From: Bryobacterales bacterium
GTDB lineage: Bacteria; Acidobacteriota; Terriglobia; Bryobacterales; UBA6623
Assembly (NCBI GenBank): GCA_965242625.1
Contig: CBDEST010000005.1
Location: 1,773,632-1,837,631, forward strand
DNA: 64,000 nt
Direction of reading: 5' to 3'
The position numbers were made by a program, and so were the translations under genes. Below, one piece after another: positions 1 through 64,000 of the stretch (position 1 is the stretch's first letter; each line of letters opens with the position of its first letter). The notes under the pieces are model-generated. The model did not search any database, had not been told where the DNA came from, and worked only from the letters and a program-made list of their open reading frames with translations.

Positions 1-288
1 CGACGCGTACCTGGCCCGCCCGCCACAGCCGGGGCTCGCCCGCTGCGGCGAGCGCCGGCGGTACAGGGGAAGGTGCCGCGCGAGCGTCATCTGGCCCACT
101 CCTAAAGGGCTGCCAGCAGCTCCGTGGACTCTGCGCACCGCTGCCCGAAGTTTTCCTTATGGCATGACACGGCCCCGATAGAGCGCTGACCGCAACGGAA
201 GTGACAGACCCGCAGACCGCCGGGCGGATCGGACATTCAAATTTCGCTCCGACACGAGAGGCGACAGTCTTGACAATCGCACATACGT

Positions 289-651
289 TTGGGACGATGC
301 CACACAGTGCCCATACTGAGACCCGAGCATGAGTATCATCGATCGTCGTTCGTGCCGTTAGCCGAGTGGGCGGCAACGCGGCTCGGCAATGCCGCTGAGT
401 GTTTGTGGCCCTACGGCTGGACGGACGATGATCGCTATTCCGGCTACGCCCTGATCCGGCCAGCTACCGGAGACAGCTACGGACTCAAGCTCCTCGCCCG
501 CGAGTTCGATCTGCCTGCCCCACTTCGGACGATGGCGGCAAAGCTCCCGGAGGTTGCGGAACACTCGGACCAGCCGCCGCTCAGACGGGCGGCCGTTCGC
601 CGTGCCGAAGCCCACGACCGCCGAGGGACGCTGGAGGGCGTGCCTCTATGA
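289..651 (+). CDS. hypothetical protein
   Basis: ORF 289-651; an internal ATG at 330 gives MSIIDRRSFVPLAEW.... Its stop overlaps the start of the next ORF (ATGA at 648-651), suggesting coupling. No recognisable motif. Confidence 0.25.
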   Translation: MGRCHTVPILRPEHEYHRSSFVPLAEWAATRLGNAAECLWPYGWTDDDRYSGYALIRPATGDSYGLKLLAREFDLPAPLRTMAAKLPEVAEHSDQPPLRRAAVRRAEAHDRRGTLEGVPL

Positions 652-1031
652 CGCCATTGCTACGGGCCCTGCTCAATCTCTATCTGCTCGCCATGATACC
701 CGTGATCGCCGGAGTAGTCGTCTGGCGATGGAAGCGCGGCTACCACCTGTGGGATATGCTCCCCGATGGAGTCGTGCTCGCATACCTCGCTCCCTTCGCC
801 GGTAAGCTCGCACTGGAGCGGAACAGTGGCACCGAGTTCAGTGCTTTGGACTGGTCCGGATTGGCGGCCGCTGCCTTAAGTGCTTTGGTGCTGGTACTGG
901 ACCGGACTAGCGCTCATCGAATGGCGCTCCGATTGTGGATCGGCGATGGCTTGCCATGGGCCGATGCGCTCGCCGTTGCGAAAGAGATTAACGCGAAGGC
1001 CAAGGCGGCCATCCGCAAGAAGAAATCGTGA
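648..1031 (+). CDS. small integral membrane protein, hypothetical
   Basis: 127-aa ORF with hydrophobic stretches (LLRALLNLYLLAMIPVIAGVVVW, VVLAYLAPFAG, LAAAALSALVLVL) and a basic tail (KAKAAIRKKKS). Its start overlaps the upstream stop. Confidence 0.4.
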   Translation: MTPLLRALLNLYLLAMIPVIAGVVVWRWKRGYHLWDMLPDGVVLAYLAPFAGKLALERNSGTEFSALDWSGLAAAALSALVLVLDRTSAHRMALRLWIGDGLPWADALAVAKEINAKAKAAIRKKKS

Positions 1032-1306
1032 GCGACAGCTGAGTAGGGAAGCGATCAATGCGGTCGGCACGATCACCAATGGCGCGATCACGGCCGTCAT
1101 TGCCGCCGCAGTTCCGATCTTGGCACTGATCTATATCTTGTACGCCCGCGAGAGGGATGCATCGAACAAGGGTTGGTAGCGAATCGACGATGAGATCGCT
1201 CGTATCCATACAGACATGGAAAGACTGCGATCTGGTATGGAGGGCCTGAATACCACCCTCCGGGTCGAGCAGTCCAGACGAAGGGGGAACGACGATGCCC
1301 AGTTAC

Positions 1307-1788
1307 GAGACAACATGACGCCGAGAGGCGGTCGAGACAGCCGCTGCGCGAAAAGACTATGTGAAACAAGGCCTTTGGGATGAGTTGGACATCCGGCGGA
1401 GTGCGACAGGCGGCCAGCGACCGTGTTAATGATTTCGGCGGCCGAGAGCTAGGATGGGGCCACCGAGGAGTGCAGTAGGGGATCGGTTCCGGGCAAGCGC
1501 GCAACTCCAGGCTACCGCGCCGGGTATGCGCAAACGGTGTCCGCGCGGGTGGCTTCGTGGCGGTCAGTCGGCTGGGATCACGATTCGCATAGGTAAGGCA
1601 TAGCGTTCGGCGAGGGCGCACTCGCCCGCGACCGAGGTCTTGGTGCCCCGAATCTGCCGCCAGCAGGCCGATCCGCCGCGACCGAACGATCCGATCAAGG
1701 CTGATCAGGGATTCCAATAGCATCCGCACTCGCGCTCAAGAGCCAAGAATCCTTATCATTCTCAACTGGCCAGAGGTCATGTCCTCTG
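1307..1788 (+). mobile_element. MITE-like non-autonomous element, copy A (482 bp)
   Basis: 13-bp terminal inverted repeats GAGACAACATGAC (1307-1319) and GTCATGTCCTCTG (1776-1788). A perfect 6-bp direct repeat AGTTAC flanks both ends (1301-1306 and 1789-1794). Homologous over its length to 10321-10773 (inverted) and 47982-48433. The only ORFs across it are high-GC read-through. Confidence 0.75.
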
Positions 1789-2185
1789 AGTTACAAGAGT
1801 CCGCGACTCTCGGGCCGTCCGGGACCGCCCGAACGAGCCCGAGGCGGCAAGCCAGCCCACCGCGAGGATCGCTTGACGCGACCTTCCGGCCGATTGGAAC
1901 ATTGGTCACTCCACCGCCCAGAGGAGCGCGGGGAGCTCGTAGTGCAGGGCGATCCTGTTAGGAACAGGTTGTGCTGGTGTACGCCCTCGGGCAAGGTCAC
2001 AACCGAATCTCCAGGCGCGCCCTCGTCGGCCACCCGTCTCGGAGCACCGGGGCGCGACCACCACGGCTTCGTGCGGGTCGTCAGGTACTTGGGCAGCAAC
2101 ATAGTCTGTATAATCGGTTAATTCCTGCGGGGCGAGAGACGGTGAGCATAGGCCATGGTAGATTCCGACGCGTCTGGAGCAATGC

Positions 2186-5161
2186 ATGATCGCCGGACCG
2201 CTCGGCAAAGTACTTGAAGCCACTGGGTACTTGGTGAACGGCCAAGCAGCTGCGCCCAGCGTAGGACTGGCCGACTCCGGTACGCATGCCCGCCTCCCTT
2301 CTTTCAAGCCCGATGCTTGGTGGCGAGGCAACATCGATGCAAACAGCGGGGGGACCGGCGGCCCCACCGTCTACTTCAAGTACGCACGTGAACCCCAAGA
2401 CCCCCACGTGGCCGACTGGCAGAGGGAAGTCTGGAACCAAGGGTCGTCACCGCTGCTGTGGGTGGTCTCTCCGGAGCGGACCGCACTGTACAACGGCTTC
2501 GGTGAACCCCGCCCGGCAGCAGAGGCCCATGCGAATCGGCTTGACACCTTTCAGCACGTTGAGCGGGACTTGGCGCGGCTCGACGCACGCGCTGGTCGCC
2601 TCGCAATGGAAACGGGCCACTTTTGGGCCCAAGAAAAACGTGTTGATCGGGAGGACAGGGTCGACAGTCGCTTGTTGCGGGACCTGCAGCTCCTCGAGAG
2701 CACATTGCTCAGTTTCAATCTTGAGCAAGGCCAAGCCCAGGCTCTGATCGGTCGATGCATATTCGCCCAGTACCTTATCGACCGCAAGATCGTGACCGGC
2801 GATCAGCTGAGCGGACTGTGCGGTCAGTCCACCCTGCCGGACGTGTTATCCGACCGAGCGACGACCGAACGCCTGTTCGCATGGCTGTCCGAGAAGTTCA
2901 ACGGCGACATGTTTCCCCCCGAGGCGGCGTCTCTACCTGACTCGCAGCATATTGAATTGGTAGCGAGGTTCCTGCGAGGGGAGGATCTAGAGTCCGGCCA
3001 GCTGCACTTCTTCCCGTATCGCTTCGACGTGATTCCGGTCGAACTCGTCAGCGCCATCTACGAGCAATTCGTGCATTCGGCCAGCGAGGGTGCAACCGGT
3101 GCGAAGCCGGCCCGTAGCCGAGGCGTGTTCTACACACCGCTAGCTGCCGTCTCGCTAGTGCTCGACGAGGTATGCGCTGGTCTGACCGGCGACGAAACAG
3201 TCCTGGACCTGTCCTGCGGGTCTGGTGTGTTCCTCATTGAGGCCTTGCGACGGCTGGTGCAGGCCAAGGCCCGCGGCGGCGCCTTGAGCCGCTCAGCGAT
3301 CCGGCAGGCCCTGTACAACCAAATCTACGGCGTCGACATCGAAGAAGCCGCCGTACGCGTCGCAGCGTTCAGCTTGTATCTGGCGGCCATGGAACTCGAT
3401 CCCCAGCCGCAACAGCTCGATGACATCCAGTTCGAACCACTGCGCGACAGGACGCTGCTCGTGGGCAATGCCCGGACCATTGAAAGCACACCCGCCGGAA
3501 AGAAGATCTTGACTCGCGGCGGGGAGTTGAAAAAGTTCGACATCATCGTGGGCAATCCGCCGTGGAGCTACCAAGGGAGGGCTGGAACGGCCGATCGTCG
3601 GGAGGCGATGGCAGGAAAGCCGCTCCAATCGCGCGGCCAGAGCCTTGATTTTGTGGCACGGGGCAGGGAATTCGCGCACGACCGAACTCGGTTCGGGATG
3701 GTGCTGAGCGCAACGCCGTTCTTCAGCCTCAGCAGCACCACCATGGAGGCCGTGTGGCAGACCGTCGAGGAGCTTGCACCAGTGACACTGGTTAATCTCT
3801 CCGACCTCTCGAAGTGGTTGTTCCCGCGGGCGAACATGCCGGCAATCGTCCTTCTCGCACGCCATCGCGACCGGCCCAAGCATCGCATGACGCTCGTCCA
3901 GGCTCACTGGTCGCCCGCCGGAGAGAGAAGCCGCACGATCGAACTCTCGCCAAACGACGTCGTCACGTTGCCGATCGCTAGTTGGAAGCGCTGTTCTGGA
4001 CTATTCAAAGCGGCATTCGTCGGGCGCAAGCCGGATCTGCTGCTCTTGGATCGCATGGTGGAGAGACATCAATCCTTGGGCGCACGACTCAAGGATCTGG
4101 GTACTCGACTGAGGGTCGGGCTGACGTTCGGTAATCGCAGCCGTGACGCCTCGTTTCTGAAGGGCCTGCCATTCGCCCGGAAAGATGACATTGGGCCGTT
4201 CTCAGTTTCAATCGACGAATTGCCTGCGTTCAGCGACGACGAAGCGGAGCGCCCGCGGGGCCGCGGCATCTACCGTGCGCCGCTGCTTCTCGTGAATGAG
4301 TTCTTACGGCAAGTGCCGCTTCCCAGGATCGTCGTGGCTGTCGCGGAGCGAGACGTTGCATACACGAGTGCCATCTTTGGTGCCTCTTTCGCTCATTCGC
4401 AGTCGGAGATCGCGTACCTCGTCGCCGGCATTCTTGGTTCAGCGATGGCATCGTGGTACCTGCTGATGGCTGGGTCGACGTTAGGTCTGTGGATGCAGAG
4501 ACTAAGGCCGAACGAGATCAATGAAATGCCCGTGCCCGCGCTCGAGCCAAGCGTCGCGTCAGACGCGGGCCAGCGCGTGATTCGACTTGTGCGCGACTTC
4601 CATCGACGGCCGCCCGGTTCTGATGGGTGGAAGGAACTTGATGAAGCCGCGTTCGATCTCTACGGGCTCGATGACGAGGACCGCATCGTCATTCGCGACG
4701 GCCTGTTGCGAGCCAGTTGGCAGTGGAAGGAAGGTCTGAGTCGATCCGTCGAGCCAGTCGGCGTGAACGAACTTCAGACCTATGCGCGAGCCTTCCTCAC
4801 TTCGATGGATGCCTGGTTCTCCGCAACGAACGACATGCGCATGCGCGCACAAATCTACGACCTACCAGCAGACGTATCGCACCGCGTCGTGCGGTTCGTA
4901 CTGGAGGAGCGCCAATATCCGTCCGTGGACGAGGTTGTCCGGCCCAATGGTTCGCTACAGGCCCTGCTAGGTGAGATCAGTGCGCGAACCCAGGTAAACG
5001 TCGAGAACGGGTTAGTCGGCAATCGAGCCCTGCGAGTTCATGCCCACGACGAAGTATCGATCATCAAGCCGGCGGCCCTCCGGCACTGGCTGGGGGTTTG
5101 CGGCTTGGAAGATGCAGGTGCGGTTGTCAGAGACAGCGTGCGCAACCCGGAGTCAGCTTGA
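2186..5161 (+). CDS. large gamma-class N6-adenine DNA methyltransferase (MmeI/PglX-like architecture, no obvious fused nuclease)
   Basis: 991-aa ORF. Motifs read in the translation: FYTP (motif X), VLDLSCGSGVFLIEALRRL (SAM-binding motif I), YGVDIEEAAVRVAAFSLYL and IIVGNPPWSY (catalytic NPPW). A helical region (FAQYLIDRKIV ... FNGDMFP) resembles the spacer domain of type IIG/IIL and BREX PglX enzymes. The ~450-aa C-terminal half could be a target-recognition region. Confidence 0.85.
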   Translation: MIAGPLGKVLEATGYLVNGQAAAPSVGLADSGTHARLPSFKPDAWWRGNIDANSGGTGGPTVYFKYAREPQDPHVADWQREVWNQGSSPLLWVVSPERTALYNGFGEPRPAAEAHANRLDTFQHVERDLARLDARAGRLAMETGHFWAQEKRVDREDRVDSRLLRDLQLLESTLLSFNLEQGQAQALIGRCIFAQYLIDRKIVTGDQLSGLCGQSTLPDVLSDRATTERLFAWLSEKFNGDMFPPEAASLPDSQHIELVARFLRGEDLESGQLHFFPYRFDVIPVELVSAIYEQFVHSASEGATGAKPARSRGVFYTPLAAVSLVLDEVCAGLTGDETVLDLSCGSGVFLIEALRRLVQAKARGGALSRSAIRQALYNQIYGVDIEEAAVRVAAFSLYLAAMELDPQPQQLDDIQFEPLRDRTLLVGNARTIESTPAGKKILTRGGELKKFDIIVGNPPWSYQGRAGTADRREAMAGKPLQSRGQSLDFVARGREFAHDRTRFGMVLSATPFFSLSSTTMEAVWQTVEELAPVTLVNLSDLSKWLFPRANMPAIVLLARHRDRPKHRMTLVQAHWSPAGERSRTIELSPNDVVTLPIASWKRCSGLFKAAFVGRKPDLLLLDRMVERHQSLGARLKDLGTRLRVGLTFGNRSRDASFLKGLPFARKDDIGPFSVSIDELPAFSDDEAERPRGRGIYRAPLLLVNEFLRQVPLPRIVVAVAERDVAYTSAIFGASFAHSQSEIAYLVAGILGSAMASWYLLMAGSTLGLWMQRLRPNEINEMPVPALEPSVASDAGQRVIRLVRDFHRRPPGSDGWKELDEAAFDLYGLDDEDRIVIRDGLLRASWQWKEGLSRSVEPVGVNELQTYARAFLTSMDAWFSATNDMRMRAQIYDLPADVSHRVVRFVLEERQYPSVDEVVRPNGSLQALLGEISARTQVNVENGLVGNRALRVHAHDEVSIIKPAALRHWLGVCGLEDAGAVVRDSVRNPESA

Positions 5162-5838
5162 TGTTCGATCAACCCTCGCGCTCAATCTTCATGGGACGGA
5201 CGTTCCTCAACATCCACAGAGCGCGATGCGACGCCATCCTGCAACTGCTCGACGAGGGGTGGAGACGAGTTTCGGAGTGTCCAGAGGTCAATCCAGCTGC
5301 GGGCGAGGTAGAGATCACGGAGCGCTTGCGAGACAGGTTGCGGAAGGTTCTGGCGGACGAAGTTGCGAGGTGGGGGAAGAGTATATGGGTGTTGCCAGGA
5401 ACGGAGTCGCGTTCGACGCCAAGTGCTCGGCGACCGGACGGGCTCACGGACATACCAATCGCGTTCACTGAGATCCGGGAGGAATACGACGAGCACGACC
5501 CGCACGCGATCATCGAGTGCAAGCGCATCGCAGGAGGTCGCAAGGATCTCTGTCGTCTGTATGTGGTAGAAGGCATCGACCGATTCAAGACGGGCAAGTA
5601 CGCGGGCAGCCATGTGGTCGGCTTCATGGCTGGGTACCTGCTCTCTGACGGCCCGCAGTGTGCGACGCACGGCGTCAACCGCTACTTGACTTGCAAGGGG
5701 CGCCAAGGGGAGCGCCTGCAATCTTGTACGATTCGCGACGAGCCTTGGGTGCGAAGCAGCGTTCATCGGCGTCTGAACGCGATGGTGCCGATCACGCTCC
5801 ATCACGCGTTCTTGAGTTTCTGTCTCACACCACCCTGA
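5161..5838 (+). CDS. PD-(D/E)XK-type nuclease-like protein, partner of the upstream methyltransferase
   Basis: ATG at 5161 overlaps the MTase TGA (5159-5161). The translation contains RPDGLTDIPIAF ... DPHAIIECKRIAG, which fits a D ... E-x-K restriction-endonuclease core. Confidence 0.6.
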   Translation: MFDQPSRSIFMGRTFLNIHRARCDAILQLLDEGWRRVSECPEVNPAAGEVEITERLRDRLRKVLADEVARWGKSIWVLPGTESRSTPSARRPDGLTDIPIAFTEIREEYDEHDPHAIIECKRIAGGRKDLCRLYVVEGIDRFKTGKYAGSHVVGFMAGYLLSDGPQCATHGVNRYLTCKGRQGERLQSCTIRDEPWVRSSVHRRLNAMVPITLHHAFLSFCLTPP

Positions 5839-6260
5839 CGCTGACTGGGACAACCGAGGCCAGCCAGTGGCAATCGACCGGTTTGCGGACGGCCGCCCAG
5901 CCCAGCGTCAATTCAGGATGTCGAGCAAGCGCGTAGGCGCACCTCCCGTCATCATCCGACGGACCTGCTCGGGTTGGTCGTTCTGGAACGGGAGGCGGAT
6001 CGTGGACGGCACGGTGTCGTTTTACGCGTCCGAGCAGGCAACGACAGGGAAGGTTTTAGATGGACGCAGGCAGTCCGGTAGCGGGGAGGTGCATCATCGT
6101 CGGCCGCCCGTCTCCCAGCACTGGAGTGCGACCACCACGGGTTCGTGCAGGTCGTCAGGTACTCTGGGGGCAACGAAGTCTGTCATAATTGGTTCGTTCC
6201 TGCGGGGTGAGAGACGGTGAGCATAGGCCATGGTAGATTCCGACGCGTCTGGAGCAATGC

Positions 6261-9200
6261 ATGATCGCCGGACCGCTCGGCAAAGTACTTGAAGCCACTG
6301 GGTACTTGGTGAACGGCCAAGGAGCTGCGCCCAGCGTTGGGCTGGCCGACTCCGGCACGCATGCCCGCCTTCATTCGTTTGAGCCCGATGCTTGGTGGCG
6401 AGGCAATATCGATGCAAACAGTGGGGGGACCGGCGGCCCCACCGTCTATTTCAAGTACGCACGTGAACCCCAAGACTCCCACGTGGCCGACTGGCAGAGG
6501 GAGGTCTGGAACCAAGGGTCGTCCCCGCTGCTGTGGGTGGTCTCTCCCGAGCGGACCGCACTGTACAACGGCTTCGGTGAACCACGACCGGCAGCAGAGG
6601 CCCAAGCGAATCGGCTTGACACCTTCCAGCACGTTGAGCGGGACTTGGCGCGGCTCGACGCACGCGCTGGTCGCCTCGCAATGGAAACGGGCCACTTTTG
6701 GTCCCAAGAAAAACGTGTCGATCGGAAGACTCGGGTGGACAGTCGCTTGTTGCGGGACCTGCAGCTCCTCGAGAGCACGTTGCTCAGATCCGATCTCGCC
6801 CGAGACCAAGCTCAGGCTCTGATCGGCCGATGCATATTCGCCCAGTACCTCGTCGACTGCAAGATCGTGACCAGTGATCAACTGAGTGGACTGTGCGGTC
6901 AGTCCACACTGCCGGACTTGTTATCCGACCGAGCGGGAACCGAGAGCCTGTTCGCATGGTTGTCCGAGAAGTTCAATGGCGACATGTTTCCCCCCGAGGC
7001 GACATCCGTACCTGACTCGCAGCATATTGAATTGGTAGCGAGTTTCCTGCGAGGGGAGGATCTAGAGACCGGCCAGCTGCACTTCTTCCCATATCGCTTC
7101 GACGTGATTCCGGTCGAACTCGTCAGTGCCATCTACGAGCAATTCGTGCATTCGGCCAGCGCGGATGCAACGGGTGCGAAGCCGGCCCGTAGCCGAGGTC
7201 TGTGCTACACGTCGCTAGCGGCTGTCTCGCTAGTGCTCGACGAGGTCTGCGATGGTTTGGCCGGCGACGAAACAGTCCTGGACCTGTCCTGCGGGTCTGG
7301 TGTGTTCCTCATCGAGGCCTTGCGACGGCTGGTGCAGGCCAAGGCCCGCGGCGGCGCCTTGAGCCGCTCAGCGATCCGGCAGGCCCTGTACAACCAAATC
7401 TACGGCGTCGACATCGAAGAAGCCGCCGTGCGCGTCGCAGCGTTCAGCTTGTATCTGGCGGCTATGGAACTCGATCCCCAGCCGCAACAGCTCGATGACA
7501 TCCAGTTCGAACCGTTGCGCGACAGGACGCTGCTCGTGGGCAGTGCCCGGAACGTTGAGAGAACATCCGCTGGACAGAGGGCCTTGACTCGCGGCGGGGA
7601 ATTGAAAAAGTTCGACATCATCGTGGGCAATCCGCCGTGGACCTACCGAGAGAGGGCTGGGACGGTGACCCGCCGGGACGCCATCCCGGGAAAGCCGCTG
7701 CAATCGCGGGGCCAAGGCCTTGCTTTTGTGGCACGGGGCAGGGAATTCGCGCACGACCGGACTCGGTTCGGGATGGTGCTGAGCGCAACGCCGTTCTTCA
7801 GCCTCAGCAGCACCACCATGGAGGCCGTGTGGCAGACCGTCGAGGAGCTTGCACCGGTGACACTGGTTAATCTCTCCGCCCTCTCGAAGTGGTTGATCCC
7901 GCGGGCGAACATGCCGGCAATCGTCCTTCTCGCACGCCATCGCGATCGGCCCAAGCATCGCATGACGCTCGTCCAGGCTCACTGGTCGCATGCCGGAGAG
8001 CGAAGCCGCACGATCGAACTCTCGCCAAACGACGTCGTCACGTTGCCGATCGCTAGTTGGAAGCGCTGTTCCGGACTATTCAAAGCGGCATTCGTCGGGC
8101 AAAAGCCGGATCTGCTGCTCTTGGACCAGCTCGTGGAGGATCATAAGCCCTTGGGGGTGCAACTCAAGAATCTGGGTACTCAACTGAGGGCCGGGTTGAC
8201 ATTCGGTAATCGCAGTCGGGACGCCACGTTTCTGAAGGGGTTGCCATTCGCCCGGAGAGACGCCACCGGGCCGTTCTCATTGGAGATCGACGAACTGCCT
8301 GCGTTCAGCGACGACCGAGCGGAGCGCCCCCGGAACCGCGGCATCTACCGTGCGCCGCTGCTTCTCGTGAATGAGTTTGTACGGCAAGTGCCGCTTCCCA
8401 GGATCGTCGTGGCTGTCGCGGAGCGAGACGTTGTATACACAAGTGCCATATTCGGTGCCTCTTTCGCTCGTTCGCAGTTGGAGATCGCGTACCTCGTCGC
8501 CGGCATTCTTGGTTCAGCGATGGCATCGTGGTACGTGCTGATGACTGGGTCTACGTTAGGACTGTGGATGCAGCGACTAAGGCCGAACGAGATCAATAGA
8601 ATTCCGGTGCCCCCGCTCGAACCGAGCGTCGAGTCAGGCGCGGGTCAGCGCGTGATGCGACTTGTTCGCGACTTCCATCGACAGCCGCCCGGTCCCGATG
8701 AGTGGAAGGCACTCGATGCAGCCGTGTTCGATCTCTACAGGCTGGATGACGAGGACCGCATGGTCGTTCGCGACGGCCTGTTGCGGGCCAGTTGGCAGTG
8801 GAAGGAAGGGCGGAGTAGATCCGTCGAACCAGTCGGTGTGAACGAGCTTCAGACCTATGCGCGAGCCTTCCTTACTTCGATGGACGTATGGTTCTCCGCA
8901 TTGAACCGGAGGCGCATGCGCGCAATAATTTACGACCTTCCAGAAGGTGCGACTCACCGTGTCGTTCGGTTCGTAGTGGAGGACCGGCCGGGTCCATCCG
9001 TGTGCGAGGTCAGCGAGGCCCAACGCCCGTTGCGGTCCGTGCTAGCGGAGATTAGCGCCCGAACGGAAGCAGATGTCGTGAATGCGTTAGTTGGAAAGAG
9101 AGAACTGCGCGTTCACTCCCACGACGAAGTGTCGCTCATCAAGCCAGCGGCCCTCCGGCATTGGCTGGGAGTTTGCGGCTTGGAGGATGCGGGCTTGGTA

Positions 9201-9428
9201 GTCAGAGACGGCGCGCGAGACATGGGGTCGACTTCATGTATGACCGCCCCTCGCAGCCACTCGTGGCGGGACGGAAGCACTTCGACATCGGCCCAGAACG
9301 ACATGCCTTCGTTCTCCAGCTACTCGATGACAGGTGGGTACGATCTTCCGAGGGTCGAGGGGTCAATCCAGGAGTGGGCGAAGCAGAGATCACGGAGTGC
9401 TTGCGAGACAGCACGCAAGAGGTCCTGA
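6261..9428 (+). CDS. N6-adenine DNA methyltransferase, tandem paralog of 2186-5161
   Basis: Same motifs as the first copy (LDLSCGSGVFL, IVGNPPWTY) and roughly 85-90% aa identity by eye. The homologous end is near 9235. The ancestral TGA is lost (TTCATG instead of TTGATG), so the ORF runs 64 extra codons out of frame over the nuclease gene to 9428. Confidence 0.8.
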   Translation: MIAGPLGKVLEATGYLVNGQGAAPSVGLADSGTHARLHSFEPDAWWRGNIDANSGGTGGPTVYFKYAREPQDSHVADWQREVWNQGSSPLLWVVSPERTALYNGFGEPRPAAEAQANRLDTFQHVERDLARLDARAGRLAMETGHFWSQEKRVDRKTRVDSRLLRDLQLLESTLLRSDLARDQAQALIGRCIFAQYLVDCKIVTSDQLSGLCGQSTLPDLLSDRAGTESLFAWLSEKFNGDMFPPEATSVPDSQHIELVASFLRGEDLETGQLHFFPYRFDVIPVELVSAIYEQFVHSASADATGAKPARSRGLCYTSLAAVSLVLDEVCDGLAGDETVLDLSCGSGVFLIEALRRLVQAKARGGALSRSAIRQALYNQIYGVDIEEAAVRVAAFSLYLAAMELDPQPQQLDDIQFEPLRDRTLLVGSARNVERTSAGQRALTRGGELKKFDIIVGNPPWTYRERAGTVTRRDAIPGKPLQSRGQGLAFVARGREFAHDRTRFGMVLSATPFFSLSSTTMEAVWQTVEELAPVTLVNLSALSKWLIPRANMPAIVLLARHRDRPKHRMTLVQAHWSHAGERSRTIELSPNDVVTLPIASWKRCSGLFKAAFVGQKPDLLLLDQLVEDHKPLGVQLKNLGTQLRAGLTFGNRSRDATFLKGLPFARRDATGPFSLEIDELPAFSDDRAERPRNRGIYRAPLLLVNEFVRQVPLPRIVVAVAERDVVYTSAIFGASFARSQLEIAYLVAGILGSAMASWYVLMTGSTLGLWMQRLRPNEINRIPVPPLEPSVESGAGQRVMRLVRDFHRQPPGPDEWKALDAAVFDLYRLDDEDRMVVRDGLLRASWQWKEGRSRSVEPVGVNELQTYARAFLTSMDVWFSALNRRRMRAIIYDLPEGATHRVVRFVVEDRPGPSVCEVSEAQRPLRSVLAEISARTEADVVNALVGKRELRVHSHDEVSLIKPAALRHWLGVCGLEDAGLVVRDGARDMGSTSCMTAPRSHSWRDGSTSTSAQNDMPSFSSYSMTGGYDLPRVEGSIQEWAKQRSRSACETARKRS

Positions 9429-9913
9429 AGGGACACTTCGCCAAGTGGCGGAAGAAAATATGGGTACTGCCGGGAACGCAGTCGCATTCGGCACCAAGTG
9501 CTCTGCGACCAGACGGGATAACGGATATACCAATCGCGTTCACCGATATCCGCGAGGAAGACGACGACCACGACCCGCACGCGATCACCGAGTGCAAGCG
9601 CATTGCAGGAAGTCGCAAGGATCTCTGTCGTCTGTATGTCGTCGAAGGCCTCCATCGCTTCAAGACGGGCAAGTACGCGGGCAGCCATGTGGTCGGCTTC
9701 ATGGCTGGGTACCTGCTCTCTGACGGCCCGCAGAGTGCGGCGCAGGGAATCAACGGCTACTTGACTGGCAAGGGGCGTCGCGAGGAGCACTTGCAATCTT
9801 GTACGATTCGCGATGAACCTTGGGCGCGAAGCAGCGTTCATGAGCGTCCGACGCTGAATGTGCCGATCACGCTCCATCACGGGTTCTTGAGTTTTCGGCT
9901 CGCACCATCCTGA
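9236..9913 (+). CDS. PD-(D/E)XK-type nuclease-like protein, paralog of 5161-5838
   Basis: MYDRPSQPLVAG... aligns with MFDQPSRSIFMG.... It conserves RPDGITDIPIAF ... DPHAITECKRIAG. Confidence 0.6.
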   Translation: MYDRPSQPLVAGRKHFDIGPERHAFVLQLLDDRWVRSSEGRGVNPGVGEAEITECLRDSTQEVLKGHFAKWRKKIWVLPGTQSHSAPSALRPDGITDIPIAFTDIREEDDDHDPHAITECKRIAGSRKDLCRLYVVEGLHRFKTGKYAGSHVVGFMAGYLLSDGPQSAAQGINGYLTGKGRREEHLQSCTIRDEPWARSSVHERPTLNVPITLHHGFLSFRLAPS

Positions 9914-10320
9914 CACTGACTGGGACAACCGAGGCCAGCCAGTGGCCATCGACCGGTTGGCGGACGGCCGCCCAGCGTCAATTCGGGATGTCGAGAAAGT
10001 GCATAGGCGCAGCTGCCGTCATCATCCGACGGACCTGCTCGGGTTGGTGGTTCTGGAACGGGGGCGGGTCGCGAGTCTCTTCGAACGAGAGACGAGCGTC
10101 CGTGTTGGCTGTCAAGGGTGACGAATTCAGGAGCAAGGGAATCCAGTGGGCTTGCGGCCCTCCCCATCGAGCCGGGCGGTCTGCCACAGGCGGTCGTTAC
10201 TGAGCACTCGGGAGAGGGTGGTGGGCAGCCGATGCTCGGGCCCGGCCGCTCCGGCCGCTATCGCGCGAGCTCAAGTCGGCGGCTGACACGCCGTATCTGG
10301 AATTCCGTCTCGCCTGCCAC

Positions 10321-10773
10321 CAGAGAACATGACCTCTGGCCAGTTAAGAATGTTAAGGAATTTCCAACTCTTGAGCCAGAGAGCGGAAGCTGTCGGAATC
10401 CTTGATCAGTCTCGATCGGATCGTTTCGATGGAGCGGAACGGCCTGCCTGCACGGGTTGGAAGCACCAAGATCCGGACCGTGCGTGAGCGCGCCCCCTCC
10501 GAACGCTACGCCTCACCGACGCAAATCGTGATCCCAGCTAGCTGTCCGCCACGAAACAGCCCCTTCGACGAAGGCTCGCGTAACCGGCGCGGTAGTCCGC
10601 CACTGCGCTCCTCGCTGGATCCGCGTTCGTCCGCTGCGGGGCCGAAATCATTATCACGGTCGCTGGCCGGCTACGGCTCTCCGGCGCGTGTCCAGCTCAC
10701 CCCAAAGGCCTTGTTTCACCTAGCCTTTTCGCGAAGCGACCGCCACGACCGACCGTCGGCGTCATGTCGTCTG
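10321..10773 (-). mobile_element. MITE-like element, copy B (453 bp, inverted relative to copy A)
   Basis: TIRs CAGAGAACATGAC (10321-10333) and GTCATGTCGTCTG (10761-10773). Flanked by a direct repeat GCCAC (10316-10320 and 10774-10778). Confidence 0.75.
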
Positions 10774-11147
10774 GCCACCGGAACTACTCGCAACGTGAGT
10801 TGGCAGCGGCGATAGGCGCTACCGAAGCCGCCGCCGCGCTGTCCCGGTTCCGTGCGCCGGTCTGAAGCGGTTGGGTAACGCCGGTGCCCCATCCCCAAGG
10901 CTCAGGGACTCAAGTGTCGGAGGTCGCACCTACGAGGCATCCACAAGGTTCTAGCTTTGCTCCGGACGGGATGTTCGCGTCCGCTCGGAATCCCTAACGG
11001 GGCATGCATAGAATCAAGAGGGGCGAGTCCTCGTCGTGCCGACACGCGTTTCGCGCCGTTGCGGACGCAACGGCAGCTGCGATAATCAATCGAGAGTCGT
11101 TTCAAGCGGTGTGTCATGCCAAACAGCGATGCCGCCGGATACCAGTC

Positions 11148-12359
11148 ATGCCTGACGAGCGTTTAGTCACTCGGGTCGTCTTGCGGGACTATAAGAGCAT
11201 CGCGGCGTGCGATGTCGCACTAGCACAGGTCACGTTCCTCGTGGGGCGGAACGGATCGGGCAAGACGAATTTCCTAAACGCCTTGCGCTTGGTGGCCGAC
11301 GGACTTCGCGGATCCTTGGAGCACGCTCTCAGCGAACAACTCGGCATCCTTGCGATTCTGAGGCGACTGGAGTCCGGGGCGATGGCTGACTCGTTTGGAA
11401 TTCGACTCGATTGCAGTATTCCTGACGCATCGATTCGGTACGCGTTCACGGTGGGAGCGAGCAAGGGAAACGGGGGGTTTGAGGTTCAACGAGAGGATTG
11501 CTACATTAGATCAAGAAATCCCGAGAAGGCGCAATTCTACTCCATCAGAGAAGGAGTCGTGTTCGATAGCAGTATTGATCATCCACCGGCCGCGGCTCCC
11601 GATAGACTGTATTTGCTTACTGCTTCTGGACGAGAAGAGTTTCGGCCAGCGTACGATGCGTTGTCAGGCATCAGCTTATTTGATATTGGTCCAGCAGCAG
11701 TGCGAGCGCCAGCGAGACTTGGTAATGACGATACCCACAAGGATGACAGCAATGTTGCGGGTGTTCTAGCTAGATTGGAAAGTCAATTTCCAGACATCAA
11801 ACACCGCATTGAAAAATACATGAGCGTGATCGTACCCGGACTCACTGGGGTCAACAGCGTTCCATTCAGAGATCTACGTTTCATTGAGTTTCATCAATCC
11901 TATCCCAGCGGAGCTATCCGTTTCTTGGCCCCCAGCATGTCGGATGGGACAATGCGGGCTCTAGCGATTCTAACGGCACTCTTTGAAAATGTGAGTAGAG
12001 ACGGTTTATCCCGGAACCTCGTAGGCATAGAGGAACCGTCGAATGCATTACATCCAGCCGCTTATGAGGCACTCATGGATGGCATCTATGACGCCTCGCA
12101 CCACACTCAGATCATCGCCACAAGCCACAGTCCAACTTTGCTGGACAGCGCATACATTCGCCCTGAGTCGATCCTCGCGGTGACCTCTGACCAAGGTAGG
12201 ACATATATCGGCCCCCTAGATGATGTCAAGCGATCCTATCTGGAGAGGAAACTCTTTTCTCTGGGTGAACTCCTGACAGGAGACCAGCTGTCTCCAAGCA
12301 CCAATGTCTTCGGTGCGGGTTCGGATCGAATCGACCTTTTCGATGACGAAGGGACTTGA
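11148..12359 (+). CDS. AAA_15/AAA_21-type (SMC/ABC-like) ATPase, orphan
   Basis: Likely start MPDERLV at 11148. Walker A is LVGRNGSGKTNFLNALRL. SDGTMRALAILTALF and LVGIEEPSNALHP (Walker B/D-loop) plus IATSHSPTLLDS are typical of defence-associated AAA_21 ATPases. GC is visibly lower than in the flanks. Confidence 0.75.
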   Translation: MPDERLVTRVVLRDYKSIAACDVALAQVTFLVGRNGSGKTNFLNALRLVADGLRGSLEHALSEQLGILAILRRLESGAMADSFGIRLDCSIPDASIRYAFTVGASKGNGGFEVQREDCYIRSRNPEKAQFYSIREGVVFDSSIDHPPAAAPDRLYLLTASGREEFRPAYDALSGISLFDIGPAAVRAPARLGNDDTHKDDSNVAGVLARLESQFPDIKHRIEKYMSVIVPGLTGVNSVPFRDLRFIEFHQSYPSGAIRFLAPSMSDGTMRALAILTALFENVSRDGLSRNLVGIEEPSNALHPAAYEALMDGIYDASHHTQIIATSHSPTLLDSAYIRPESILAVTSDQGRTYIGPLDDVKRSYLERKLFSLGELLTGDQLSPSTNVFGAGSDRIDLFDDEGT

Positions 12360-13439
12360 TCGATGTGCAGCCAGGGGGTGAACTTGAGCAGAGGACTGCG
12401 AGCAGTCAAGATCCGGTCCGGCAGGCAGTATTCGGACCAAGCACGCCCCACGCTGATCGCGGCGGATCTCTCCGTGTGGATCCGTAGGCAGATCGCGCGG
12501 CCCTCCCGCCTGCCGTGCCTACATGCGAGCCCAAGTTGGCATCGCCGCGAGCTGAACTTGGAACTCGAACCCCAAGGCTTCCGGATCAGCCAAGGATCTT
12601 CCCTTCTGAGCGGATACGTGCCGGGAGGGGCGGCTCTCGCCCACCAGCGGCCAGTTGAGTGCTACATCGCGGAATCACACGGCTGCGCACGGCTCTTCGA
12701 GAGTCGCGCTGAACAGATAGAGCCCTAGACTCGCTCGAGCAGCAGCTCTCGCGGTCAAGGCTCGCGAGGGGGCTGGCAAGCGGCGATCACCGGGTGCTTC
12801 GCGTCCGCGACCAGAGGTCGCCGACAGGTGCCCTCGTCAGCATGTCGCGACCGTGCGCGACCGGACGATGCCGGAGTCAAGATGAGGCGTCGCTTGAATA
12901 CTCTACCGCCGCCCGACTTCCCGAGCCGAGATTTCGTGAAGGACTGCTCCGACTCGCTGCTGCTGGCGGCACTTCGGCAATCGCATCGTCGTTCCTTGGA
13001 GTCGGCCGCGGACTTTGCCGAACAGGGAGTGACGAGGACTACCGCTTACCGACTCCGCATTGCGGGCATCGCAAGCAGTCCGGGAGGCGGACCCTGGGCG
13101 AGATGATCCGGGCTGCCACTCGAAGAATCCGCTGTCTTTCGCCGGACTCCGAAGACGCCGGAGCCGGGCATCCGCTTGCGAATGCATAGCTCGCCCAACC
13201 GTCGCTGAGAACCGGGCGATGCGGAGATTCCCTACCGAAGACGAGCAGTCGATCCCGACCTTGACCAGCATTCCCCCATTAGGTCCCGAGCACCGTCATG
13301 TTGAAGCGCGGAACCTGCACAGGCGTGGCGACTCGACGCCCCCGGTTGCGACCCCTTTCCGATTCTCCATAAGGCATCAGGCCGACGAGTCCACGCGCAT
13401 AGTGAGGTCTGCTGAGAGTTTCCAGAGCTGCACTTTGAA

Positions 13440-13961
13440 CTAACGGTCTCGCGGAACGGACCAACTCGATTCCCCGGCAGATCCTTCGGGCTTCGCGACA
13501 GGTACTGGAGTGGCCCCGTCCCCCTCGACCGGGATCTGCGGGCGACCCTGGCGCAGGAACGTGTCGATCGCGTCCACCTTCGTTTCGAGTCGATCGATAC
13601 GAGCATCCGTCCGGTCTATCCGGTCATGGGTCTGACGAAAGCCCTCGGTCATGGTGGACTCGATACGATCCATGCGGAGATCCTGCCGATCGAACCGTGC
13701 GTCGACACCGTCGAACCGTGCGTCGATCGTGTTGAACCGTGCGTCGATCTTGTCGAACTCCGCGTCGATTTCGTCGAACCGTGCGTCGAGCCTTGAGAGA
13801 GCGTAGTCGCAGACACCCCACACCGCGCTGAGCACCACCAGCGCACCGAAGAACACTGCCAGTACGCCTCTGGTATCGGCACTGATGTGCCAGCGCGACC
13901 TCTTCGCCTCGGACACTTCCCTCTGGCCTCCGCTCTCTTTATCATACTCGTTGTTCATCAT
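13440..13961 (-). CDS. membrane-anchored coiled-coil protein with heptad DARFDxx repeats, hypothetical
   Basis: 173-aa ORF with one TM helix (VLAVFFGALVVLSAVWGV). This is followed by DARFDEI DAEFDKI DARFNTI DARFDGV DARFDRQ DLRMDRI, encoded by six 21-bp tandem repeats (~13681-13800). Confidence 0.5.
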   Translation of the reverse strand: MMNNEYDKESGGQREVSEAKRSRWHISADTRGVLAVFFGALVVLSAVWGVCDYALSRLDARFDEIDAEFDKIDARFNTIDARFDGVDARFDRQDLRMDRIESTMTEGFRQTHDRIDRTDARIDRLETKVDAIDTFLRQGRPQIPVEGDGATPVPVAKPEGSAGESSWSVPRDR

Positions 13962-14350
13962 GATTCCACTTCCCTGTGGATTTCGTGGTCGCGCAGTCGA
14001 TGATGGTGCGCTCCATGTCCTCTGTCAAGACGCTCTGTAGACCGACACGAAACCAGCCAGTCGATCTCTTCTACGCATAGCGTATCAGATCCGTTTCCAA
14101 GCGTCAAGCGGGTTCGCCAAAAATTTCGTGCGTAGAGACGTTGCTTGATTGATGTCCGCTCTCCAGCCCAAACGGGACACCCACCGCGGACTGATCCGCT
14201 AGGCGGCAGGCCTCGGATCCACGGCGAGCCCTGTGGGCCGGACAGACTCCTGAACGCGGTTGTCCGGGGAGCAGCCGGCGGCGGGTAGGCATCCACCACT
14301 GCGTTCCCCGACCAAGGCATACTCGACCATTGGAAAGGGGCTTATATACA

Positions 14351-14466
14351 AAAGTATCCAAGCGCGGGACGTGTTAACTTGATTCCACGGTTTTGGGCGC
14401 GGTCCCCCTCGGGTCGCGCCCGGACAAGTTAACGCATGGCGCCCGGATTGCGGGCTTGGATACTTT
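14351..14466. repeat. 116-bp nested imperfect palindrome downstream of the 14739-16208 methyltransferase
   Basis: Three nested arm pairs: AAAGTATCCAAGC (14351-14363) with GCTTGGATACTTT (14454-14466); GTTAACTTG (14373-14381) with CAAGTTAAC (14425-14433); GGGCGCG (14395-14401) with CGCGCCC (14415-14421). Confidence 0.6.
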
Positions 14467-14738
14467 AGTATGTAATTCCCATTGGAAACTTGTGCCCAGT
14501 CCGTTGCGCGTTGGGTAGCCAGACGGTTGACCGCGATGGGCAGGATCGGTCTGCCCGCAGCTAACCGGAGTCCAGCGATCGTGGCCTCGGGCAAGCCATT
14601 TCCCGACCGGGCCAGGTTGCAAGGAGACCGCCTGCGGTACAACAGGGACTTTGATTCGTAGAGGGTCCATCCCCGCGAAACCGCGATGGCGTTCCATCCG
14701 ATCAGGCCGTGCTTGACAGCTCCCGCTCAGCCTCGTGC

Positions 14739-16208
14739 TCACTTATCGAAGTGCAATACGGATTGACCGCCGAGTTCCCGCAAGTCGTCCAGGCGGTGAA
14801 GATGACGTGCCAGAGAATCGATTGAGATTCTGCGCAGTATGTCAATCGTGACCGGCCGCTTGGTATCGGGAAACACCAAGGACCCCAGGAATCGCCGCGC
14901 GGCCTCCGAGCCGAGGAGGTCGATGACCAGTTCGGCCTCCTCTCGATGATCGAAGGGCAGGAAGTAGCACGTGTCGTCCACCATCACGGGACGTCCGCCC
15001 TGCGGGGAGACGAGCAGGAACTGTAACGAATCGTAGAACCCCGAGATGGCGACTTTCCATGGAGCGAACGAGTAGGGGCCGATGCCGAACATGGCGAATC
15101 GCGGCTGTCCCCGATAGACCGAGCTCGCCCTGCTGTCGAAATGCGATGCGTGGCAGATCAGGTACTCCCAGATCCGTGGAGCGGCTTCTCTGAACTTCGC
15201 GGTGTCTTCGCCGGTGCGTCGTTGCGTGACCAAGACGTGCTTGCGTGCCGCGGTGCGACCGTTCCCCACGTCTGAGGACTTCAAGAGCGGGTACACGAAG
15301 TCATCTTCGAGTTGCACCCACTCTCCGAGGCCGTTCGCATACGCGTCGCCCTGTCTGACGAATTCCATGACCTGCGTGGCGTCGTGCTTGATGCCTGACC
15401 TCCATCTGTACGGAGACGAACCGCCCCCCAGCGAAGAGTACTCGCGGTACGCATCCATGTCGGAGACCAGGGTGTTGTCCACGTAGCCGAACCTGCTTGA
15501 TCCCGACTTCAGGCTGAGCGTCTCGAAGACCTGGGCCGAGCGGTCTTCGGTCGCAACCCCTGTCACATAGAAGAGACAGGCGTCCGCCGAGACATCGAAT
15601 TCAGCCTTGGCGTCGAATCGAAACAGCCGGGCATCCCTGCGTCCGCACCCCTGCCGCCACAACGACCTCAGGACCCTCCGGGCCGTCATCGTCTTGCAGA
15701 GAACCGCAACGGCTCCCTCCTCGGGTAGCGCCTCCACCAGTCGCTCGATCATCCATTCGGCGATATCGAAATTGGACTTGCCGGTCCTTGCCTCCATCCC
15801 GCTGTAGCCGGCTGCGTTGGTCTTGACAGGCAGGTTGTCGGCGCGCAAGCGCCCCAGCTCCGAATTCGTCACCCACGGGGGATTTCCCAGCACCAAGACC
15901 TTGCGGAACTCGGGACGGCGCAGGCAGCGGTCCCAGTCGTGCTCGAAAAAGTCCTGTCGGTAGATTCTCGCTCCAGACGTCTCCAAGCGGTCCGACGCGG
16001 ATTTGACATGGGTTTCGTTCAGCTCGTAGCCCTCGTATGCGACATCGGCGCCCCATTGCTGGATGGCCGCCTCGAGGAACGATCCGCGGCCGGCGGTCGG
16101 CTCCACGACAAGGTCCGGCCGTGGGATGAGGTCGGAGAGCAGGGACACGACCCTCCGGGCGAGGCCCGGAGGGGTCTGGAAGTCTCCGAATACCTTCCGC
16201 TGCCTCAT
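14739..16208 (-). CDS. N6-adenine DNA methyltransferase (type II R-M-like)
   Basis: 489-aa ORF with VVEPTAGRGSFLEAA (motif I) and VLVLGNPPWV (NPPW motif IV). Its start overlaps the stop of the upstream gene (ATGA at 16205-16208). Confidence 0.85.
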   Translation of the reverse strand: MRQRKVFGDFQTPPGLARRVVSLLSDLIPRPDLVVEPTAGRGSFLEAAIQQWGADVAYEGYELNETHVKSASDRLETSGARIYRQDFFEHDWDRCLRRPEFRKVLVLGNPPWVTNSELGRLRADNLPVKTNAAGYSGMEARTGKSNFDIAEWMIERLVEALPEEGAVAVLCKTMTARRVLRSLWRQGCGRRDARLFRFDAKAEFDVSADACLFYVTGVATEDRSAQVFETLSLKSGSSRFGYVDNTLVSDMDAYREYSSLGGGSSPYRWRSGIKHDATQVMEFVRQGDAYANGLGEWVQLEDDFVYPLLKSSDVGNGRTAARKHVLVTQRRTGEDTAKFREAAPRIWEYLICHASHFDSRASSVYRGQPRFAMFGIGPYSFAPWKVAISGFYDSLQFLLVSPQGGRPVMVDDTCYFLPFDHREEAELVIDLLGSEAARRFLGSLVFPDTKRPVTIDILRRISIDSLARHLHRLDDLRELGGQSVLHFDK

Positions 16209-16885
16209 AGCGCGTCGATGCCCTCCACGATCCCTGCTTCAGTTATGGCACGCCGGTACTTGAGTCGCCATTGCAGTGCGTTGGAGATGGTCAGGTAGCC
16301 GAGCCGGGGAGGCTGCGCGAGAGCCTCTCTGGCGAGTGATGCGGCCGCGAGTTCCTCGACGGGGAGCAGGCGCTCGTGGAAGAAGGCCAGGATGTCGTCG
16401 ATGTTCGCGTCGCTGTCGATGAGGCCCAGCAGGCCTCGTGTCGTCTGGTAGTCAGCGGTACGGGACTTGTCAACGTAGACGGTGTGACGAATGTCCAGTC
16501 GGGAAGATTGCGAGTCGAGGTCGTCGTCCTTGTCGTAGACGAGGACGAGGAGGTGGTACCCAAGTCCGAAGATCTTCTGCCTTGCGGAACGGAACGGGCA
16601 TGACGACTGGGGCTGTCGCAGACTCGTGGCCTTCATGTCGACGTTCAATATGCATTCCACCGCGCGATGGGGATGCACGATACATTGCTGGTGGAGGCGA
16701 CGAATCCGAGAATCCGGCCGACTCGAAATTGACTTGCGAACGCTTTCTGGAAGAGTCTCTAGGACCTCCGCGCGAGGCAGCTTTCCGCGCTCCGCGTCGC
16801 CCGTGGATTCAGTCTGTCGTTGCTTCGGTGCTAGAGTCCTCGGACTCTTGATTGAAGGTTTCGAACGCGGCATACATGTCGGCAC
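16205..16885 (-). CDS. putative restriction endonuclease partner (fold not recognised)
   Basis: 226-aa ORF translationally coupled to the MTase. Acidic/lysine stretches (VLVYDKDDDLD, VYVDKSRT) might form a nuclease core, but I cannot assign a family. The true start may lie downstream, because the first 77 nt overlap ORF 16809-17147. Confidence 0.45.
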   Translation of the reverse strand: MPTCMPRSKPSIKSPRTLAPKQRQTESTGDAERGKLPRAEVLETLPESVRKSISSRPDSRIRRLHQQCIVHPHRAVECILNVDMKATSLRQPQSSCPFRSARQKIFGLGYHLLVLVYDKDDDLDSQSSRLDIRHTVYVDKSRTADYQTTRGLLGLIDSDANIDDILAFFHERLLPVEELAAASLAREALAQPPRLGYLTISNALQWRLKYRRAITEAGIVEGIDAL

Positions 16886-17147
16886 CGATCCGTTCTAGAT
16901 CACGAGCTTGAGCGTCTCGTGGATACCGGGGCGGGTTGGGGTCGTCGAATCCTGCCGGGCCCATGGTGACCGAGGCTAGGCATTCGAGGACTGCGTCCCA
17001 CAAGCCTTGATTGACTCTTCGATAATGAGCGCGCGGTGGTGGCCTCACGGTCTCGTACGTCCTCAGCATTTCCAGTGTACGCTTTCGCAACGACCCCAGT
17101 CCAGGGAGCCTTTCCCGCGAGCAATGAGCATCGGTGATGGAGGTCAA
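16809..17147 (-). CDS. hypothetical protein upstream of the R-M pair
   Basis: 112-aa ORF in the same orientation as the R-M genes. No motif recognised. Confidence 0.25.
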   Translation of the reverse strand: MTSITDAHCSRERLPGLGSLRKRTLEMLRTYETVRPPPRAHYRRVNQGLWDAVLECLASVTMGPAGFDDPNPPRYPRDAQARDLERIGADMYAAFETFNQESEDSSTEATTD

Positions 17148-17171
17148 GGGTGATTCTCCTGTAGGCCAAGA

Positions 17172-17780
17172 AAGCCCGTGGGTTCATGCGGGCGCCTGTG
17201 CAGCTAGCAGGGCACCTAATCGGCGGGCCTTGCGGCGTCGGTGGCGAGGGTGCCGTGCAGCGGGCTCCTGCGGGTGGCCTCGGCTGCTCCGCTGTTGAGC
17301 AAAGTCTACGCGAGGTGGTTCAGCTTGGAGCTGAAGACGCGCGGCAACGCTCGGCAGTTCGGCGCGGATATCGTCAATCGCGCGGACGAGGTCGTGATCT
17401 GCGGGCGGGTATCGGAGGTAGCGATGCGGGCGGTGGTCGAGCGGATGATGGAGCGGATGCGGTCGCCCCTGAACGCGACGAAGACCCGTTGGGTGCATGC
17501 GCGGGGGAAGCCGTTGGGGTTCCTCCGGCATATAGAGTCGGATGCAACTACGAGCCGCTGCCTGCACCGGAGGCAGTGAATCGGCTTGAACCGAGTCACG
17601 CTCGGCTGGGCAAACTCCTTCCGTCTGGGACAGGCGAGGCGGCCTATGCTGCCGTCGACGCGCATGCGGTCAACGGGATGCGCCAGCGGCTGCGTCAGAA
17701 GCACCAGGTGCAGTCCGGGAAACCCGTGCGTTTCTCGGGGGAGAGGTTGTGGATGGACTACGCGTGGCCGCTTGCAGGAT
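17172..17780 (+). pseudogene. group II intron reverse transcriptase/maturase relic (RT domains 4-7 and X, frameshifted)
   Basis: Frame 1 reads APLLSKVYARWFSLELKTRG ... IVNRADEVVICGR ... LNATKTRWVHARGKPLGFL, which matches SPLLSNIYL ... VRYADDFVI ... LNxEKTRIV ... GFDFLGF, with YADD decayed to RADE. Other frames read LGWANSFRLGQ (maturase X) and RQKHQVQSGKPVRFSGERLWMDY (intron-encoded protein C-terminus). There is no continuous ORF. Confidence 0.7.
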
Positions 17781-17785
17781 GCGGC

Positions 17786-18229
17786 TTAGGGGCGCCTTGC
17801 GACAGAGTCCGGAGTTGCCTCGGGATCCGGAGTCGGCGGAGGAGTCGACGGTGCGCCGGCATTGAGGGCCGCGCGTCTCCGCCGCTCGCAGGCGACATCG
17901 TGATCGACTTGCCAGCGGAGCCAGCGCTCGGCCGTGTCCCAGCCCGCCGCCTCCAGCCGAAGCGCAAGGTCCATGGTCACGGGTGCCTGGCCCTCGATGA
18001 CGGCGGACAGGTCCGCGCATTCGACGCCGAGGTCCGAGGCGGCCTTCGCGACGTCGAGCGACTTTCGCTCGAGGATGTCGCCGACGCTGAGACCGGGATG
18101 CGACGGGTTGCGGCGCAGCCACTCGACGCGCGCCTGAAGCACGTCCGGCGGGACCTCGCCGTCGATCGTGTACAGTTCCGGTGCTAGGCCTGGAGCGGCG
18201 TCGGCATGGGTGCGGGTGTGGGAATGCAT
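17786..18229 (-). CDS. higA: HigA-family HTH antitoxin
   Basis: 147-aa ORF. HPGLSVGDILERKSLDVAKAASDLGVECADLSAVIEGQAPVTMDLALRLEAAGW fits the HigA/XRE HTH pattern. It is a paralog of 28322-28744 and 36507-36929. Confidence 0.7.
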   Translation of the reverse strand: MHSHTRTHADAAPGLAPELYTIDGEVPPDVLQARVEWLRRNPSHPGLSVGDILERKSLDVAKAASDLGVECADLSAVIEGQAPVTMDLALRLEAAGWDTAERWLRWQVDHDVACERRRRAALNAGAPSTPPPTPDPEATPDSVARRP

Positions 18230-18245
18230 GGTGGCGTCCTTTCAA

Positions 18246-18567
18246 GCTCTTGTGGTAGTCGATCATTTCTACATCGTAAGACGATGGCCGCGCCGTTTTC
18301 GTCCTCCCCGAGCCGGAAGACGATGCGGTGGCTGCCCGAGACCGCGATGGCATAGGTGCCCTTGCGGTCACCCTTGAGTCGATGGATCTGGCAGCCGACG
18401 CTCTCCAGCGCGTCGAGAGGCGCTCCGCGACCCAGATGCTCCAGCAGCCGTTCGATCTTGCCCTCGATCTGGTCGGGGGATAGGCCGCGCTTGCCCTTGG
18501 CGAATCGCTTGGTGCGCCGACTGCCCCATGACTGGATGGCCGCGGCGCGATACGACCACGAGGGCAC
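18246..18567 (-). pseudogene. higB: HigB/RelE-like toxin, apparently frameshifted with its stop lost
   Basis: From GTG at 18567 it reads ...AIQSWGSRRTKRFAKG...CQIHRLKGDRKGTYAIAVSGSHRIVFRLGEDENG. The conserved end YDVEMIDYHKS is in another frame, implying a 1-nt indel near 18285. No in-frame stop follows. Confidence 0.55.
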
Positions 18568-18911
18568 ACGCGCACGCGCTCCCAGAGCGCCAGGCGTAGA
18601 TGGTAACGAGTTGAAGGACAGAGAGGTGATGCAGGGACTGGCGAAAGAGGGGAAGGTGCGCGCGTTCCTGGACGCGCGCATCCAACGAGCCAACCCCAAG
18701 CTCGAGGCCAAAGGCCGCAAGGAGGGATTCCGGAGCGCCTCGAGCAGGAGCGGGAATTGCTGCAAGCGCCGACCAAGCGACGGTGCGATGCAGCAACAGC
18801 TGACCGGCTGCTGGCATGTCGCCCGGAGCACGATCCTTGACGCGGGAGGAGAGGGCTGAAAGAGCCCCATACTCGCCCAGGCGCCATCTGATCGAAGGCA
18901 CATACGTGTAC

Positions 18912-20207
18912 TCAGTCAAATCCATGGCTTACACCCTTCAACTGAGAACGCACTTGGCCTTGGCCGACGGACTTTGTCAGAATCCGGTAATCGTGTTGTT
19001 CGTGTCGAATCCTTCCTGCGATAATGCTCGGACCAATACCTAGATTCTCCGCATCGATCTGAACAGACTCATCTGAAAGGGCGAAACGTGACATGCAGTT
19101 CTTCCACTGTTCGCTAGGAATCAGGGTGTTGAGTGCGAATTGATCGGCCTCATCTTCAATTGAACTGTGATCACTACCTTGGGTTGGATAGGATTCACTT
19201 TCCGTATCGAAATAATCACATAATCCTCCACCGAACAGGTGCAAGAATATATGGCCAATCTCGTGGAAAAGAACAAACCAGAAATTATCGAGTCGATCAT
19301 GTCGAAGCGTCAAGCCGATGACCGGTCGATTGGTGTCATACAGCATAGCCGCACCATCGAGATGTGACCCCGGCAAATGTTTTTCGATGACACATACGAT
19401 CCCTTTTTGAGCGAGCAGGTTGCATGCATCAAGTGGTCCACTGGGAGATTGCGTGAGGCTCACTAGCTCGGGAAGCCACGTATCGTTCACTTCGAATTCG
19501 GGGACAACGTTATGTGCATGACGTGCTTGAGCGAACTCCAAGACGCGGATTTGCCACGCCAACAGTGCGTACTCGTTCACTTCGGAGATCCGGCGTACTG
19601 TTCTGCGGTTGTAAACAGTTTGAAACTGGCGATGATTGACGCTGAAGAAGTATTCGCGAAGTTTCTTGAGCGGATTCTCGTGGGGTCGACTTTCAAACCA
19701 CTTCCGCCTGATCATCTCTTGATATGGGAACCGCCCCCAGACAATCTCATCAACCTCACCCCACACGTAGGTCGAGTCAATATGGCCTTCTGAAGTCTCC
19801 AAAATGCCATCTACATTGATTTCCACGATACGAGAGATTCTTAGCAACGTATCGAGACTCACTCCCATGTAGTTGCTTTCTTCGAAGCGTTGAATTTGTC
19901 TTGTTGTTGTATCGAGCCGCGAGGCAAGAGCGTCTTGGCTGATGCCAGACCAGATCCGTGCCTTCGCTAGAACTTTCGGTAATTCATCGATGGCAGACGA
20001 TTCTGGGAGCGGAATCTGACGCTGTCTGAGTTGTTGGTACTCAGACATTTCTCCCTCGATATCCGTGATTTGGCTCTTCAGCGCGTCAACTTGAATCGCT
20101 TGCAGCCAAGTCTGGTCAGTCTTGCGCGTGCAAGCGTCCGAGAGCGCAGCCTTCAGCCGTTGAAGTTGAACGCTGGAGACCTTGAATTGATCGTCGGAAT
20201 ATATCAC
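18912..20207 (-). CDS. XRE-type HTH plus ImmA/IrrE (M78) zinc-metallopeptidase domain protein
   Basis: Probable GTG start at 20207, preceded by GAGGGA. HTH region: ARIWSGISQDALASRLDTTTRQIQRFEESNYMGVSLDTLLRI. HEXXH motif: VLFHEIGHIFLH. Lower GC than the flanks. The 588-aa track ORF is extended upstream by open high-GC sequence. Confidence 0.8.
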   Translation of the reverse strand: MIYSDDQFKVSSVQLQRLKAALSDACTRKTDQTWLQAIQVDALKSQITDIEGEMSEYQQLRQRQIPLPESSAIDELPKVLAKARIWSGISQDALASRLDTTTRQIQRFEESNYMGVSLDTLLRISRIVEINVDGILETSEGHIDSTYVWGEVDEIVWGRFPYQEMIRRKWFESRPHENPLKKLREYFFSVNHRQFQTVYNRRTVRRISEVNEYALLAWQIRVLEFAQARHAHNVVPEFEVNDTWLPELVSLTQSPSGPLDACNLLAQKGIVCVIEKHLPGSHLDGAAMLYDTNRPVIGLTLRHDRLDNFWFVLFHEIGHIFLHLFGGGLCDYFDTESESYPTQGSDHSSIEDEADQFALNTLIPSEQWKNCMSRFALSDESVQIDAENLGIGPSIIAGRIRHEQHDYRILTKSVGQGQVRSQLKGVSHGFD

Positions 20208-20439
20208 GGTGTTTCCCTCGTCAGTAGCAATGAGTCTAGGTCGATGTTGATCGCGTATCGACTCTTGACATCGTCGAGACTCGCGGTATGGCTGCCCGGT
20301 GGCAAGACCTGCCAAGGGATGCCATCGATTGAGACTAGCTGTGGGATCACTCATTCGAGGATACACTCCCGATCCGGATTGTGTCAAGCGGCGTTGCTGC
20401 CGCTCTGCCGCCTTGGGATCGTGGGGCCGCGGATGTCCT

Positions 20440-20904
20440 GGCGTAGCGGCACGCGAAGGCCGGAGCGAAAGCGACCGAGCCGAGTGGCTGAACGCACGCC
20501 GGGGCTTGGAGTTGTCCTTTGAGCGCGGTCTGGGGCAGTCCGGCGGCGACCAGGGGCTCCGAGAGCGGAACCGCAAAATCTTCTCTTCGGTTCGCAGAGA
20601 GTTGTTGGCCCAAGCTGAAATGTCCGGTTCCGTCGGGGCCTGCGGCGTCGACCCTTGCGTTGTGGCCGAACCCGCCATCGAGGGGCTCCGTTGCTGAGGG
20701 AAATCGGAAGCACTGGGTGCTGTCTGGGAAATCCGTGCGCTTCCCGAATGGGGGGCTGTGGATGGACTACGGCTTCACACGCCTGAGTGTGCGGAAGCGT
20801 AGCTTCGCGTGAGCGAAGGCATGACCTCGAACGAGAGCCGCGTGCCGGCAGTCCGTACGCCCGGTTCGACGAGCGGGGAGCGGAAACGTAGTCAAGGTGG
20901 AGAC
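20440..20904 (+). repeat. group II intron relic R0 (5'-truncated, ORF-deleted), upstream of array gene 1
   Basis: Same unit as the spacers between array genes. It contains an intron-protein C-terminal remnant (GKSVRFPNGGLWMDYGF), a degenerate domain V at 20835-20867 (GAGCCGCGTGCCGGCAGTCCGTACGCCCGGTTC), and a domain VI-like segment ending GGTGGAGAC. Confidence 0.65.
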
Positions 20905-21142
20905 TGAGGTGCCGGCACAGGGTCGATAGCTGTCGGAAGCTGTCGGGGAACTGCTACCCCCTCCATCCTCGGTAAGCGAGCCTCTCGTTGGCTTCACCTC
21001 AGAAACCAGACGATCCGCGGGATCCGTCTCCCGTGCTGGCAGTACGCCAGCGCGCAGGCGCGCCACGGGGGTGCGATAATCACGGCGATCGTCGGCCAGC
21101 CGCCCGCGGCCGCTTGCGGAAGCGCGGCCCAGCGATGACTCC

Positions 21143-23410
21143 ATGCCGAGCACGGATCCCGGGCGGCGCGACGCCTTGCCAGTCGGCACGGTCCTGCGTG
21201 AGTTCACGATCCAAGCGGTGCTCGGGCACGGGGGCTTCGGGATCGTCTACCGGGCCGGGCACAACGAACTGGACCTGACGGTCGCGATCAAGGAATACCT
21301 GCCAGTCGAGCTGGCCGTGCGGGAAGGCACGGCCGTGCAGCCGCGGAGCGGGACGGAGCGCAAGGACTTTGAGGAGGGGCTGCGCCGGTTCCGGGACGAA
21401 GCACAAGCGCTGATCGATTTCGACAGCCATCCGAGCATCGTGTCGTGCCGGGAGTTCTTTCGGGCGCACGGGACGGCGTATCTGGTGATGGCGTACGAGG
21501 AGGGGCAGTCGCTGGCGGAAGTGCTGGCAAGCCGGGAAGCGGAGGGACGGCCGTTCGGGGCGGCGGACTTGCTGGGGGTGATGCAGCCGGTGCTGGAGGG
21601 GTTGGAGCGCGTCCACGCAGAGGGGGTGCTGCATCGGGATATCAAGCCGTCGAACATTTTGATCCGGCGACTGGACGGGCGGCCGGTGCTGATCGACTTC
21701 GGTGCGGCGAAGCAGGCCACGGCGAGATTCAGCAAGTCGCAGGCACCGTACACGGAAGGGTACGCGGCATTGGAGCAAGTGGCGGACGCAGGGAAGCTTG
21801 GTCCGTGGACGGACATGTACGGGGTGGGAGCGGTGATGTGGCGGATGGTGGCGGGCGGGAAGCGGCCGTGGGAGCCGCAGCATCCGGTGCGCGTGGAACA
21901 GCGCTCGCATGCGGTGGTAGGGGGAACGGAAGACCCGATGCCATCGGCGAGGGAGCTGGGCGAGGGTCGGTTTCCGACGCAGATGCTGGAGGTCATCGAC
22001 CGGTGCTTGCGGCTGCGTGAAGGGGAACGGATGCAAGGGTCGCGCGAGCTGCTGGAGGCTCTTCGCGAGGTGAGCGAGCTGCCACCGGTAGACGGCGCAG
22101 AGTCCGCTCGGCCGCTGGACGAGCGAACTGGATCCAAGCGACAGGAACCGGGATCGCATGCGGTGTCAACGGCTCAAGTGTCGCGAACAGGGTGGCGACG
22201 GGGTGGGTGGATTGCGCTGGCGAGTTCGATGGTCGGACTGGGGCTGGTGACTGCCACATGGTGGGGTTTCGATTCGGAGGAAACGGTACGGGATCAAGCC
22301 CCCGCTGGAGCCTCGGATGGCATTGGTGGCGAGATTGCGGTCCCGGAGCGAGGGGAGCCGGTGGATTCGGTTCCGAATCCCAACCAGCCGACAGAGAAAC
22401 CGGAGTCTCCGCCGGAAGCCGGCGGAAAGGGTCGGGATCTGGATCCGACGGGATCGGATCCAGAAGCTGAGAGCGGACGGGATGGCGAAGACAAACTTGA
22501 AGTGCGGCCGGAGGGGGCGCAGGACGGGTTCGTGGAGCCCTGGATCCGGGATTGGGATGCTTTGGGAGACATCCGAGATCCGGGATTCGCCGCGACGGCG
22601 CGGGCGTACATCGAACGGTACAAGGAGGTGCCTGAGGCGAGCGTGTGGGTAGCCAAGGCGCAAGGGCTGCTGGCCGAGCTGACGGAGTTGGCAGCAGCGA
22701 GTCCTACGCCACGCGAGGCAGGCGAGTCGTGGATGAATTCGTTAGGCATGGAGTTCGTCTGGATTCCGGTGGGGAACTTCCTGATGGGCTCACCGATGGA
22801 CGAAGCGGATCGTCTCACCGACGAGCGTCAGCATGGGGTTCGGATCAACCAGGGGTTTTGGATGAAGAAGCACGAGGTGACGCAGGGGGAGTGGGTGGCG
22901 GTGATGGGAACGAATCCATCGTATTCTTCCGATTGCGGTCCGAGGTGCCCAGTGGAACAAGTTTCTTGGGTCGACACGCAAGAGTTCACCCGGAGGTTAC
23001 ACTCGCGGGAATCCGGGAGCGGGTACGTGTACCGATTGCCAACAGAGGCGGAGTGGGAGTACGGGGCGCGGGCCGGGACAACCGGGGCGCGTTACGGGGA
23101 ATTGGACGCGATAGCGTGGCATCAGGGTAACAGCGGCGGCAGGACGCATCCGGTGGGCCAGAAGCAGGCAAACGCGTGGGGCTTGCACGACATGCTAGGA
23201 AACGTGTGGGAGTGGGTGGGAGATTGGTACGGCGTGTATCCGTCTGTTCCGGTAACGGATCCCAGAGGGCCCGAGGCGGGCTCGCGCCGGGTGGCTCGGG
23301 GCGGCGGCAGGTTCCTCAACGCGAATGGCGTTCGGTCGGCTTCTCGCTTCGGCAACTCGCCCGGCCGCCGCCACTTCTACATCGGCTTCCGCCTGGTCAG
23401 GACAGAGTGA
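21143..23410 (+). CDS. Ser/Thr protein kinase - TM - linker - FGE-sulfatase (CLec-fold) protein, array copy 1
   Basis: 755 aa. Kinase motifs: GHGGFGIVYRA, VAIKEY, HRDIKPSNILI, DFGAAK. TM helix: WIALASSMVGLGLVTATWW. FGE-sulfatase motifs: MEFVWIPVGNFLMGSP, EVTQGEWVAVMG, YRLPTEAEWEYGARAG, GNVWEWVGDWY, RGGG, IGFRLVRTE. Variable block at 23285-23383. Confidence 0.9.
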   Translation: MPSTDPGRRDALPVGTVLREFTIQAVLGHGGFGIVYRAGHNELDLTVAIKEYLPVELAVREGTAVQPRSGTERKDFEEGLRRFRDEAQALIDFDSHPSIVSCREFFRAHGTAYLVMAYEEGQSLAEVLASREAEGRPFGAADLLGVMQPVLEGLERVHAEGVLHRDIKPSNILIRRLDGRPVLIDFGAAKQATARFSKSQAPYTEGYAALEQVADAGKLGPWTDMYGVGAVMWRMVAGGKRPWEPQHPVRVEQRSHAVVGGTEDPMPSARELGEGRFPTQMLEVIDRCLRLREGERMQGSRELLEALREVSELPPVDGAESARPLDERTGSKRQEPGSHAVSTAQVSRTGWRRGGWIALASSMVGLGLVTATWWGFDSEETVRDQAPAGASDGIGGEIAVPERGEPVDSVPNPNQPTEKPESPPEAGGKGRDLDPTGSDPEAESGRDGEDKLEVRPEGAQDGFVEPWIRDWDALGDIRDPGFAATARAYIERYKEVPEASVWVAKAQGLLAELTELAAASPTPREAGESWMNSLGMEFVWIPVGNFLMGSPMDEADRLTDERQHGVRINQGFWMKKHEVTQGEWVAVMGTNPSYSSDCGPRCPVEQVSWVDTQEFTRRLHSRESGSGYVYRLPTEAEWEYGARAGTTGARYGELDAIAWHQGNSGGRTHPVGQKQANAWGLHDMLGNVWEWVGDWYGVYPSVPVTDPRGPEAGSRRVARGGGRFLNANGVRSASRFGNSPGRRHFYIGFRLVRTE

Positions 23411-23698
23411 CACTTGGTGCTATTACCCTTTCACCCTTGGGCGCGCAATGCGCGAGGAGTGCGTGCGTCGGCCAGCGAAGGTCGGAGCGAAAGCGACCGA
23501 GCCGAGCGGCAGAACGCATGCCAGGGCTTGGAGTTGTCCCTTGATTGCGGTCCGGGGCAGTCCAGCGGCGATCGGGGTCTCCGAGAGCGGAACCGCAAAA
23601 TCTTCCCTCCGGTACGCAGAGAGCTGTTGGACCAAGCTCAAGTGTCCGGTTCCGTCGGGGCCTGTGGCGTCGGCCCTTGCGTTGTGGCCGAACCCTCC

Positions 23699-25421
23699 CC
23701 TAGTTCCCGGATAAGAAATGTTTTGGACATGCTGAACACGCTTGTGTTGTAATGGTTTGCAGGGTTCCCCACGCCGCTCGTTTTTTCACCTCCGGGGTGA
23801 ATTTTCCGCGCCGGTCCGGAGCCCCGCTCACGATGCCTGCTGACAAAGCTCCCAAACTCTCTTACGGTATCTGCGACGGTCTGCTGACCGGCCTCGCCGG
23901 GCTGCCGGCGCTCGCCCGCTTGGCGCGGTCCCTCGGCCTGCCGTGGTTGCTGCAACAGTACGTCCAGATCAAGGTCCGGCAGCGCGGCTGCAGCGACGCC
24001 CAGAACCTGCTGAGCTTGATCTTCGGGCTCGCCACCGGCGGCGGGCACCTCAACACCGTCGACGCCCTGGCCGCGGACGAGGCCGCCTGCGAGGGCGCGG
24101 GGCTCGCGGGCGCCGTGCCCGACAGCCGCCGCCTCGGGGAGTACTTGACGCGCTTCAGCGCCAAGGCCCTGGACGGGTTGCAAGCCTGCGTGCGGGCGGT
24201 CAGCGCGCAAGTCGTGCCGCCGATCGCCGCCGCCTGCGGGAAGGAGCTGGGCTACGTGCCGGTGTTCATCGACGGCACGGGCATCGAGGTGCAGGGCAAG
24301 CAGTTCGAGGGCGCCGCGGTGGGCTACAACGGGGAGCGGCAGTACTGGCTGCATTCGGTGTTCGTGGGGCGGGCATGGGTCAGCGCGCGGCTGAACGAGG
24401 GCGGCACGGACGTGAAAGGGGACTTCGCCGAGCAACTGGCGGCGGACGTGGACCCGTTGGAGCTGGGGCCGGATCCGGTGTGGGCGCGTGCGGACGCGGC
24501 GTACTACTGCTGGGAGTTCGTGAAGGCCTGCACGGATCGCGGCTGGGACTACTCGGTGAGCGTGACGGACCGGAACAAGAAGGCGCCGGTGCTGCGGATC
24601 GTGGAAGCCAAGAAGTTCGCGGAAGCGGACTGGGAGCCGGTGGACGAGCGGGGCGTCGAGCGCGCGGTGACGGTCAAGTACCAGCCGAGCAAGTGGGAGG
24701 AGAAGCAAGTCTACGTGGTGATCCGGCGGGACCGGGACGGGGCGCAGGAGCTGCTGGAGCCGGTGTACACGGTGATCCTGGTCAGCCGGGACGACTTGCC
24801 GGCGGGCGAGCTGGTGCGGCGGCACCGGGCCAAGCAGGGCCAGGAGAACGCGTTCAAGGGCCCGCTGACGGAACTGGGGCTGCACCATCCGCCGTGCCAC
24901 TCGTACACGGCCAACCAAGCGTTCTACTGGTGCGGGCAGATCGCGCAGTTGCTGCTGCTGATGCTGCAATACCAGGTGCTGCCGGAGAAGGCGCGCCGGC
25001 ACGGGCTGGGGCCGCTGATCCGGGACTTCGTGCGCAGCGTGGGGCTGTTGCAGAAGCGCGGGCGGGGTCGGAAGCTGCTGTTCGGGACGTGCAACTGCCG
25101 CCTGGGCTGGCTGCTGCAGGCGGCGCAGATGGAACCGGGCTGAGGGGGCGGCGGCGGGAGCCGCCGCCACGGAACGACAGGGTAGCCCGGGCAGCTGACA
25201 GGGGAGTCGGCGGGGAGCGGTGCGCCTGCGTGGCAGGGCGGAGTGCGTGCATGGAGGCAACGAGGTCTCGAACAGCCTCCGAGACACCGGCAACCGAGTG
25301 CCGGAGACCATCCGGGGAGCCTCTCGCGCTCAGAAACTGGATCGTATACGGCCGGAGACCGGCTTGGTTAGAGCCAGATACCGGAAAATCCCGGATTGGC
25401 CAGAATTAAGCGGGGATTTGG
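23699..25421 (+). mobile_element. IS element, IS1380-family-like (1723 bp)
   Basis: It interrupts the conserved spacer. A 9-bp direct repeat GAACCCTCC flanks it (23690-23698 and 25422-25430). The ends CCTAGTTCCCGGATAAG... and ...CTTAAGCGGGGATTTGG are weakly inverted-repeat. It holds a single transposase ORF. Confidence 0.75.
23752..25143 (+). CDS. DDE transposase (IS1380/IS4-superfamily-like)
   Basis: 463-aa ORF; an alternative start MPADKAP is at 23833. N-terminal LTGLAGLPALARLARSLGL ... and C-terminal RRHRAKQGQENAFKGPLTELGLHHPPCHSYTANQAFYWCGQIAQLL fit the Y-R-E-K region of IS1380-type transposases as I recall it. Confidence 0.8.
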   Translation: MVCRVPHAARFFTSGVNFPRRSGAPLTMPADKAPKLSYGICDGLLTGLAGLPALARLARSLGLPWLLQQYVQIKVRQRGCSDAQNLLSLIFGLATGGGHLNTVDALAADEAACEGAGLAGAVPDSRRLGEYLTRFSAKALDGLQACVRAVSAQVVPPIAAACGKELGYVPVFIDGTGIEVQGKQFEGAAVGYNGERQYWLHSVFVGRAWVSARLNEGGTDVKGDFAEQLAADVDPLELGPDPVWARADAAYYCWEFVKACTDRGWDYSVSVTDRNKKAPVLRIVEAKKFAEADWEPVDERGVERAVTVKYQPSKWEEKQVYVVIRRDRDGAQELLEPVYTVILVSRDDLPAGELVRRHRAKQGQENAFKGPLTELGLHHPPCHSYTANQAFYWCGQIAQLLLLMLQYQVLPEKARRHGLGPLIRDFVRSVGLLQKRGRGRKLLFGTCNCRLGWLLQAAQMEPG

Positions 25422-25888
25422 GAACCCTCCATCGGGGCGGGCTCCCTTGCTAGGGAAAATCGGAAGCACTGGGTGCTGTCCGGGAAGCCCGCGCGCTTCG
25501 CGGGGGAGAGGCTGTGGATGGACTACGGCTTGGTACGCCTGAGGGAGCGGAAGCGTAGCTGCGCGTGAGCGAAGGTCGGATCTGGAACGAGAGCCGTGTG
25601 CGGGAAATCCCCACGCTCGGTTCAAAGAGCGGAGAACGGAAACGTAGTCAAGGTGGAGACTGAGGCACCGGCACAGGGGCGAGAGCTGTCGGAGAACTTC
25701 AACTCCCTCCATCGTCGACTAGAGTGCCTTGCTTTGGCTCCGCCTCAGAAACCCGGCGACTCCCGGGATCCGTCTCTCGCGCTGGCAGTACGCCAGCGCG
25801 GAGGCGAGCCGCTGGGGTGCGATAATCACGGCAATCGTCGGCCAGCCGCCCGCGGCCGCTAGCGGAAGCGCGGCCCAGCGATGACTCC

Positions 25889-27733
25889 ATGCCGAGCGCG
25901 GATCACGGGCGGCGCGACGCCTTGCCAGTCGGCACGGTCCTGCGGGAATTCACGATCCAAGCGGTGCTCGGACACGGGGGCTTCGGGATCGTCTACCGGG
26001 CCGGGCACAACGAACTGGAGCTGACGGTCGCGATCAAGGAATACCTGCCGGTGGAACTGGCCGTGCGGGAAGGCACGGCCGTGCAGCCGCGGAGCGGGAC
26101 GGAGCGCAAGGACTTCGAGGAAGGGCTGCGACGGTTCCGGGACGAAGCGCAAGCGCTGATCGATTTCGACAGCCATCCGAGCATCGTGTCGTGCCGGGAG
26201 TTCTTTCGGGCGCACGGGACGGCGTATCTGGTGATGGGGTACGAGGAGGGGCAGTCGCTGGCGGAACTGCTGGCAAGGCGCGAAGCGGAGGGACGGCCGT
26301 TCGCGGCGGCGGACTTGCTGGGGGTGATGCAGCCGCTGCTGGAGGGGTTGGAGCGTGTCCACGTAGCGGGGGTGCTGCATCGGGATATCAAGCCGTCGAA
26401 CATCCTGATCCGGCGGCGGGACGGGCGGCCGGTGCTGATCGACTTCGGAGCGGCGAAGCAGGCCACGGCGAGATTCAGCAAGTCGCAGGCGCCGTACACG
26501 GAGGGGTACGCGGCTTTGGAGCAAGTGGCGGACGTGGGGAAGCTGGGACCGTGGACGGACATGTACGGAGTGGGAGCGGTGATGTGGCGGATGGTGGCGG
26601 GCGGGAAGCGGCCGTGGGAGCCGCCGCATCCGGTCAGGGTGGAACAGCGCTCGCATGCGGCGTTAGGCGGAACGGAAGACCCGATGCCGTCGGCGAGGGA
26701 GTTGGGTAAGGGGCGGTTTCCGTCGCCGATGCTGGAGGTCATCGACCGGTGCTTGCGGTTGCGGGAGACGGAACGGATGCAAGGGTCGCGCGAGCTGCTG
26801 GAGGCTCTGCGCGAGGTGAGCGAGCTGCCACCGGCAGGGTCTTCAGGGGCCGCTCGGCCGCTGGCCGGGCGAACTGGAGGTAAGCGACAGGAACCGGGAT
26901 CGCATGCGGTGCCAGCACGGGCAGAGTCGCGCGCAGGGTGGCGACGGGGTGGATGGGTCGCGCTGGCGAGTTTGGTGGTCGGGCTGGGGTTAGTGGTTGC
27001 CACATGGTGGAGTTTCGGTTCTGAGGAAACGCAGCGCGAAGCAGGCGCGTCGGGGATGAATTCGCTAGGCATGGAGTTCGTCTGGATTCCGGCGGGAACC
27101 TTCCTGATGGGCTCGCCAGAGGATGAAGAGGGTCGTTTTCCCGACGAGCGTCAGCATGAGGTGCGGATCAGCGAGGGATTCTGGATAGGGAAGCACGAGG
27201 TGACGCAAGGGGAGTGGGTGGCGGTGATGGGAACGAATCCGTCGCATTTTTCCGATTGCGCTCCGCAGTGCCCCGTGGAGGAAGTGTCGTGGGACGATAC
27301 GCAGGAGTTCATACGGAGGTTGAACGGGTGGGTGTCGCGTCGTGCCTACATGTACCGGCTACCGACGGAGGCGGAGTGGGAATATGCGGCTCGGGCCGGG
27401 ACGACTGGAATCCGCCATGGGAAGTTGGACGAAATCGCGTGGCACAGAGACAATAGCGGCAATGGGACGCAGCCGGTTGGCCAGAAGCGGACTAACGCGT
27501 GGGGCTTGCACGACATGCTGGGAAACGTGTGGGAGTGGGTGGGAGACTGGTACGGCGAGTATCCGTCAGGTCCGGTGACGGATCCCGGAGGTCCCGAGTC
27601 GGGCTCGGGCCGGGTGCTTCGGGGCGGCGGCTGGAACCGCCTCGCGAGGTACGTTCGATCAGCTTCTCGCAGCAGCTCCTCGCCCGGCTACCGCAGCAGC
27701 TCCGTCGGCTTCCGCTTGGTCAGGACAGAGTGA
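25889..27733 (+). CDS. Ser/Thr kinase - TM - FGE-sulfatase protein, array copy 2 (short form lacking the acidic linker and helical segment)
   Basis: 614 aa with the same kinase and FGE motifs. The TM helix WVALASLVVGLGLVVATWW is followed almost directly by the FGE domain. Variable block at 27608-27706. Confidence 0.9.
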   Translation: MPSADHGRRDALPVGTVLREFTIQAVLGHGGFGIVYRAGHNELELTVAIKEYLPVELAVREGTAVQPRSGTERKDFEEGLRRFRDEAQALIDFDSHPSIVSCREFFRAHGTAYLVMGYEEGQSLAELLARREAEGRPFAAADLLGVMQPLLEGLERVHVAGVLHRDIKPSNILIRRRDGRPVLIDFGAAKQATARFSKSQAPYTEGYAALEQVADVGKLGPWTDMYGVGAVMWRMVAGGKRPWEPPHPVRVEQRSHAALGGTEDPMPSARELGKGRFPSPMLEVIDRCLRLRETERMQGSRELLEALREVSELPPAGSSGAARPLAGRTGGKRQEPGSHAVPARAESRAGWRRGGWVALASLVVGLGLVVATWWSFGSEETQREAGASGMNSLGMEFVWIPAGTFLMGSPEDEEGRFPDERQHEVRISEGFWIGKHEVTQGEWVAVMGTNPSHFSDCAPQCPVEEVSWDDTQEFIRRLNGWVSRRAYMYRLPTEAEWEYAARAGTTGIRHGKLDEIAWHRDNSGNGTQPVGQKRTNAWGLHDMLGNVWEWVGDWYGEYPSGPVTDPGGPESGSGRVLRGGGWNRLARYVRSASRSSSSPGYRSSSVGFRLVRTE

Positions 27734-27774
27734 CACTGGATGCTATTACCCTTTCACCCTCGGCTACGCACAGA

Positions 27775-28034
27775 GGGCGTCGGTCGGTCAGCGAAGGCCG
27801 GAGCCAGAGCGACCGAGCCGAGCGGCAGAACGCACGCCAGGGCCTAGACTGTCCCTAGATCGCGGGTCTGGGAAGTCCGGCGGCGATGGGGGTCTCCGAC
27901 GACGGCAGTTCGAGTCTTCTCTTCCAGTCGGTAGTCAATGGACTGCTGGAGCAACGCTGAAAGGTCCGGTTCGGTCGTGGCCTGCGGCGTCGGCCCTTCC
28001 GTTGCAGTTGAACCCTAATCGGGGGGCTCCGTAG
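27775..28034 (+). repeat. group II intron relic R2, 5' half only (3' half replaced by the higBA module)
   Basis: It aligns with the first ~260 nt of the standard relic. Homology ends at ...GGGGGGCTCCGTAGCCAAGG, where the higB reading frame opens. Confidence 0.5.
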
Positions 28035-28307
28035 CCAAGGAAAGTCGGAACTACCAAGAAATTCGCCAAGGGTGATCGCCGCCGCTTTCAGAGCCCGCTC
28101 GCAGACAAGATCGATGAGATACTGACGCTCTTGGAGTCCGGTGCCACCCCGGTGGAGTTGGAAGAGAATGGCTGTCAGATCCATCGACTGACCGGCGACC
28201 GCAAGGGTGCCTACGCCGTCGCGGTCTCGGCCCGCTACCGCATCGTCTTCCACTACGAGGACGGTAACGTCTATGATGTGGAAGCGGTCGACTACCGCAA
28301 GAGTTGA
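28035..28307 (+). pseudogene. higB: HigB/RelE-like toxin lacking its N-terminus and any start codon
   Basis: The open frame runs from the TAG at 28032-28034 to the TGA at 28305-28307: TKKFAKGDRRRFQSPLADKIDEILTLLESGATPVELEENGCQIHRLTGDRKGAYAVAVSARYRIVFHYEDGNVYDVEAVDYRKS. The HigB hallmarks LxGDRKG ... RIxF ... DYH/R are present. There is no ATG, GTG or TTG near the 5' end, and ~10-15 N-terminal residues present in the 18.5-kb copy are missing. Confidence 0.6.
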
Positions 28308-28321
28308 GAAAGGATGATCCA

Positions 28322-28744
28322 ATGGAACCGGACATCAACCGAGCGGATCCGCCGCCCGAGCTGTACGCCATCGACGGTGCCGTGCCGGCCGCAGTGCTCG
28401 AGGCGCACGTCGAGTGGCTGCGCCGCAACCCCATGCACCCCGGGCGGCTCATCGCCGGCACCTGCGAGCGCAAGTCTCTCAGCACGGCGGAGGCCGCTGC
28501 GCTGTTTGGCATCGCGTGCGCGGACTTGACCGAGGTGATCGAGGAACGGGCACCCGTCACGCCCGAACTCGCCCTGCGGATGGAAGCGGCAAGCTGGTTG
28601 AAGGCCGCTACTTGGATGCGTTCGCAGAGTGCCTACGATCTCGCGCAAGCGCGGAGGAGACTCGAGCGCACCGGGGCGATCCCTGCGGCGGCGGCCCCTG
28701 CACGGCAGCAAGCCAGCACCATGGAGTCCGCAGCCGCGCGCTGA
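28322..28744 (+). CDS. higA: HigA-family HTH antitoxin
   Basis: ATG at 28322 with AGGA 7 nt upstream. HPGRLIAGTCERKSLSTAEAAALFGIACADLTEVIEERAPVTPELALRMEAASW is the HTH region. It lies immediately after the higB remnant. Confidence 0.7.
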   Translation: MEPDINRADPPPELYAIDGAVPAAVLEAHVEWLRRNPMHPGRLIAGTCERKSLSTAEAAALFGIACADLTEVIEERAPVTPELALRMEAASWLKAATWMRSQSAYDLAQARRRLERTGAIPAAAAPARQQASTMESAAAR

Positions 28745-29140
28745 GCTAGCGATTCAGGCGCGACGGGGGCTGCATGGGCACCTGCGGAGAGCACACACGG
28801 CTTACCTCGCGGTGAGCCTGCCGGGCACGATCTCGTCGGAGGCCTTGGCATCCTCATCAAGGGCCGGACATGAGTGTCGCGGCAAGGATTCGCGTCCGCC
28901 ACAAGAGCACCTGCGCGGTATCCTGGCGGGCCTCAACTCGGAGATGACTCCCGGGCACCCATTGGCTGCGCGGCACGCTCGCCGCGCAGCTCGGCGGCGC
29001 ATGGACAGCGCCCCGTGGATCCAAGCCGCGGGCTAGCTGGAGCACTACGAAGAAGCTCACCGGCAGAGACCTGCGCGGCATTCCTGACCGCAACCGCCCA
29101 GACCGAGACTCCAATACACGCTCCAGCTCTATCGCGAGCT

Positions 29141-29599
29141 TCAGCGTTCGAGACGACCCAGCGATCGCGGCAAGCCCTTCTTCCGTTGGTCGCCCGCAGT
29201 TTCGTTCGCGGACATGGCGGAACCGGCAAAACCGCACCAAGCCACATAGCGTTTGCATGTGATCCATGCAACCGCTGGCAACAGCACGGCAGGAACCACC
29301 AAGTCCCCCGGCTGGCTACTCAAGATCTGCGTCTGCTGCAAAGACGCTAGCACCGCCATGAACACGAGATAAACAGTGACAGAGCGCAGGAGATCACGTT
29401 TGCTGAACGTTCTTGCGCTGTTGCGTAGTGGCGGGTTTCTGGCTAGGCCGATCTCGGCTAGCGCGACGAAGGCCACAGCCATGCAGAGCCAGAGGATCAC
29501 GTACTCGTAGCGACCCTCGGCGCTGAGTCCACACACACCAGCCAGAGCGACAGTGCCACCGCACCACGCGCACCGCTTTCCGATCCCGCTAGCACTCAC
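29141..29599 (-). CDS. integral membrane protein, hypothetical
   Basis: 152-aa ORF with ~4 hydrophobic helices (YEYVILWLCMAVAFVALAEIGL, VTVYLVFMAVLASL, LVVPAVLLPAVAWI). It overlaps the upstream gene by 11 nt and is duplicated at 37322-37780. Confidence 0.45.
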   Translation of the reverse strand: MSASGIGKRCAWCGGTVALAGVCGLSAEGRYEYVILWLCMAVAFVALAEIGLARNPPLRNSARTFSKRDLLRSVTVYLVFMAVLASLQQTQILSSQPGDLVVPAVLLPAVAWITCKRYVAWCGFAGSAMSANETAGDQRKKGLPRSLGRLER

Positions 29600-29948
29600 T
29601 GCTGCACACCGTCGTGTACGTGCATAGCGTCTCGTACGACACGCACACCAGCGAGCCTACCAAACAGGCTGGTATACCGACAATCTGACCAAAGGCCGGA
29701 ACGGCACTAAGCCAGACAGTGGATGTGGCAAGCCACAGGGCGCATCGAGTCGTCCCGTCTGCAATCTCGTCCCGGCACCTGACTTCACACCCAGAAGGCG
29801 CGTCCTCGACCGGCGCGTCCTCGCCTTGGGCTTGCGTCGGTACAACAAGCAGTGAGACGGGACAGACGAAAGCGAAACCGATCAAGCTGTGCCCGGTTAT
29901 CTCGCGCCTCCTGTGAGGCGAGGACGCCTTGCGGGGCAAGCGGTGCAT
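29589..29948 (-). CDS. small Cys-rich secreted or membrane protein, hypothetical
   Basis: 119-aa ORF with a signal-like segment (LIGFAFVCPVSLLVVPTQAQG), an acidic stretch, multiple Cys residues and a C-terminal hydrophobic segment. Duplicated at 37770-38129. Confidence 0.4.
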   Translation of the reverse strand: MHRLPRKASSPHRRREITGHSLIGFAFVCPVSLLVVPTQAQGEDAPVEDAPSGCEVRCRDEIADGTTRCALWLATSTVWLSAVPAFGQIVGIPACLVGSLVCVSYETLCTYTTVCSSEC

Positions 29949-30477
29949 CGTGCATTGCGATCAGCACCTAGATCATCGGTCCGCTCCGCGAACCGTTGAA
30001 GGTCCTCGTCGCTCAAGTTCGGATAGACGCTCATTGCGCCTTGTCGGACGATTGTCGAGAAAGATTCCGGATCGCAGCCGTTTGACGCGTAGGCTTCCTG
30101 GATGCCCTTGGAGAACTCCATCGCTTGCGGGAGATATTGGAGTAGCGCGGTCTCTCCAAGCGACACGCCATCGCGAGCATCATCCTCACTGGGGCTGTTG
30201 GCAATGTCCATGCGCCCGTGCAGCATCGCTGACAGTAGGAGCGAGTATCCGTTCCGGTCGGATCGGTACCGTTGGCTAGCAAGACGCGCATCACGGCATG
30301 GGTTCCCCTCGACATCGCTAAGTCCATAGGCGTGAGGTGCATGTCGTCCGTGTGATGCGGGTCAGCCCCGTGCGCAAGGAAGGCCCTGCCTATCCGCAAG
30401 GAATAATCAGTCCCCGTCTGTCCGCGCATGACGGCGTATTGAAGCGCCGTTCTCTTCCTGTGGTTCTCTGCATTCAC
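29897..30477 (-). pseudogene. ankyrin-repeat protein, apparently frameshifted
   Basis: From GTG at 30477 it reads NAENHRKRTALQYAVMRGQ ... LAHGADPHHTDDMHLTPMDLAMSRGTHAVMRVLLANGTDP, which are ANK repeats. The repeat then continues in another frame (DRNGYSLLLSAMLHGRMDIAN...). The same frame break is present in the copy at 38078-38658. Confidence 0.5.
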
Positions 30478-30599
30478 TGAAGCACCCTGGCGCTGGCAGT
30501 ACGCCAGCGCGGAGGCGCGCCACTGGGGTGCGATAATCACGGCAATCGTCGGCCAGCCGCCCGCGGCCGCTTGCGGAAGCGCGGCCCAGCGAGGACTCC

Positions 30600-32888
30600 A
30601 TGCCGAGCGCGGATCACGGGCGGCGCGACGCCTTGCCAATCGGCACGATCCTGCGGGAATTCGCGATCCAGGCGGTGATCGGACACGGGGGCTTCGGGAT
30701 CGTCTACCGGGCCGGGCACAACGAACTGGACCTGACAGTCGCGATCAAGGAATACCTGCCAGTTGAGATGGCCGTGCGAGAAGGCACGGCCGTGCAGCCG
30801 CGGAGCGGGACGGAGCGCAAGGACTTCGCGGAGGGGCTGCGACGGTTCCGGGACGAAGCCCAGGCACTGATCGATTTCGACAGCCATCCGAGCATCGTGT
30901 CGTGCCGGGAGTTCTTTCGGGCGCACGGCACGGCGTATCTGGTGATGGGGTACGAGGAGGGGCAGTCGCTGGCGGAAGTGCTGGCGAGCCGGGAAGCGGA
31001 GGGACGACCGTTCGCGGCGGGTGACTTGATGGGGGTTATGCAGCCGGTGCTGGAGGGGTTGGAGCGCGTCCACGCAGCGGGGGTGCTGCATCGGGATATC
31101 AAGCCGTCGAACATTTTGATCCGGCGGCGGGACGGGCGGCCGGTGCTGATCGACTTCGGTGCGGCGAAGCAGGCCACGGCGAGATTCAGCAAGTCGCAGG
31201 CGCCGTACACGGAGGGGTACGCGGCCTTGGAACAAGTGGCGGACGCGGGGAAGCTGGGGCCGTGGACCGACATGTACGGAGTGGGAGCGGTGATGTGGCG
31301 GATGGTGGCGGGCGGGAAGCGGCCGTGGGAGCCGCCGCATCCGGTGCGCGTGGAACAGCGCTCGCACGCGGTGGTAGGGGGAACGGAAGACCCGATGCCA
31401 TCGGCGAGGGACCTGGGCGAGGGACGGTTTCCGTCGCAGATGCTGGAGGTCATCGACCGGTGCTTGCGGCTGCGTGAAGGGGAACGGATGCAAGGGTCGC
31501 GCGAGCTGCTGGAGGCTCTGCGTGGGGTGGGTGAGTTACTTCCGGCTGGGGTTGCTGGGGTCGCTCGGCCGCTGGCCGAGCGAACTGGTGCCAATCGACA
31601 GGATGCGGGATCGCATGCGGTGCCAGTACGCCCAGAGCCGCGCAAAGGGTGGCGATGGGGTGGGTGGATCGCACTGGCGAGCTTGGTGGTCGGGCTGGGA
31701 TTGGTGCTGGCGACATGGTGGGGTTCCGATTCGGCAGAAACGATTCGCGGTCAAGGACCCGCTGAAGCCTCGGATGGCGTTGGAGACGAGATTGGAGTCC
31801 CGGAGCGAGGGGAAGCGGTGGATTCGGTGCCGAACTCCGACCAGCGTCCCGGCAATCGCGAGTCTCTAGCGGAAGTGAACGGGACAGCTCAAGATCTGGA
31901 TCCGATCTCGGTCGGATCTGGGCGCAAGGAAGAGATTGCCGAAGCCGAGAGCGGGCGGGATAGCGAAGACAACCTTGAAGTGAGCCCGGAGTCGTCGCAA
32001 GACAGCTTCGCGCAGCCTTGGATCCGGGATTGGGATGCATTGGGGGATATCCGAGATCCGGGATTCGCCGCGACAGCGCGGGCGTACGTCGAACAGTACA
32101 AGCAGGTGCCAGAGGCGAGGGTGTGGGTGGCGAAGGCGGAAGGGCTGCTGGCCGAGCTGACGGAGTTGGCAGCGGCGAGCACTATGCGGCGCGAGGCAGG
32201 CGAGGCGTGGACGAATTCGCTAGGCATGGAGTTCGTCTGGATTCCGGTGGGGAACTTCCTGATAGGCTCACCGATGGACGATGCGGATCGTTTTACCGAC
32301 GAGCGTCAGCACGAGGTGTGGATCAGCGAGGGGTATTGGATGAAGAGGCACGAAGTGACGCAAGGGGAGTGGGTGGCGGTGATGGGTGCGAACCCGTCGC
32401 GCTTCGCCATATGCGGTCCCCGGTGCCCAGTGGAGCAAGTGTCTTGGGAAGAAACGCAGGAGTTCATAGGGAGGTTGAACTCGCGGGAATCCGGGAGCAG
32501 ATACGTATACCGATTGCCGACAGAGGCGGAATGGGAGTACGGGGCGCGGGCCGGGACAACCGGGGCGCGTTACGGGGCATTGGACGCGATTGCGTGGTAC
32601 GGGAACAACAGCGGCCGCAGGACGCATCCGGTAGGACAGAAGCGGGCTAACGCGTGGGGCTTGCACGACATGCTAGGGAACGTGTGGGAGTGGACGGGAG
32701 ATTGGTACGGCGCGTATCCGTCGGGCTCGGTGACGGATCCAGATGGTCCCAAGGCAGGCTCGGCCCGGGTGGCTCGGGGCGGCGGCTGGAGCAACAACGC
32801 GAGGCGCGTTCGGTCGGCTAATCGCAACAGCTACTCGCCCGGCGACCGCAGTTACAGCATCGGCTTCCGCCTAGTCAGGACAGACTGA
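30600..32888 (+). CDS. Ser/Thr kinase - TM - linker - FGE-sulfatase protein, array copy 3
   Basis: 762 aa with all kinase and FGE motifs. Variable block at 32763-32861. It is the most Asn-rich of the copies (WSNNARRVRSANRNSYSPGDRSYSIGFR). Confidence 0.9.
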   Translation: MPSADHGRRDALPIGTILREFAIQAVIGHGGFGIVYRAGHNELDLTVAIKEYLPVEMAVREGTAVQPRSGTERKDFAEGLRRFRDEAQALIDFDSHPSIVSCREFFRAHGTAYLVMGYEEGQSLAEVLASREAEGRPFAAGDLMGVMQPVLEGLERVHAAGVLHRDIKPSNILIRRRDGRPVLIDFGAAKQATARFSKSQAPYTEGYAALEQVADAGKLGPWTDMYGVGAVMWRMVAGGKRPWEPPHPVRVEQRSHAVVGGTEDPMPSARDLGEGRFPSQMLEVIDRCLRLREGERMQGSRELLEALRGVGELLPAGVAGVARPLAERTGANRQDAGSHAVPVRPEPRKGWRWGGWIALASLVVGLGLVLATWWGSDSAETIRGQGPAEASDGVGDEIGVPERGEAVDSVPNSDQRPGNRESLAEVNGTAQDLDPISVGSGRKEEIAEAESGRDSEDNLEVSPESSQDSFAQPWIRDWDALGDIRDPGFAATARAYVEQYKQVPEARVWVAKAEGLLAELTELAAASTMRREAGEAWTNSLGMEFVWIPVGNFLIGSPMDDADRFTDERQHEVWISEGYWMKRHEVTQGEWVAVMGANPSRFAICGPRCPVEQVSWEETQEFIGRLNSRESGSRYVYRLPTEAEWEYGARAGTTGARYGALDAIAWYGNNSGRRTHPVGQKRANAWGLHDMLGNVWEWTGDWYGAYPSGSVTDPDGPKAGSARVARGGGWSNNARRVRSANRNSYSPGDRSYSIGFRLVRTD

Positions 32889-32929
32889 AACCGGGTTCTA
32901 TCACCCTTTCACCCTCGGCTGCGCACAGA

Positions 32930-33390
32930 GGGCGTCCGTCGGTCATCGAAGGCCGGAGCGAAAGCGACCGAGCCGAGCGGCAGAACGCACGGTCGGGTCT
33001 GGATCGTTCATTGAACGCGGATCCGGCCAGTCTGGCAGCGAGCGGAGTCTCCGAGAACGCTAGATTGAATCCGCTCTTCCCTGCGGTTGGCAATGGGCGG
33101 TTGGAGCAAGGCAGAAAGGCCCGGTTCGGTTGTGGTTTTTGGCGGCGGCCCTTCCGAGGTGGTCGAGCCCTCCATCGGAGGGCTCCCTTGCTGGGGAAAT
33201 TCGGAAGCGCTGGGTGCCGTCCGGGACGCCCGTGCGCTTCCTGGAGGATGGACTACGGCTTGGTACGCCTGAGTGAGCGGAAGCGTAGATTCGCGTGAGC
33301 GAAGGCATGATCTCGAACGAGAGCCGAGTGCGGGAAATCCGCACGCTCGGTTCGACGAGCGGAGAGCGGAACCGTAATCGAAGTGGAGAC
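32930..33390 (+). repeat. group II intron relic R3
   Basis: Standard spacer unit. Its domain V is the best-formed copy, at 33321-33353 (GAGCCGAGTGCGGGAAATCCGCACGCTCGGTTC). A domain VI-like segment follows. Confidence 0.65.
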
Positions 33391-33628
33391 TGAAGAACCG
33401 GCACGGGGGCGATAGCTGTCGGAAGCCATCGGCGTGCTGCTACTCCCTCCATCCTCGACGAGAGTCCCTCTCTGTGGCTCCGCTTCAGAAACCCGACGAT
33501 TCCCGGGATCCGTCTCCCGCGCTGGCAGTACGCCGGCGCGGAGGCGGGCCACTGGGGTGCGATAATCACGGCAATCGTCGGCCAGCCGCCCGCGGCCGCT
33601 TGCGGAAGCGCGGCCCAGCGATGACTCC

Positions 33629-35911
33629 ATGCCGAGCGCGGATCACGGGCGGCGCGACGCCTTGCCAGTCGGCACGGTCCTGCGCGAATTCACGATCCAA
33701 GCGGTGCTCGGACACGGGGGCTTCGGGATCGTCTACCGGGCCGGGCACAACGAACTGGAGCTGACGGTCGCGATCAAGGAATACCTGCCGGTGGAACTGG
33801 CCGTGCGGGAAGGCGCGGCCGTGCAGCCGCGGAGCGGTACGGAGCGCAAGGACTTCGCGGAGGGGCTGCGCCGGTTCCGGGACGAAGCGCAAGCGCTGAT
33901 CGATTTCGACAGCCATCCGAGCATCGTGTCGTGCCGGGAGTTCTTTCGGGCGCATGGCACGGCGTATCTGGTGATGGGGTACGAGGAGGGTCAGTCGCTG
34001 GCGGAAGTGCTGGCGAGCCGCGAAGCGGAGGGACGACCGTTCGGGGCGGCGGACTTGCTGGGGGTGATGCAGCCGGTGCTGGAGGGGTTGGAGCGCGTCC
34101 ACGCAGCGGGGGTGCTGCATCGAGACATCAAGCCGTCGAACATCCTGATCCGGCGGCGGGACGGGCGGCCGGTGCTGATCGACTTCGGAGCGGCGAAGCA
34201 GGCCACGGCGAGATTCAGCAAGTCGCAGGCGCCGTACACGGAGGGGTACGCGGCATTGGAACAAGTGGCGGAAGTGGGGAAGCTGGGACCGTGGACGGAC
34301 ATGTACGGGGTGGGAGCGGTGATGTGGCGGATGGTGGCAGGCGGGAAGCGGCCGTGGGAGCCGCCGCATCCGGTGCGCGTGGAACAGCGCTCGCATGCGG
34401 CGCTGGGGGGAACGGAAGACCCGATGCCGTCGGCGAGCGAGCTGGGCGAGGGTCGGTTTCCGTCGCAGATGTTGGAGGTCATCGACCGGTGCTTGCGCTT
34501 GCGGGAGACGGAACGGATGCAAGGGTCGCGCGAGCTGCTGGAGGCACTTGGTGAGGTGAGCGAGTCGCTTCCGGCGGGGTCTCTGGGGGCCGCTCGGCCG
34601 TCGGCCGAGCAAACTGGAGTCAAGCGACAGGAACCGGGATCGCATGTGGCGCCAGTAGGTGCAGAGCCGCGCTCAGGGTGGCGACGGGGTGGATGGATCG
34701 CGCTGGCGAGCTTGGTGGTAGGGTTGGCGCTGGCGACATGGTGGAATTCCGGTTCCGAGCAAACGGTACGCGATCAAGCACCCTCTGGAGCCTCGGATGG
34801 CGTTGGAGACGAGATTGGAGTCCCGGAGCGAGAGGAAGTAGCGGATTCGGTTCCGAGCCCCGACCAGCAGGCCGAGGATCGGGAGGCCCCGCCGGAAGCC
34901 AGCGGGACTGCTCAGGATCCAGATCCGATCTCGGTCGGATCTGGACGCAATGAAGAGGTTGCCGGAGCCGATAGCAGGCGAGATCGCGACGACATCCTTG
35001 AAGTGCGCCTGGAGGAGTCGCAAGACAGCCTCGTGCAGCCATGGATCCGGGACTGGGACGCCTTGGGAGACATCCGCGACCGGGGATTCGCCGCGACAGC
35101 GCAGGCGTACGTCGAACAGTACAGGCAGGTGCCAGGGGCGAGGGTGTGGGTGGCGAAGGCTGAGGGGCTGCTGGCCGAGCTGAGGGAGTTGGAAGCGGCG
35201 AGCACCATGCGGCGCGAGGCAGGCGAGGCATGGACGAATTCGCTAGGCATGGAGTTCGTCTGGATTCCGGCGGGGACCTTTCTGGTGGGCTCACCGATGC
35301 ACGAAGAGGGTCGTGTTTTCGGTGAGCGACAGCACGAGGTCCGGATCAGCGAGGGCTTTTGGATAGGGAAGTATGAGGTGACGCAAGGGGGGTGGGTAGC
35401 GGTGATGGGAACGAACCCATCGCGTTTCTCCAATTGCGGCCCGCGGTGCCCAGTGGAGCGAGTGTCGTGGGACGACACGCAGGAGTTCATACGGAGGTTG
35501 AAGTCGCGGGAATCCGGGAACGGGTACGTATACCGATTGCCGACCGAGGCGGAGTGGGAGTACACGGCGCGGGCGGGGACACCCGGGGCGCGCTACGGCG
35601 AGTTGGGCGCAATCGCTTGGTATTCGGCAAACAGCGGCGATAGGACGCATCCGGTAGGGCAGAAGCGGCCTAACGCGTGGGGCTTACACGACATGCTGGG
35701 AAACGTGTGGGAGTGGACGAAAGACTGGTACGGCGCGTATCCCTCCGGTACGGTGACGGATCCTGGGGGTCCCGAGTCGGGCGCAGGCCGGGTGTATCGG
35801 GGCGGCGGCTGGTACAACAGCGCGGGGTACGTTCGGTCGGCGGCTCGCGGCCTCCTCTCGCCCGGAGCCCGCGACAACATCATCGGCTTCCGCCTAGTCA
35901 GGACAGAGTGA
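33629..35911 (+). CDS. Ser/Thr kinase - TM - linker - FGE-sulfatase protein, array copy 4
   Basis: 760 aa with all motifs. Variable block at 35786-35884. Confidence 0.9.
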   Translation: MPSADHGRRDALPVGTVLREFTIQAVLGHGGFGIVYRAGHNELELTVAIKEYLPVELAVREGAAVQPRSGTERKDFAEGLRRFRDEAQALIDFDSHPSIVSCREFFRAHGTAYLVMGYEEGQSLAEVLASREAEGRPFGAADLLGVMQPVLEGLERVHAAGVLHRDIKPSNILIRRRDGRPVLIDFGAAKQATARFSKSQAPYTEGYAALEQVAEVGKLGPWTDMYGVGAVMWRMVAGGKRPWEPPHPVRVEQRSHAALGGTEDPMPSASELGEGRFPSQMLEVIDRCLRLRETERMQGSRELLEALGEVSESLPAGSLGAARPSAEQTGVKRQEPGSHVAPVGAEPRSGWRRGGWIALASLVVGLALATWWNSGSEQTVRDQAPSGASDGVGDEIGVPEREEVADSVPSPDQQAEDREAPPEASGTAQDPDPISVGSGRNEEVAGADSRRDRDDILEVRLEESQDSLVQPWIRDWDALGDIRDRGFAATAQAYVEQYRQVPGARVWVAKAEGLLAELRELEAASTMRREAGEAWTNSLGMEFVWIPAGTFLVGSPMHEEGRVFGERQHEVRISEGFWIGKYEVTQGGWVAVMGTNPSRFSNCGPRCPVERVSWDDTQEFIRRLKSRESGNGYVYRLPTEAEWEYTARAGTPGARYGELGAIAWYSANSGDRTHPVGQKRPNAWGLHDMLGNVWEWTKDWYGAYPSGTVTDPGGPESGAGRVYRGGGWYNSAGYVRSAARGLLSPGARDNIIGFRLVRTE

Positions 35912-35959
35912 GACTGGGCGCTATTATCCTTTCACACTCGGGTGCGTGAGGCGCGAGGA

Positions 35960-36219
35960 GTGCGTGCGTCGGCTCGCGAAGGCTGGAGCGAAAGCGACCG
36001 AGCCGTGTGGCACAACGCACGCCTGGGCATAGACTGTCCCTAGATCGCGGGTCCGGATAGTCCGGCGGCGATGGGAGTCTCCGAGGACGGCAGTTCGAAT
36101 CTTCTCTTCCCTCCGGTAGGCAGAGGGCTGTTGGAGCAATGCTGAAAGGTCCGGTTCGGTCGTGGCCTGCGGCGTCGGCTCCTCCGTTGCAGTTGAACCC
36201 TAATCGGGGGGCTCCGTAG
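35960..36219 (+). repeat. group II intron relic R4, 5' half only
   Basis: Same truncation point as R2, and followed by the second higBA module. Confidence 0.5.
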
Positions 36220-36492
36220 CCAAGGAAAGTCGGAACTACCAAGAAATTCGCCAAGGGTGATCGCCGCCGCTTTCAGAGCCCGCTCGCTGACAAGATCAAT
36301 GAGATACTGACGCTCTTGGAGTCCGGTGCCACCCCGGTGGAGTTGGAAGAGAATGGCTGTCAGATCCATCGACTGACCGGCGACCGCAAGGGTGCCTACG
36401 CCATCGCGGTCTCGGCCCGCTACCGCATCGTCTTCCACTACGAGGACGGTGACGTCTATGATGTGGAAGTGATCGACTACCACAAGAGTTGA
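36220..36492 (+). pseudogene. higB: HigB/RelE-like toxin fragment (second copy)
   Basis: The frame opens after the TAG at 36217-36219 and ends ...YDVEVIDYHKS with TGA at 36490-36492. Near-identical to 28035-28307. No start codon. Confidence 0.6.
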
Positions 36493-36506
36493 GAAAGGAT
36501 GATCCA

Positions 36507-36929
36507 ATGGAACCGGATATCAACCGAGCGGATCCGCCGCCCGAGCTGTACGCCATCGACGGTGCCGTGCCGGCCGCAGTGCTCGAGGCGAAGGTCGAGT
36601 GGCTGCGCCGCAACCCCATGCACCCCGGGCGGCTCATCGCCGGCACCTGCGAGCGCAAGTCTCTCAGCACGGCGGAGGCAGCCGCGCTGTTGGGCATCGC
36701 GTGCGCGGACCTGACCGAGGTGATCGAGCAACGGGCACCCGTCACGCCCGAACTCGCCCTGCGGATGGAAGCGGCAGGCTGGTTGAAGGCCGCTACTTGG
36801 ATGCGGTCGCAGAGTGCCTACGATCTCGCGCAAGCGCGGAGGAGACTCGAGCGCACCGGGGCGATCCCTGCGGCGGCGGCCCCTGCACGGCAGCAAGCCA
36901 GCACCATGGAGTCCGCGGCCGCGCGCTGA
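36507..36929 (+). CDS. higA: HigA-family HTH antitoxin (second copy)
   Basis: Near-identical to 28322-28744. Confidence 0.7.
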   Translation: MEPDINRADPPPELYAIDGAVPAAVLEAKVEWLRRNPMHPGRLIAGTCERKSLSTAEAAALLGIACADLTEVIEQRAPVTPELALRMEAAGWLKAATWMRSQSAYDLAQARRRLERTGAIPAAAAPARQQASTMESAAAR

Positions 36930-37321
36930 GCTAGCGATTCAGGCGCGAGGGCTGCATAGGCACCTGCGGAGAGCACACACGGCTTACCTCGCGGTGAGCC
37001 TGCCGGGCACGATCTCGTCGGAGGCCTTGGCATCCTCATCAAGGGCCGGACATGAGTGTCGCGGCAAGGATTCGCGTCCGCCACAAGAGCACCTGCGCGG
37101 TATCCTGGCGGGCCTCAACTCGGAGATGACTCCCGGGCACCCATTGGCTGCGCGGCACGCTCGCCGCGCAGCTCGGCGGCGCATGGACATCGCCCCGTGG
37201 ATCCAAGCCGCGGGCTAGCTGGAGCACTACGAAGAAGCTCACCGGCAGAGACCTGCGCGGCATTCCTGACCGCAACCGCCCAGACCGGACCCCGAAACAC
37301 GCTCCAGCTCTATCGCGAGCT

Positions 37322-37780
37322 TCAGCGCTCGAGACGACCCAGCGATCGTGGCGATCCCTTCTTCTGTTGCTCGCCCGCAGTTTCGTTCGCGGACATGGCG
37401 GAACCGGCAAAACCGCACCAAGCCACATAGCGTTTGCATGTGATCCATGCAACCGCTGGCAACAGCACGGCAGGAACCACCAAGTCCTCCGGCTGGCTAC
37501 TCAAGATCTGCGTCTGCTGCAAAGACGCTAGCACCGCCATGAACACGAGATAAACAGTGACAGAGCGCAGGAGATCACGTTTGCTGAATGTTCTTGCGCT
37601 GTTGCGTAGTGGTGGGTTTCTGGCTAGGCCGATCTCGGCTAGCGCGACGAAGGCCACAGCCATGCAGAGCCAGAGGATCACGTACTCGTAGCGACCCGCG
37701 GCTCCGAGTCCACACACACCAGCCAGAGCGACAGTGGCACCGCACCACGCGCACCGCGTTCCGATCCCGCTAGGACTCAC
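37322..37780 (-). CDS. integral membrane protein, hypothetical (copy of 29141-29599)
   Basis: 152 aa, near-identical paralog. Confidence 0.45.
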   Translation of the reverse strand: MSPSGIGTRCAWCGATVALAGVCGLGAAGRYEYVILWLCMAVAFVALAEIGLARNPPLRNSARTFSKRDLLRSVTVYLVFMAVLASLQQTQILSSQPEDLVVPAVLLPAVAWITCKRYVAWCGFAGSAMSANETAGEQQKKGSPRSLGRLER

Positions 37781-38129
37781 TGCTGCACACCGCCGTATAC
37801 GTGTATAGCGTCTCGTACGACACGCACACGAGGGAGCCTACCAAACAGGCTGGTATACCGACAATCTGACCAAAGGCCGGAACGGCATTAGGCCAGACAG
37901 TGCATGTGGCAAGCCACAGGGCGCATCGAGTCGTCCCGTCTGCAATCTCGTCCCGGCACCTGACTTCACACTCAGAAGGCTCGTCCTCGACCGGCTCGTC
38001 CTCGCCTTGGGCTTGCGTCGGTACAACAAGCAGTGAGACGAGACAGACGAATGCGAAACCGATCAAGCTGTGCCTGGTCATTTCGCGCCTCCTGTGAGGC
38101 GAGGACGCCTTGCGGGGCAAGCGGTGCAA
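37770..38129 (-). CDS. small Cys-rich secreted or membrane protein (copy of 29589-29948)
   Basis: 119 aa, near-identical paralog. Confidence 0.4.
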   Translation of the reverse strand: MHRLPRKASSPHRRREMTRHSLIGFAFVCLVSLLVVPTQAQGEDEPVEDEPSECEVRCRDEIADGTTRCALWLATCTVWPNAVPAFGQIVGIPACLVGSLVCVSYETLYTYTAVCSSES

Positions 38130-38658
38130 CGTGCATTGCGATCAGCAACTGGATCATCGGCCCGCTCCACGAACCGTTGCATGTCCTCGTCGCTCAAGTT
38201 CGGATCGACTTTCGTTGCGACTGGTCGGACAATTGTCGAGAGAGATTCCGGGTCGCCGCCGTTTAACGAGTAGCCTTCCCGGATGCCCTTGGAGAACTCC
38301 ATTGCTTGCGGGAGACATGGCAGTAGCGCGGTCTCTCCAAGCGACACGCCATCGCGAGCATCATACTGGCTAAGACTGTCGGCAACGTCGATGCACCCGT
38401 GCAGCATCGCTGACAGTTGTGGCGAGTTTCCGTTCCGGTCGGATCGGCACCGTTGGCTAGCAAGACGCGCATCACGGCGTGGGTTCCCCTCGACATCGCT
38501 AAGTCCATAAGCGTGAGGTTCATGTCGTCCGTGTGATGCGGGTCAGCACCGTGCCCAAGCAAGGCCCTGACTATCCGCAAGGAGCAATCAGTCCCCGTCT
38601 GTCCGCGCATGACGGCGTAATGAGGCGCAGTTCTCTTCCTGTGGCTCTCTGCATTCAC
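38078..38658 (-). pseudogene. ankyrin-repeat protein, same frameshift as 29897-30477
   Basis: GTG start at 38658. ANK repeats lie in two frames (131-aa and 109-aa track ORFs). Confidence 0.5.
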
Positions 38659-40390
38659 TGAAGCACACTGGCGCTGGCAGTACGCCAGCGCGGAGGCGCA
38701 CCACCGGGGTGCGATAATCGCGGCAATCGTCGGCCAGCCGCCCGCGGCCGCTTGCGGAAGCGCGGCCCAGCGAGGACTCCATGCCGAGCGCGGATCACGG
38801 GCGGCGCGATGCCTTGCCAGTCGGCACGGTCCTGCGGGAATTCACGATCCAAGCGGTGCTCGGGCACGGGGGCTTCGGGATCGTCTACCGGGCCGGGCAC
38901 AACGAACTGGAGCTGACGGTCGCGATCAAGGAATACCTGCCGGTGGAACTGGCCGTGCGGGAAGGCGCGACGGTGCAGCCGCGGAGCGGGACGGAGCGCA
39001 AGGACTTCGCGGAGGGGCTGCGACGGTTCCGGGACGAAGCGCAAGCGCTGATCGATTTCGACAGCCATCCGAGCATCGTGTCGTGCCGGGAGTTCTTTCG
39101 GGCGCACGGGACGGCGTATCTGGTGATGGGGTACGAGGAGGGGCAGTCGCTGGCGGAAGTGCTGGCAAGGCGCGAAGCGGAGGGACGACCGTTTGAGGCG
39201 GCGGACTTGCTGGGGGTGATGCAGCCTGTGCTGGAGGGGTTGGAGCGCGTCCACGCGGCGGGGGTGCTGCATCGAGATATCAAGCCTTCGAACATCCTGA
39301 TCCGGCGGCGGGACGGGCGGCCGGTGCTGATCGACTTCGGAGCGGCGAAGCAGGCAGCGGCGAGGTTCAGCAAGTCGCAGGCACCGTACACGGAGGGGTA
39401 CGCGGCCTTGGAACAAGTGGCGGACGCGGGGAAGCTGGGACCGTGGACGGACATGTACGGAGTGGGAGCGGTGATGTGGCGGATGGTGGCGGGCGGGAAG
39501 CGGCCGTGGGAGCCGCCGCATCCGGTGCGCGTGGAACAGCGCTCGCATGCGGCGCTGGGTGGAACGGAAGATCCGATGCCGTCGGCGAGGGAGCTGGGCA
39601 AGGGTCGGTTTCCGACGCCGATGCTGGAGGTCATTGACCGGTGCTTGCGGCTGCGGGAAGGGGAACGGATGCAAGGCTCGCGCGAGCTGCTGGAGGCTCT
39701 TGGTGAGGTGAGCGAGCCGCGTCCGGTGGGATTTCCGGGGGCCGCTCGGCCGCTGGCCGAGCGAACTGGCGCGAAGCGACAGGAACGGGGGCCGCGTGCA
39801 ACGCCAGTACGCGCAGAGCCGCGCACAGGGTGGCGACGGGGTGGGTGGATCGCGCTGGCGAGCTTGGTGGTCGGGTTGGGGCTGGTGGTTGCCACATGGT
39901 GGAGTTCCGGCTCCGAGGAAACGGTTCGCGATCAAGTGCCCGCCGGCGCCTCGGATGGCGTAGGAGACGAGATCGCGGTATTGGAGCGAGAGGAATCGGT
40001 GGATTCGGTTCCGAGCCCCGACCAACCGACCGAGGATCGGGAGTCCCCGCTGGAAGCCGGCGGGAGCGCTCAGGACCCAGATCCGATCTCGGTTGGATCT
40101 GGCCGCAATGAAGAGGATGCCGAAGCCGAGAGCGGGCGGGATAGCGACGACAGCCTCAAGGTGGGGCCGGAGGGGTCGCAAGACAGTTTGGCGCAGCCCT
40201 GGATTCGGGATTGGGACGCATTGGGGGACATCCGCGATCCGGGATTCGCCACGACAGCGCAGGCGTACATCGAAAAGTACAAGGAGGTGCCTGAGGCGAG
40301 CGTGTGGGTAGCCAAGGCGGAAGGGCTGCTGGCCGAGCTGGCGGAGTTGGAAGCGGCGAGTCCAACGCGGCGCGAGGCAGGCGAGTCGTG

Positions 40391-42174
40391 AGTTCATTCC
40401 AATCCGAAAATGAGCCTGAACGAGGGCCGAGGGAAGGGATGCGGGAACGGAGTGATTATAGACCCACGGGAGGGTCTGCTGCAAGCCCAGTGCCACCGCC
40501 TTATGCTAGGAAGGCAGCCGAAGCGGACGCGCGGCTCTGCCGAGGGGCAACCGCGCTAGGAATAGGTTGCGCTGGTGACCGATGGTCCCCCGGGGCGGTT
40601 CCGGTTGGAGCCGCCCCGGTCATGGTCGTCGGCACGGGGCCCTTCCATCGGGGCCAGCTCATGCCTAAGGAAAACCTCGGGGGGTTCGGGGGGCAGAGCC
40701 ACCCGTCAGATAACAAGGCTGCGCCCGCAGGGCGCAGACCGATGACCCCGCTGGAGCGCACCGCGGCACGGCCCGTGCGGAAAGACTCGATTCCAACGTG
40801 AGATGAGCCTGAACGAGGCCGCGCTCAGGCCGCCTCCCGCAGTTCCGCGAAGAGCGCCTCGCGCGCCTCTTGCAGAGCGCGCGCCGCTGCGTGGTCCGTC
40901 TGCGCGTGCGCCTCCCGGTCCAACTCCGCGAAGCTCACCTCCGGCCGCAAGTAGCGCGCCGCCTCCGGCAGCGCCTTGAGCCGCTCGTACGGCGTGCGGA
41001 TGTCGGCTGGCCGGTAGACCTTGCGCTGCTTCCCCTTGGCATCCGTCTCCACGCGCGGGTACAGGCACGGCCGGTGGTAGTTCAGGTACGGGTCCAGCAC
41101 CTCGCGGTGGAACCGGTCCAGGCGCTCCGCGTGGCGTCCCGGGATGTGCCCGTACCCGAATTGCTTGCGGATCACGCTGCCGTTCTTGCTCTCCGCCAGG
41201 GCGTTGTCGTTGCTGCGCCGCGGGCGCGACTTGGTGAACTCCTCCACGCGCAGCTTCTCCAGCAGCGCGGCCACTTGGTAGTTCACGTACTCGGACCCGT
41301 TGTCGGAGTGAAACCCATGCACGACAAAGGGGAACGACTCCAGCAGCCGCTCCAGCACCGGCACCAGGTAGCGCTCGGAAATGCGCTCCACGCACCCCGT
41401 GAACTGGTACTGGGTGACCGTGTCGACCGCGTTGATGTGATACACCCCCTTGACCTTGTCGAGGTCGCCCTGATGCACCGAGTCCACCCGCACCCAGCCC
41501 GGGCGGCCCTCCGGGCGCGGCTTGCGCCGCTCGCCGATCGGCACCGTCGCGGGGCGCGTGCCGTCCAGGTTGCCGAGCACGCGCACGTAGGCCGTGGAGT
41601 GCCGCAAATTGTACAGGTGGCCGTGGGAGATCCCCGCCAGCCGCTCGTAGCGCTCGTCGCCGAAGACCTCGAAAGCCCGGCGCAGCAAGGCCATCGTGGC
41701 CGGGCCGGACAGCGTGCCGTGCAGCGCGTCCGTCTCGGCCAGCAGCAGGATGTCGTCCCGCGTGTAACGCCGCGGGAACGGCCGCGCCGCCCCCGTGCGC
41801 CCGTCCGCCACGCCCCCGTTCTCGATGTACGCCGCGATCAGCCGCGCCACCTGCGCCCGCGACAGCCCCGTCGTCCGCTGCAAGTACGTCCGCAGCAAGC
41901 CCCGCTCCGCGCGCTTGTTCAGCTTCCAGTACGAGAACCGCCGCATCGTGCGCTCCACGTGCGCGTACGCCTCCGTACGCGACGGAGCCAGCGCCGCCTC
42001 CGGCGGCGTCGCCTCCAGGAACTGACGCACGTCCGCCAAGGTCCGGTGCGTCGCCAGATCGATTTGCAAGATCACCCTCCGATGATCCGCGCATCCCCAC
42101 CGGAGCCTCGTTCAGGCTCATCTCTCGTTGGAATCAACCCCCTCGTTCAGGCTCATCTCTCGTTGGAGAAGACT
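40391..42174 (-). mobile_element. IS element with an rve-type DDE transposase (ISNCY/IS1202-group-like, tentative), 1784 bp
   Basis: A 5-bp direct repeat TCGTG flanks it (40386-40390 and 42175-42179). The imperfect ~34-bp TIRs AGTTCATTCCAATCCGAAAATGAGCCTGAACGAGG and the reverse complement of CCTCGTTCAGGCTCATCTCTCGTTGGAGAAGACT share the core ATGAGCCTGAACGAGG. A second, inner copy of the end sequence sits at each side (40783-40817 and 42107-42135). Confidence 0.8.
40825..42075 (-). CDS. DDE integrase/transposase (rve core)
   Basis: 416-aa ORF with an N-terminal HTH-like region. The catalytic-core signatures read ...VDSVHQGD...HINAVD..., FHSDNGSEYVN and RPRRSNDNALAESKNGSVIRK. Confidence 0.85.
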   Translation of the reverse strand: MILQIDLATHRTLADVRQFLEATPPEAALAPSRTEAYAHVERTMRRFSYWKLNKRAERGLLRTYLQRTTGLSRAQVARLIAAYIENGGVADGRTGAARPFPRRYTRDDILLLAETDALHGTLSGPATMALLRRAFEVFGDERYERLAGISHGHLYNLRHSTAYVRVLGNLDGTRPATVPIGERRKPRPEGRPGWVRVDSVHQGDLDKVKGVYHINAVDTVTQYQFTGCVERISERYLVPVLERLLESFPFVVHGFHSDNGSEYVNYQVAALLEKLRVEEFTKSRPRRSNDNALAESKNGSVIRKQFGYGHIPGRHAERLDRFHREVLDPYLNYHRPCLYPRVETDAKGKQRKVYRPADIRTPYERLKALPEAARYLRPEVSFAELDREAHAQTDHAAARALQEAREALFAELREAA

Positions 42175-42904
42175 TCGTGGATGAATTCGTTGGGCATGGA
42201 GTTTGTCTGGATTCCTGCGGGGAAATTCCTGATGGGCTCACCGGCGAACGAAGAGGGTCGTTATCCCGACGAGAGTCAGCACGAGGTGCGGATCAGCGAG
42301 GGGTATTGGATGAAGAAGCACGAGGTGACGCAGGGCGAGTGGGTGGCGGTGACGGGTGCGAACCCGTCGCGTTTCTCCAAATGCGGTCCGCTGTGCCCAG
42401 TGGAGGGAGTGTCCTGGGTCGATACGCAGGAGTTCATACGGAGGTTGAACTCGCGGGAATCCGGGAGGGGGTACGTGTACCGATTGCCGACAGAGGCGGA
42501 GTGGGAGTACGGGGCGCGGGCGGGGACGCCCGGGGCGCACTACGGAAAGTTGGACGGTATCGCGTGGTATCGGGCAAACAGGGGCAGGAGGACCCATCGG
42601 GTAGGGCAGAAGCGGCCTAACGCGTGGGGCTTGTATGACATGCTGGGAAACGTGTGGGAGTGGACGGGGGACTGGTACGGCGAGTATCCGTCTGGTTCGG
42701 CGACGGATCCCGGGGGGCCCGAGTCGGGCTCGTACCGGGTGAATCGGGGTGGCGGCTGGAGCGACGACGCGGGGAACGTTCGGTCGGCTATTCGCTTCAG
42801 CGCCCAGCCCGATGCCCTCGGCAGCAGCCTCGGCTTCCGCTTGGTCAGGACAGAGTGATACTTGGTGCTACTGCCCTTTCACCCCTGGGTGCGTAAGGTG
42901 CGAA

Positions 42905-43379
42905 GAGTGCGTGCGTCGGCTCGCGAAGGCCGGAGCGAAAGCGAACGAGCCGTGCGGCAAAACGCACGCCTGGGCTTGGAGTTGTTCTTTGAGCGCGGTC
43001 TGGGGTAATCGGGCGGCGGCCGGCGGCTCCGAGGACGGCAGTTCGAATCTTCTCTCCCCTTCGGGACGCAATGGGCGGTTGGAGCAAAGCTGAAATGTCC
43101 GGTTGAGTCTGGGCCTGCGGCGTCGGCCATTCTGTCGCGGTCGAACCCTCCATCGAGGGGCTCCCTTGCTGAGGAAAATCGGAAGCATTGGGTGCTGTCC
43201 GGTAAGCCCGTGCGCTTCCCGGGGGAGAGGCTGGGGAGGGACTACGGCTTCGCATACCTGAGTGTCTGGAAGGGTAGCTTCGCGTTACCGACGGTCGGAT
43301 CTTGAACGAGAGCCGAATGCGGGAAATCCGTACGCTCGGTTCGAAGAGTGGAGAGCGGAAACGTAGTCAAGGTAGAGAC
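42905..43379 (+). repeat. group II intron relic R5
   Basis: Standard spacer unit. Domain V at 43310-43342 (GAGCCGAATGCGGGAAATCCGTACGCTCGGTTC). Confidence 0.65.
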
Positions 43380-43607
43380 CAATGAGCCGGCACAGAGGAG
43401 AAAGCCGTTGGTGAACGGCTACTCCCTCAATCGTCGACAAGCACGCCTCTCGTTGGCTCCGCCTCAGAAACCCGATGATCTGTGGGATCCGTCTCCCGCG
43501 CTGGCAGTACGCCGGCGCGGAGGCGGGCCACTGGGGTGCGATAATCACGGCAATCGTCGGCCAGCCGCCCGCGGCCGCTTGCGGAAGCGCGGCCCAGCGA
43601 TGACTCC

Positions 43608-44684
43608 ATGCCGAGCGCGGATCACGGGCGGCGCGACGCCTTGCCAGTCGGCACGGTCCTGCGCGAATTCACGATCCAAGCGGTGCTCGGACACGGGGGC
43701 TTCGGGATCGTCTACCGGGCCGGGCACAACGAACTGGACCTGACGGTCGCGATCAAGGAATACCTGCCGGTGGAATTGGCCGTGCGGGAAGGCGCGACCG
43801 TGCAGCCGCGGAGCGGGACGGAGCGCAAGGACTTCGAGGAGGGGCTACGACGGTTTCGAGACGAAGCGCAAGCGCTGATCGATTTCGACAGCCATCCGAG
43901 CATCGTGTCGTGCCGGGAGTTCTTTCGGGCGCACGGGACGGCGTATCTGGTGATGGGGTACGAGGAGGGGCAGTCGCTGGCGGAAGTGCTGGCAAGGCGC
44001 GAAGCGGAGGGACGACCGTTTGAGGCGGCGGACTTGCTGGGGGTGATGCAGCCTGTGCTGGAGGGGTTGGAGCGCGTCCATGCAGCGGGGGTGCTGCATC
44101 GGGACATCAAGCCGACGAACATCCTGATCCGGCGGCGGGACGGGCGGCCGGTGCTGATCGATTTCGGAGCGGCGAAGCAGGCCACGGCGAGGTTCAGCAA
44201 GTCGCAGGCGCCGTACACGGAAGGGTACGCGGCTTTGGAACAAGTGGCGGATGCGGGGAAGCTGGGACCGTGGACGGACATGTACGGAGTGGGAGCGGTG
44301 ATGTGGCGGATGGTGGCGGGCGGGAAGCGGCCGTGGGAGCCGCCGCATCCGGTGCGCGTGGAACAGCGTTCACACGCGGCACTGGGGGGAACGGAAGACC
44401 CGATGCCGTCGGCGAGGGAGCTGGGCGCGGGTCGCTTTCCGTCGCAGATGCTGGAGGTCATCGACCGGTGCTTGCGGCTGCGGGAGACGGAACGGATGCA
44501 AGGGTCGCGCGACCTGCTGAAGGCGTTGCGCACGGTAACTGATCGGTCTCGCCTTGGGTCCCGTATCGTAGGCCACAATGACAGAATCAGCGCGATCCGC
44601 TCCAACCCACCAACAGTGACTCTGAGCGCGACGAGCAGCCAACGTCGACGTTACGCGCAAGCTCATCAGCCTCACCGATGCTAG
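43608..44684 (+). pseudogene. Ser/Thr kinase, array copy 6, 3'-truncated (kinase domain only)
   Basis: Homology to the other copies ends near 44525 (...MQGSRDLLKALR). The remaining 50 codons are unrelated sequence leading into the low-GC island. There is no TM helix, FGE domain or variable block. Confidence 0.75.
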
Positions 44685-44849
44685 CCTTCGCAGAAACAGC
44701 CTCTGACAGCCATCCCGCCCTTACGCCGGTGCCGGCATAATCCCTCCGTACTTCCGCGTTCGTGAAAGTTACTCAAGACTGCTAGCAAGAATGCTGATTC
44801 TTCGATGAAAGAAACTTTGATCTTAAATCGCCAACGAAACAGAACCACC

Positions 44850-47321
44850 TTACGACGCCGCTGCCTTAGGCACAGCGATGCTCAAATACTCTCGTTTCAA
44901 GTCATCACGCAACTGAACAAGGTCCTTCTCGCGGGGAAACTTTCGAGTGCCCTCCTCTAATGTTGATACGAGTGTTCGCAAATAGCGTCCCTTATCCTGT
45001 CCACTCATTCCTCTTCTGGACCATGCCAGACCTTGGCTTCCTAGAACGTGGTAAGGGTAACTGCTAAAACGATCAGGCTTACCGATCAGATCTTCCAGTA
45101 TACTTGTGGCTTCTTTCACCAACTTTGGTGCATCCTTGCTCTGAGGGTGCTGGATAGCCCTTCGTAACAGCAAATACGCCCATTCATTCTGAACCATTGG
45201 GTCACCGTCTGCAATCGCTTTAGCTTGGCCTAGGAACTGCTCTGCTGAATCCAAATCCCCCTCTTCGACCTCGACACTACCCCTCTGCAACCAGTAGTGA
45301 TAATCCCAACTCAGTAAAGACTCTAAAGACGAATACAGATTCCTAGCGACATCTAGGCCAACTACACGTAAGAGATAGTCGTGACTCAACAAGACCTGAA
45401 GCATCTTCTTAGGACGGTCAGACCGTGACATGTCTTGTCTAACCTTCGTCGCAGCTAGGTGTGCAAGTCCCTCGATAACTCCCTTGAGTTGACCCGCGTC
45501 TTGCAACTGATCGTGAATTATCTCGGCGATCATTCTGTGACGGGCCCAAATCACTCCGTTTGCACCGAGTTTCAATACCTTCCGATTCACTAGTTGATCA
45601 GTTGCGTTCAGGATTTCATTCGACACGCTGCCAGATGCGATGAGTAATTCGTCTCTCTTGATGCCAAATCGGAACGAATGTGCCACTGCAACGAATGCGT
45701 AGATCATTGCAGAAATGGTACCCAACTCACCCAGTTCATCGATGACTTTCTCGTCGAATCGACGGCCAGAAGTTGCTTGTATCATCGCAACAAGAAGCTG
45801 TCTTCCAGCTTGTTCTTGAAAATTCTTGCGCTGCTGGGCACGTGGCAAACCCTTCATAGATCCAAGCCGATTGTACTTGTCCAAGAGATCAATTAACCCA
45901 TCGATATCGTTATTAGTTAAGTGAGGCATGGGAATCTCATCGATTGCGATGTTGTGGAGCATGGACCTGTTCACGACCTTATCGACCTTACTTGAGCGAA
46001 CTGCGATAATGATTACCCTCGATTTGTCATTGCCGATCAATTCAGAAACCAGATGAGATAGTGTTGCTCCATACATGTCAGCATCATCAATCGCAAGTAC
46101 TTGAGGGCTGTATTCGCGATTCATTTCTCGATGGATATTTCGCTGCGAAATCATGTGGTCTCTGTCGACCCAAGCAACAGCAGACCCCTGTCCTTGAAGA
46201 CGAAGGCATACCCTCATGAGGGAAGTGCTCTTGCCAGATCCTGCAGTCCCAGTCACGACAATTAATCGTCCCCTTGAAGCTTCGATGCTACGTTGGATAT
46301 TTGTCCAAACCTCCTGATCGATACTTCGTTGTACAGCTCGTCCTGATTGTAAATCAGCCCAGATGGGTTCTTGACCCAGTAAGAACTCGCTCGCTTCGAG
46401 TGGGTTTGTGGCTAGATCTGCTACCAATGGAAGCCGCTTGGAGTGTTCGGCGGTCGACTGAGCAAGGACGCTCAGACCAATGTGAGCTTCCTTCTGTACT
46501 TGTTTGAGTACACGGCCCACAAACTGTTCCGCTGTCATTGGAATCCATTCGATGTTCAGATCCGCTAGCAATGCTTTTCTTGCCATGACCAATTTTGGTG
46601 TGACCAGATAAGATCTAGGGCGTAGTTCACGCAATTCTCTACCTCCGTGAACACGACGATACTCAATGTGTTGCCATAGTGGTGGTTCGTCTAGGCGGGT
46701 GCCAATAATTATTACCGGACGACTCACTAAGTCCGCAGCAAAATCCTGATAATACGGGTCAGGATGAGCAAATCGGTCCGCGTATTGTGTAAGGGAGAAT
46801 GTCACATCGTGGGGCAAATCCTCCAATGTTCCGTTGAGATGAATTACCTTCAGTAGAGATTCGCTGAGTTTTTTTGTAGAAGACATTGGGTGCTTTGCGG
46901 AAACTGCGGCAAGCGGCCGAGGTAAATCAAAGGCTGAATTTGCGGCATCGGCCATGTTGTCTATATTTAGAGTATAGCACCGATACCAAGGCAATGAAAA
47001 CACCTGTCGATACCAATCTGGTAATGTACTTGAACTTATCGTGAGCATGTCTCGTAGAAGAGATTCTGCCTGACGTGGATGTCGTCTCAGCGCATGGTCA
47101 TACAGATCTTGCAATGGAGAACCGTCGAATTCGTCATTTGGGAAGCAAAGCCTCCAAAGTGCATGCTGAAGATCTTCGTAGGATGGCAGTCTGTGGTTCG
47201 TGGCAGTCGCTGCTTCCAATGAAAAGCCGGCTCCGGTGAAGAGCACGGGCAGTCCGCTTTGAAACTGAGTTTTGAGGTGTGGAATGAAAGTGTTATCCAG
47301 CTTTTCGTCAATGATACTCAT
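44850..47321 (-). CDS. SIR2-like (SIR2_2) - P-loop STAND NTPase - TPR-like repeat protein (Avs/SIR2-STAND-like defence candidate)
   Basis: 823-aa ORF in a low-GC island. N-terminal SIR2_2 hallmarks: PVLFTGAGFS, YTLNIDN, IHLNGT, VIIIGTRLDEPPLW. Walker A is IVVTGTAGSGKSTSL and Walker B is VLAIDDADMY. The C-terminal ~300 aa are helical and repeat-like. Confidence 0.8.
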   Translation of the reverse strand: MSIIDEKLDNTFIPHLKTQFQSGLPVLFTGAGFSLEAATATNHRLPSYEDLQHALWRLCFPNDEFDGSPLQDLYDHALRRHPRQAESLLRDMLTISSSTLPDWYRQVFSLPWYRCYTLNIDNMADAANSAFDLPRPLAAVSAKHPMSSTKKLSESLLKVIHLNGTLEDLPHDVTFSLTQYADRFAHPDPYYQDFAADLVSRPVIIIGTRLDEPPLWQHIEYRRVHGGRELRELRPRSYLVTPKLVMARKALLADLNIEWIPMTAEQFVGRVLKQVQKEAHIGLSVLAQSTAEHSKRLPLVADLATNPLEASEFLLGQEPIWADLQSGRAVQRSIDQEVWTNIQRSIEASRGRLIVVTGTAGSGKSTSLMRVCLRLQGQGSAVAWVDRDHMISQRNIHREMNREYSPQVLAIDDADMYGATLSHLVSELIGNDKSRVIIIAVRSSKVDKVVNRSMLHNIAIDEIPMPHLTNNDIDGLIDLLDKYNRLGSMKGLPRAQQRKNFQEQAGRQLLVAMIQATSGRRFDEKVIDELGELGTISAMIYAFVAVAHSFRFGIKRDELLIASGSVSNEILNATDQLVNRKVLKLGANGVIWARHRMIAEIIHDQLQDAGQLKGVIEGLAHLAATKVRQDMSRSDRPKKMLQVLLSHDYLLRVVGLDVARNLYSSLESLLSWDYHYWLQRGSVEVEEGDLDSAEQFLGQAKAIADGDPMVQNEWAYLLLRRAIQHPQSKDAPKLVKEATSILEDLIGKPDRFSSYPYHVLGSQGLAWSRRGMSGQDKGRYLRTLVSTLEEGTRKFPREKDLVQLRDDLKREYLSIAVPKAAAS

Positions 47322-47333
47322 TGTCTGCTCCAG

Positions 47334-47621
47334 TCAGCTGCCTGCGGGTCGCTCCAGTATGTACGAGTTGTGGCATCTCCACCGGGGTGTCCCACTGTAC
47401 CTTGCCTGAATCGGGAGACTGCTGTCAACGAGACCACTTGCTCGAAGCCGGTACTGCGCTCGGGCGTCTGCATTCATATCCAGTTGCTGGCTCAGGTGAA
47501 TTGCCGTCGAGTGCCGGATTCTAGGAACAACGTCATCGCGGTCGCCACAGGGGGTTCTGCTGGATCCACGATCAAGTTCTTGACGCCCTCCGACGAACCC
47601 CGTGCTCTCGTCCTCAATCAC
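47334..47621 (-). CDS. possible small ORF upstream of the SIR2-STAND gene
   Basis: 95-aa ORF ending 13 nt before the SIR2 gene start, in the same orientation. No motif recognised. Confidence 0.2.
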   Translation of the reverse strand: MIEDESTGFVGGRQELDRGSSRTPCGDRDDVVPRIRHSTAIHLSQQLDMNADARAQYRLRASGLVDSSLPIQARYSGTPRWRCHNSYILERPAGS

Positions 47622-47841
47622 GACCCCTGGGCACGGTGCAGGCCGAGCCCTCGAACCTACCCTGCACGATCATCTGCCTGCCATCGCTGACCGAGTTGAA
47701 TCGTTGCGACGGCAAGTTGATGAACCCAAGGCACCTGCCGGTCATTATACACGCACTGTCACGGGATCCGCAATGCCAGACTAGTTCAACGAGATATGAG
47801 CATCCGTCTTGGAGGTCACGGGCGGTTTTCATGTATGCCAA
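47614..47841 (-). CDS. possible small ORF upstream of 47334-47621
   Basis: 75-aa ORF overlapping the next ORF by 8 nt, in the same orientation. No motif recognised. Confidence 0.2.
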   Translation of the reverse strand: MAYMKTARDLQDGCSYLVELVWHCGSRDSACIMTGRCLGFINLPSQRFNSVSDGRQMIVQGRFEGSACTVPRGRD

Positions 47842-47845
47842 TCAA

Positions 47846-48960
47846 GTCCGTGCGTTCATGTGGGTGCCTTTGCAACTAGCCGGGTACCTAACCGGCGGGA
47901 CTTGCGGCGTCGGTGGCGAAGGGGTCGCATAGCGGGACGCTGCAAGTGGCCTCGCTTGCTCCGCTGCCGGGCAATGTCTACCAGACGACATGACGCCTAC
48001 GGTCGATCGCGACGGTCGCTTCGCGAAAAGACCAAGTGAAACAAGGCCTTTGGGGTGAGCTGGACGCTCGCCGGAGAGTCGTAGCCGGCCAGCGCCCGTG
48101 ATAATGATTTCGGCCCCACAGCGGCCGGATGCGGACCCAGCGAGGAGCGCAGTGGCGGACTACCGTGCCGGTTGCGCGAGTCTTTGTCGAAGGGACTCTT
48201 TCGCGGTGGACAGCTAGCTGGGATCACGATTTGCATCGGTAAGGCGTAGCGTTCGGCGAGGGCGCACTGGCGCACGATCCCGATCTCGGGGCTCCCGACC
48301 CGCGCAAGCAGTCCGATCTGCCCCAAAGAAGCGATCCGATCGAGGCTGATCAAGGAGTCCCACAGCTTCCGCAACCGGGATCATGAACTGGAAATCCTTA
48401 TCATTCTCAACTGGCCAGAGGTCGTGTTGTCTGGTCTACATGCACTTTGCGTGGAAGACGCTGGGCCGCGCTTGGCAGGTCGGCGCAGTAATCGTCCATT
48501 ACCCGGACGGCCCCGTGATCTGCGGGCGGGTCCCGGAGGCACCAAAGCGGTCGGCGGTCGAGCGGCTGATGGAGCGGCTGCCGTTGCCGCCGGACGCGAC
48601 GAAGACTCGTTCCATGCGCGCGGGGGAGGAGCCGTTGGAGTTCCTCCCACAACGGGCCACGCAACTACATCCCAGTACGGGCAAAGCGTACGTAGGCACG
48701 CGCCCGCGCCTCAAGATCGATCCGTGATCGGAAGCGCGGGACGGACTGCTGCCTGCGACGGAGGTAGTGGAAGGCCCCAACCGAGCCATGCTCGGCTGGG
48801 CGAACTAGTTCTGCCTAGGATGGGCGAGCCCGTCCCACGCGGCCGTCGACGCGCTCGGGCTCAAGCGGCTGCGCCAGTGGCTGGGGAGGTGGCCCGAGGC
48901 GGAGTCCGGGAAATCCGCACGCCCGGTTCGACGAGCGGAGAGGGGAAACGTAGTCAAGGT
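47846..48960 (+). pseudogene. long group II intron relic (RT domains 4-7, X, degenerate domain V/VI) carrying a MITE insertion
   Basis: 47846-47981 aligns with 17172-17300. After the MITE, 48434-48730 reads IVHYPDGPVICGR ... PPDATKTRSMRAGEEPLEFL, with YADD decayed to YPDG. LGWAN*F shows a stop inside the maturase motif. A degenerate domain V lies at ~48897-48929, followed by a domain VI-like segment and then the standard leader of array copy 7. Confidence 0.65.
47982..48433 (+). mobile_element. MITE-like element, copy C (452 bp), inserted into the RT relic
   Basis: TIRs CAGACGACATGAC (47982-47994) and GTCGTGTTGTCTG (48421-48433). A 6-bp direct repeat GTCTAC flanks it (47976-47981 and 48434-48439). 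The uninterrupted homolog of the target is at ~17300. Confidence 0.75.
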
Positions 48961-49082
48961 AGAGACCGAGGCACCTGCACAGGGGCGAGAGCTGTCGGCG
49001 CGCTGCTACTCTCTCCATCCACGACAAGTGCGCCTCTCGTTGGCTCTACCTCAGAAACCCGATGATCCGCGGGATCCGTCCC

Positions 49083-49194
49083 CCGCGCTGGCAACACGCC
49101 AGCGCGGAGGCGCGCCACTGGGGTGCGATAATCACGGCAATCGTCGGCCAGCCGCCCGCGGCCGCTTGCGGAAGCGCGGCCCAGCGAGGACTCC
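49083..49194 (+). promoter_or_regulatory. conserved leader of the array genes (example upstream of copy 7): GC hairpin plus GATAAT box
   Basis: A 10-bp-stem hairpin, CCGCGCTGGC-AACAC-GCCAGCGCGG (~49083-49107), is followed by GATAAT at 49127-49132, 63 nt before the ATG. The same ~130 nt precede all 11 array genes, including the two whose upstream spacer was replaced by the ankyrin module. Confidence 0.35.
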
Positions 49195-51480
49195 ATGCCG
49201 AGCGCGGATCACGGGCGACGCGACGCCTTGCCAGTCGGCACGGTCCTGCGGGAATTCACGATCCAAGGGGTGATCGGGCACGGGGGCTTCGGGATCGTCT
49301 ACCGGGCTGGGCACAACGAACTGGACCTGACGGTCGCGATCAAGGAATACCTGCCGGTGGAACTGGCCGTGCGGGAAGGCGCGACCGTGCAGCCGCGGAG
49401 CGGGACGGAGCGCAAGGACTTCGAGGAGGGGCTGCGCCGGTTCCGGGACGAAGCGCAAGCGCTGATCGATTTCGACAGCCATCCGAGCGTCGTGTCGTGC
49501 CGGGAGTTCTTTCGGGCGCACGGGACGGCGTATCTGGTGATGGGGTACGAGGAGGGGCAGTCGCTGGCGGAAGTGCTGGCGAGCCGGGAGGCGGAGGGAC
49601 GGCCGTTCGCGGCGGCGGACTTGCTGGGGGTGATGGAGCCGGTACTGGAGGGGTTGGAGCGTGTCCATGCAGCGGGGGTGCTGCATCGGGATATCAAGCC
49701 GTCGAACATCCTGATCCGGCGGCGGGACGGGCGGCCGGTGCTGATCGACTTCGGGGCGGCGAAGCAGGCCACGGCGAGATTCAGCAAGTCGCAGGCGCCG
49801 TACACGGAGGGGTACGCGGCCTTGGAACAAGTGGCGGACGCGGGGAAGTTGGGACCGTGGACGGACATGTACGGGGTGGGAGCGGTGATGTGGCGGATGG
49901 TGGCGGGCGGGAAGCGGCCGTGGGGGCCGCCGCATCCGGTGCGCGTGGAACAGCGCTCGCATGCGGTGGTAGGCGGGACGGAAGACCCGATGCCGTCGGC
50001 GAGGGAGTTGGGGAAGGGTCGGTTTCCGTCGCAGATGCTGGAGGTCATTGACCGGTGCTTGCGGTTACGGGAGACGGAACGGATGCAAGGTACGCACGAG
50101 CTGCTGAGGGCCCTTCGTGGGGTGGGCGAGTTGCTTCCGGCAGGGTCCGCAGAGATCGTGCGGCCGCTGGAGGAGCGAACTGGAGTCAAGCGGCAGGATG
50201 CGGGATCGCATGCGACGCCAGTACGCGCAGAGCCGCGAACAGGGTGGCGCCGCGGTGGGTGGATCGCGCTGGCGAGCTTGGTGGTCGGGCTGGGGTTGGT
50301 GCTGGCGACATGGTGGGGTTCGGGATCGGAGGAAACCGTACGCGATCAAGCACCTGCTGGAGCCTTGGATGAACTTGGTGTCGAGAGTGGAGACCCGGAG
50401 CGAGTGGAGGAGGATTCGGTTCCGAGTCCCAACCAGCCCGCCAAGAACCGGTCGTCCCCGCCGGAAGCTGGCGGGACCGCTCAGGATCCAGATCCGATCT
50501 CGGTCGGATCTGGACGCACTGAAGAGGCTGCCCAAGCCGAGAGCGGGCGGGATGGCGAAGACAACCTTGAAGTGAGCCCGGAGCCGTCGCAAGACAGCTT
50601 CGTACAGCCTTGGATCCGGGATTGGGATGCCATGGGAGACATCCGAGATCCGGGATTCGCCGCGACAGCGCGGGCGTACATCGAACGGTACAAGGAGATC
50701 GATGAGGCGAGCGTGTGGGTTACGAAGGCGGAGGGGCTACTGGCCGAGTTGAGGGAGTTGGAATTGGTGACAGCAACGAAGCGCGAGGCAGGCGAGACGT
50801 GGACGAATTCGTTGGGGATGGAGTTCGTCTGGATTCCGGCGGGGAGCTTCCAGATGGGCTCCCCGGCGGAGGAAGTGGGTCGTTGGCCCGACGAGCAACA
50901 GCACGAGGTCCGGATCAGCGAGGGCTTTTGGATAGGGAAGAATGAGGTGACGCAAGGGGAGTGGGTAGCGGTGATGGGAACGAACCCGTCGGCGTTCTCA
51001 GATTGCGGCATGCGTTGCCCGGTCGAGAGTGTGTCGTGGGACGACACGCAGGAGTTCATACGGAGGTTGAAGTCGCGGGAATGGGGGAACGGGTACGTAT
51101 ACCGATTGCCGACCGAGGCGGAGTGGGAGTGCGCGGCTAGGGCGGGGACACCCGGGGCGCGCTACGGCGAGTTGGGCGCAATCGCGTGGTATTCGGCAAA
51201 CAGCGGCGATAGGACGCATCCGGTCGGGCAGAAGCGGCCTAACGCGTGGGGCTTGCACGACATGCTGGGAAACGTCTGGGAGTGGACGGGAGACTGGTAC
51301 GGCGCGTATCCGTTCGGTTCGGTGGCGGATCCAAGAGGTCCCGAGTCGGGCTCGGGCCGGGTGGATCGGGGCGGCGGCTGGAACAACGGCGCGGGGAGCG
51401 TTCGGTCGGCGCATCGCTACAGCTACTCGCCCGGCTTCCGCTACCTCGGCATCGGCTTCCGCTTGGTCAGGACAGAGTGA
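49195..51480 (+). CDS. Ser/Thr kinase - TM - linker - FGE-sulfatase protein, array copy 7
   Basis: 761 aa with all motifs. Variable block at 51355-51453. Confidence 0.9.
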   Translation: MPSADHGRRDALPVGTVLREFTIQGVIGHGGFGIVYRAGHNELDLTVAIKEYLPVELAVREGATVQPRSGTERKDFEEGLRRFRDEAQALIDFDSHPSVVSCREFFRAHGTAYLVMGYEEGQSLAEVLASREAEGRPFAAADLLGVMEPVLEGLERVHAAGVLHRDIKPSNILIRRRDGRPVLIDFGAAKQATARFSKSQAPYTEGYAALEQVADAGKLGPWTDMYGVGAVMWRMVAGGKRPWGPPHPVRVEQRSHAVVGGTEDPMPSARELGKGRFPSQMLEVIDRCLRLRETERMQGTHELLRALRGVGELLPAGSAEIVRPLEERTGVKRQDAGSHATPVRAEPRTGWRRGGWIALASLVVGLGLVLATWWGSGSEETVRDQAPAGALDELGVESGDPERVEEDSVPSPNQPAKNRSSPPEAGGTAQDPDPISVGSGRTEEAAQAESGRDGEDNLEVSPEPSQDSFVQPWIRDWDAMGDIRDPGFAATARAYIERYKEIDEASVWVTKAEGLLAELRELELVTATKREAGETWTNSLGMEFVWIPAGSFQMGSPAEEVGRWPDEQQHEVRISEGFWIGKNEVTQGEWVAVMGTNPSAFSDCGMRCPVESVSWDDTQEFIRRLKSREWGNGYVYRLPTEAEWECAARAGTPGARYGELGAIAWYSANSGDRTHPVGQKRPNAWGLHDMLGNVWEWTGDWYGAYPFGSVADPRGPESGSGRVDRGGGWNNGAGSVRSAHRYSYSPGFRYLGIGFRLVRTE

Positions 51481-51526
51481 CACTGGGCGCTATTACCCTT
51501 TCACCCTCGGACGCGCGAAGTGCAAA

Positions 51527-51994
51527 GGGGCGTGCGTCAGCCAGCGAAGGCCGGAGCGAAAGCGACTGAGCCGAGCGGCAGAACGCACGCCGGGGCTTGG
51601 GGTTGTCCTTTGAGCGCGGTCTGGGGCAGTCCGGCGGCGATCGGGGTCTCCGAGAGCGGAACCGCAAATCTTCTCCTCGGTACGCAGAGAGTTGTTGGAC
51701 CAAGCTGAAATGTCCGGTTCCGTCGGGGCCTGCGGCGTCGGCCCTTGCGTTGTGGCCGCACCCTCCATCGGGGGGCTCCCTTGCTGAGGAAAATCGGAAG
51801 CACAAGGTGCAGAGCGGGAAGCCCGTGGGCTTCCCGGGGGAGAGGCTGGGGCTGGACTACGGCTTCGCATACCGGAGTGTCTGGAAGGGTAGCTTCGCGT
51901 TACCGACGGTCGGATCTTGAACGAGAGCCGAATGCGGGAAATCCGCACGCTCGGTTCGACGAGCGGGGAGGGGAAACGTAATCAAGGTGGAGAC
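51527..51994 (+). repeat. group II intron relic R7
   Basis: Contains RT domain 0-4 remnants and the intron-protein C-terminal remnant NRKHKVQSGKPVGFPGERLGLDYGF. Domain V at 51925-51957 (GAGCCGAATGCGGGAAATCCGCACGCTCGGTTC). The domain VI-like segment runs to ...GGTGGAGAC. Confidence 0.65.
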
Positions 51995-52222
51995 TGAAGA
52001 ACCGGCACGGGGGCGATAGCTGTCGGCGCACTGCTACTCCCTGCATCCTCGACAAGCGCGCCTCTCTTTGGCTTCACCTCAGAAACCCGCTGATCCGCGG
52101 GATCCGTCTCTCGCGCTGGCAGTACGCCAGCGCGGAGGTGCGCCGCTGGGGTGCGATAATCACGGCAATCGTCGGCCAGCCGCCAGCGGCCGCTTGCGGA
52201 AGCGCGGCCCAGCGATGACTCC

Positions 52223-54160
52223 ATGCCGAGCGCGGATCACGGGCGGCGCGACGCCTTGCCAGTCGGCACCGTCCTGCGCGAATTCACGATCCAGGCGGTG
52301 CTCGGACACGGGGGCTTCGGGATTGTCTACCGGGCCGGGCACAACGAACTGGACCTGACGGTCGCGATCAAGGAATACCTGCCGGTGGAATTGGCCGTGC
52401 GGGAAGGCGCGACCGTGCAGCCGCGGAGCGGGACGGAGCGCAAGGACTTCGCGGAAGGGCTGCGCCGGTTCCGGGACGAAGCGCAAGCGCTGATCGATTT
52501 CGACAGCCATCCGAGCATCGTGTCGTGCCGGGAGTTCTTTCGGGCGCACGGGACGGCGTATCTGGTGATGGGGTACGAGGAGGGGCAGTCGCTGGCGGAA
52601 GTGCTGGCGAGCCGGGAAGCGGAGGGTCGCCCGTTCGCGGCGGCGGACTTGCTGGGGGTGATGCAACCCGTGCTGGAGGGGTTGGAGCGCGTCCACGCAG
52701 AGGGGGTGCTGCATCGGGATATCAAGCCGTCGAACATTTTGATCCGGCGACTGGACGGGCGGCCGGTGCTGATCGACTTCGGTGCGGCGAAGCAGGCCAC
52801 GGCGAGATTCAGCAAGTCGCAGGCGCCGTACACGGAAGGGTACGCGGCATTGGAGCAAGTGGCGGACGCGGGGAAGCTGGGGCCGTGGACGGACATGTAC
52901 GGGGTGGGAGCGGTGATGTGGCGGATGGTGGCGGGCGGGAAGCGGCCGTGGGAGCCGCCGCATCCGGTGCGCGTGGAACAGCGCTCGCATGCGGTGGTAG
53001 GGGGAACGGAAGATCCGATGCCGTCGGCGAGGGAGTTGGGCAAGGGAAGGTTTCCGTCGCAGATGCTGGAGGTCATTGACCGGTGCTTGCGGCTGCGTGA
53101 AGGGGAACGGATGCAAGGGTCGCGCGAGCTGCTGGAGGCTCTGCGCGAGGTGAGCGAGCCACTTCCGGCAGGGTCTTCAGAGGCTGCTCGGCCGCTGGCC
53201 GAGCGAACTGGTGCCAAGCGACAGGAACCGGGATCGCATGTGGTGCCAATGGGTGCAGAGCCGCGAATGGATGGGTGGATCTCGCAGCCGTGGATCCGGG
53301 ATTGGGATGCCGTGGGAGACATCCGGGATCCGGGATTCGCCGCGACAGCGCGGGCGTACGTCGAACAGTACAAGCAAGTGGCAGAGGCGAGGGTGTGGGT
53401 GGCGAAGGCTGAGGGGCTGCTGGCCGAGCTGAGGGAGTTAGAAGCGGCGAGGGCTACGCAGCGCGAGGCAGGCGAGGCGTGGACGAATTCGTTAGGCATG
53501 GAGTTCGTCTGGATTCCGGAGGGGACCTTTCTGATGGGCTCACCGATGCACGAAGTGGGTCGATTTCTTAACGAGCGACAGCACGAGGTCCGGATCAGCG
53601 AGGGCTTTTGGATAGGGAAGTATGAGGTGACGCAAGGGGAGTGGGTAGCGGTGATGGGAACAACCCCGTCGGCGTTCTCAGATTGCGGAATGCGTTGCCC
53701 GGTCGAGAGTGTTTCGTGGGACGACACGCAGGAGTTTATTTGGAAGTTGAACTCGCGGGAATCCGGGAACGGGTACGTAAACCGATTGCCGACCGAGGCG
53801 GAGTGGGAGTACGCGGCGCGGGCGGGGACACCCGGGGCACGCTACGGCGAGTTGGGCGCGATCGCGTGGTATTTGGCAAACAGCGGCAGCAGGACGCATC
53901 CGGTAGGGCAGAAGCGGCCTAACGCGTGGGGCTTGCACGACATGCTGGGAAACGTCTGGGAGTGGACGGGAGACTGGTACGGTGAGTATCCGTCTGGTCC
54001 GGTCGCAGACCCCAAAGGTCCCGAGTCGGGCGCGGCCCGGGTGGGTCGGGGCGGCAGCTGGGACCGCAACGCGAGGCTCGTTCGGTCGGCGGTTCGCGAC
54101 TACAACTCGCCCGGCGACCGCGGCAACTACTTCGGCTTCCGCCTGGTTAGGACAGAGTGA
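52223..54160 (+). CDS. Ser/Thr kinase - FGE-sulfatase protein, array copy 8 (no TM helix, no acidic linker)
   Basis: 645 aa. The kinase is joined via ...AEPRMDGWISQPWIRDWD... directly to the helical segment and the FGE domain. Variable block at 54035-54133. Confidence 0.9.
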   Translation: MPSADHGRRDALPVGTVLREFTIQAVLGHGGFGIVYRAGHNELDLTVAIKEYLPVELAVREGATVQPRSGTERKDFAEGLRRFRDEAQALIDFDSHPSIVSCREFFRAHGTAYLVMGYEEGQSLAEVLASREAEGRPFAAADLLGVMQPVLEGLERVHAEGVLHRDIKPSNILIRRLDGRPVLIDFGAAKQATARFSKSQAPYTEGYAALEQVADAGKLGPWTDMYGVGAVMWRMVAGGKRPWEPPHPVRVEQRSHAVVGGTEDPMPSARELGKGRFPSQMLEVIDRCLRLREGERMQGSRELLEALREVSEPLPAGSSEAARPLAERTGAKRQEPGSHVVPMGAEPRMDGWISQPWIRDWDAVGDIRDPGFAATARAYVEQYKQVAEARVWVAKAEGLLAELRELEAARATQREAGEAWTNSLGMEFVWIPEGTFLMGSPMHEVGRFLNERQHEVRISEGFWIGKYEVTQGEWVAVMGTTPSAFSDCGMRCPVESVSWDDTQEFIWKLNSRESGNGYVNRLPTEAEWEYAARAGTPGARYGELGAIAWYLANSGSRTHPVGQKRPNAWGLHDMLGNVWEWTGDWYGEYPSGPVADPKGPESGAARVGRGGSWDRNARLVRSAVRDYNSPGDRGNYFGFRLVRTE

Positions 54161-54206
54161 CACTGGGTGCTATTACCCGTTCACCCTCGGACGCGCGAAG
54201 CGCAAG

Positions 54207-54676
54207 GGGGCGTGCGTGAGCAAGCGAAGGCCGGAGCGAAAGCGACCGAGCCGAGCTGCGGAACGCACGCCTTGGCATGGACTGCCCGTTGATCGCGGAT
54301 CCGGGCAGTGCGGCGGCGGTCGGAGTCTCCGAGAATGCCAGATTGAATCTTCTCTTCCCTGCGGTAGGCGAAGGGCGGTTTGAGCAAAGCTGAAATGTCC
54401 GGTGCGGTCGTGGACTGCGGCTTCGGCTCTTCCGTTGCGGTCGAACCCTCCATCGGGGCTCCCTTCCTAGGGAAAAATCGGAAGCACAGGGTGCAGTCTG
54501 GGAAACCCGTGCGCTTTCCGGAGGAAAGGCTGTGCATGGACTACGGCTTGGTGCGCCAGAGTGTGGAAGCGCGGCTTTGCGTGAGTGAAGGCATGATCTT
54601 CAAGGAGAGCCGAATGCGGGAAATCCGCACGCTCGGTTCCGCGAGCGGGGAGCGGAAACGCAATCGAGGTGGAGAC
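54207..54676 (+). repeat. group II intron relic R8
   Basis: Standard unit. Domain V at 54607-54639. Confidence 0.65.
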
Positions 54677-54904
54677 TGAGGCACGGGCACGGGGGCGAGA
54701 GCTGTCGGAGAACCGCCACCCCCTCCATCCTTGACAAGCGCGCCTCTCTTTGGCTTCACCTCAGAAACCCGATGATCCGCGGGATCTGTCTCCCGCGCTG
54801 GCAGTACGCCAGCGCGAAGGCGCACCGCTGGGGTGCGATAATCACGGCAATTGTCGGCCAGCCGCCCGCGGCCGCTTGCGGAAGCGCGGCCCAGCGATGA
54901 CTCC

Positions 54905-56887
54905 ATGCCGAGCGCGGATTACGGGCGGCGCGACGCCTTGCCAGTCGGCACGGTCCTGCGGGAATTCACGATCCAAGCGGTGATCGGCCACGGGGGCTTC
55001 GGGATCGTCTACCGGGCCGGGCACAACGAACTGGAGCTGACGGTCGCGATCAAGGAATACCTGCCGGTGGAACTGGCCGTGCGCGAAGGCACGGCCGTGC
55101 AGCCGCGGAGCGGAACGGAGCGCAAGGACTTTGAGGAGGGGCTGCGCCGGTTCCGGGACGAAGCGCAAGCGCTGATCGATTTCGACAGCCATCCGAGCAT
55201 CGTGTCGTGCCGGGAGTTCTTTCGGGCGCACGGGACGGCGTATCTGGTGATGGGGTACGAGGAGGGGCAGTCGCTGGCGGAAGTGCTGGCGAGCCGGGAA
55301 GCGGAGGGTCGACCGTTCGCGGCGGCGGACTTGCTGGGGGTGATGCAGCCGGTGCTGGAGGGGTTGGAGCGCGTCCATGCAGCAGGCGTGCTGCATCGGG
55401 ATATTAAGCCGTCGAACATCCTGATCCGGCGGCGGGACGGGCGGCCGGTGCTGATTGACTTCGGAGCGGCGAAGCAGGCCACGGCCAGGTTCAGCAAGTC
55501 GCAGGCGCCGTACACGGAAGGGTACGCGGCATTGGAGCAAGTGGCGGACGCGGGGAAGCTGGGGCCGTGGACCGACATGTACGGAGTGGGAGCGGTGATG
55601 TGGCGGATGGTGGCGGGCGGGAAGCGGCCGTGGGAGCCGCCGCATCCGGTGCGCGTGGAACAGCGCTCGCATGCTGTGGTGGGCGGAACGGAAGACCCGA
55701 TGCCGTCGGCGAGGGAGCTGGGCGAGGGGAGGTTTCCGTCGCAGATGCTGGAGGTCATTGACCGATGCTTGCGATTGCGGGAAGGGGAGCGGATGCAAGG
55801 CTCGCGCGAGCTGCTGGACGCGCTTCGTGGGGTGGGCGAGCTGCCATTGGCAGGATCCACAGTAGACGCTCGGCCGTCGGCCGAGCGAACTGGTGCCAAT
55901 CGACGGGAAGCTGGGGCGCATGTGGTGCCAGTGGGTGCAGAGCCGCGAATGGATGGGTGGATCGCGCAGCCGTGGATCCGGGATTGGGACGCTCTGGGTG
56001 ACATCCGGGGTCCAGGGTTTGCCAATACGGCGCAGGCGTACATCGAACAGTACAAGCAGGTGCGTGAAGCGAGCGTGTGGGTAGCCAAGGCGGAAGGGCT
56101 ATTGGCCAAGCTGAAGGAGGTGGAAGTGGCGGGCCCTAAGCAGCGCGAGGCTGGCGAGTCGTGGATCAATTCGCTAGGCATGGAGTTCGTATGGATTCCG
56201 GCGGGGAACTTCCTGATGGGCTCACCGAAGAACGAAGAAGGTCGTGAACACCATGAGCGTCAGCACGAGGTTCGGATCAGCGAGGGCTTCTGGATAGGGA
56301 AGTACGAGGTAACGCAGGGCGAGTGGGAGGCGGTGATGGGAACGAACCCGTCTCATTTTTCCAATCGCGGCCTGCGGTGCCCGGTGGAGAGTGTGTCTTG
56401 GGACGACCTGCAGGCGTTCATACGGAGGTTGAACGAGCGCGAATCAGGGTGGGGAGTGTACCGCTTGCCGAAGTTCATACGGAGGTTGAACGGGAGTGGG
56501 CATGTTTACCGATTGCCAACGGAGGCGGAGTGGGAATACGCGGCACGGGCCGGGTCGTCCGGAATCCGCCACGGGGAGTTGGACGAAATCGCGTGGTACT
56601 CGGACAACAGCGACGATGCGACTCATCCAGTCGGCCACAAGCTGGCGAACGCGTGGGGCTTGCACGACATGCTGGGAAACATCTGGGAGTGGACGGGAGA
56701 TCGGTACGGTGAGTATCCGTTTGGTTCGGTAAGGGATCCCCGAGGTCCACGACTGGGCTCGTACCGGGTGGTTCGGGGCGGCAGCCGGGGCAGCCTCGCT
56801 AGGCACGTTCGGTCGGCGTTTCGCGACGGCAACTCGCCCGGCAACCGCAGCAGCTACATCGGCTTCCGCTTGGTCAGGACAGAGTGA
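54905..56887 (+). CDS. Ser/Thr kinase - FGE-sulfatase protein, array copy 9 (no TM helix; internal 57-bp duplication in the FGE domain)
   Basis: The homologous start MPSADYGRRD is at 54905; the track ORF opens at 54851. It has the same TM-less junction as copy 8. Tandem duplication FIRRLNERESGWGVYRLPK / FIRRLNGSGHVYRLP at 56417-56524. Variable block at 56762-56860. Confidence 0.85.
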   Translation: MPSADYGRRDALPVGTVLREFTIQAVIGHGGFGIVYRAGHNELELTVAIKEYLPVELAVREGTAVQPRSGTERKDFEEGLRRFRDEAQALIDFDSHPSIVSCREFFRAHGTAYLVMGYEEGQSLAEVLASREAEGRPFAAADLLGVMQPVLEGLERVHAAGVLHRDIKPSNILIRRRDGRPVLIDFGAAKQATARFSKSQAPYTEGYAALEQVADAGKLGPWTDMYGVGAVMWRMVAGGKRPWEPPHPVRVEQRSHAVVGGTEDPMPSARELGEGRFPSQMLEVIDRCLRLREGERMQGSRELLDALRGVGELPLAGSTVDARPSAERTGANRREAGAHVVPVGAEPRMDGWIAQPWIRDWDALGDIRGPGFANTAQAYIEQYKQVREASVWVAKAEGLLAKLKEVEVAGPKQREAGESWINSLGMEFVWIPAGNFLMGSPKNEEGREHHERQHEVRISEGFWIGKYEVTQGEWEAVMGTNPSHFSNRGLRCPVESVSWDDLQAFIRRLNERESGWGVYRLPKFIRRLNGSGHVYRLPTEAEWEYAARAGSSGIRHGELDEIAWYSDNSDDATHPVGHKLANAWGLHDMLGNIWEWTGDRYGEYPFGSVRDPRGPRLGSYRVVRGGSRGSLARHVRSAFRDGNSPGNRSSYIGFRLVRTE

Positions 56888-56934
56888 CGCTTTGCGCCAT
56901 CGCCATCTAACCCTCGGGTGAGCGAAGCGCGAGG

Positions 56935-57407
56935 ACGGGGAGCGTCGGCTAGCGAGGGCCGGAGGGAAAGCGACCGAGCCGAGCGGCAGAACGCAGGCCC
57001 GGGCTTGGAGTGTCGATTGATCTCGGATGCGGGCGATCCGGCGGTGGTCGGAGTCTCCGAGAACGGGACCTCGAATGTTGTCTTCCCTTCGGGACGCAAT
57101 GAGCGCTGGGATCAAAGCTGAAATGTCCGGTTCCGTCGGGGCCTGCGGCGTCGGCCCTTGCGTTGTGGCCGCACCCTCCATCGGGGGGCTCCCTTGCTGA
57201 GGAAAATCGGAAGCACAAGGTGCAGAGCGGGAAGCCCGTGGGCTTCCCGGAGGAGAGGCTATGGATGGACTACGGCTTCGCATACCTGAGTGTCTGGAAG
57301 GGTAGCTTCACGTTACCGACGGTCGGATCTGGAACGAGAGCCGAATATGGGAAATCCCCACGCTCGGTTCGACGAGCGGGGAGCGGAAACGTAATCAGGG
57401 TGGAGAC
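56935..57407 (+). repeat. group II intron relic R9
   Basis: Standard unit. Domain V at 57338-57370 (GAGCCGAATATGGGAAATCCCCACGCTCGGTTC), with upper-stem mismatches. Confidence 0.6.
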
Positions 57408-57635
57408 TGAGGTGCCGGCACAGGGGCGAGAGCTGGCGGAGAACCGTTACTCCCTCCATCGTCGACAAGAGCGCCTCTCTGTGGCACCACCTCAGAAACC
57501 CGATGATCCGCGGGATCCGTCTCCCGCGCTGGCATTACGCCAGCGCGGAGGTGCTCCGCTGGGGTGCGATAATCACGGCAATCGTCGGCCAGCCGCCAGC
57601 GGCCGCTTGCGGAAGCGCGGCCCAGCGATGACTCG

Positions 57636-59654
57636 ATGCCGAGCGCGGATCACGGGCGGCGCGACGCCTTGCCAGTCGGCACGGTCCTGCGTGAGTTCAC
57701 GATCCAAGCGGTGCTCGGACACGGGGGCTTCGGGATCGTCTACCGGGCCGGGCACGACGAACTGGACCTGACGGTCGCGATCAAGGAATACCTGCCGGTG
57801 GAGCTGGCCGTGCGGGAAGGCACGACCGTGCAGCCGCGGAGCGGGACGGAGCGCAAGGACTTCGAGGAGGGGCTGCGACGGTTCCGGGACGAAGCGCAAG
57901 CGCTGATCGATTTCGACAGCCATCCGAGCATCGTGTCGTGCCGGGAGTTCTTTCGGGCGCACGGGACGGCGTATCTGGTGATGGGGTACGAGGAGGGGCA
58001 GTCGCTGGCGGAAGTGCTGGCGAGCCGGGAAGCGGAGGGACGACCGTTCGCGGCGGCGGACTTGCTGGAGGTGATGCGGCCGGTGCTGGAGGGGTTGGAG
58101 CGCGTCCACGCAGCGGGGGTACTGCATCGGGATATCAAGCCGTCGAACATCCTGATCCGGCGGCGGGACGGGCGGCCGGTGCTGATCGACTTCGGAGCGG
58201 CGAAGCAGGCCACGGCGAGGTTCAGCAAGTCGCAGGCGCCGTACACGGAGGGGTACGCGGCATTGGAACAAGTGGCGGACGCGGGGAAACTGGGACCGTG
58301 GACGGACATGTACGGGGTGGGAGCGGTGATGTGGCGGATGGTGGCGGGCGGGAATCCGCCGTGGGAGCCGCCGCATCCGGTGAGGGTGGAACAGCGCTCG
58401 CATGCGGCACTCGGAGGAACGGAAGATCCGATGCCGTCGGCGAGGGAGTTGGGCGAGGGTCGGTTTCCGTCGCAGATGCTGGAGGTCATCGACCGGTGCT
58501 TGCGGTTGCGGGAAGGGGAGCGGATGCAAGGCTCGCGCGAGTTGCTGGAGGCTCTTCGTGAGGTGAGCGAGTCGCTTCCGGCGGGGTCTCTGGAGGCCGC
58601 TCGGCCGTCGGCCGAGCAAACTGGAGTCAAGCGACAGGAACCGGGGTCGCATGTGGCGCCAGTAGGTGCAGAGCCGCGCACAGGGTGGCGACGGGGTGGA
58701 TGGATCGCGCTGGCGAACGTGGTGGTCGGACTGGGGCTGGTGACTGCCACATGGTGGGGTTCGCAGGACGGTTTCGTGCAGCCTTGGGTCCGGGATTGGG
58801 ATGCCTTGGATGACATCAATGCCCCTGACTTTGACCTGACGGCCCAGGCGTACATCGAACGGTACAAACAGGTGCCTGGGGCCAGCGTGTGGGTAGCCCA
58901 AGCGGAGGGGCTGTTGTCCAAGCTGAGAGACTTGGACGCGGCGAGAGCAATGCAGCGCGAGGCAGGCGAGGCGTGGGTGGATTCATTAGGCATGGAGTTC
59001 GTCTGGATTCCAGCGGGGAACTTCCTGATGGGTTCTCCGGAGGACGAAGAGGGTCGTTTCCCCAATGAGCGTCAACACGAGGTGCGGATCAGCGAGGGGT
59101 TCTGGATTGGGAAGTACGAGGTGACCCAAGGGGAGTGGGAGGCGGTGATGGGAACGAACCCGTCGCATTTTTCCGATTGCGGTCCGCGGTGCCCAGTAGA
59201 GGAAGTGTCTTGGGTCGATACGCAGGAGTTCATACGGAGGGTGAACTCGCGGCAATCCGGGAGGGGGTACTTCTATCGATTGCCGACAGAGGCGGAGTGG
59301 GAGTACGGGGCGCGGGCGGGGACGCCCGGGGCGCACTACGGCGAGTTGGACATGATCGCGTGGTATTCGGCGAACAGCGGCAGGAGGACGCATCCGGTAG
59401 GGCAGAAGCGGCCTAACGCGTGGGGCTTGCATGACATGCTGGGAAACGTGTGGGAGTGGACGGGAGACTGGTACGGCGCGTATCCGTCTGGTGCGGTGAC
59501 GGATCCCGGAGGTTCCGAGTCGGGCTCGCTCCGGGTGGATCGGGGCGGCGGCTGGGGCGGCTACGCGGGAAGCGTTCGGTCGGCTAGTCGCCGCCACCGC
59601 TCGCCCGGCTTCCGTGGCGGCTTCATCGGCTTCCGCTTGGTCATGACAGAGTGA
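57636..59654 (+). CDS. Ser/Thr kinase - TM - FGE-sulfatase protein, array copy 10 (TM present, acidic linker deleted)
   Basis: 672 aa. ...LVTATWWGSQDGFVQPWVRDWD... marks the deletion junction. Variable block at 59529-59627. Confidence 0.9.
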   Translation: MPSADHGRRDALPVGTVLREFTIQAVLGHGGFGIVYRAGHDELDLTVAIKEYLPVELAVREGTTVQPRSGTERKDFEEGLRRFRDEAQALIDFDSHPSIVSCREFFRAHGTAYLVMGYEEGQSLAEVLASREAEGRPFAAADLLEVMRPVLEGLERVHAAGVLHRDIKPSNILIRRRDGRPVLIDFGAAKQATARFSKSQAPYTEGYAALEQVADAGKLGPWTDMYGVGAVMWRMVAGGNPPWEPPHPVRVEQRSHAALGGTEDPMPSARELGEGRFPSQMLEVIDRCLRLREGERMQGSRELLEALREVSESLPAGSLEAARPSAEQTGVKRQEPGSHVAPVGAEPRTGWRRGGWIALANVVVGLGLVTATWWGSQDGFVQPWVRDWDALDDINAPDFDLTAQAYIERYKQVPGASVWVAQAEGLLSKLRDLDAARAMQREAGEAWVDSLGMEFVWIPAGNFLMGSPEDEEGRFPNERQHEVRISEGFWIGKYEVTQGEWEAVMGTNPSHFSDCGPRCPVEEVSWVDTQEFIRRVNSRQSGRGYFYRLPTEAEWEYGARAGTPGAHYGELDMIAWYSANSGRRTHPVGQKRPNAWGLHDMLGNVWEWTGDWYGAYPSGAVTDPGGSESGSLRVDRGGGWGGYAGSVRSASRRHRSPGFRGGFIGFRLVMTE

Positions 59655-59702
59655 CACCGGGTGCTATTCCCCTTTCACCCTCGGACGCACGAACTGCGAG
59701 GA

Positions 59703-60061
59703 GGACGTGCGTCGGCCAACGAAGGCCGAATCTTCTCTTCCCTTCGGTAGCCAATGGGCGGGTGGAGCGACGCTGCAATGTACGGTTGGGTCGGGGCCTG
59801 CGGCGTCGGCCATTCCGTTGCGGTCGAACCCTCCCTCGGGGTCTCCGTTGCTGAGGGAAATCGGAAGCTCTGGGTGCTGTCCGGGAAGCCCGTGCGCTTC
59901 CCAGGGGAGAGGCTGTGGATGGACTTCGGCTCGGCACGCCTGAGTGAGCGGAAGCGTAGCTTCGCGTGAGCGAAGGTCGGATCTGGAACGAGAGCCGCGT
60001 GCGGGAAATCCGCACGCTCGGTTTGAAGTGTGGAGAGCGGAAACGAAGTCAAGGTGGAGAC
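59703..60061 (+). repeat. group II intron relic R10 (with an internal ~110-bp deletion)
   Basis: Standard unit missing the segment after GAAGGCCG. Domain V at 59992-60024, ending GGTTT instead of GGTTC. Confidence 0.6.
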
Positions 60062-60286
60062 CGAGGGGCCGGCACAGGGGAGAAAGCCGTTGGTGAACGG
60101 CTACTCCCTCAATCCTCGATAACGCCTCTCTTGGGCTCCATCTCAGAAACCAGATGATCCGCGGGATCCGTCGGCCGCGCTGGCAGTACGCCAGCGCGGA
60201 GGCGCGCCAGTGGGGTGCGATAATCACGGCAATCGTCGGCCAGCCGCCCGCGGCCGCTTGCGGAAGCGCGGCCCAGCGATGACTCC

Positions 60287-61416
60287 ATGCCGAGCACGGA
60301 TCACGGGCGGCGCGACGCCTTGCCAGTCGGCACGGTCCTGCGGGAATTCACGATCCAAGCGGTGCTCGGGCACGGGGGCTTCGGGATCGTCTACCGGGCC
60401 GGGCACAACGAACTGGAGCTGACGGTCGCGATCAAGGAATACCTGCCGGTGGAACTGGCCGTGCGGGAAGGCACGACCGTGCAGCCGCGGAGCGGGACGG
60501 AGCGCAAGGACTTCGCGGAGGGGCTGCGACGGTTCCGGGACGAAGCGCAAGCGCTGATCGATTTCGACAGCCATCCGAGCATCGTGTCGTGCCGGGAGTT
60601 CTTTCGGGCGCACGGGACGGCGTATCTGGTGATGGGGTACGAGGAGGGGCAGTCGGTTCCGATTCCGAGGGAACGGTACGCGATCAAGCACCTGCAGGAG
60701 CCTCCGATGGCGTTGGAGACGAGAGTGCGGTTCCTGAGCGAGGGGATCGAGGCATGGAGTTTGCCTGGATTCCGGCGGGGGACTTCCTGATGGGCTCCCC
60801 GGAGGACGAAGAGGTTCAATATAACGATGAGCGTCCGCACGAGGTGTGGATCAGCAAGGGATTTTGGATAGGGAAGTACGAGGTGACGCAAGGGGAGTGG
60901 GAAGCGGTGATGCGAACGAATCCGGCGCATTCTTCCTGTCGCGGCCCGCGGTGCCCAGTGGCGGGAGTGTCTTGGGTCGATACGCAGGAGTTCATACGGA
61001 GGGTGAACGTGCGGGAATCCGGGAGCGGGTACGTGTACCGGTTACCGACCGAGGCGGAGTGGGAATACGCGGCACGGGCCGGGATGTCCGGAACCCGCTA
61101 CGGAGAGTTGGACGAAATCGCGTGATACAGGGGCAACAGCGGCTGGAGGAAGCATCCAGTCGGACAGAAGCGGGCAAACGCGTGGGGCTTGCACGACATG
61201 CTGGGAAACGTGTGGGAGTGGACGGGAGACCGGTACGGCGCGTATCCGTCTGGTCCGGCGACGGATCCCGGAGGGTCCGAGTCGGGCCTGGCCCGGGTGC
61301 TTCGGGGCGGCGGCTGGAATAGTCACGCGAGGGTCGTTCGGTCGGCGACTCGCCTCAACCTCTCGCCCGGCACCCGCAGCCTCATCATCGGCTTCCGCTT
61401 GGTCAGGACAAAGTGA
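60287..61416 (+). pseudogene. Ser/Thr kinase - FGE-sulfatase gene, array copy 11, degraded
   Basis: The kinase reads for 123 codons. A large deletion then joins it out of frame to the linker/FGE part (frame of ORF 60589-61125). TGG is changed to TGA at 61123-61125, where the other copies have IAW. The 3' end is still colinear (ORF 61189-61416), with a variable block at 61291-61389. Confidence 0.8.
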
Positions 61417-62280
61417 CACTTGGTGCTATTACCCTTTCACCCTCGGACGCGCGAAGCACGAGGAGGGCGTGCATTGGCTAGCGAAGGCCGGACCGAAAGC
61501 GACCGAGCCGAGTGGCAGCCCAGGCGACAGCACAGGTCCGAGCAGCGAGCCTTGACTAGCGAGGTGTTGGAAGACCCGCACAATCCCCCAAGCCAGAAAC
61601 CACGCTGGACGCCAACCCGGGCCAGATGTCCTCGATACGGGAGATTCTCGGAGCGGCTAGAATCAAGTGAAAACTCGGGACTTCGGTGGGAGGCGCGTTG
61701 AGAAGTTGCTATACTGCGTAGTGCCGATGAAGGAACGCGCAAAGCGGCCGCCCCGTGTCGAAAACTTTCTATAGCCAAACCTTTGGCTGTCAGACAAGCG
61801 TCCGTGACAGCGCGACGGTACAATTGCCTCGCAGAACTCGAGGCCACGAAGAGGTAGCTTCGTCAGAGGAGGGTGGAATGCTGCTCTACGACACACGCAG
61901 TACTCGCGATCACGCCGAACAGAAGGCCTCCTCTCGCCGAACCCCAGCTAGGCATCGCACGTCGGTCACGATTGCCGCGGTCGTCGGTCTTGTGGTCCAG
62001 CCCTGCGGAGAGGACATCTTCAGATTCTCCATACAAGTTGGCCTCGTCAGTTCGGGTCGCCACACCTCGATGTCGTCGAGCGTGCTCCATTTGATTCAAA
62101 CCGGGCGACCGCATCTTGTCGGCTTGCGCATTGAAACCGCCCAGATACTGGATGTTCCGCATGCCGCGCGCGACTGTCCGCACATCACGTATCTGAGCGT
62201 TGGAATTATCGTTGGCCGCAATAGATTCTGTACCGACTGCGTTGTGGCACGGAAACTCACAGAATGAGGAGGTATCAGGC

Positions 62281-64000
62281 ATGAAGATCGAAGGCATCGA
62301 AATCAAAAATTTCCGTGGAATCAAGCGAGCTAGAGCGACACAGCTCGGCGACCTAGTAGTGTTGGTGGGGCCTAACGGTTCGGGGAAATCGTGTATCCTA
62401 GACGCTATACGACTGATCAAGTCGGTGTATGGCGGCTATCAAGCTAACGAATGGGATCTATGGATGGGAGAGTTCCAAATAGGCAAGACGACGAAGCAGT
62501 GGGAATTCAAGCAGTTACTGCGCGATGTTAATGAGCCCGCTGAACTCAAATTGGAAGTGCGACTCTCAGAGAGAGAAGTTGAATATCTGCGCGAGAAGCA
62601 ATTTGACTTGATGGAAGAACAAGCATTCTTGGCACTGTATCCGGGGCAAGATGTTTCGAGATGGCATCGTATCAAACGGGAGGGCCAACTACTGGATGCT
62701 GATACAAGAACGGCCATTGAGAACGCAAGAGTACGATTCCAAGAGCAACTCAATAGTGAATTAAGCCAGTTTTCTCACACGGCTCACGTAAGAATTCATC
62801 AGACAGGGCAACTTAAGTTAAGTCAATGCTTGACTTTAACTGCCGTGTGGCGGACATTTCAACTTGGCCGAGTTGGAGTGATCGACTACCATGGATCGCA
62901 CAGAAACTATGCGCGAGAGGCTATCGGTGGGATCAATTTGAATCTACAGAGCCAAGAAGAACAGCAAAGACAGCATGCATTATACAATTATAGTAACAAA
63001 TATACAAACATCAAGACGGAGATGGCAACAGAGTATGTTCAGGAGACGCTTCGAAAAAAGAGCGGTCAGCGGCAGAGGCAGCAAGGACAGACATTGGAGG
63101 AGACCCTAAGGGTATTGTTTAAGACATTTTTCCCGGGCAAGGAGTTTACCGGAGCGCAGGCTGATCCCGACGGTAGTCTTAAGTTTCCAGTTAATATCGG
63201 AAGCATAGAACATGACATAAACGAATTATCCTCAGGGGAGAAGGAGATCCTATATGGATACCTCAGATTACGTAGATCAGCACCTAGCGATTCAATAATC
63301 CTGCTTGATGAGCCAGAGCTCCATCTCAATCCAAAGCTCATACAGGGCCTCCCACAGTTCTATGAGCAATATTTGGTGCGAGCCTTAGGAAACCAAATGT
63401 TGCTGGTTACACATTCCGATGCACTATTGCGGGAAGCACTAACCGTGTCGAGAGCTACAGTGCTTCACATGCAGGAATCGAAGGAGGACAAGCATACGGA
63501 AAACCAATTGAGGCGAGTGGAAGAACATCAAGATGAAGAACATGTGGTGATGGAATTAGTCGGAGATATTGCGGGATATAGGCCTGGCGGTAAGGTGGTT
63601 ATATTCGAGGGAATCAACGCTGGATTCGATGTCAGGATGACGACAAGACTATTCCCCGAGTTTGATCGAACGATGAACTTCATTGCAGGAGGCGGCCGCG
63701 AGGGTGTGGAGCGACTCCATAAATGTTTGGAATCTCAAGACGGTGGAGTGGGAATTGAAATCTATTCAATCGTCGATAAAGACTGGCATGAAAAACGAGA
63801 AGGCAGGAACAGATTTAGCTGGGATGTATACCACATCGAAAACTATCTGCTTGACGCAACGTACATTCTTGATGTAGTTAGAGAAATCACACTGGAGAAT
63901 ATTCAATTAAATGAAGCAAGAGAAGTGGAAGAGATATTGCGCGAACTCGCCCAAAGTCAAATCGACGAACTGGTGCGCATTCAAATCCAATCGAGCGTGA
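62281..64000 (+). CDS. SMC/ABC-like AAA ATPase with a C-terminal DUF4435/Toprim-like region (OLD-family-like), 3'-partial
   Basis: ATG at 62281 is preceded by GAGGAGG. Walker A is LVGPNGSGKSCILDAIRL, the signature-like motif is LSSGEKEILYGYLRL, and Walker B is IILLDEPELHLNP. The tail reads VVIFEGINAGFD ... IYSIVDKDW ... WDVYHIENYLLD, typical of DUF4435. GC is low. The frame is open to the window end and is not in the ORF track because it is incomplete. Confidence 0.75.
   Translation, partial: MKIEGIEIKNFRGIKRARATQLGDLVVLVGPNGSGKSCILDAIRLIKSVYGGYQANEWDLWMGEFQIGKTTKQWEFKQLLRDVNEPAELKLEVRLSEREVEYLREKQFDLMEEQAFLALYPGQDVSRWHRIKREGQLLDADTRTAIENARVRFQEQLNSELSQFSHTAHVRIHQTGQLKLSQCLTLTAVWRTFQLGRVGVIDYHGSHRNYAREAIGGINLNLQSQEEQQRQHALYNYSNKYTNIKTEMATEYVQETLRKKSGQRQRQQGQTLEETLRVLFKTFFPGKEFTGAQADPDGSLKFPVNIGSIEHDINELSSGEKEILYGYLRLRRSAPSDSIILLDEPELHLNPKLIQGLPQFYEQYLVRALGNQMLLVTHSDALLREALTVSRATVLHMQESKEDKHTENQLRRVEEHQDEEHVVMELVGDIAGYRPGGKVVIFEGINAGFDVRMTTRLFPEFDRTMNFIAGGGREGVERLHKCLESQDGGVGIEIYSIVDKDWHEKREGRNRFSWDVYHIENYLLDATYILDVVREITLENIQLNEAREVEEILRELAQSQIDELVRIQIQSSV

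Follow-up and report, generated by a model that had tools for sequence, protein, structure and literature searches.

Kinase-FGE gene array and its spacer repeat

The window, a stretch of 64,000 nucleotides that was analysed at its full length, carries on its plus strand 11 copies of one kinase-FGE gene arranged head-to-tail (21143-61416). The N-terminus of the array gene is a Ser/Thr protein kinase (Pkinase, E = 1.6e-35), while the C-terminus comprises an FGE-sulfatase/C-type-lectin-like domain (E = 8.5e-43). The 3' ends of the genes are kept in 10 array copies and, when aligned, display invariant blocks separated by hypervariable codons. The variation in this C-terminal part of the CLec/FGE fold falls at particular codon positions, a pattern judged by eye on the alignment without quantification, and it has the look of the variable region (VR) of a DGR target. 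BLAST of the VR revealed no additional VR-like copy that might represent a template repeat (TR) within the 64-kb window, and no intact reverse transcriptase (RT) was found there, such that the array is accompanied in the window by neither a cognate TR nor a DGR RT. Since related arrays terminate in an RVT_1 protein of 1139 aa or 1272 aa, the DGR partner probably lies outside the window. The neighbourhood of the array looks like a defence island and includes two type IIG-like methyltransferases, an AbiEii-like ATPase, a SIR2-STAND protein, an M78 peptidase with an HTH domain and HigBA-like genes.

A first-pass annotation of this DNA had proposed that each gene is followed by a conserved unit of ~470 nt beginning 45-50 nt after the stop codon. 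BLAST of 51481-52222 against the window, together with alignment, confirmed that a repeated spacer accompanies the kinase-FGE genes and revealed that the repeat is the entire 742-nt spacer, extending from the stop codon to the next ATG; the homology to introns begins 313 nt after the stop codon. The spacer 51481-52222 is used here as the reference, with unit 1 at 51481 and unit 742 at 52222. The full or nearly full spacers identified by BLAST are the following.

32889-33628, plus strand: full or nearly full spacer
42859-43607, plus strand: full or nearly full spacer
51481-52222, plus strand: full or nearly full spacer, the reference
54161-54904, plus strand: full or nearly full spacer
56888-57635, plus strand: full or nearly full spacer
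59655-60286, plus strand: full or nearly full spacer, with a deletion of about unit 74-188

The remaining spacers are altered in different ways. The spacer that precedes the first array gene (20453-21142) begins at unit 64, S2 is interrupted by a 1.7-kb insertion accompanied by an 8-bp target duplication, S3 and S5 (27734-30599 and 35912-38780) contain a 2.4-kb block in place of unit 319-630, and the array end (S12) is cut at unit 101 (61518). Breakpoints recur near unit 319-345 in S3/S5, in S7 and in the related loci L200 and L201 described below, and they also cluster inside the post-VR element (unit 64, 73/74 and 101). Judged from their positions, these clusters may point to repeated rearrangement.

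A group II intron relic in the spacers

The spacer element is a non-functional group II intron relic that contains domain V and the C-terminus of an intron protein. Its copies are distributed as follows, with the 489-aa intron protein of L003 used as the tblastn query.

20704-20997, plus strand: relic copy S1, ahead of the first array gene (21143); domain V (20835-20867) with 6 substitutions; tblastn
25460-25743, plus strand: relic copy S2b; RF00029 28.3 bits at 25589; tblastn
33200-33483, plus strand: relic copy S4, with the best preserved domain V of the copies; RF00029 46.8 bits (33319-33448); tblastn
43179-43462, plus strand: relic copy S6; RF00029 36.3 bits at 43308; tblastn
51794-52077, plus strand: relic of the reference spacer; RF00029 36.6 bits at 51923 (E = 1.8e-5, local search); tblastn and blastn
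54478-54759, plus strand: relic copy S9; RF00029 35.0 bits at 54605; tblastn residues 427-488, E = 3e-9
57207-57490, plus strand: relic copy S10; domain V with 4 substitutions; tblastn
59861-60141, plus strand: relic copy S11; RF00029 40.1 bits (59990-60109)
47790-49049, plus strand: long relic copy S7; RT domains ~4-7 and X in several frames; tblastn residues 264-454, E = 2e-22 (47790-48964)
17118-17762, plus strand: long relic copy L, outside the array; RT domains ~4-7 and X in shifted frames; tblastn residues 258-448, E = 9e-17

The presence of domain V in the repeat, as proposed from the first reading of the sequence, is borne out by the matches to the Rfam covariance model RF00029, which lie above the gathering score of 40 bits in two copies (S4 and S11) and below it in four more. 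The 33-mer originally quoted as domain V occurs exactly at 33321-33353, and the counterpart in the reference spacer (51925-51957) differs from it by one base. Six copies are found within 3 mismatches, against 0 expected by chance, and 9 at up to 9 substitutions, domain V being recognisable in nine window spacers. It displays the two-helix hairpin with the catalytic AGC triad, with broken pairs in several copies. The proposed remnant of an intron-protein C-terminus also proved real: the string ..RKHKVQSGKPV.F..ERL..DYG.. is found in the spacers, which match residues 427-488 of the L003 protein (tblastn, E 3e-9 to 7e-4). The conceptual translation of the longer relic copy (L) gives matches to TIGR04416 (group II RT/maturase, E = 7e-6) and to the Pfam family GIIM (E = 0.005); neither comes near the cut-off for a full-length protein, as is to be expected of a fragment. 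The short string GAPLLRKI had been taken for RT motif 4; by colinearity with the longer copy it corresponds to the X-domain sequence RLRQ.KHK in another frame, and the real motif 4 (AAPLLSKVYA) survives only in the long copies.

Structural features required of a functional intron are lacking in the relic. No domain I-IV family was matched at E <= 1 across the window or at E <= 10 in a local search, in agreement with the earlier statement that domains I-III are absent, and the 5' end of the relatives, GTGCGCCGTG.., of the GUGYG type, is missing from the relic copies. No copy encodes an intact protein with RT domains 0-7 and X/maturase: the short copies retain only residues ~427-488 of 489, and the long copies retain residues ~258-454 in several frames with stops, YADD having degenerated to RADE. 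Copy L contains the RT motifs AAPLLSKVYA .. NRADEVVICG .. LNATKTR and is devoid of domains V and VI; the genes that come next are HigA/HigB-like and lie on the minus strand. S7 is interrupted by a 455-nt repeat (47981-48433), has lost the 5' half of domain V, keeps domain VI and adjoins the gene starting at 49195 on its upstream side. What remains in the short copies is a colinear series of protein C-terminus, domain V, domain VI and 3' boundary.

An exact-pattern scan for domain V, with one genome per species, identified more than 100 loci distributed over many phyla, several of them full-length introns that carry RF02003 domains I-IV (63-104 bits) together with the same domains V and VI; these relatives, which occur in other phyla, possess an intact protein gene of 456-489 aa. 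Comparison of the reference spacer with L005, L003, L007 and L018 by blastn aligned unit 314-598 only (E 5e-35 to 1e-15). The intron-derived part thus amounts to ~285 nt (51794-52077), comprising the last ~60 protein codons, domain V and a long domain VI, and ends 145 nt before the next ATG. The reference spacer is organised as follows.

51481-51526, plus strand: immediate 3' flank of the VR gene (unit 1-46), non-intron
51529-51591, plus strand: post-VR element, non-intron; conserved in the window, L200, L201 and L199
51594-51793, plus strand: spacer segment, unit 114-313; window/L200/L201 lineage only, absent from L199
51794-51922, plus strand: intron-protein remnant of ~60 codons (end of X/maturase and C-terminal tail); tblastn residues 427-449 and 470-488; blastn alignments begin at unit 314-315
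51925-51957, plus strand: domain V, with the AGC triad and one pair broken (A.C) in this copy
51961-52077, plus strand: domain VI, from alignment with relatives from other genomes
52078-52222, plus strand: former 3' exon, now leader of the following kinase gene; the best-conserved stretch of this spacer

Three bases separate domain V from domain VI, the outer helix of which pairs 51961-51973 with 52061-52074 around an internal insertion of ~90 nt that is typical of this intron class. The 77-nt Rfam model takes part of this insertion for domain VI, and the domain had initially been read as a helix ending in GGAGAC; its true 3' strand is 52061-52074. The 3' end of the relic was fixed at ~52077 because relatives from unrelated genomes all cease to align after ...CGACTCTAC, the relic counterpart of which, ...TTTGGCTTCAC, ends at 52077. 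The bulged branch-point adenosine of the relatives, contained in CGACTCTAC, is a G at 52071 in the relic, where the helix remains recognisable by homology. Tested on 15 relatives and two window copies, the domain V/VI model has 98.8% of its cells paired and 8 covarying pairs, values reached in 0/500 shuffles; domain V is partly preset by the search pattern in this test, and domain VI, which contributes 6 of the covarying pairs, is free of it. An alternative RNAalifold pairing of GGTGGAGAC with the 3' end was rejected in favour of the helix that covaries in the live relatives.

The spacer upstream of unit 314 has a different character. The first-pass annotation had taken the 5' part of its unit (51527-51793) for the start of the intron open reading frame; unit 1-313 (51481-51793) bears no similarity to intron RNA or protein by nhmmer (a nine-copy profile run on 118 loci and the remainder of the window), by tblastn (confined to the spacers) or in a local Rfam search at E <= 10. 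The immediate flank of the VR gene holds a small GCGCGAAG(Y)GC hairpin, has a mean pairwise identity of 0.74 and is also found in the relic-free L199. The post-VR element consists of a 9-bp inverted repeat, GGCGTGCGT / ACGCACGCC, around a nearly invariant 36-nt core (51544-51579) that lies about 64-99 nt downstream of every VR and is kept even in the array without relic. No covariation or compensatory change was detected in the post-VR hairpin among 18 copies from four genomes. Unit 114-313 has a mean identity of 0.775, and the fold of unit 1-320 is of no unusual stability in relation to shuffled sequence (z = +1.08). The intron debris is now set apart from the conserved 36-nt core, which may be the more interesting feature of the spacers.

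Shared lesions, related arrays and divergence of the copies

All short copies present the identical 5' truncation point (unit 314), and other derived changes are also common to all of them. The branch-site change CGA to TGG/GGG is present in all 9 window copies as well as in the copies of L200 and L201, and the 5' exon junction of the intron is preserved in no copy. The relic is found in 7 of the 10 spacers that follow a VR, S3 and S5 having been replaced and S12 cut, and therefore does not stand after every gene as had been claimed. Two more copies, S1 and S7, have no kinase gene upstream. Since the 3' exon of the relic is the 145-nt leader of the next gene, and S1 and S7 lack an upstream kinase gene, the relic belongs to the upstream region of the repeat unit; it seems to follow each gene because the units stand in tandem, which corrects the view that it is glued to the 3' flank of the targets. 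The relic is assigned to the downstream gene by means of copies S1 and S7 and the placement of its 3' exon. The distances between relic copies show no correlation with those of the upstream or downstream genes (r = -0.10 and 0.14, respectively) and, as they are star-like and track neither neighbour, co-inheritance with a particular gene is not directly demonstrable from them. IIC introns insert right after hairpins; for the present intron class, the 5' exons of five relatives are inconsistent in this respect.

A protein search with the product of gene 49195-51480 revealed many close homologues; the comparison covered three loci. Synteny with the window is seen in L200, which has the same M78 and HigB genes and a first spacer that also begins at unit 64. 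Its long relic copy is 95% identical to that of the window, and its relic-bearing spacers match RF00029 with 41.1 and 37.9 bits; in one further spacer, beside an intact gene of 697 aa, unit 346-601 is missing, which removes the relic almost exactly. In L201, the kinases of which are ~79% identical, the relic is present; its domain V has decayed further (3 and 9 substitutions) and gives no Rfam match at E <= 1. L199 contains at least six genes in tandem, with kinases ~69% identical and spacers of ~390 nt that have only unit 1-114 and 666-742 in common with the window. The ~200 nt in the middle of these spacers are unrelated to the window spacers, the last ~77 nt of the leader are common to both, and no intron signal was detected in L199. 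No group II match was found in fourteen more distant kinase-FGE loci, and BLAST of the VR identified no TR in L199, L200 or L201. The relic is a lineage-specific passenger, which, judging by this distribution, would have entered or spread in the array after the split from L199 and before the lineages of the window, L200 and L201 diverged. As a counterpoint, it persists in these three diverged lineages.

Divergence among the window copies was compared with that of neighbouring sequence. In the nine copies, 86.2% of the domain V/VI cells are paired, versus 86.0% in shuffled alignments, with one double change; the substitutions break pairs without compensation. The original description of the relics as non-functional introns is upheld. 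In pairwise comparison, the copies have a mean identity of 0.83 in the protein remnant, 0.89 in domain V and 0.81 in domain VI. The corresponding value reaches 0.93 in the leader (52078-52222), versus 0.92 at the 4-fold sites of the first 50 codons, and the 4-fold sites display values of 0.88-0.92 in the adjacent kinase domain and 0.60-0.72 in the FGE domain. The identity of the relic (0.81-0.89) is therefore no higher than that of the adjacent kinase 4-fold sites. Gene conversion with its centre at the 5' end of each gene, and not a constraint on the relic, fits this gradient. Domain V (0.89) is, however, somewhat better kept than its neighbours (0.81-0.83), which is weak evidence of constraint, as domain V spans 33 nt only and base pairs are disrupted by its substitutions. 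The spacer yielded no site resembling a promoter or a terminator, and S3 and S5 are devoid of the relic, the gene following S3 (30600-32888) being an intact open reading frame. Nothing indicates that the relic is under selection.

Origin of the relic and comparison with known systems

The best reading of the relic is a single dead insertion, multiplied together with the genes by tandem amplification. Among the three origins first envisaged, the results support the one in which an ancestral insertion was co-amplified with the gene. The intron, a mobile group II element with RF02003-type domains I-IV and an endonuclease-less protein of ~450-490 aa, would have inserted once, in sense orientation, ~145 nt before the start codon of an ancestral kinase-FGE gene. 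It would then have died through loss of domains I-IV and most of the protein gene and mutation of the branch-point adenosine, leaving ~285 nt with the last ~60 codons and domains V and VI. Unequal recombination would subsequently have amplified the gene, together with its flanking sequence, into a tandem array that was partly homogenised by gene conversion. The fossil would in this manner have come to lie in almost every spacer, functionless, decaying neutrally and now and then deleted or replaced. We assign this history of insertion, death, amplification and neutral decay a probability of roughly 85%. The identity and boundaries of the relic, its shared lesions, the lack of structural constraint and the absences are read directly from the DNA, and from them we infer the order of events and the mechanism of recombination.

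Homing of a live intron, repeatedly and independently, into the same site of each spacer with subsequent decay would be in keeping with the site-specific homing of group II introns and with the identical target sites that the spacers represent. Such repeated insertion, also among the origins first envisaged, is excluded because the truncation point and the lesions are shared: the short copies have unit 314, the branch-site substitution and other derived changes in common. Domains I-IV are, moreover, found nowhere in the window and the 5' exon junction in no copy, and the post-VR element is 200 nt distant from the relic and exists in a relic-free array as well, such that this reading has practically no probability. 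It is very improbable, too, that the copies are internally deleted introns retaining both ends, with a GTGCG at 51531 as the 5' end and 51527-51793 as a remnant of domain I or of the start of the open reading frame. The pentamer does stand at the start of the unit originally delimited, and ORF-less deletion derivatives exist in this intron class (L007). However, the relatives begin with GTGCGCCGTGAAAGGCGCG, which does not match the GTGCG segment; unit 1-313 has no match to the intron relatives or their protein; even a lax local search gave no domain I-IV match; and the segment with this GTGCG is conserved in the relic-free L199. DGR RT genes normally adjoin their targets and related arrays end with a large RVT_1 protein, which would suit a reading of the RT-like remnants as decayed DGR RTs from duplicated target-TR-RT cassettes. 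This explanation is scarcely credible: domains V and VI, absent from DGRs, come after the remnants, whose matches are to TIGR04416, the X domain of group II maturases and group II intron proteins with domains I-IV upstream, and the window contains no TR copy.

A further explanation, that the domain V/VI hairpins were exapted in a leader or 3' UTR and retained for stabilising, terminating or processing the transcript, takes up the last of the origins first envisaged, a 3' UTR or terminator structure. The relic is indeed intergenic and on the coding strand, 145 nt ahead of the following ATG, is kept in the window, L200 and L201, and has a slightly better conserved domain V than its flanks. Variation in domains V and VI is nevertheless uncompensated, though the same helices covary strongly in live relatives, and divergence is no lower than at neighbouring synonymous sites. 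The spacer is free of terminator-like or promoter-like sites, the relic is missing from S3, S5 and one L200 spacer, each beside an intact gene, and it is absent from L199 and the 14 distant loci. Exaptation is consequently unlikely. We consider it distinctly unlikely that the domain V-VI remnant was kept as a leader RNA element acting in processing or stability, or as DNA homology driving expansion and contraction of the array. If true, the RNA element might be a signal that splits a polycistronic array transcript into single-gene messages, and on either version a domesticated ribozyme fragment would serve a hypervariable sensor array.

On the preferred reading of a single dead insertion, the relic is an ordinary genomic fossil and not a working part, and it matters little biologically. 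Bacterial genomes commonly contain truncated group II introns as debris, and the relic is frequent in the window only because the neighbouring gene was amplified. The annotation is corrected accordingly: the intron part is the 285 nt upstream of each gene and not a 470-nt unit flanking the VR. The shared lesions also serve as a marker, indicating that the array grew from one repeat unit, or was homogenised, after the L199 split.

The full-length RF02003 (group-II-D1D4-4) introns of L003 (Rhodothermales MAG OZ244823.1, ~5553-7560) and L018 (Latescibacterota MAG OZ244744.1, ~2553-4545) show what the intact element looks like. The closest solved structure to the endonuclease-less protein of the full-length relatives (456-489 aa) is the GsI-IIC RT (6ar1; E = 1e-46). 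The relic has in common with these introns the domain V sequence, the long domain VI with its internal insertion and the protein C-terminus RKHK..SGK..RF....L....G..RL, encoded by a gene that runs into domain V. It differs from them in the absence of the 5' GTGCG, domains I-IV and the branch-point adenosine and, in the short copies, of RT domains 0-7. At the level of the gene array, the closest comparison is with Thiohalocapsa PB-PSB1, in which multi-copy DGR targets with kinase and C-type-lectin/FGE domains occur in conflict-system loci shaped by duplication and mobile elements (PMC10907252). Both systems present duplicated targets, a VR at the C-terminal end of an FGE-type domain, defence-like neighbours, and insertion elements and MITE-like repeats that degrade parts of the locus. 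In contrast to Thiohalocapsa, in the account of which the word 'intron' does not occur (PMC10907252), the debris within the repeat unit of the window is a group II intron tail, and the TR and RT of the DGR are not present in the window. Frequent truncation of group II introns was noted in the description of an intron-annotation pipeline (PMC4028801), and truncated or fragmentary bacterial group II introns are documented by an RmInt1-related remnant in Sinorhizobium (PMC4181065). Similar to that remnant, the relic described here is 5'-truncated, non-splicing, intergenic and in neutral decay, with its 3' part kept. Unlike the RmInt1-related remnant, it is present in 9 copies within 40 kb, which arose by gene amplification and not by movement of the intron.

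Conserved element downstream of the variable regions

Behind the variable regions (VR) of the kinase-FGE genes, a short core sequence was identified at a fixed distance from the stop codon:
51544-51579 of the window: 36-nt post-VR core, GCGAAGGCCGGAGCGAAAGCGACCGAGCCGAGCGGC, at +64 to +99 after the stop codon

The core lies at an equal offset behind the other VR-bearing gene ends examined (9 of 10 in all), the copy in spacer S11 being cut by a deletion. It was also found in the related arrays L199, L200 and L201 and is nearly invariant in the four genomes, despite a kinase identity of only ~69-90%. The core is enclosed by a 9-bp inverted repeat, and no covariation was observed among copies from the four genomes. 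Breakpoints of rearrangements are concentrated within the element (positions 64, 73/74 and 101 of the spacer repeat unit, counted from the stop codon). Its possible roles include that of a DGR target-site element and that of a site of recombination.

The window contains neither an intact reverse transcriptase (RT) nor a template repeat. Two of the related arrays end in a very large RVT_1 protein, each adjoined by a small ORF:
L199 15604-19023, minus strand: RVT_1 protein of 1139 aa
L201 8668-12486, plus strand: RVT_1 protein of 1272 aa

A BLAST search of the retrieved flanks of the related arrays revealed no VR-like template repeat.

Divergence gradient and rearrangement of the array

Among the paralogues (window 21143-59654), leader identity is 0.93, and 4-fold degenerate sites are ~0.9 identical in the kinase domain but only 0.6-0.7 identical in the FGE domain. 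Such a gradient points to gene conversion with its centre at the 5' end of each unit.

Several gene copies and spacers are disrupted by additional sequences, and a further repeat is dispersed in the window:
38781-42858: copy G5 of the gene, interrupted at about 40392-42140 by a ~1.7-kb insertion
within 43608-47321: gene copy G6, truncated beyond the kinase domain
44850-47321, minus strand: SIR2/nSTAND-NTPase gene, after truncated G6
23699-25423: 1.7-kb insertion in spacer S2, with an 8-bp target-site duplication, AACCCTCC
28051-30486 and 36236-38667: 2.4-kb block, two copies 95% identical
1304-1788 (plus), 10321-10772 (minus) and 47981-48433 (plus): ~455-nt repeat, 71-86% identity

The G5 insertion has inverted repeats at its termini and carries a minus-strand ORF of 471 aa, and the SIR2/nSTAND-NTPase gene constitutes an insertion in mid-array. 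The S2 insertion, which contains a 557-aa ORF (23638-25311, minus strand) without a match in Pfam, looks like an unclassified insertion element. In two spacers the 2.4-kb block replaces unit positions 319-630; it carries a HigA-like HTH ORF (28304-28744), a relative of which (17786-18229) adjoins the long relic copy, and a minus-strand ORF that by eye appeared ankyrin-like. The ~455-nt repeat, one copy of which lies within the long RT relic of spacer S7, is possibly a MITE-like element.

The intron class in other genomes

The domain V pattern matched three loci (L007, L022 and L027) on Bryobacterales chromosome OZ252029.1, including:
L007 5583-6386: ORF-less derivative of the relic's intron class, with just ~470 nt separating domain V from the match to domains I-IV

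The homologues of the RT fragment in the database (P0005-P0122) consist almost entirely of short called ORFs, 100-224 aa in length, that contain RVT_1 and/or GIIM. This suggests that the relic's intron family is represented in metagenome assemblies by many copies that are fragmented or frame-shifted.
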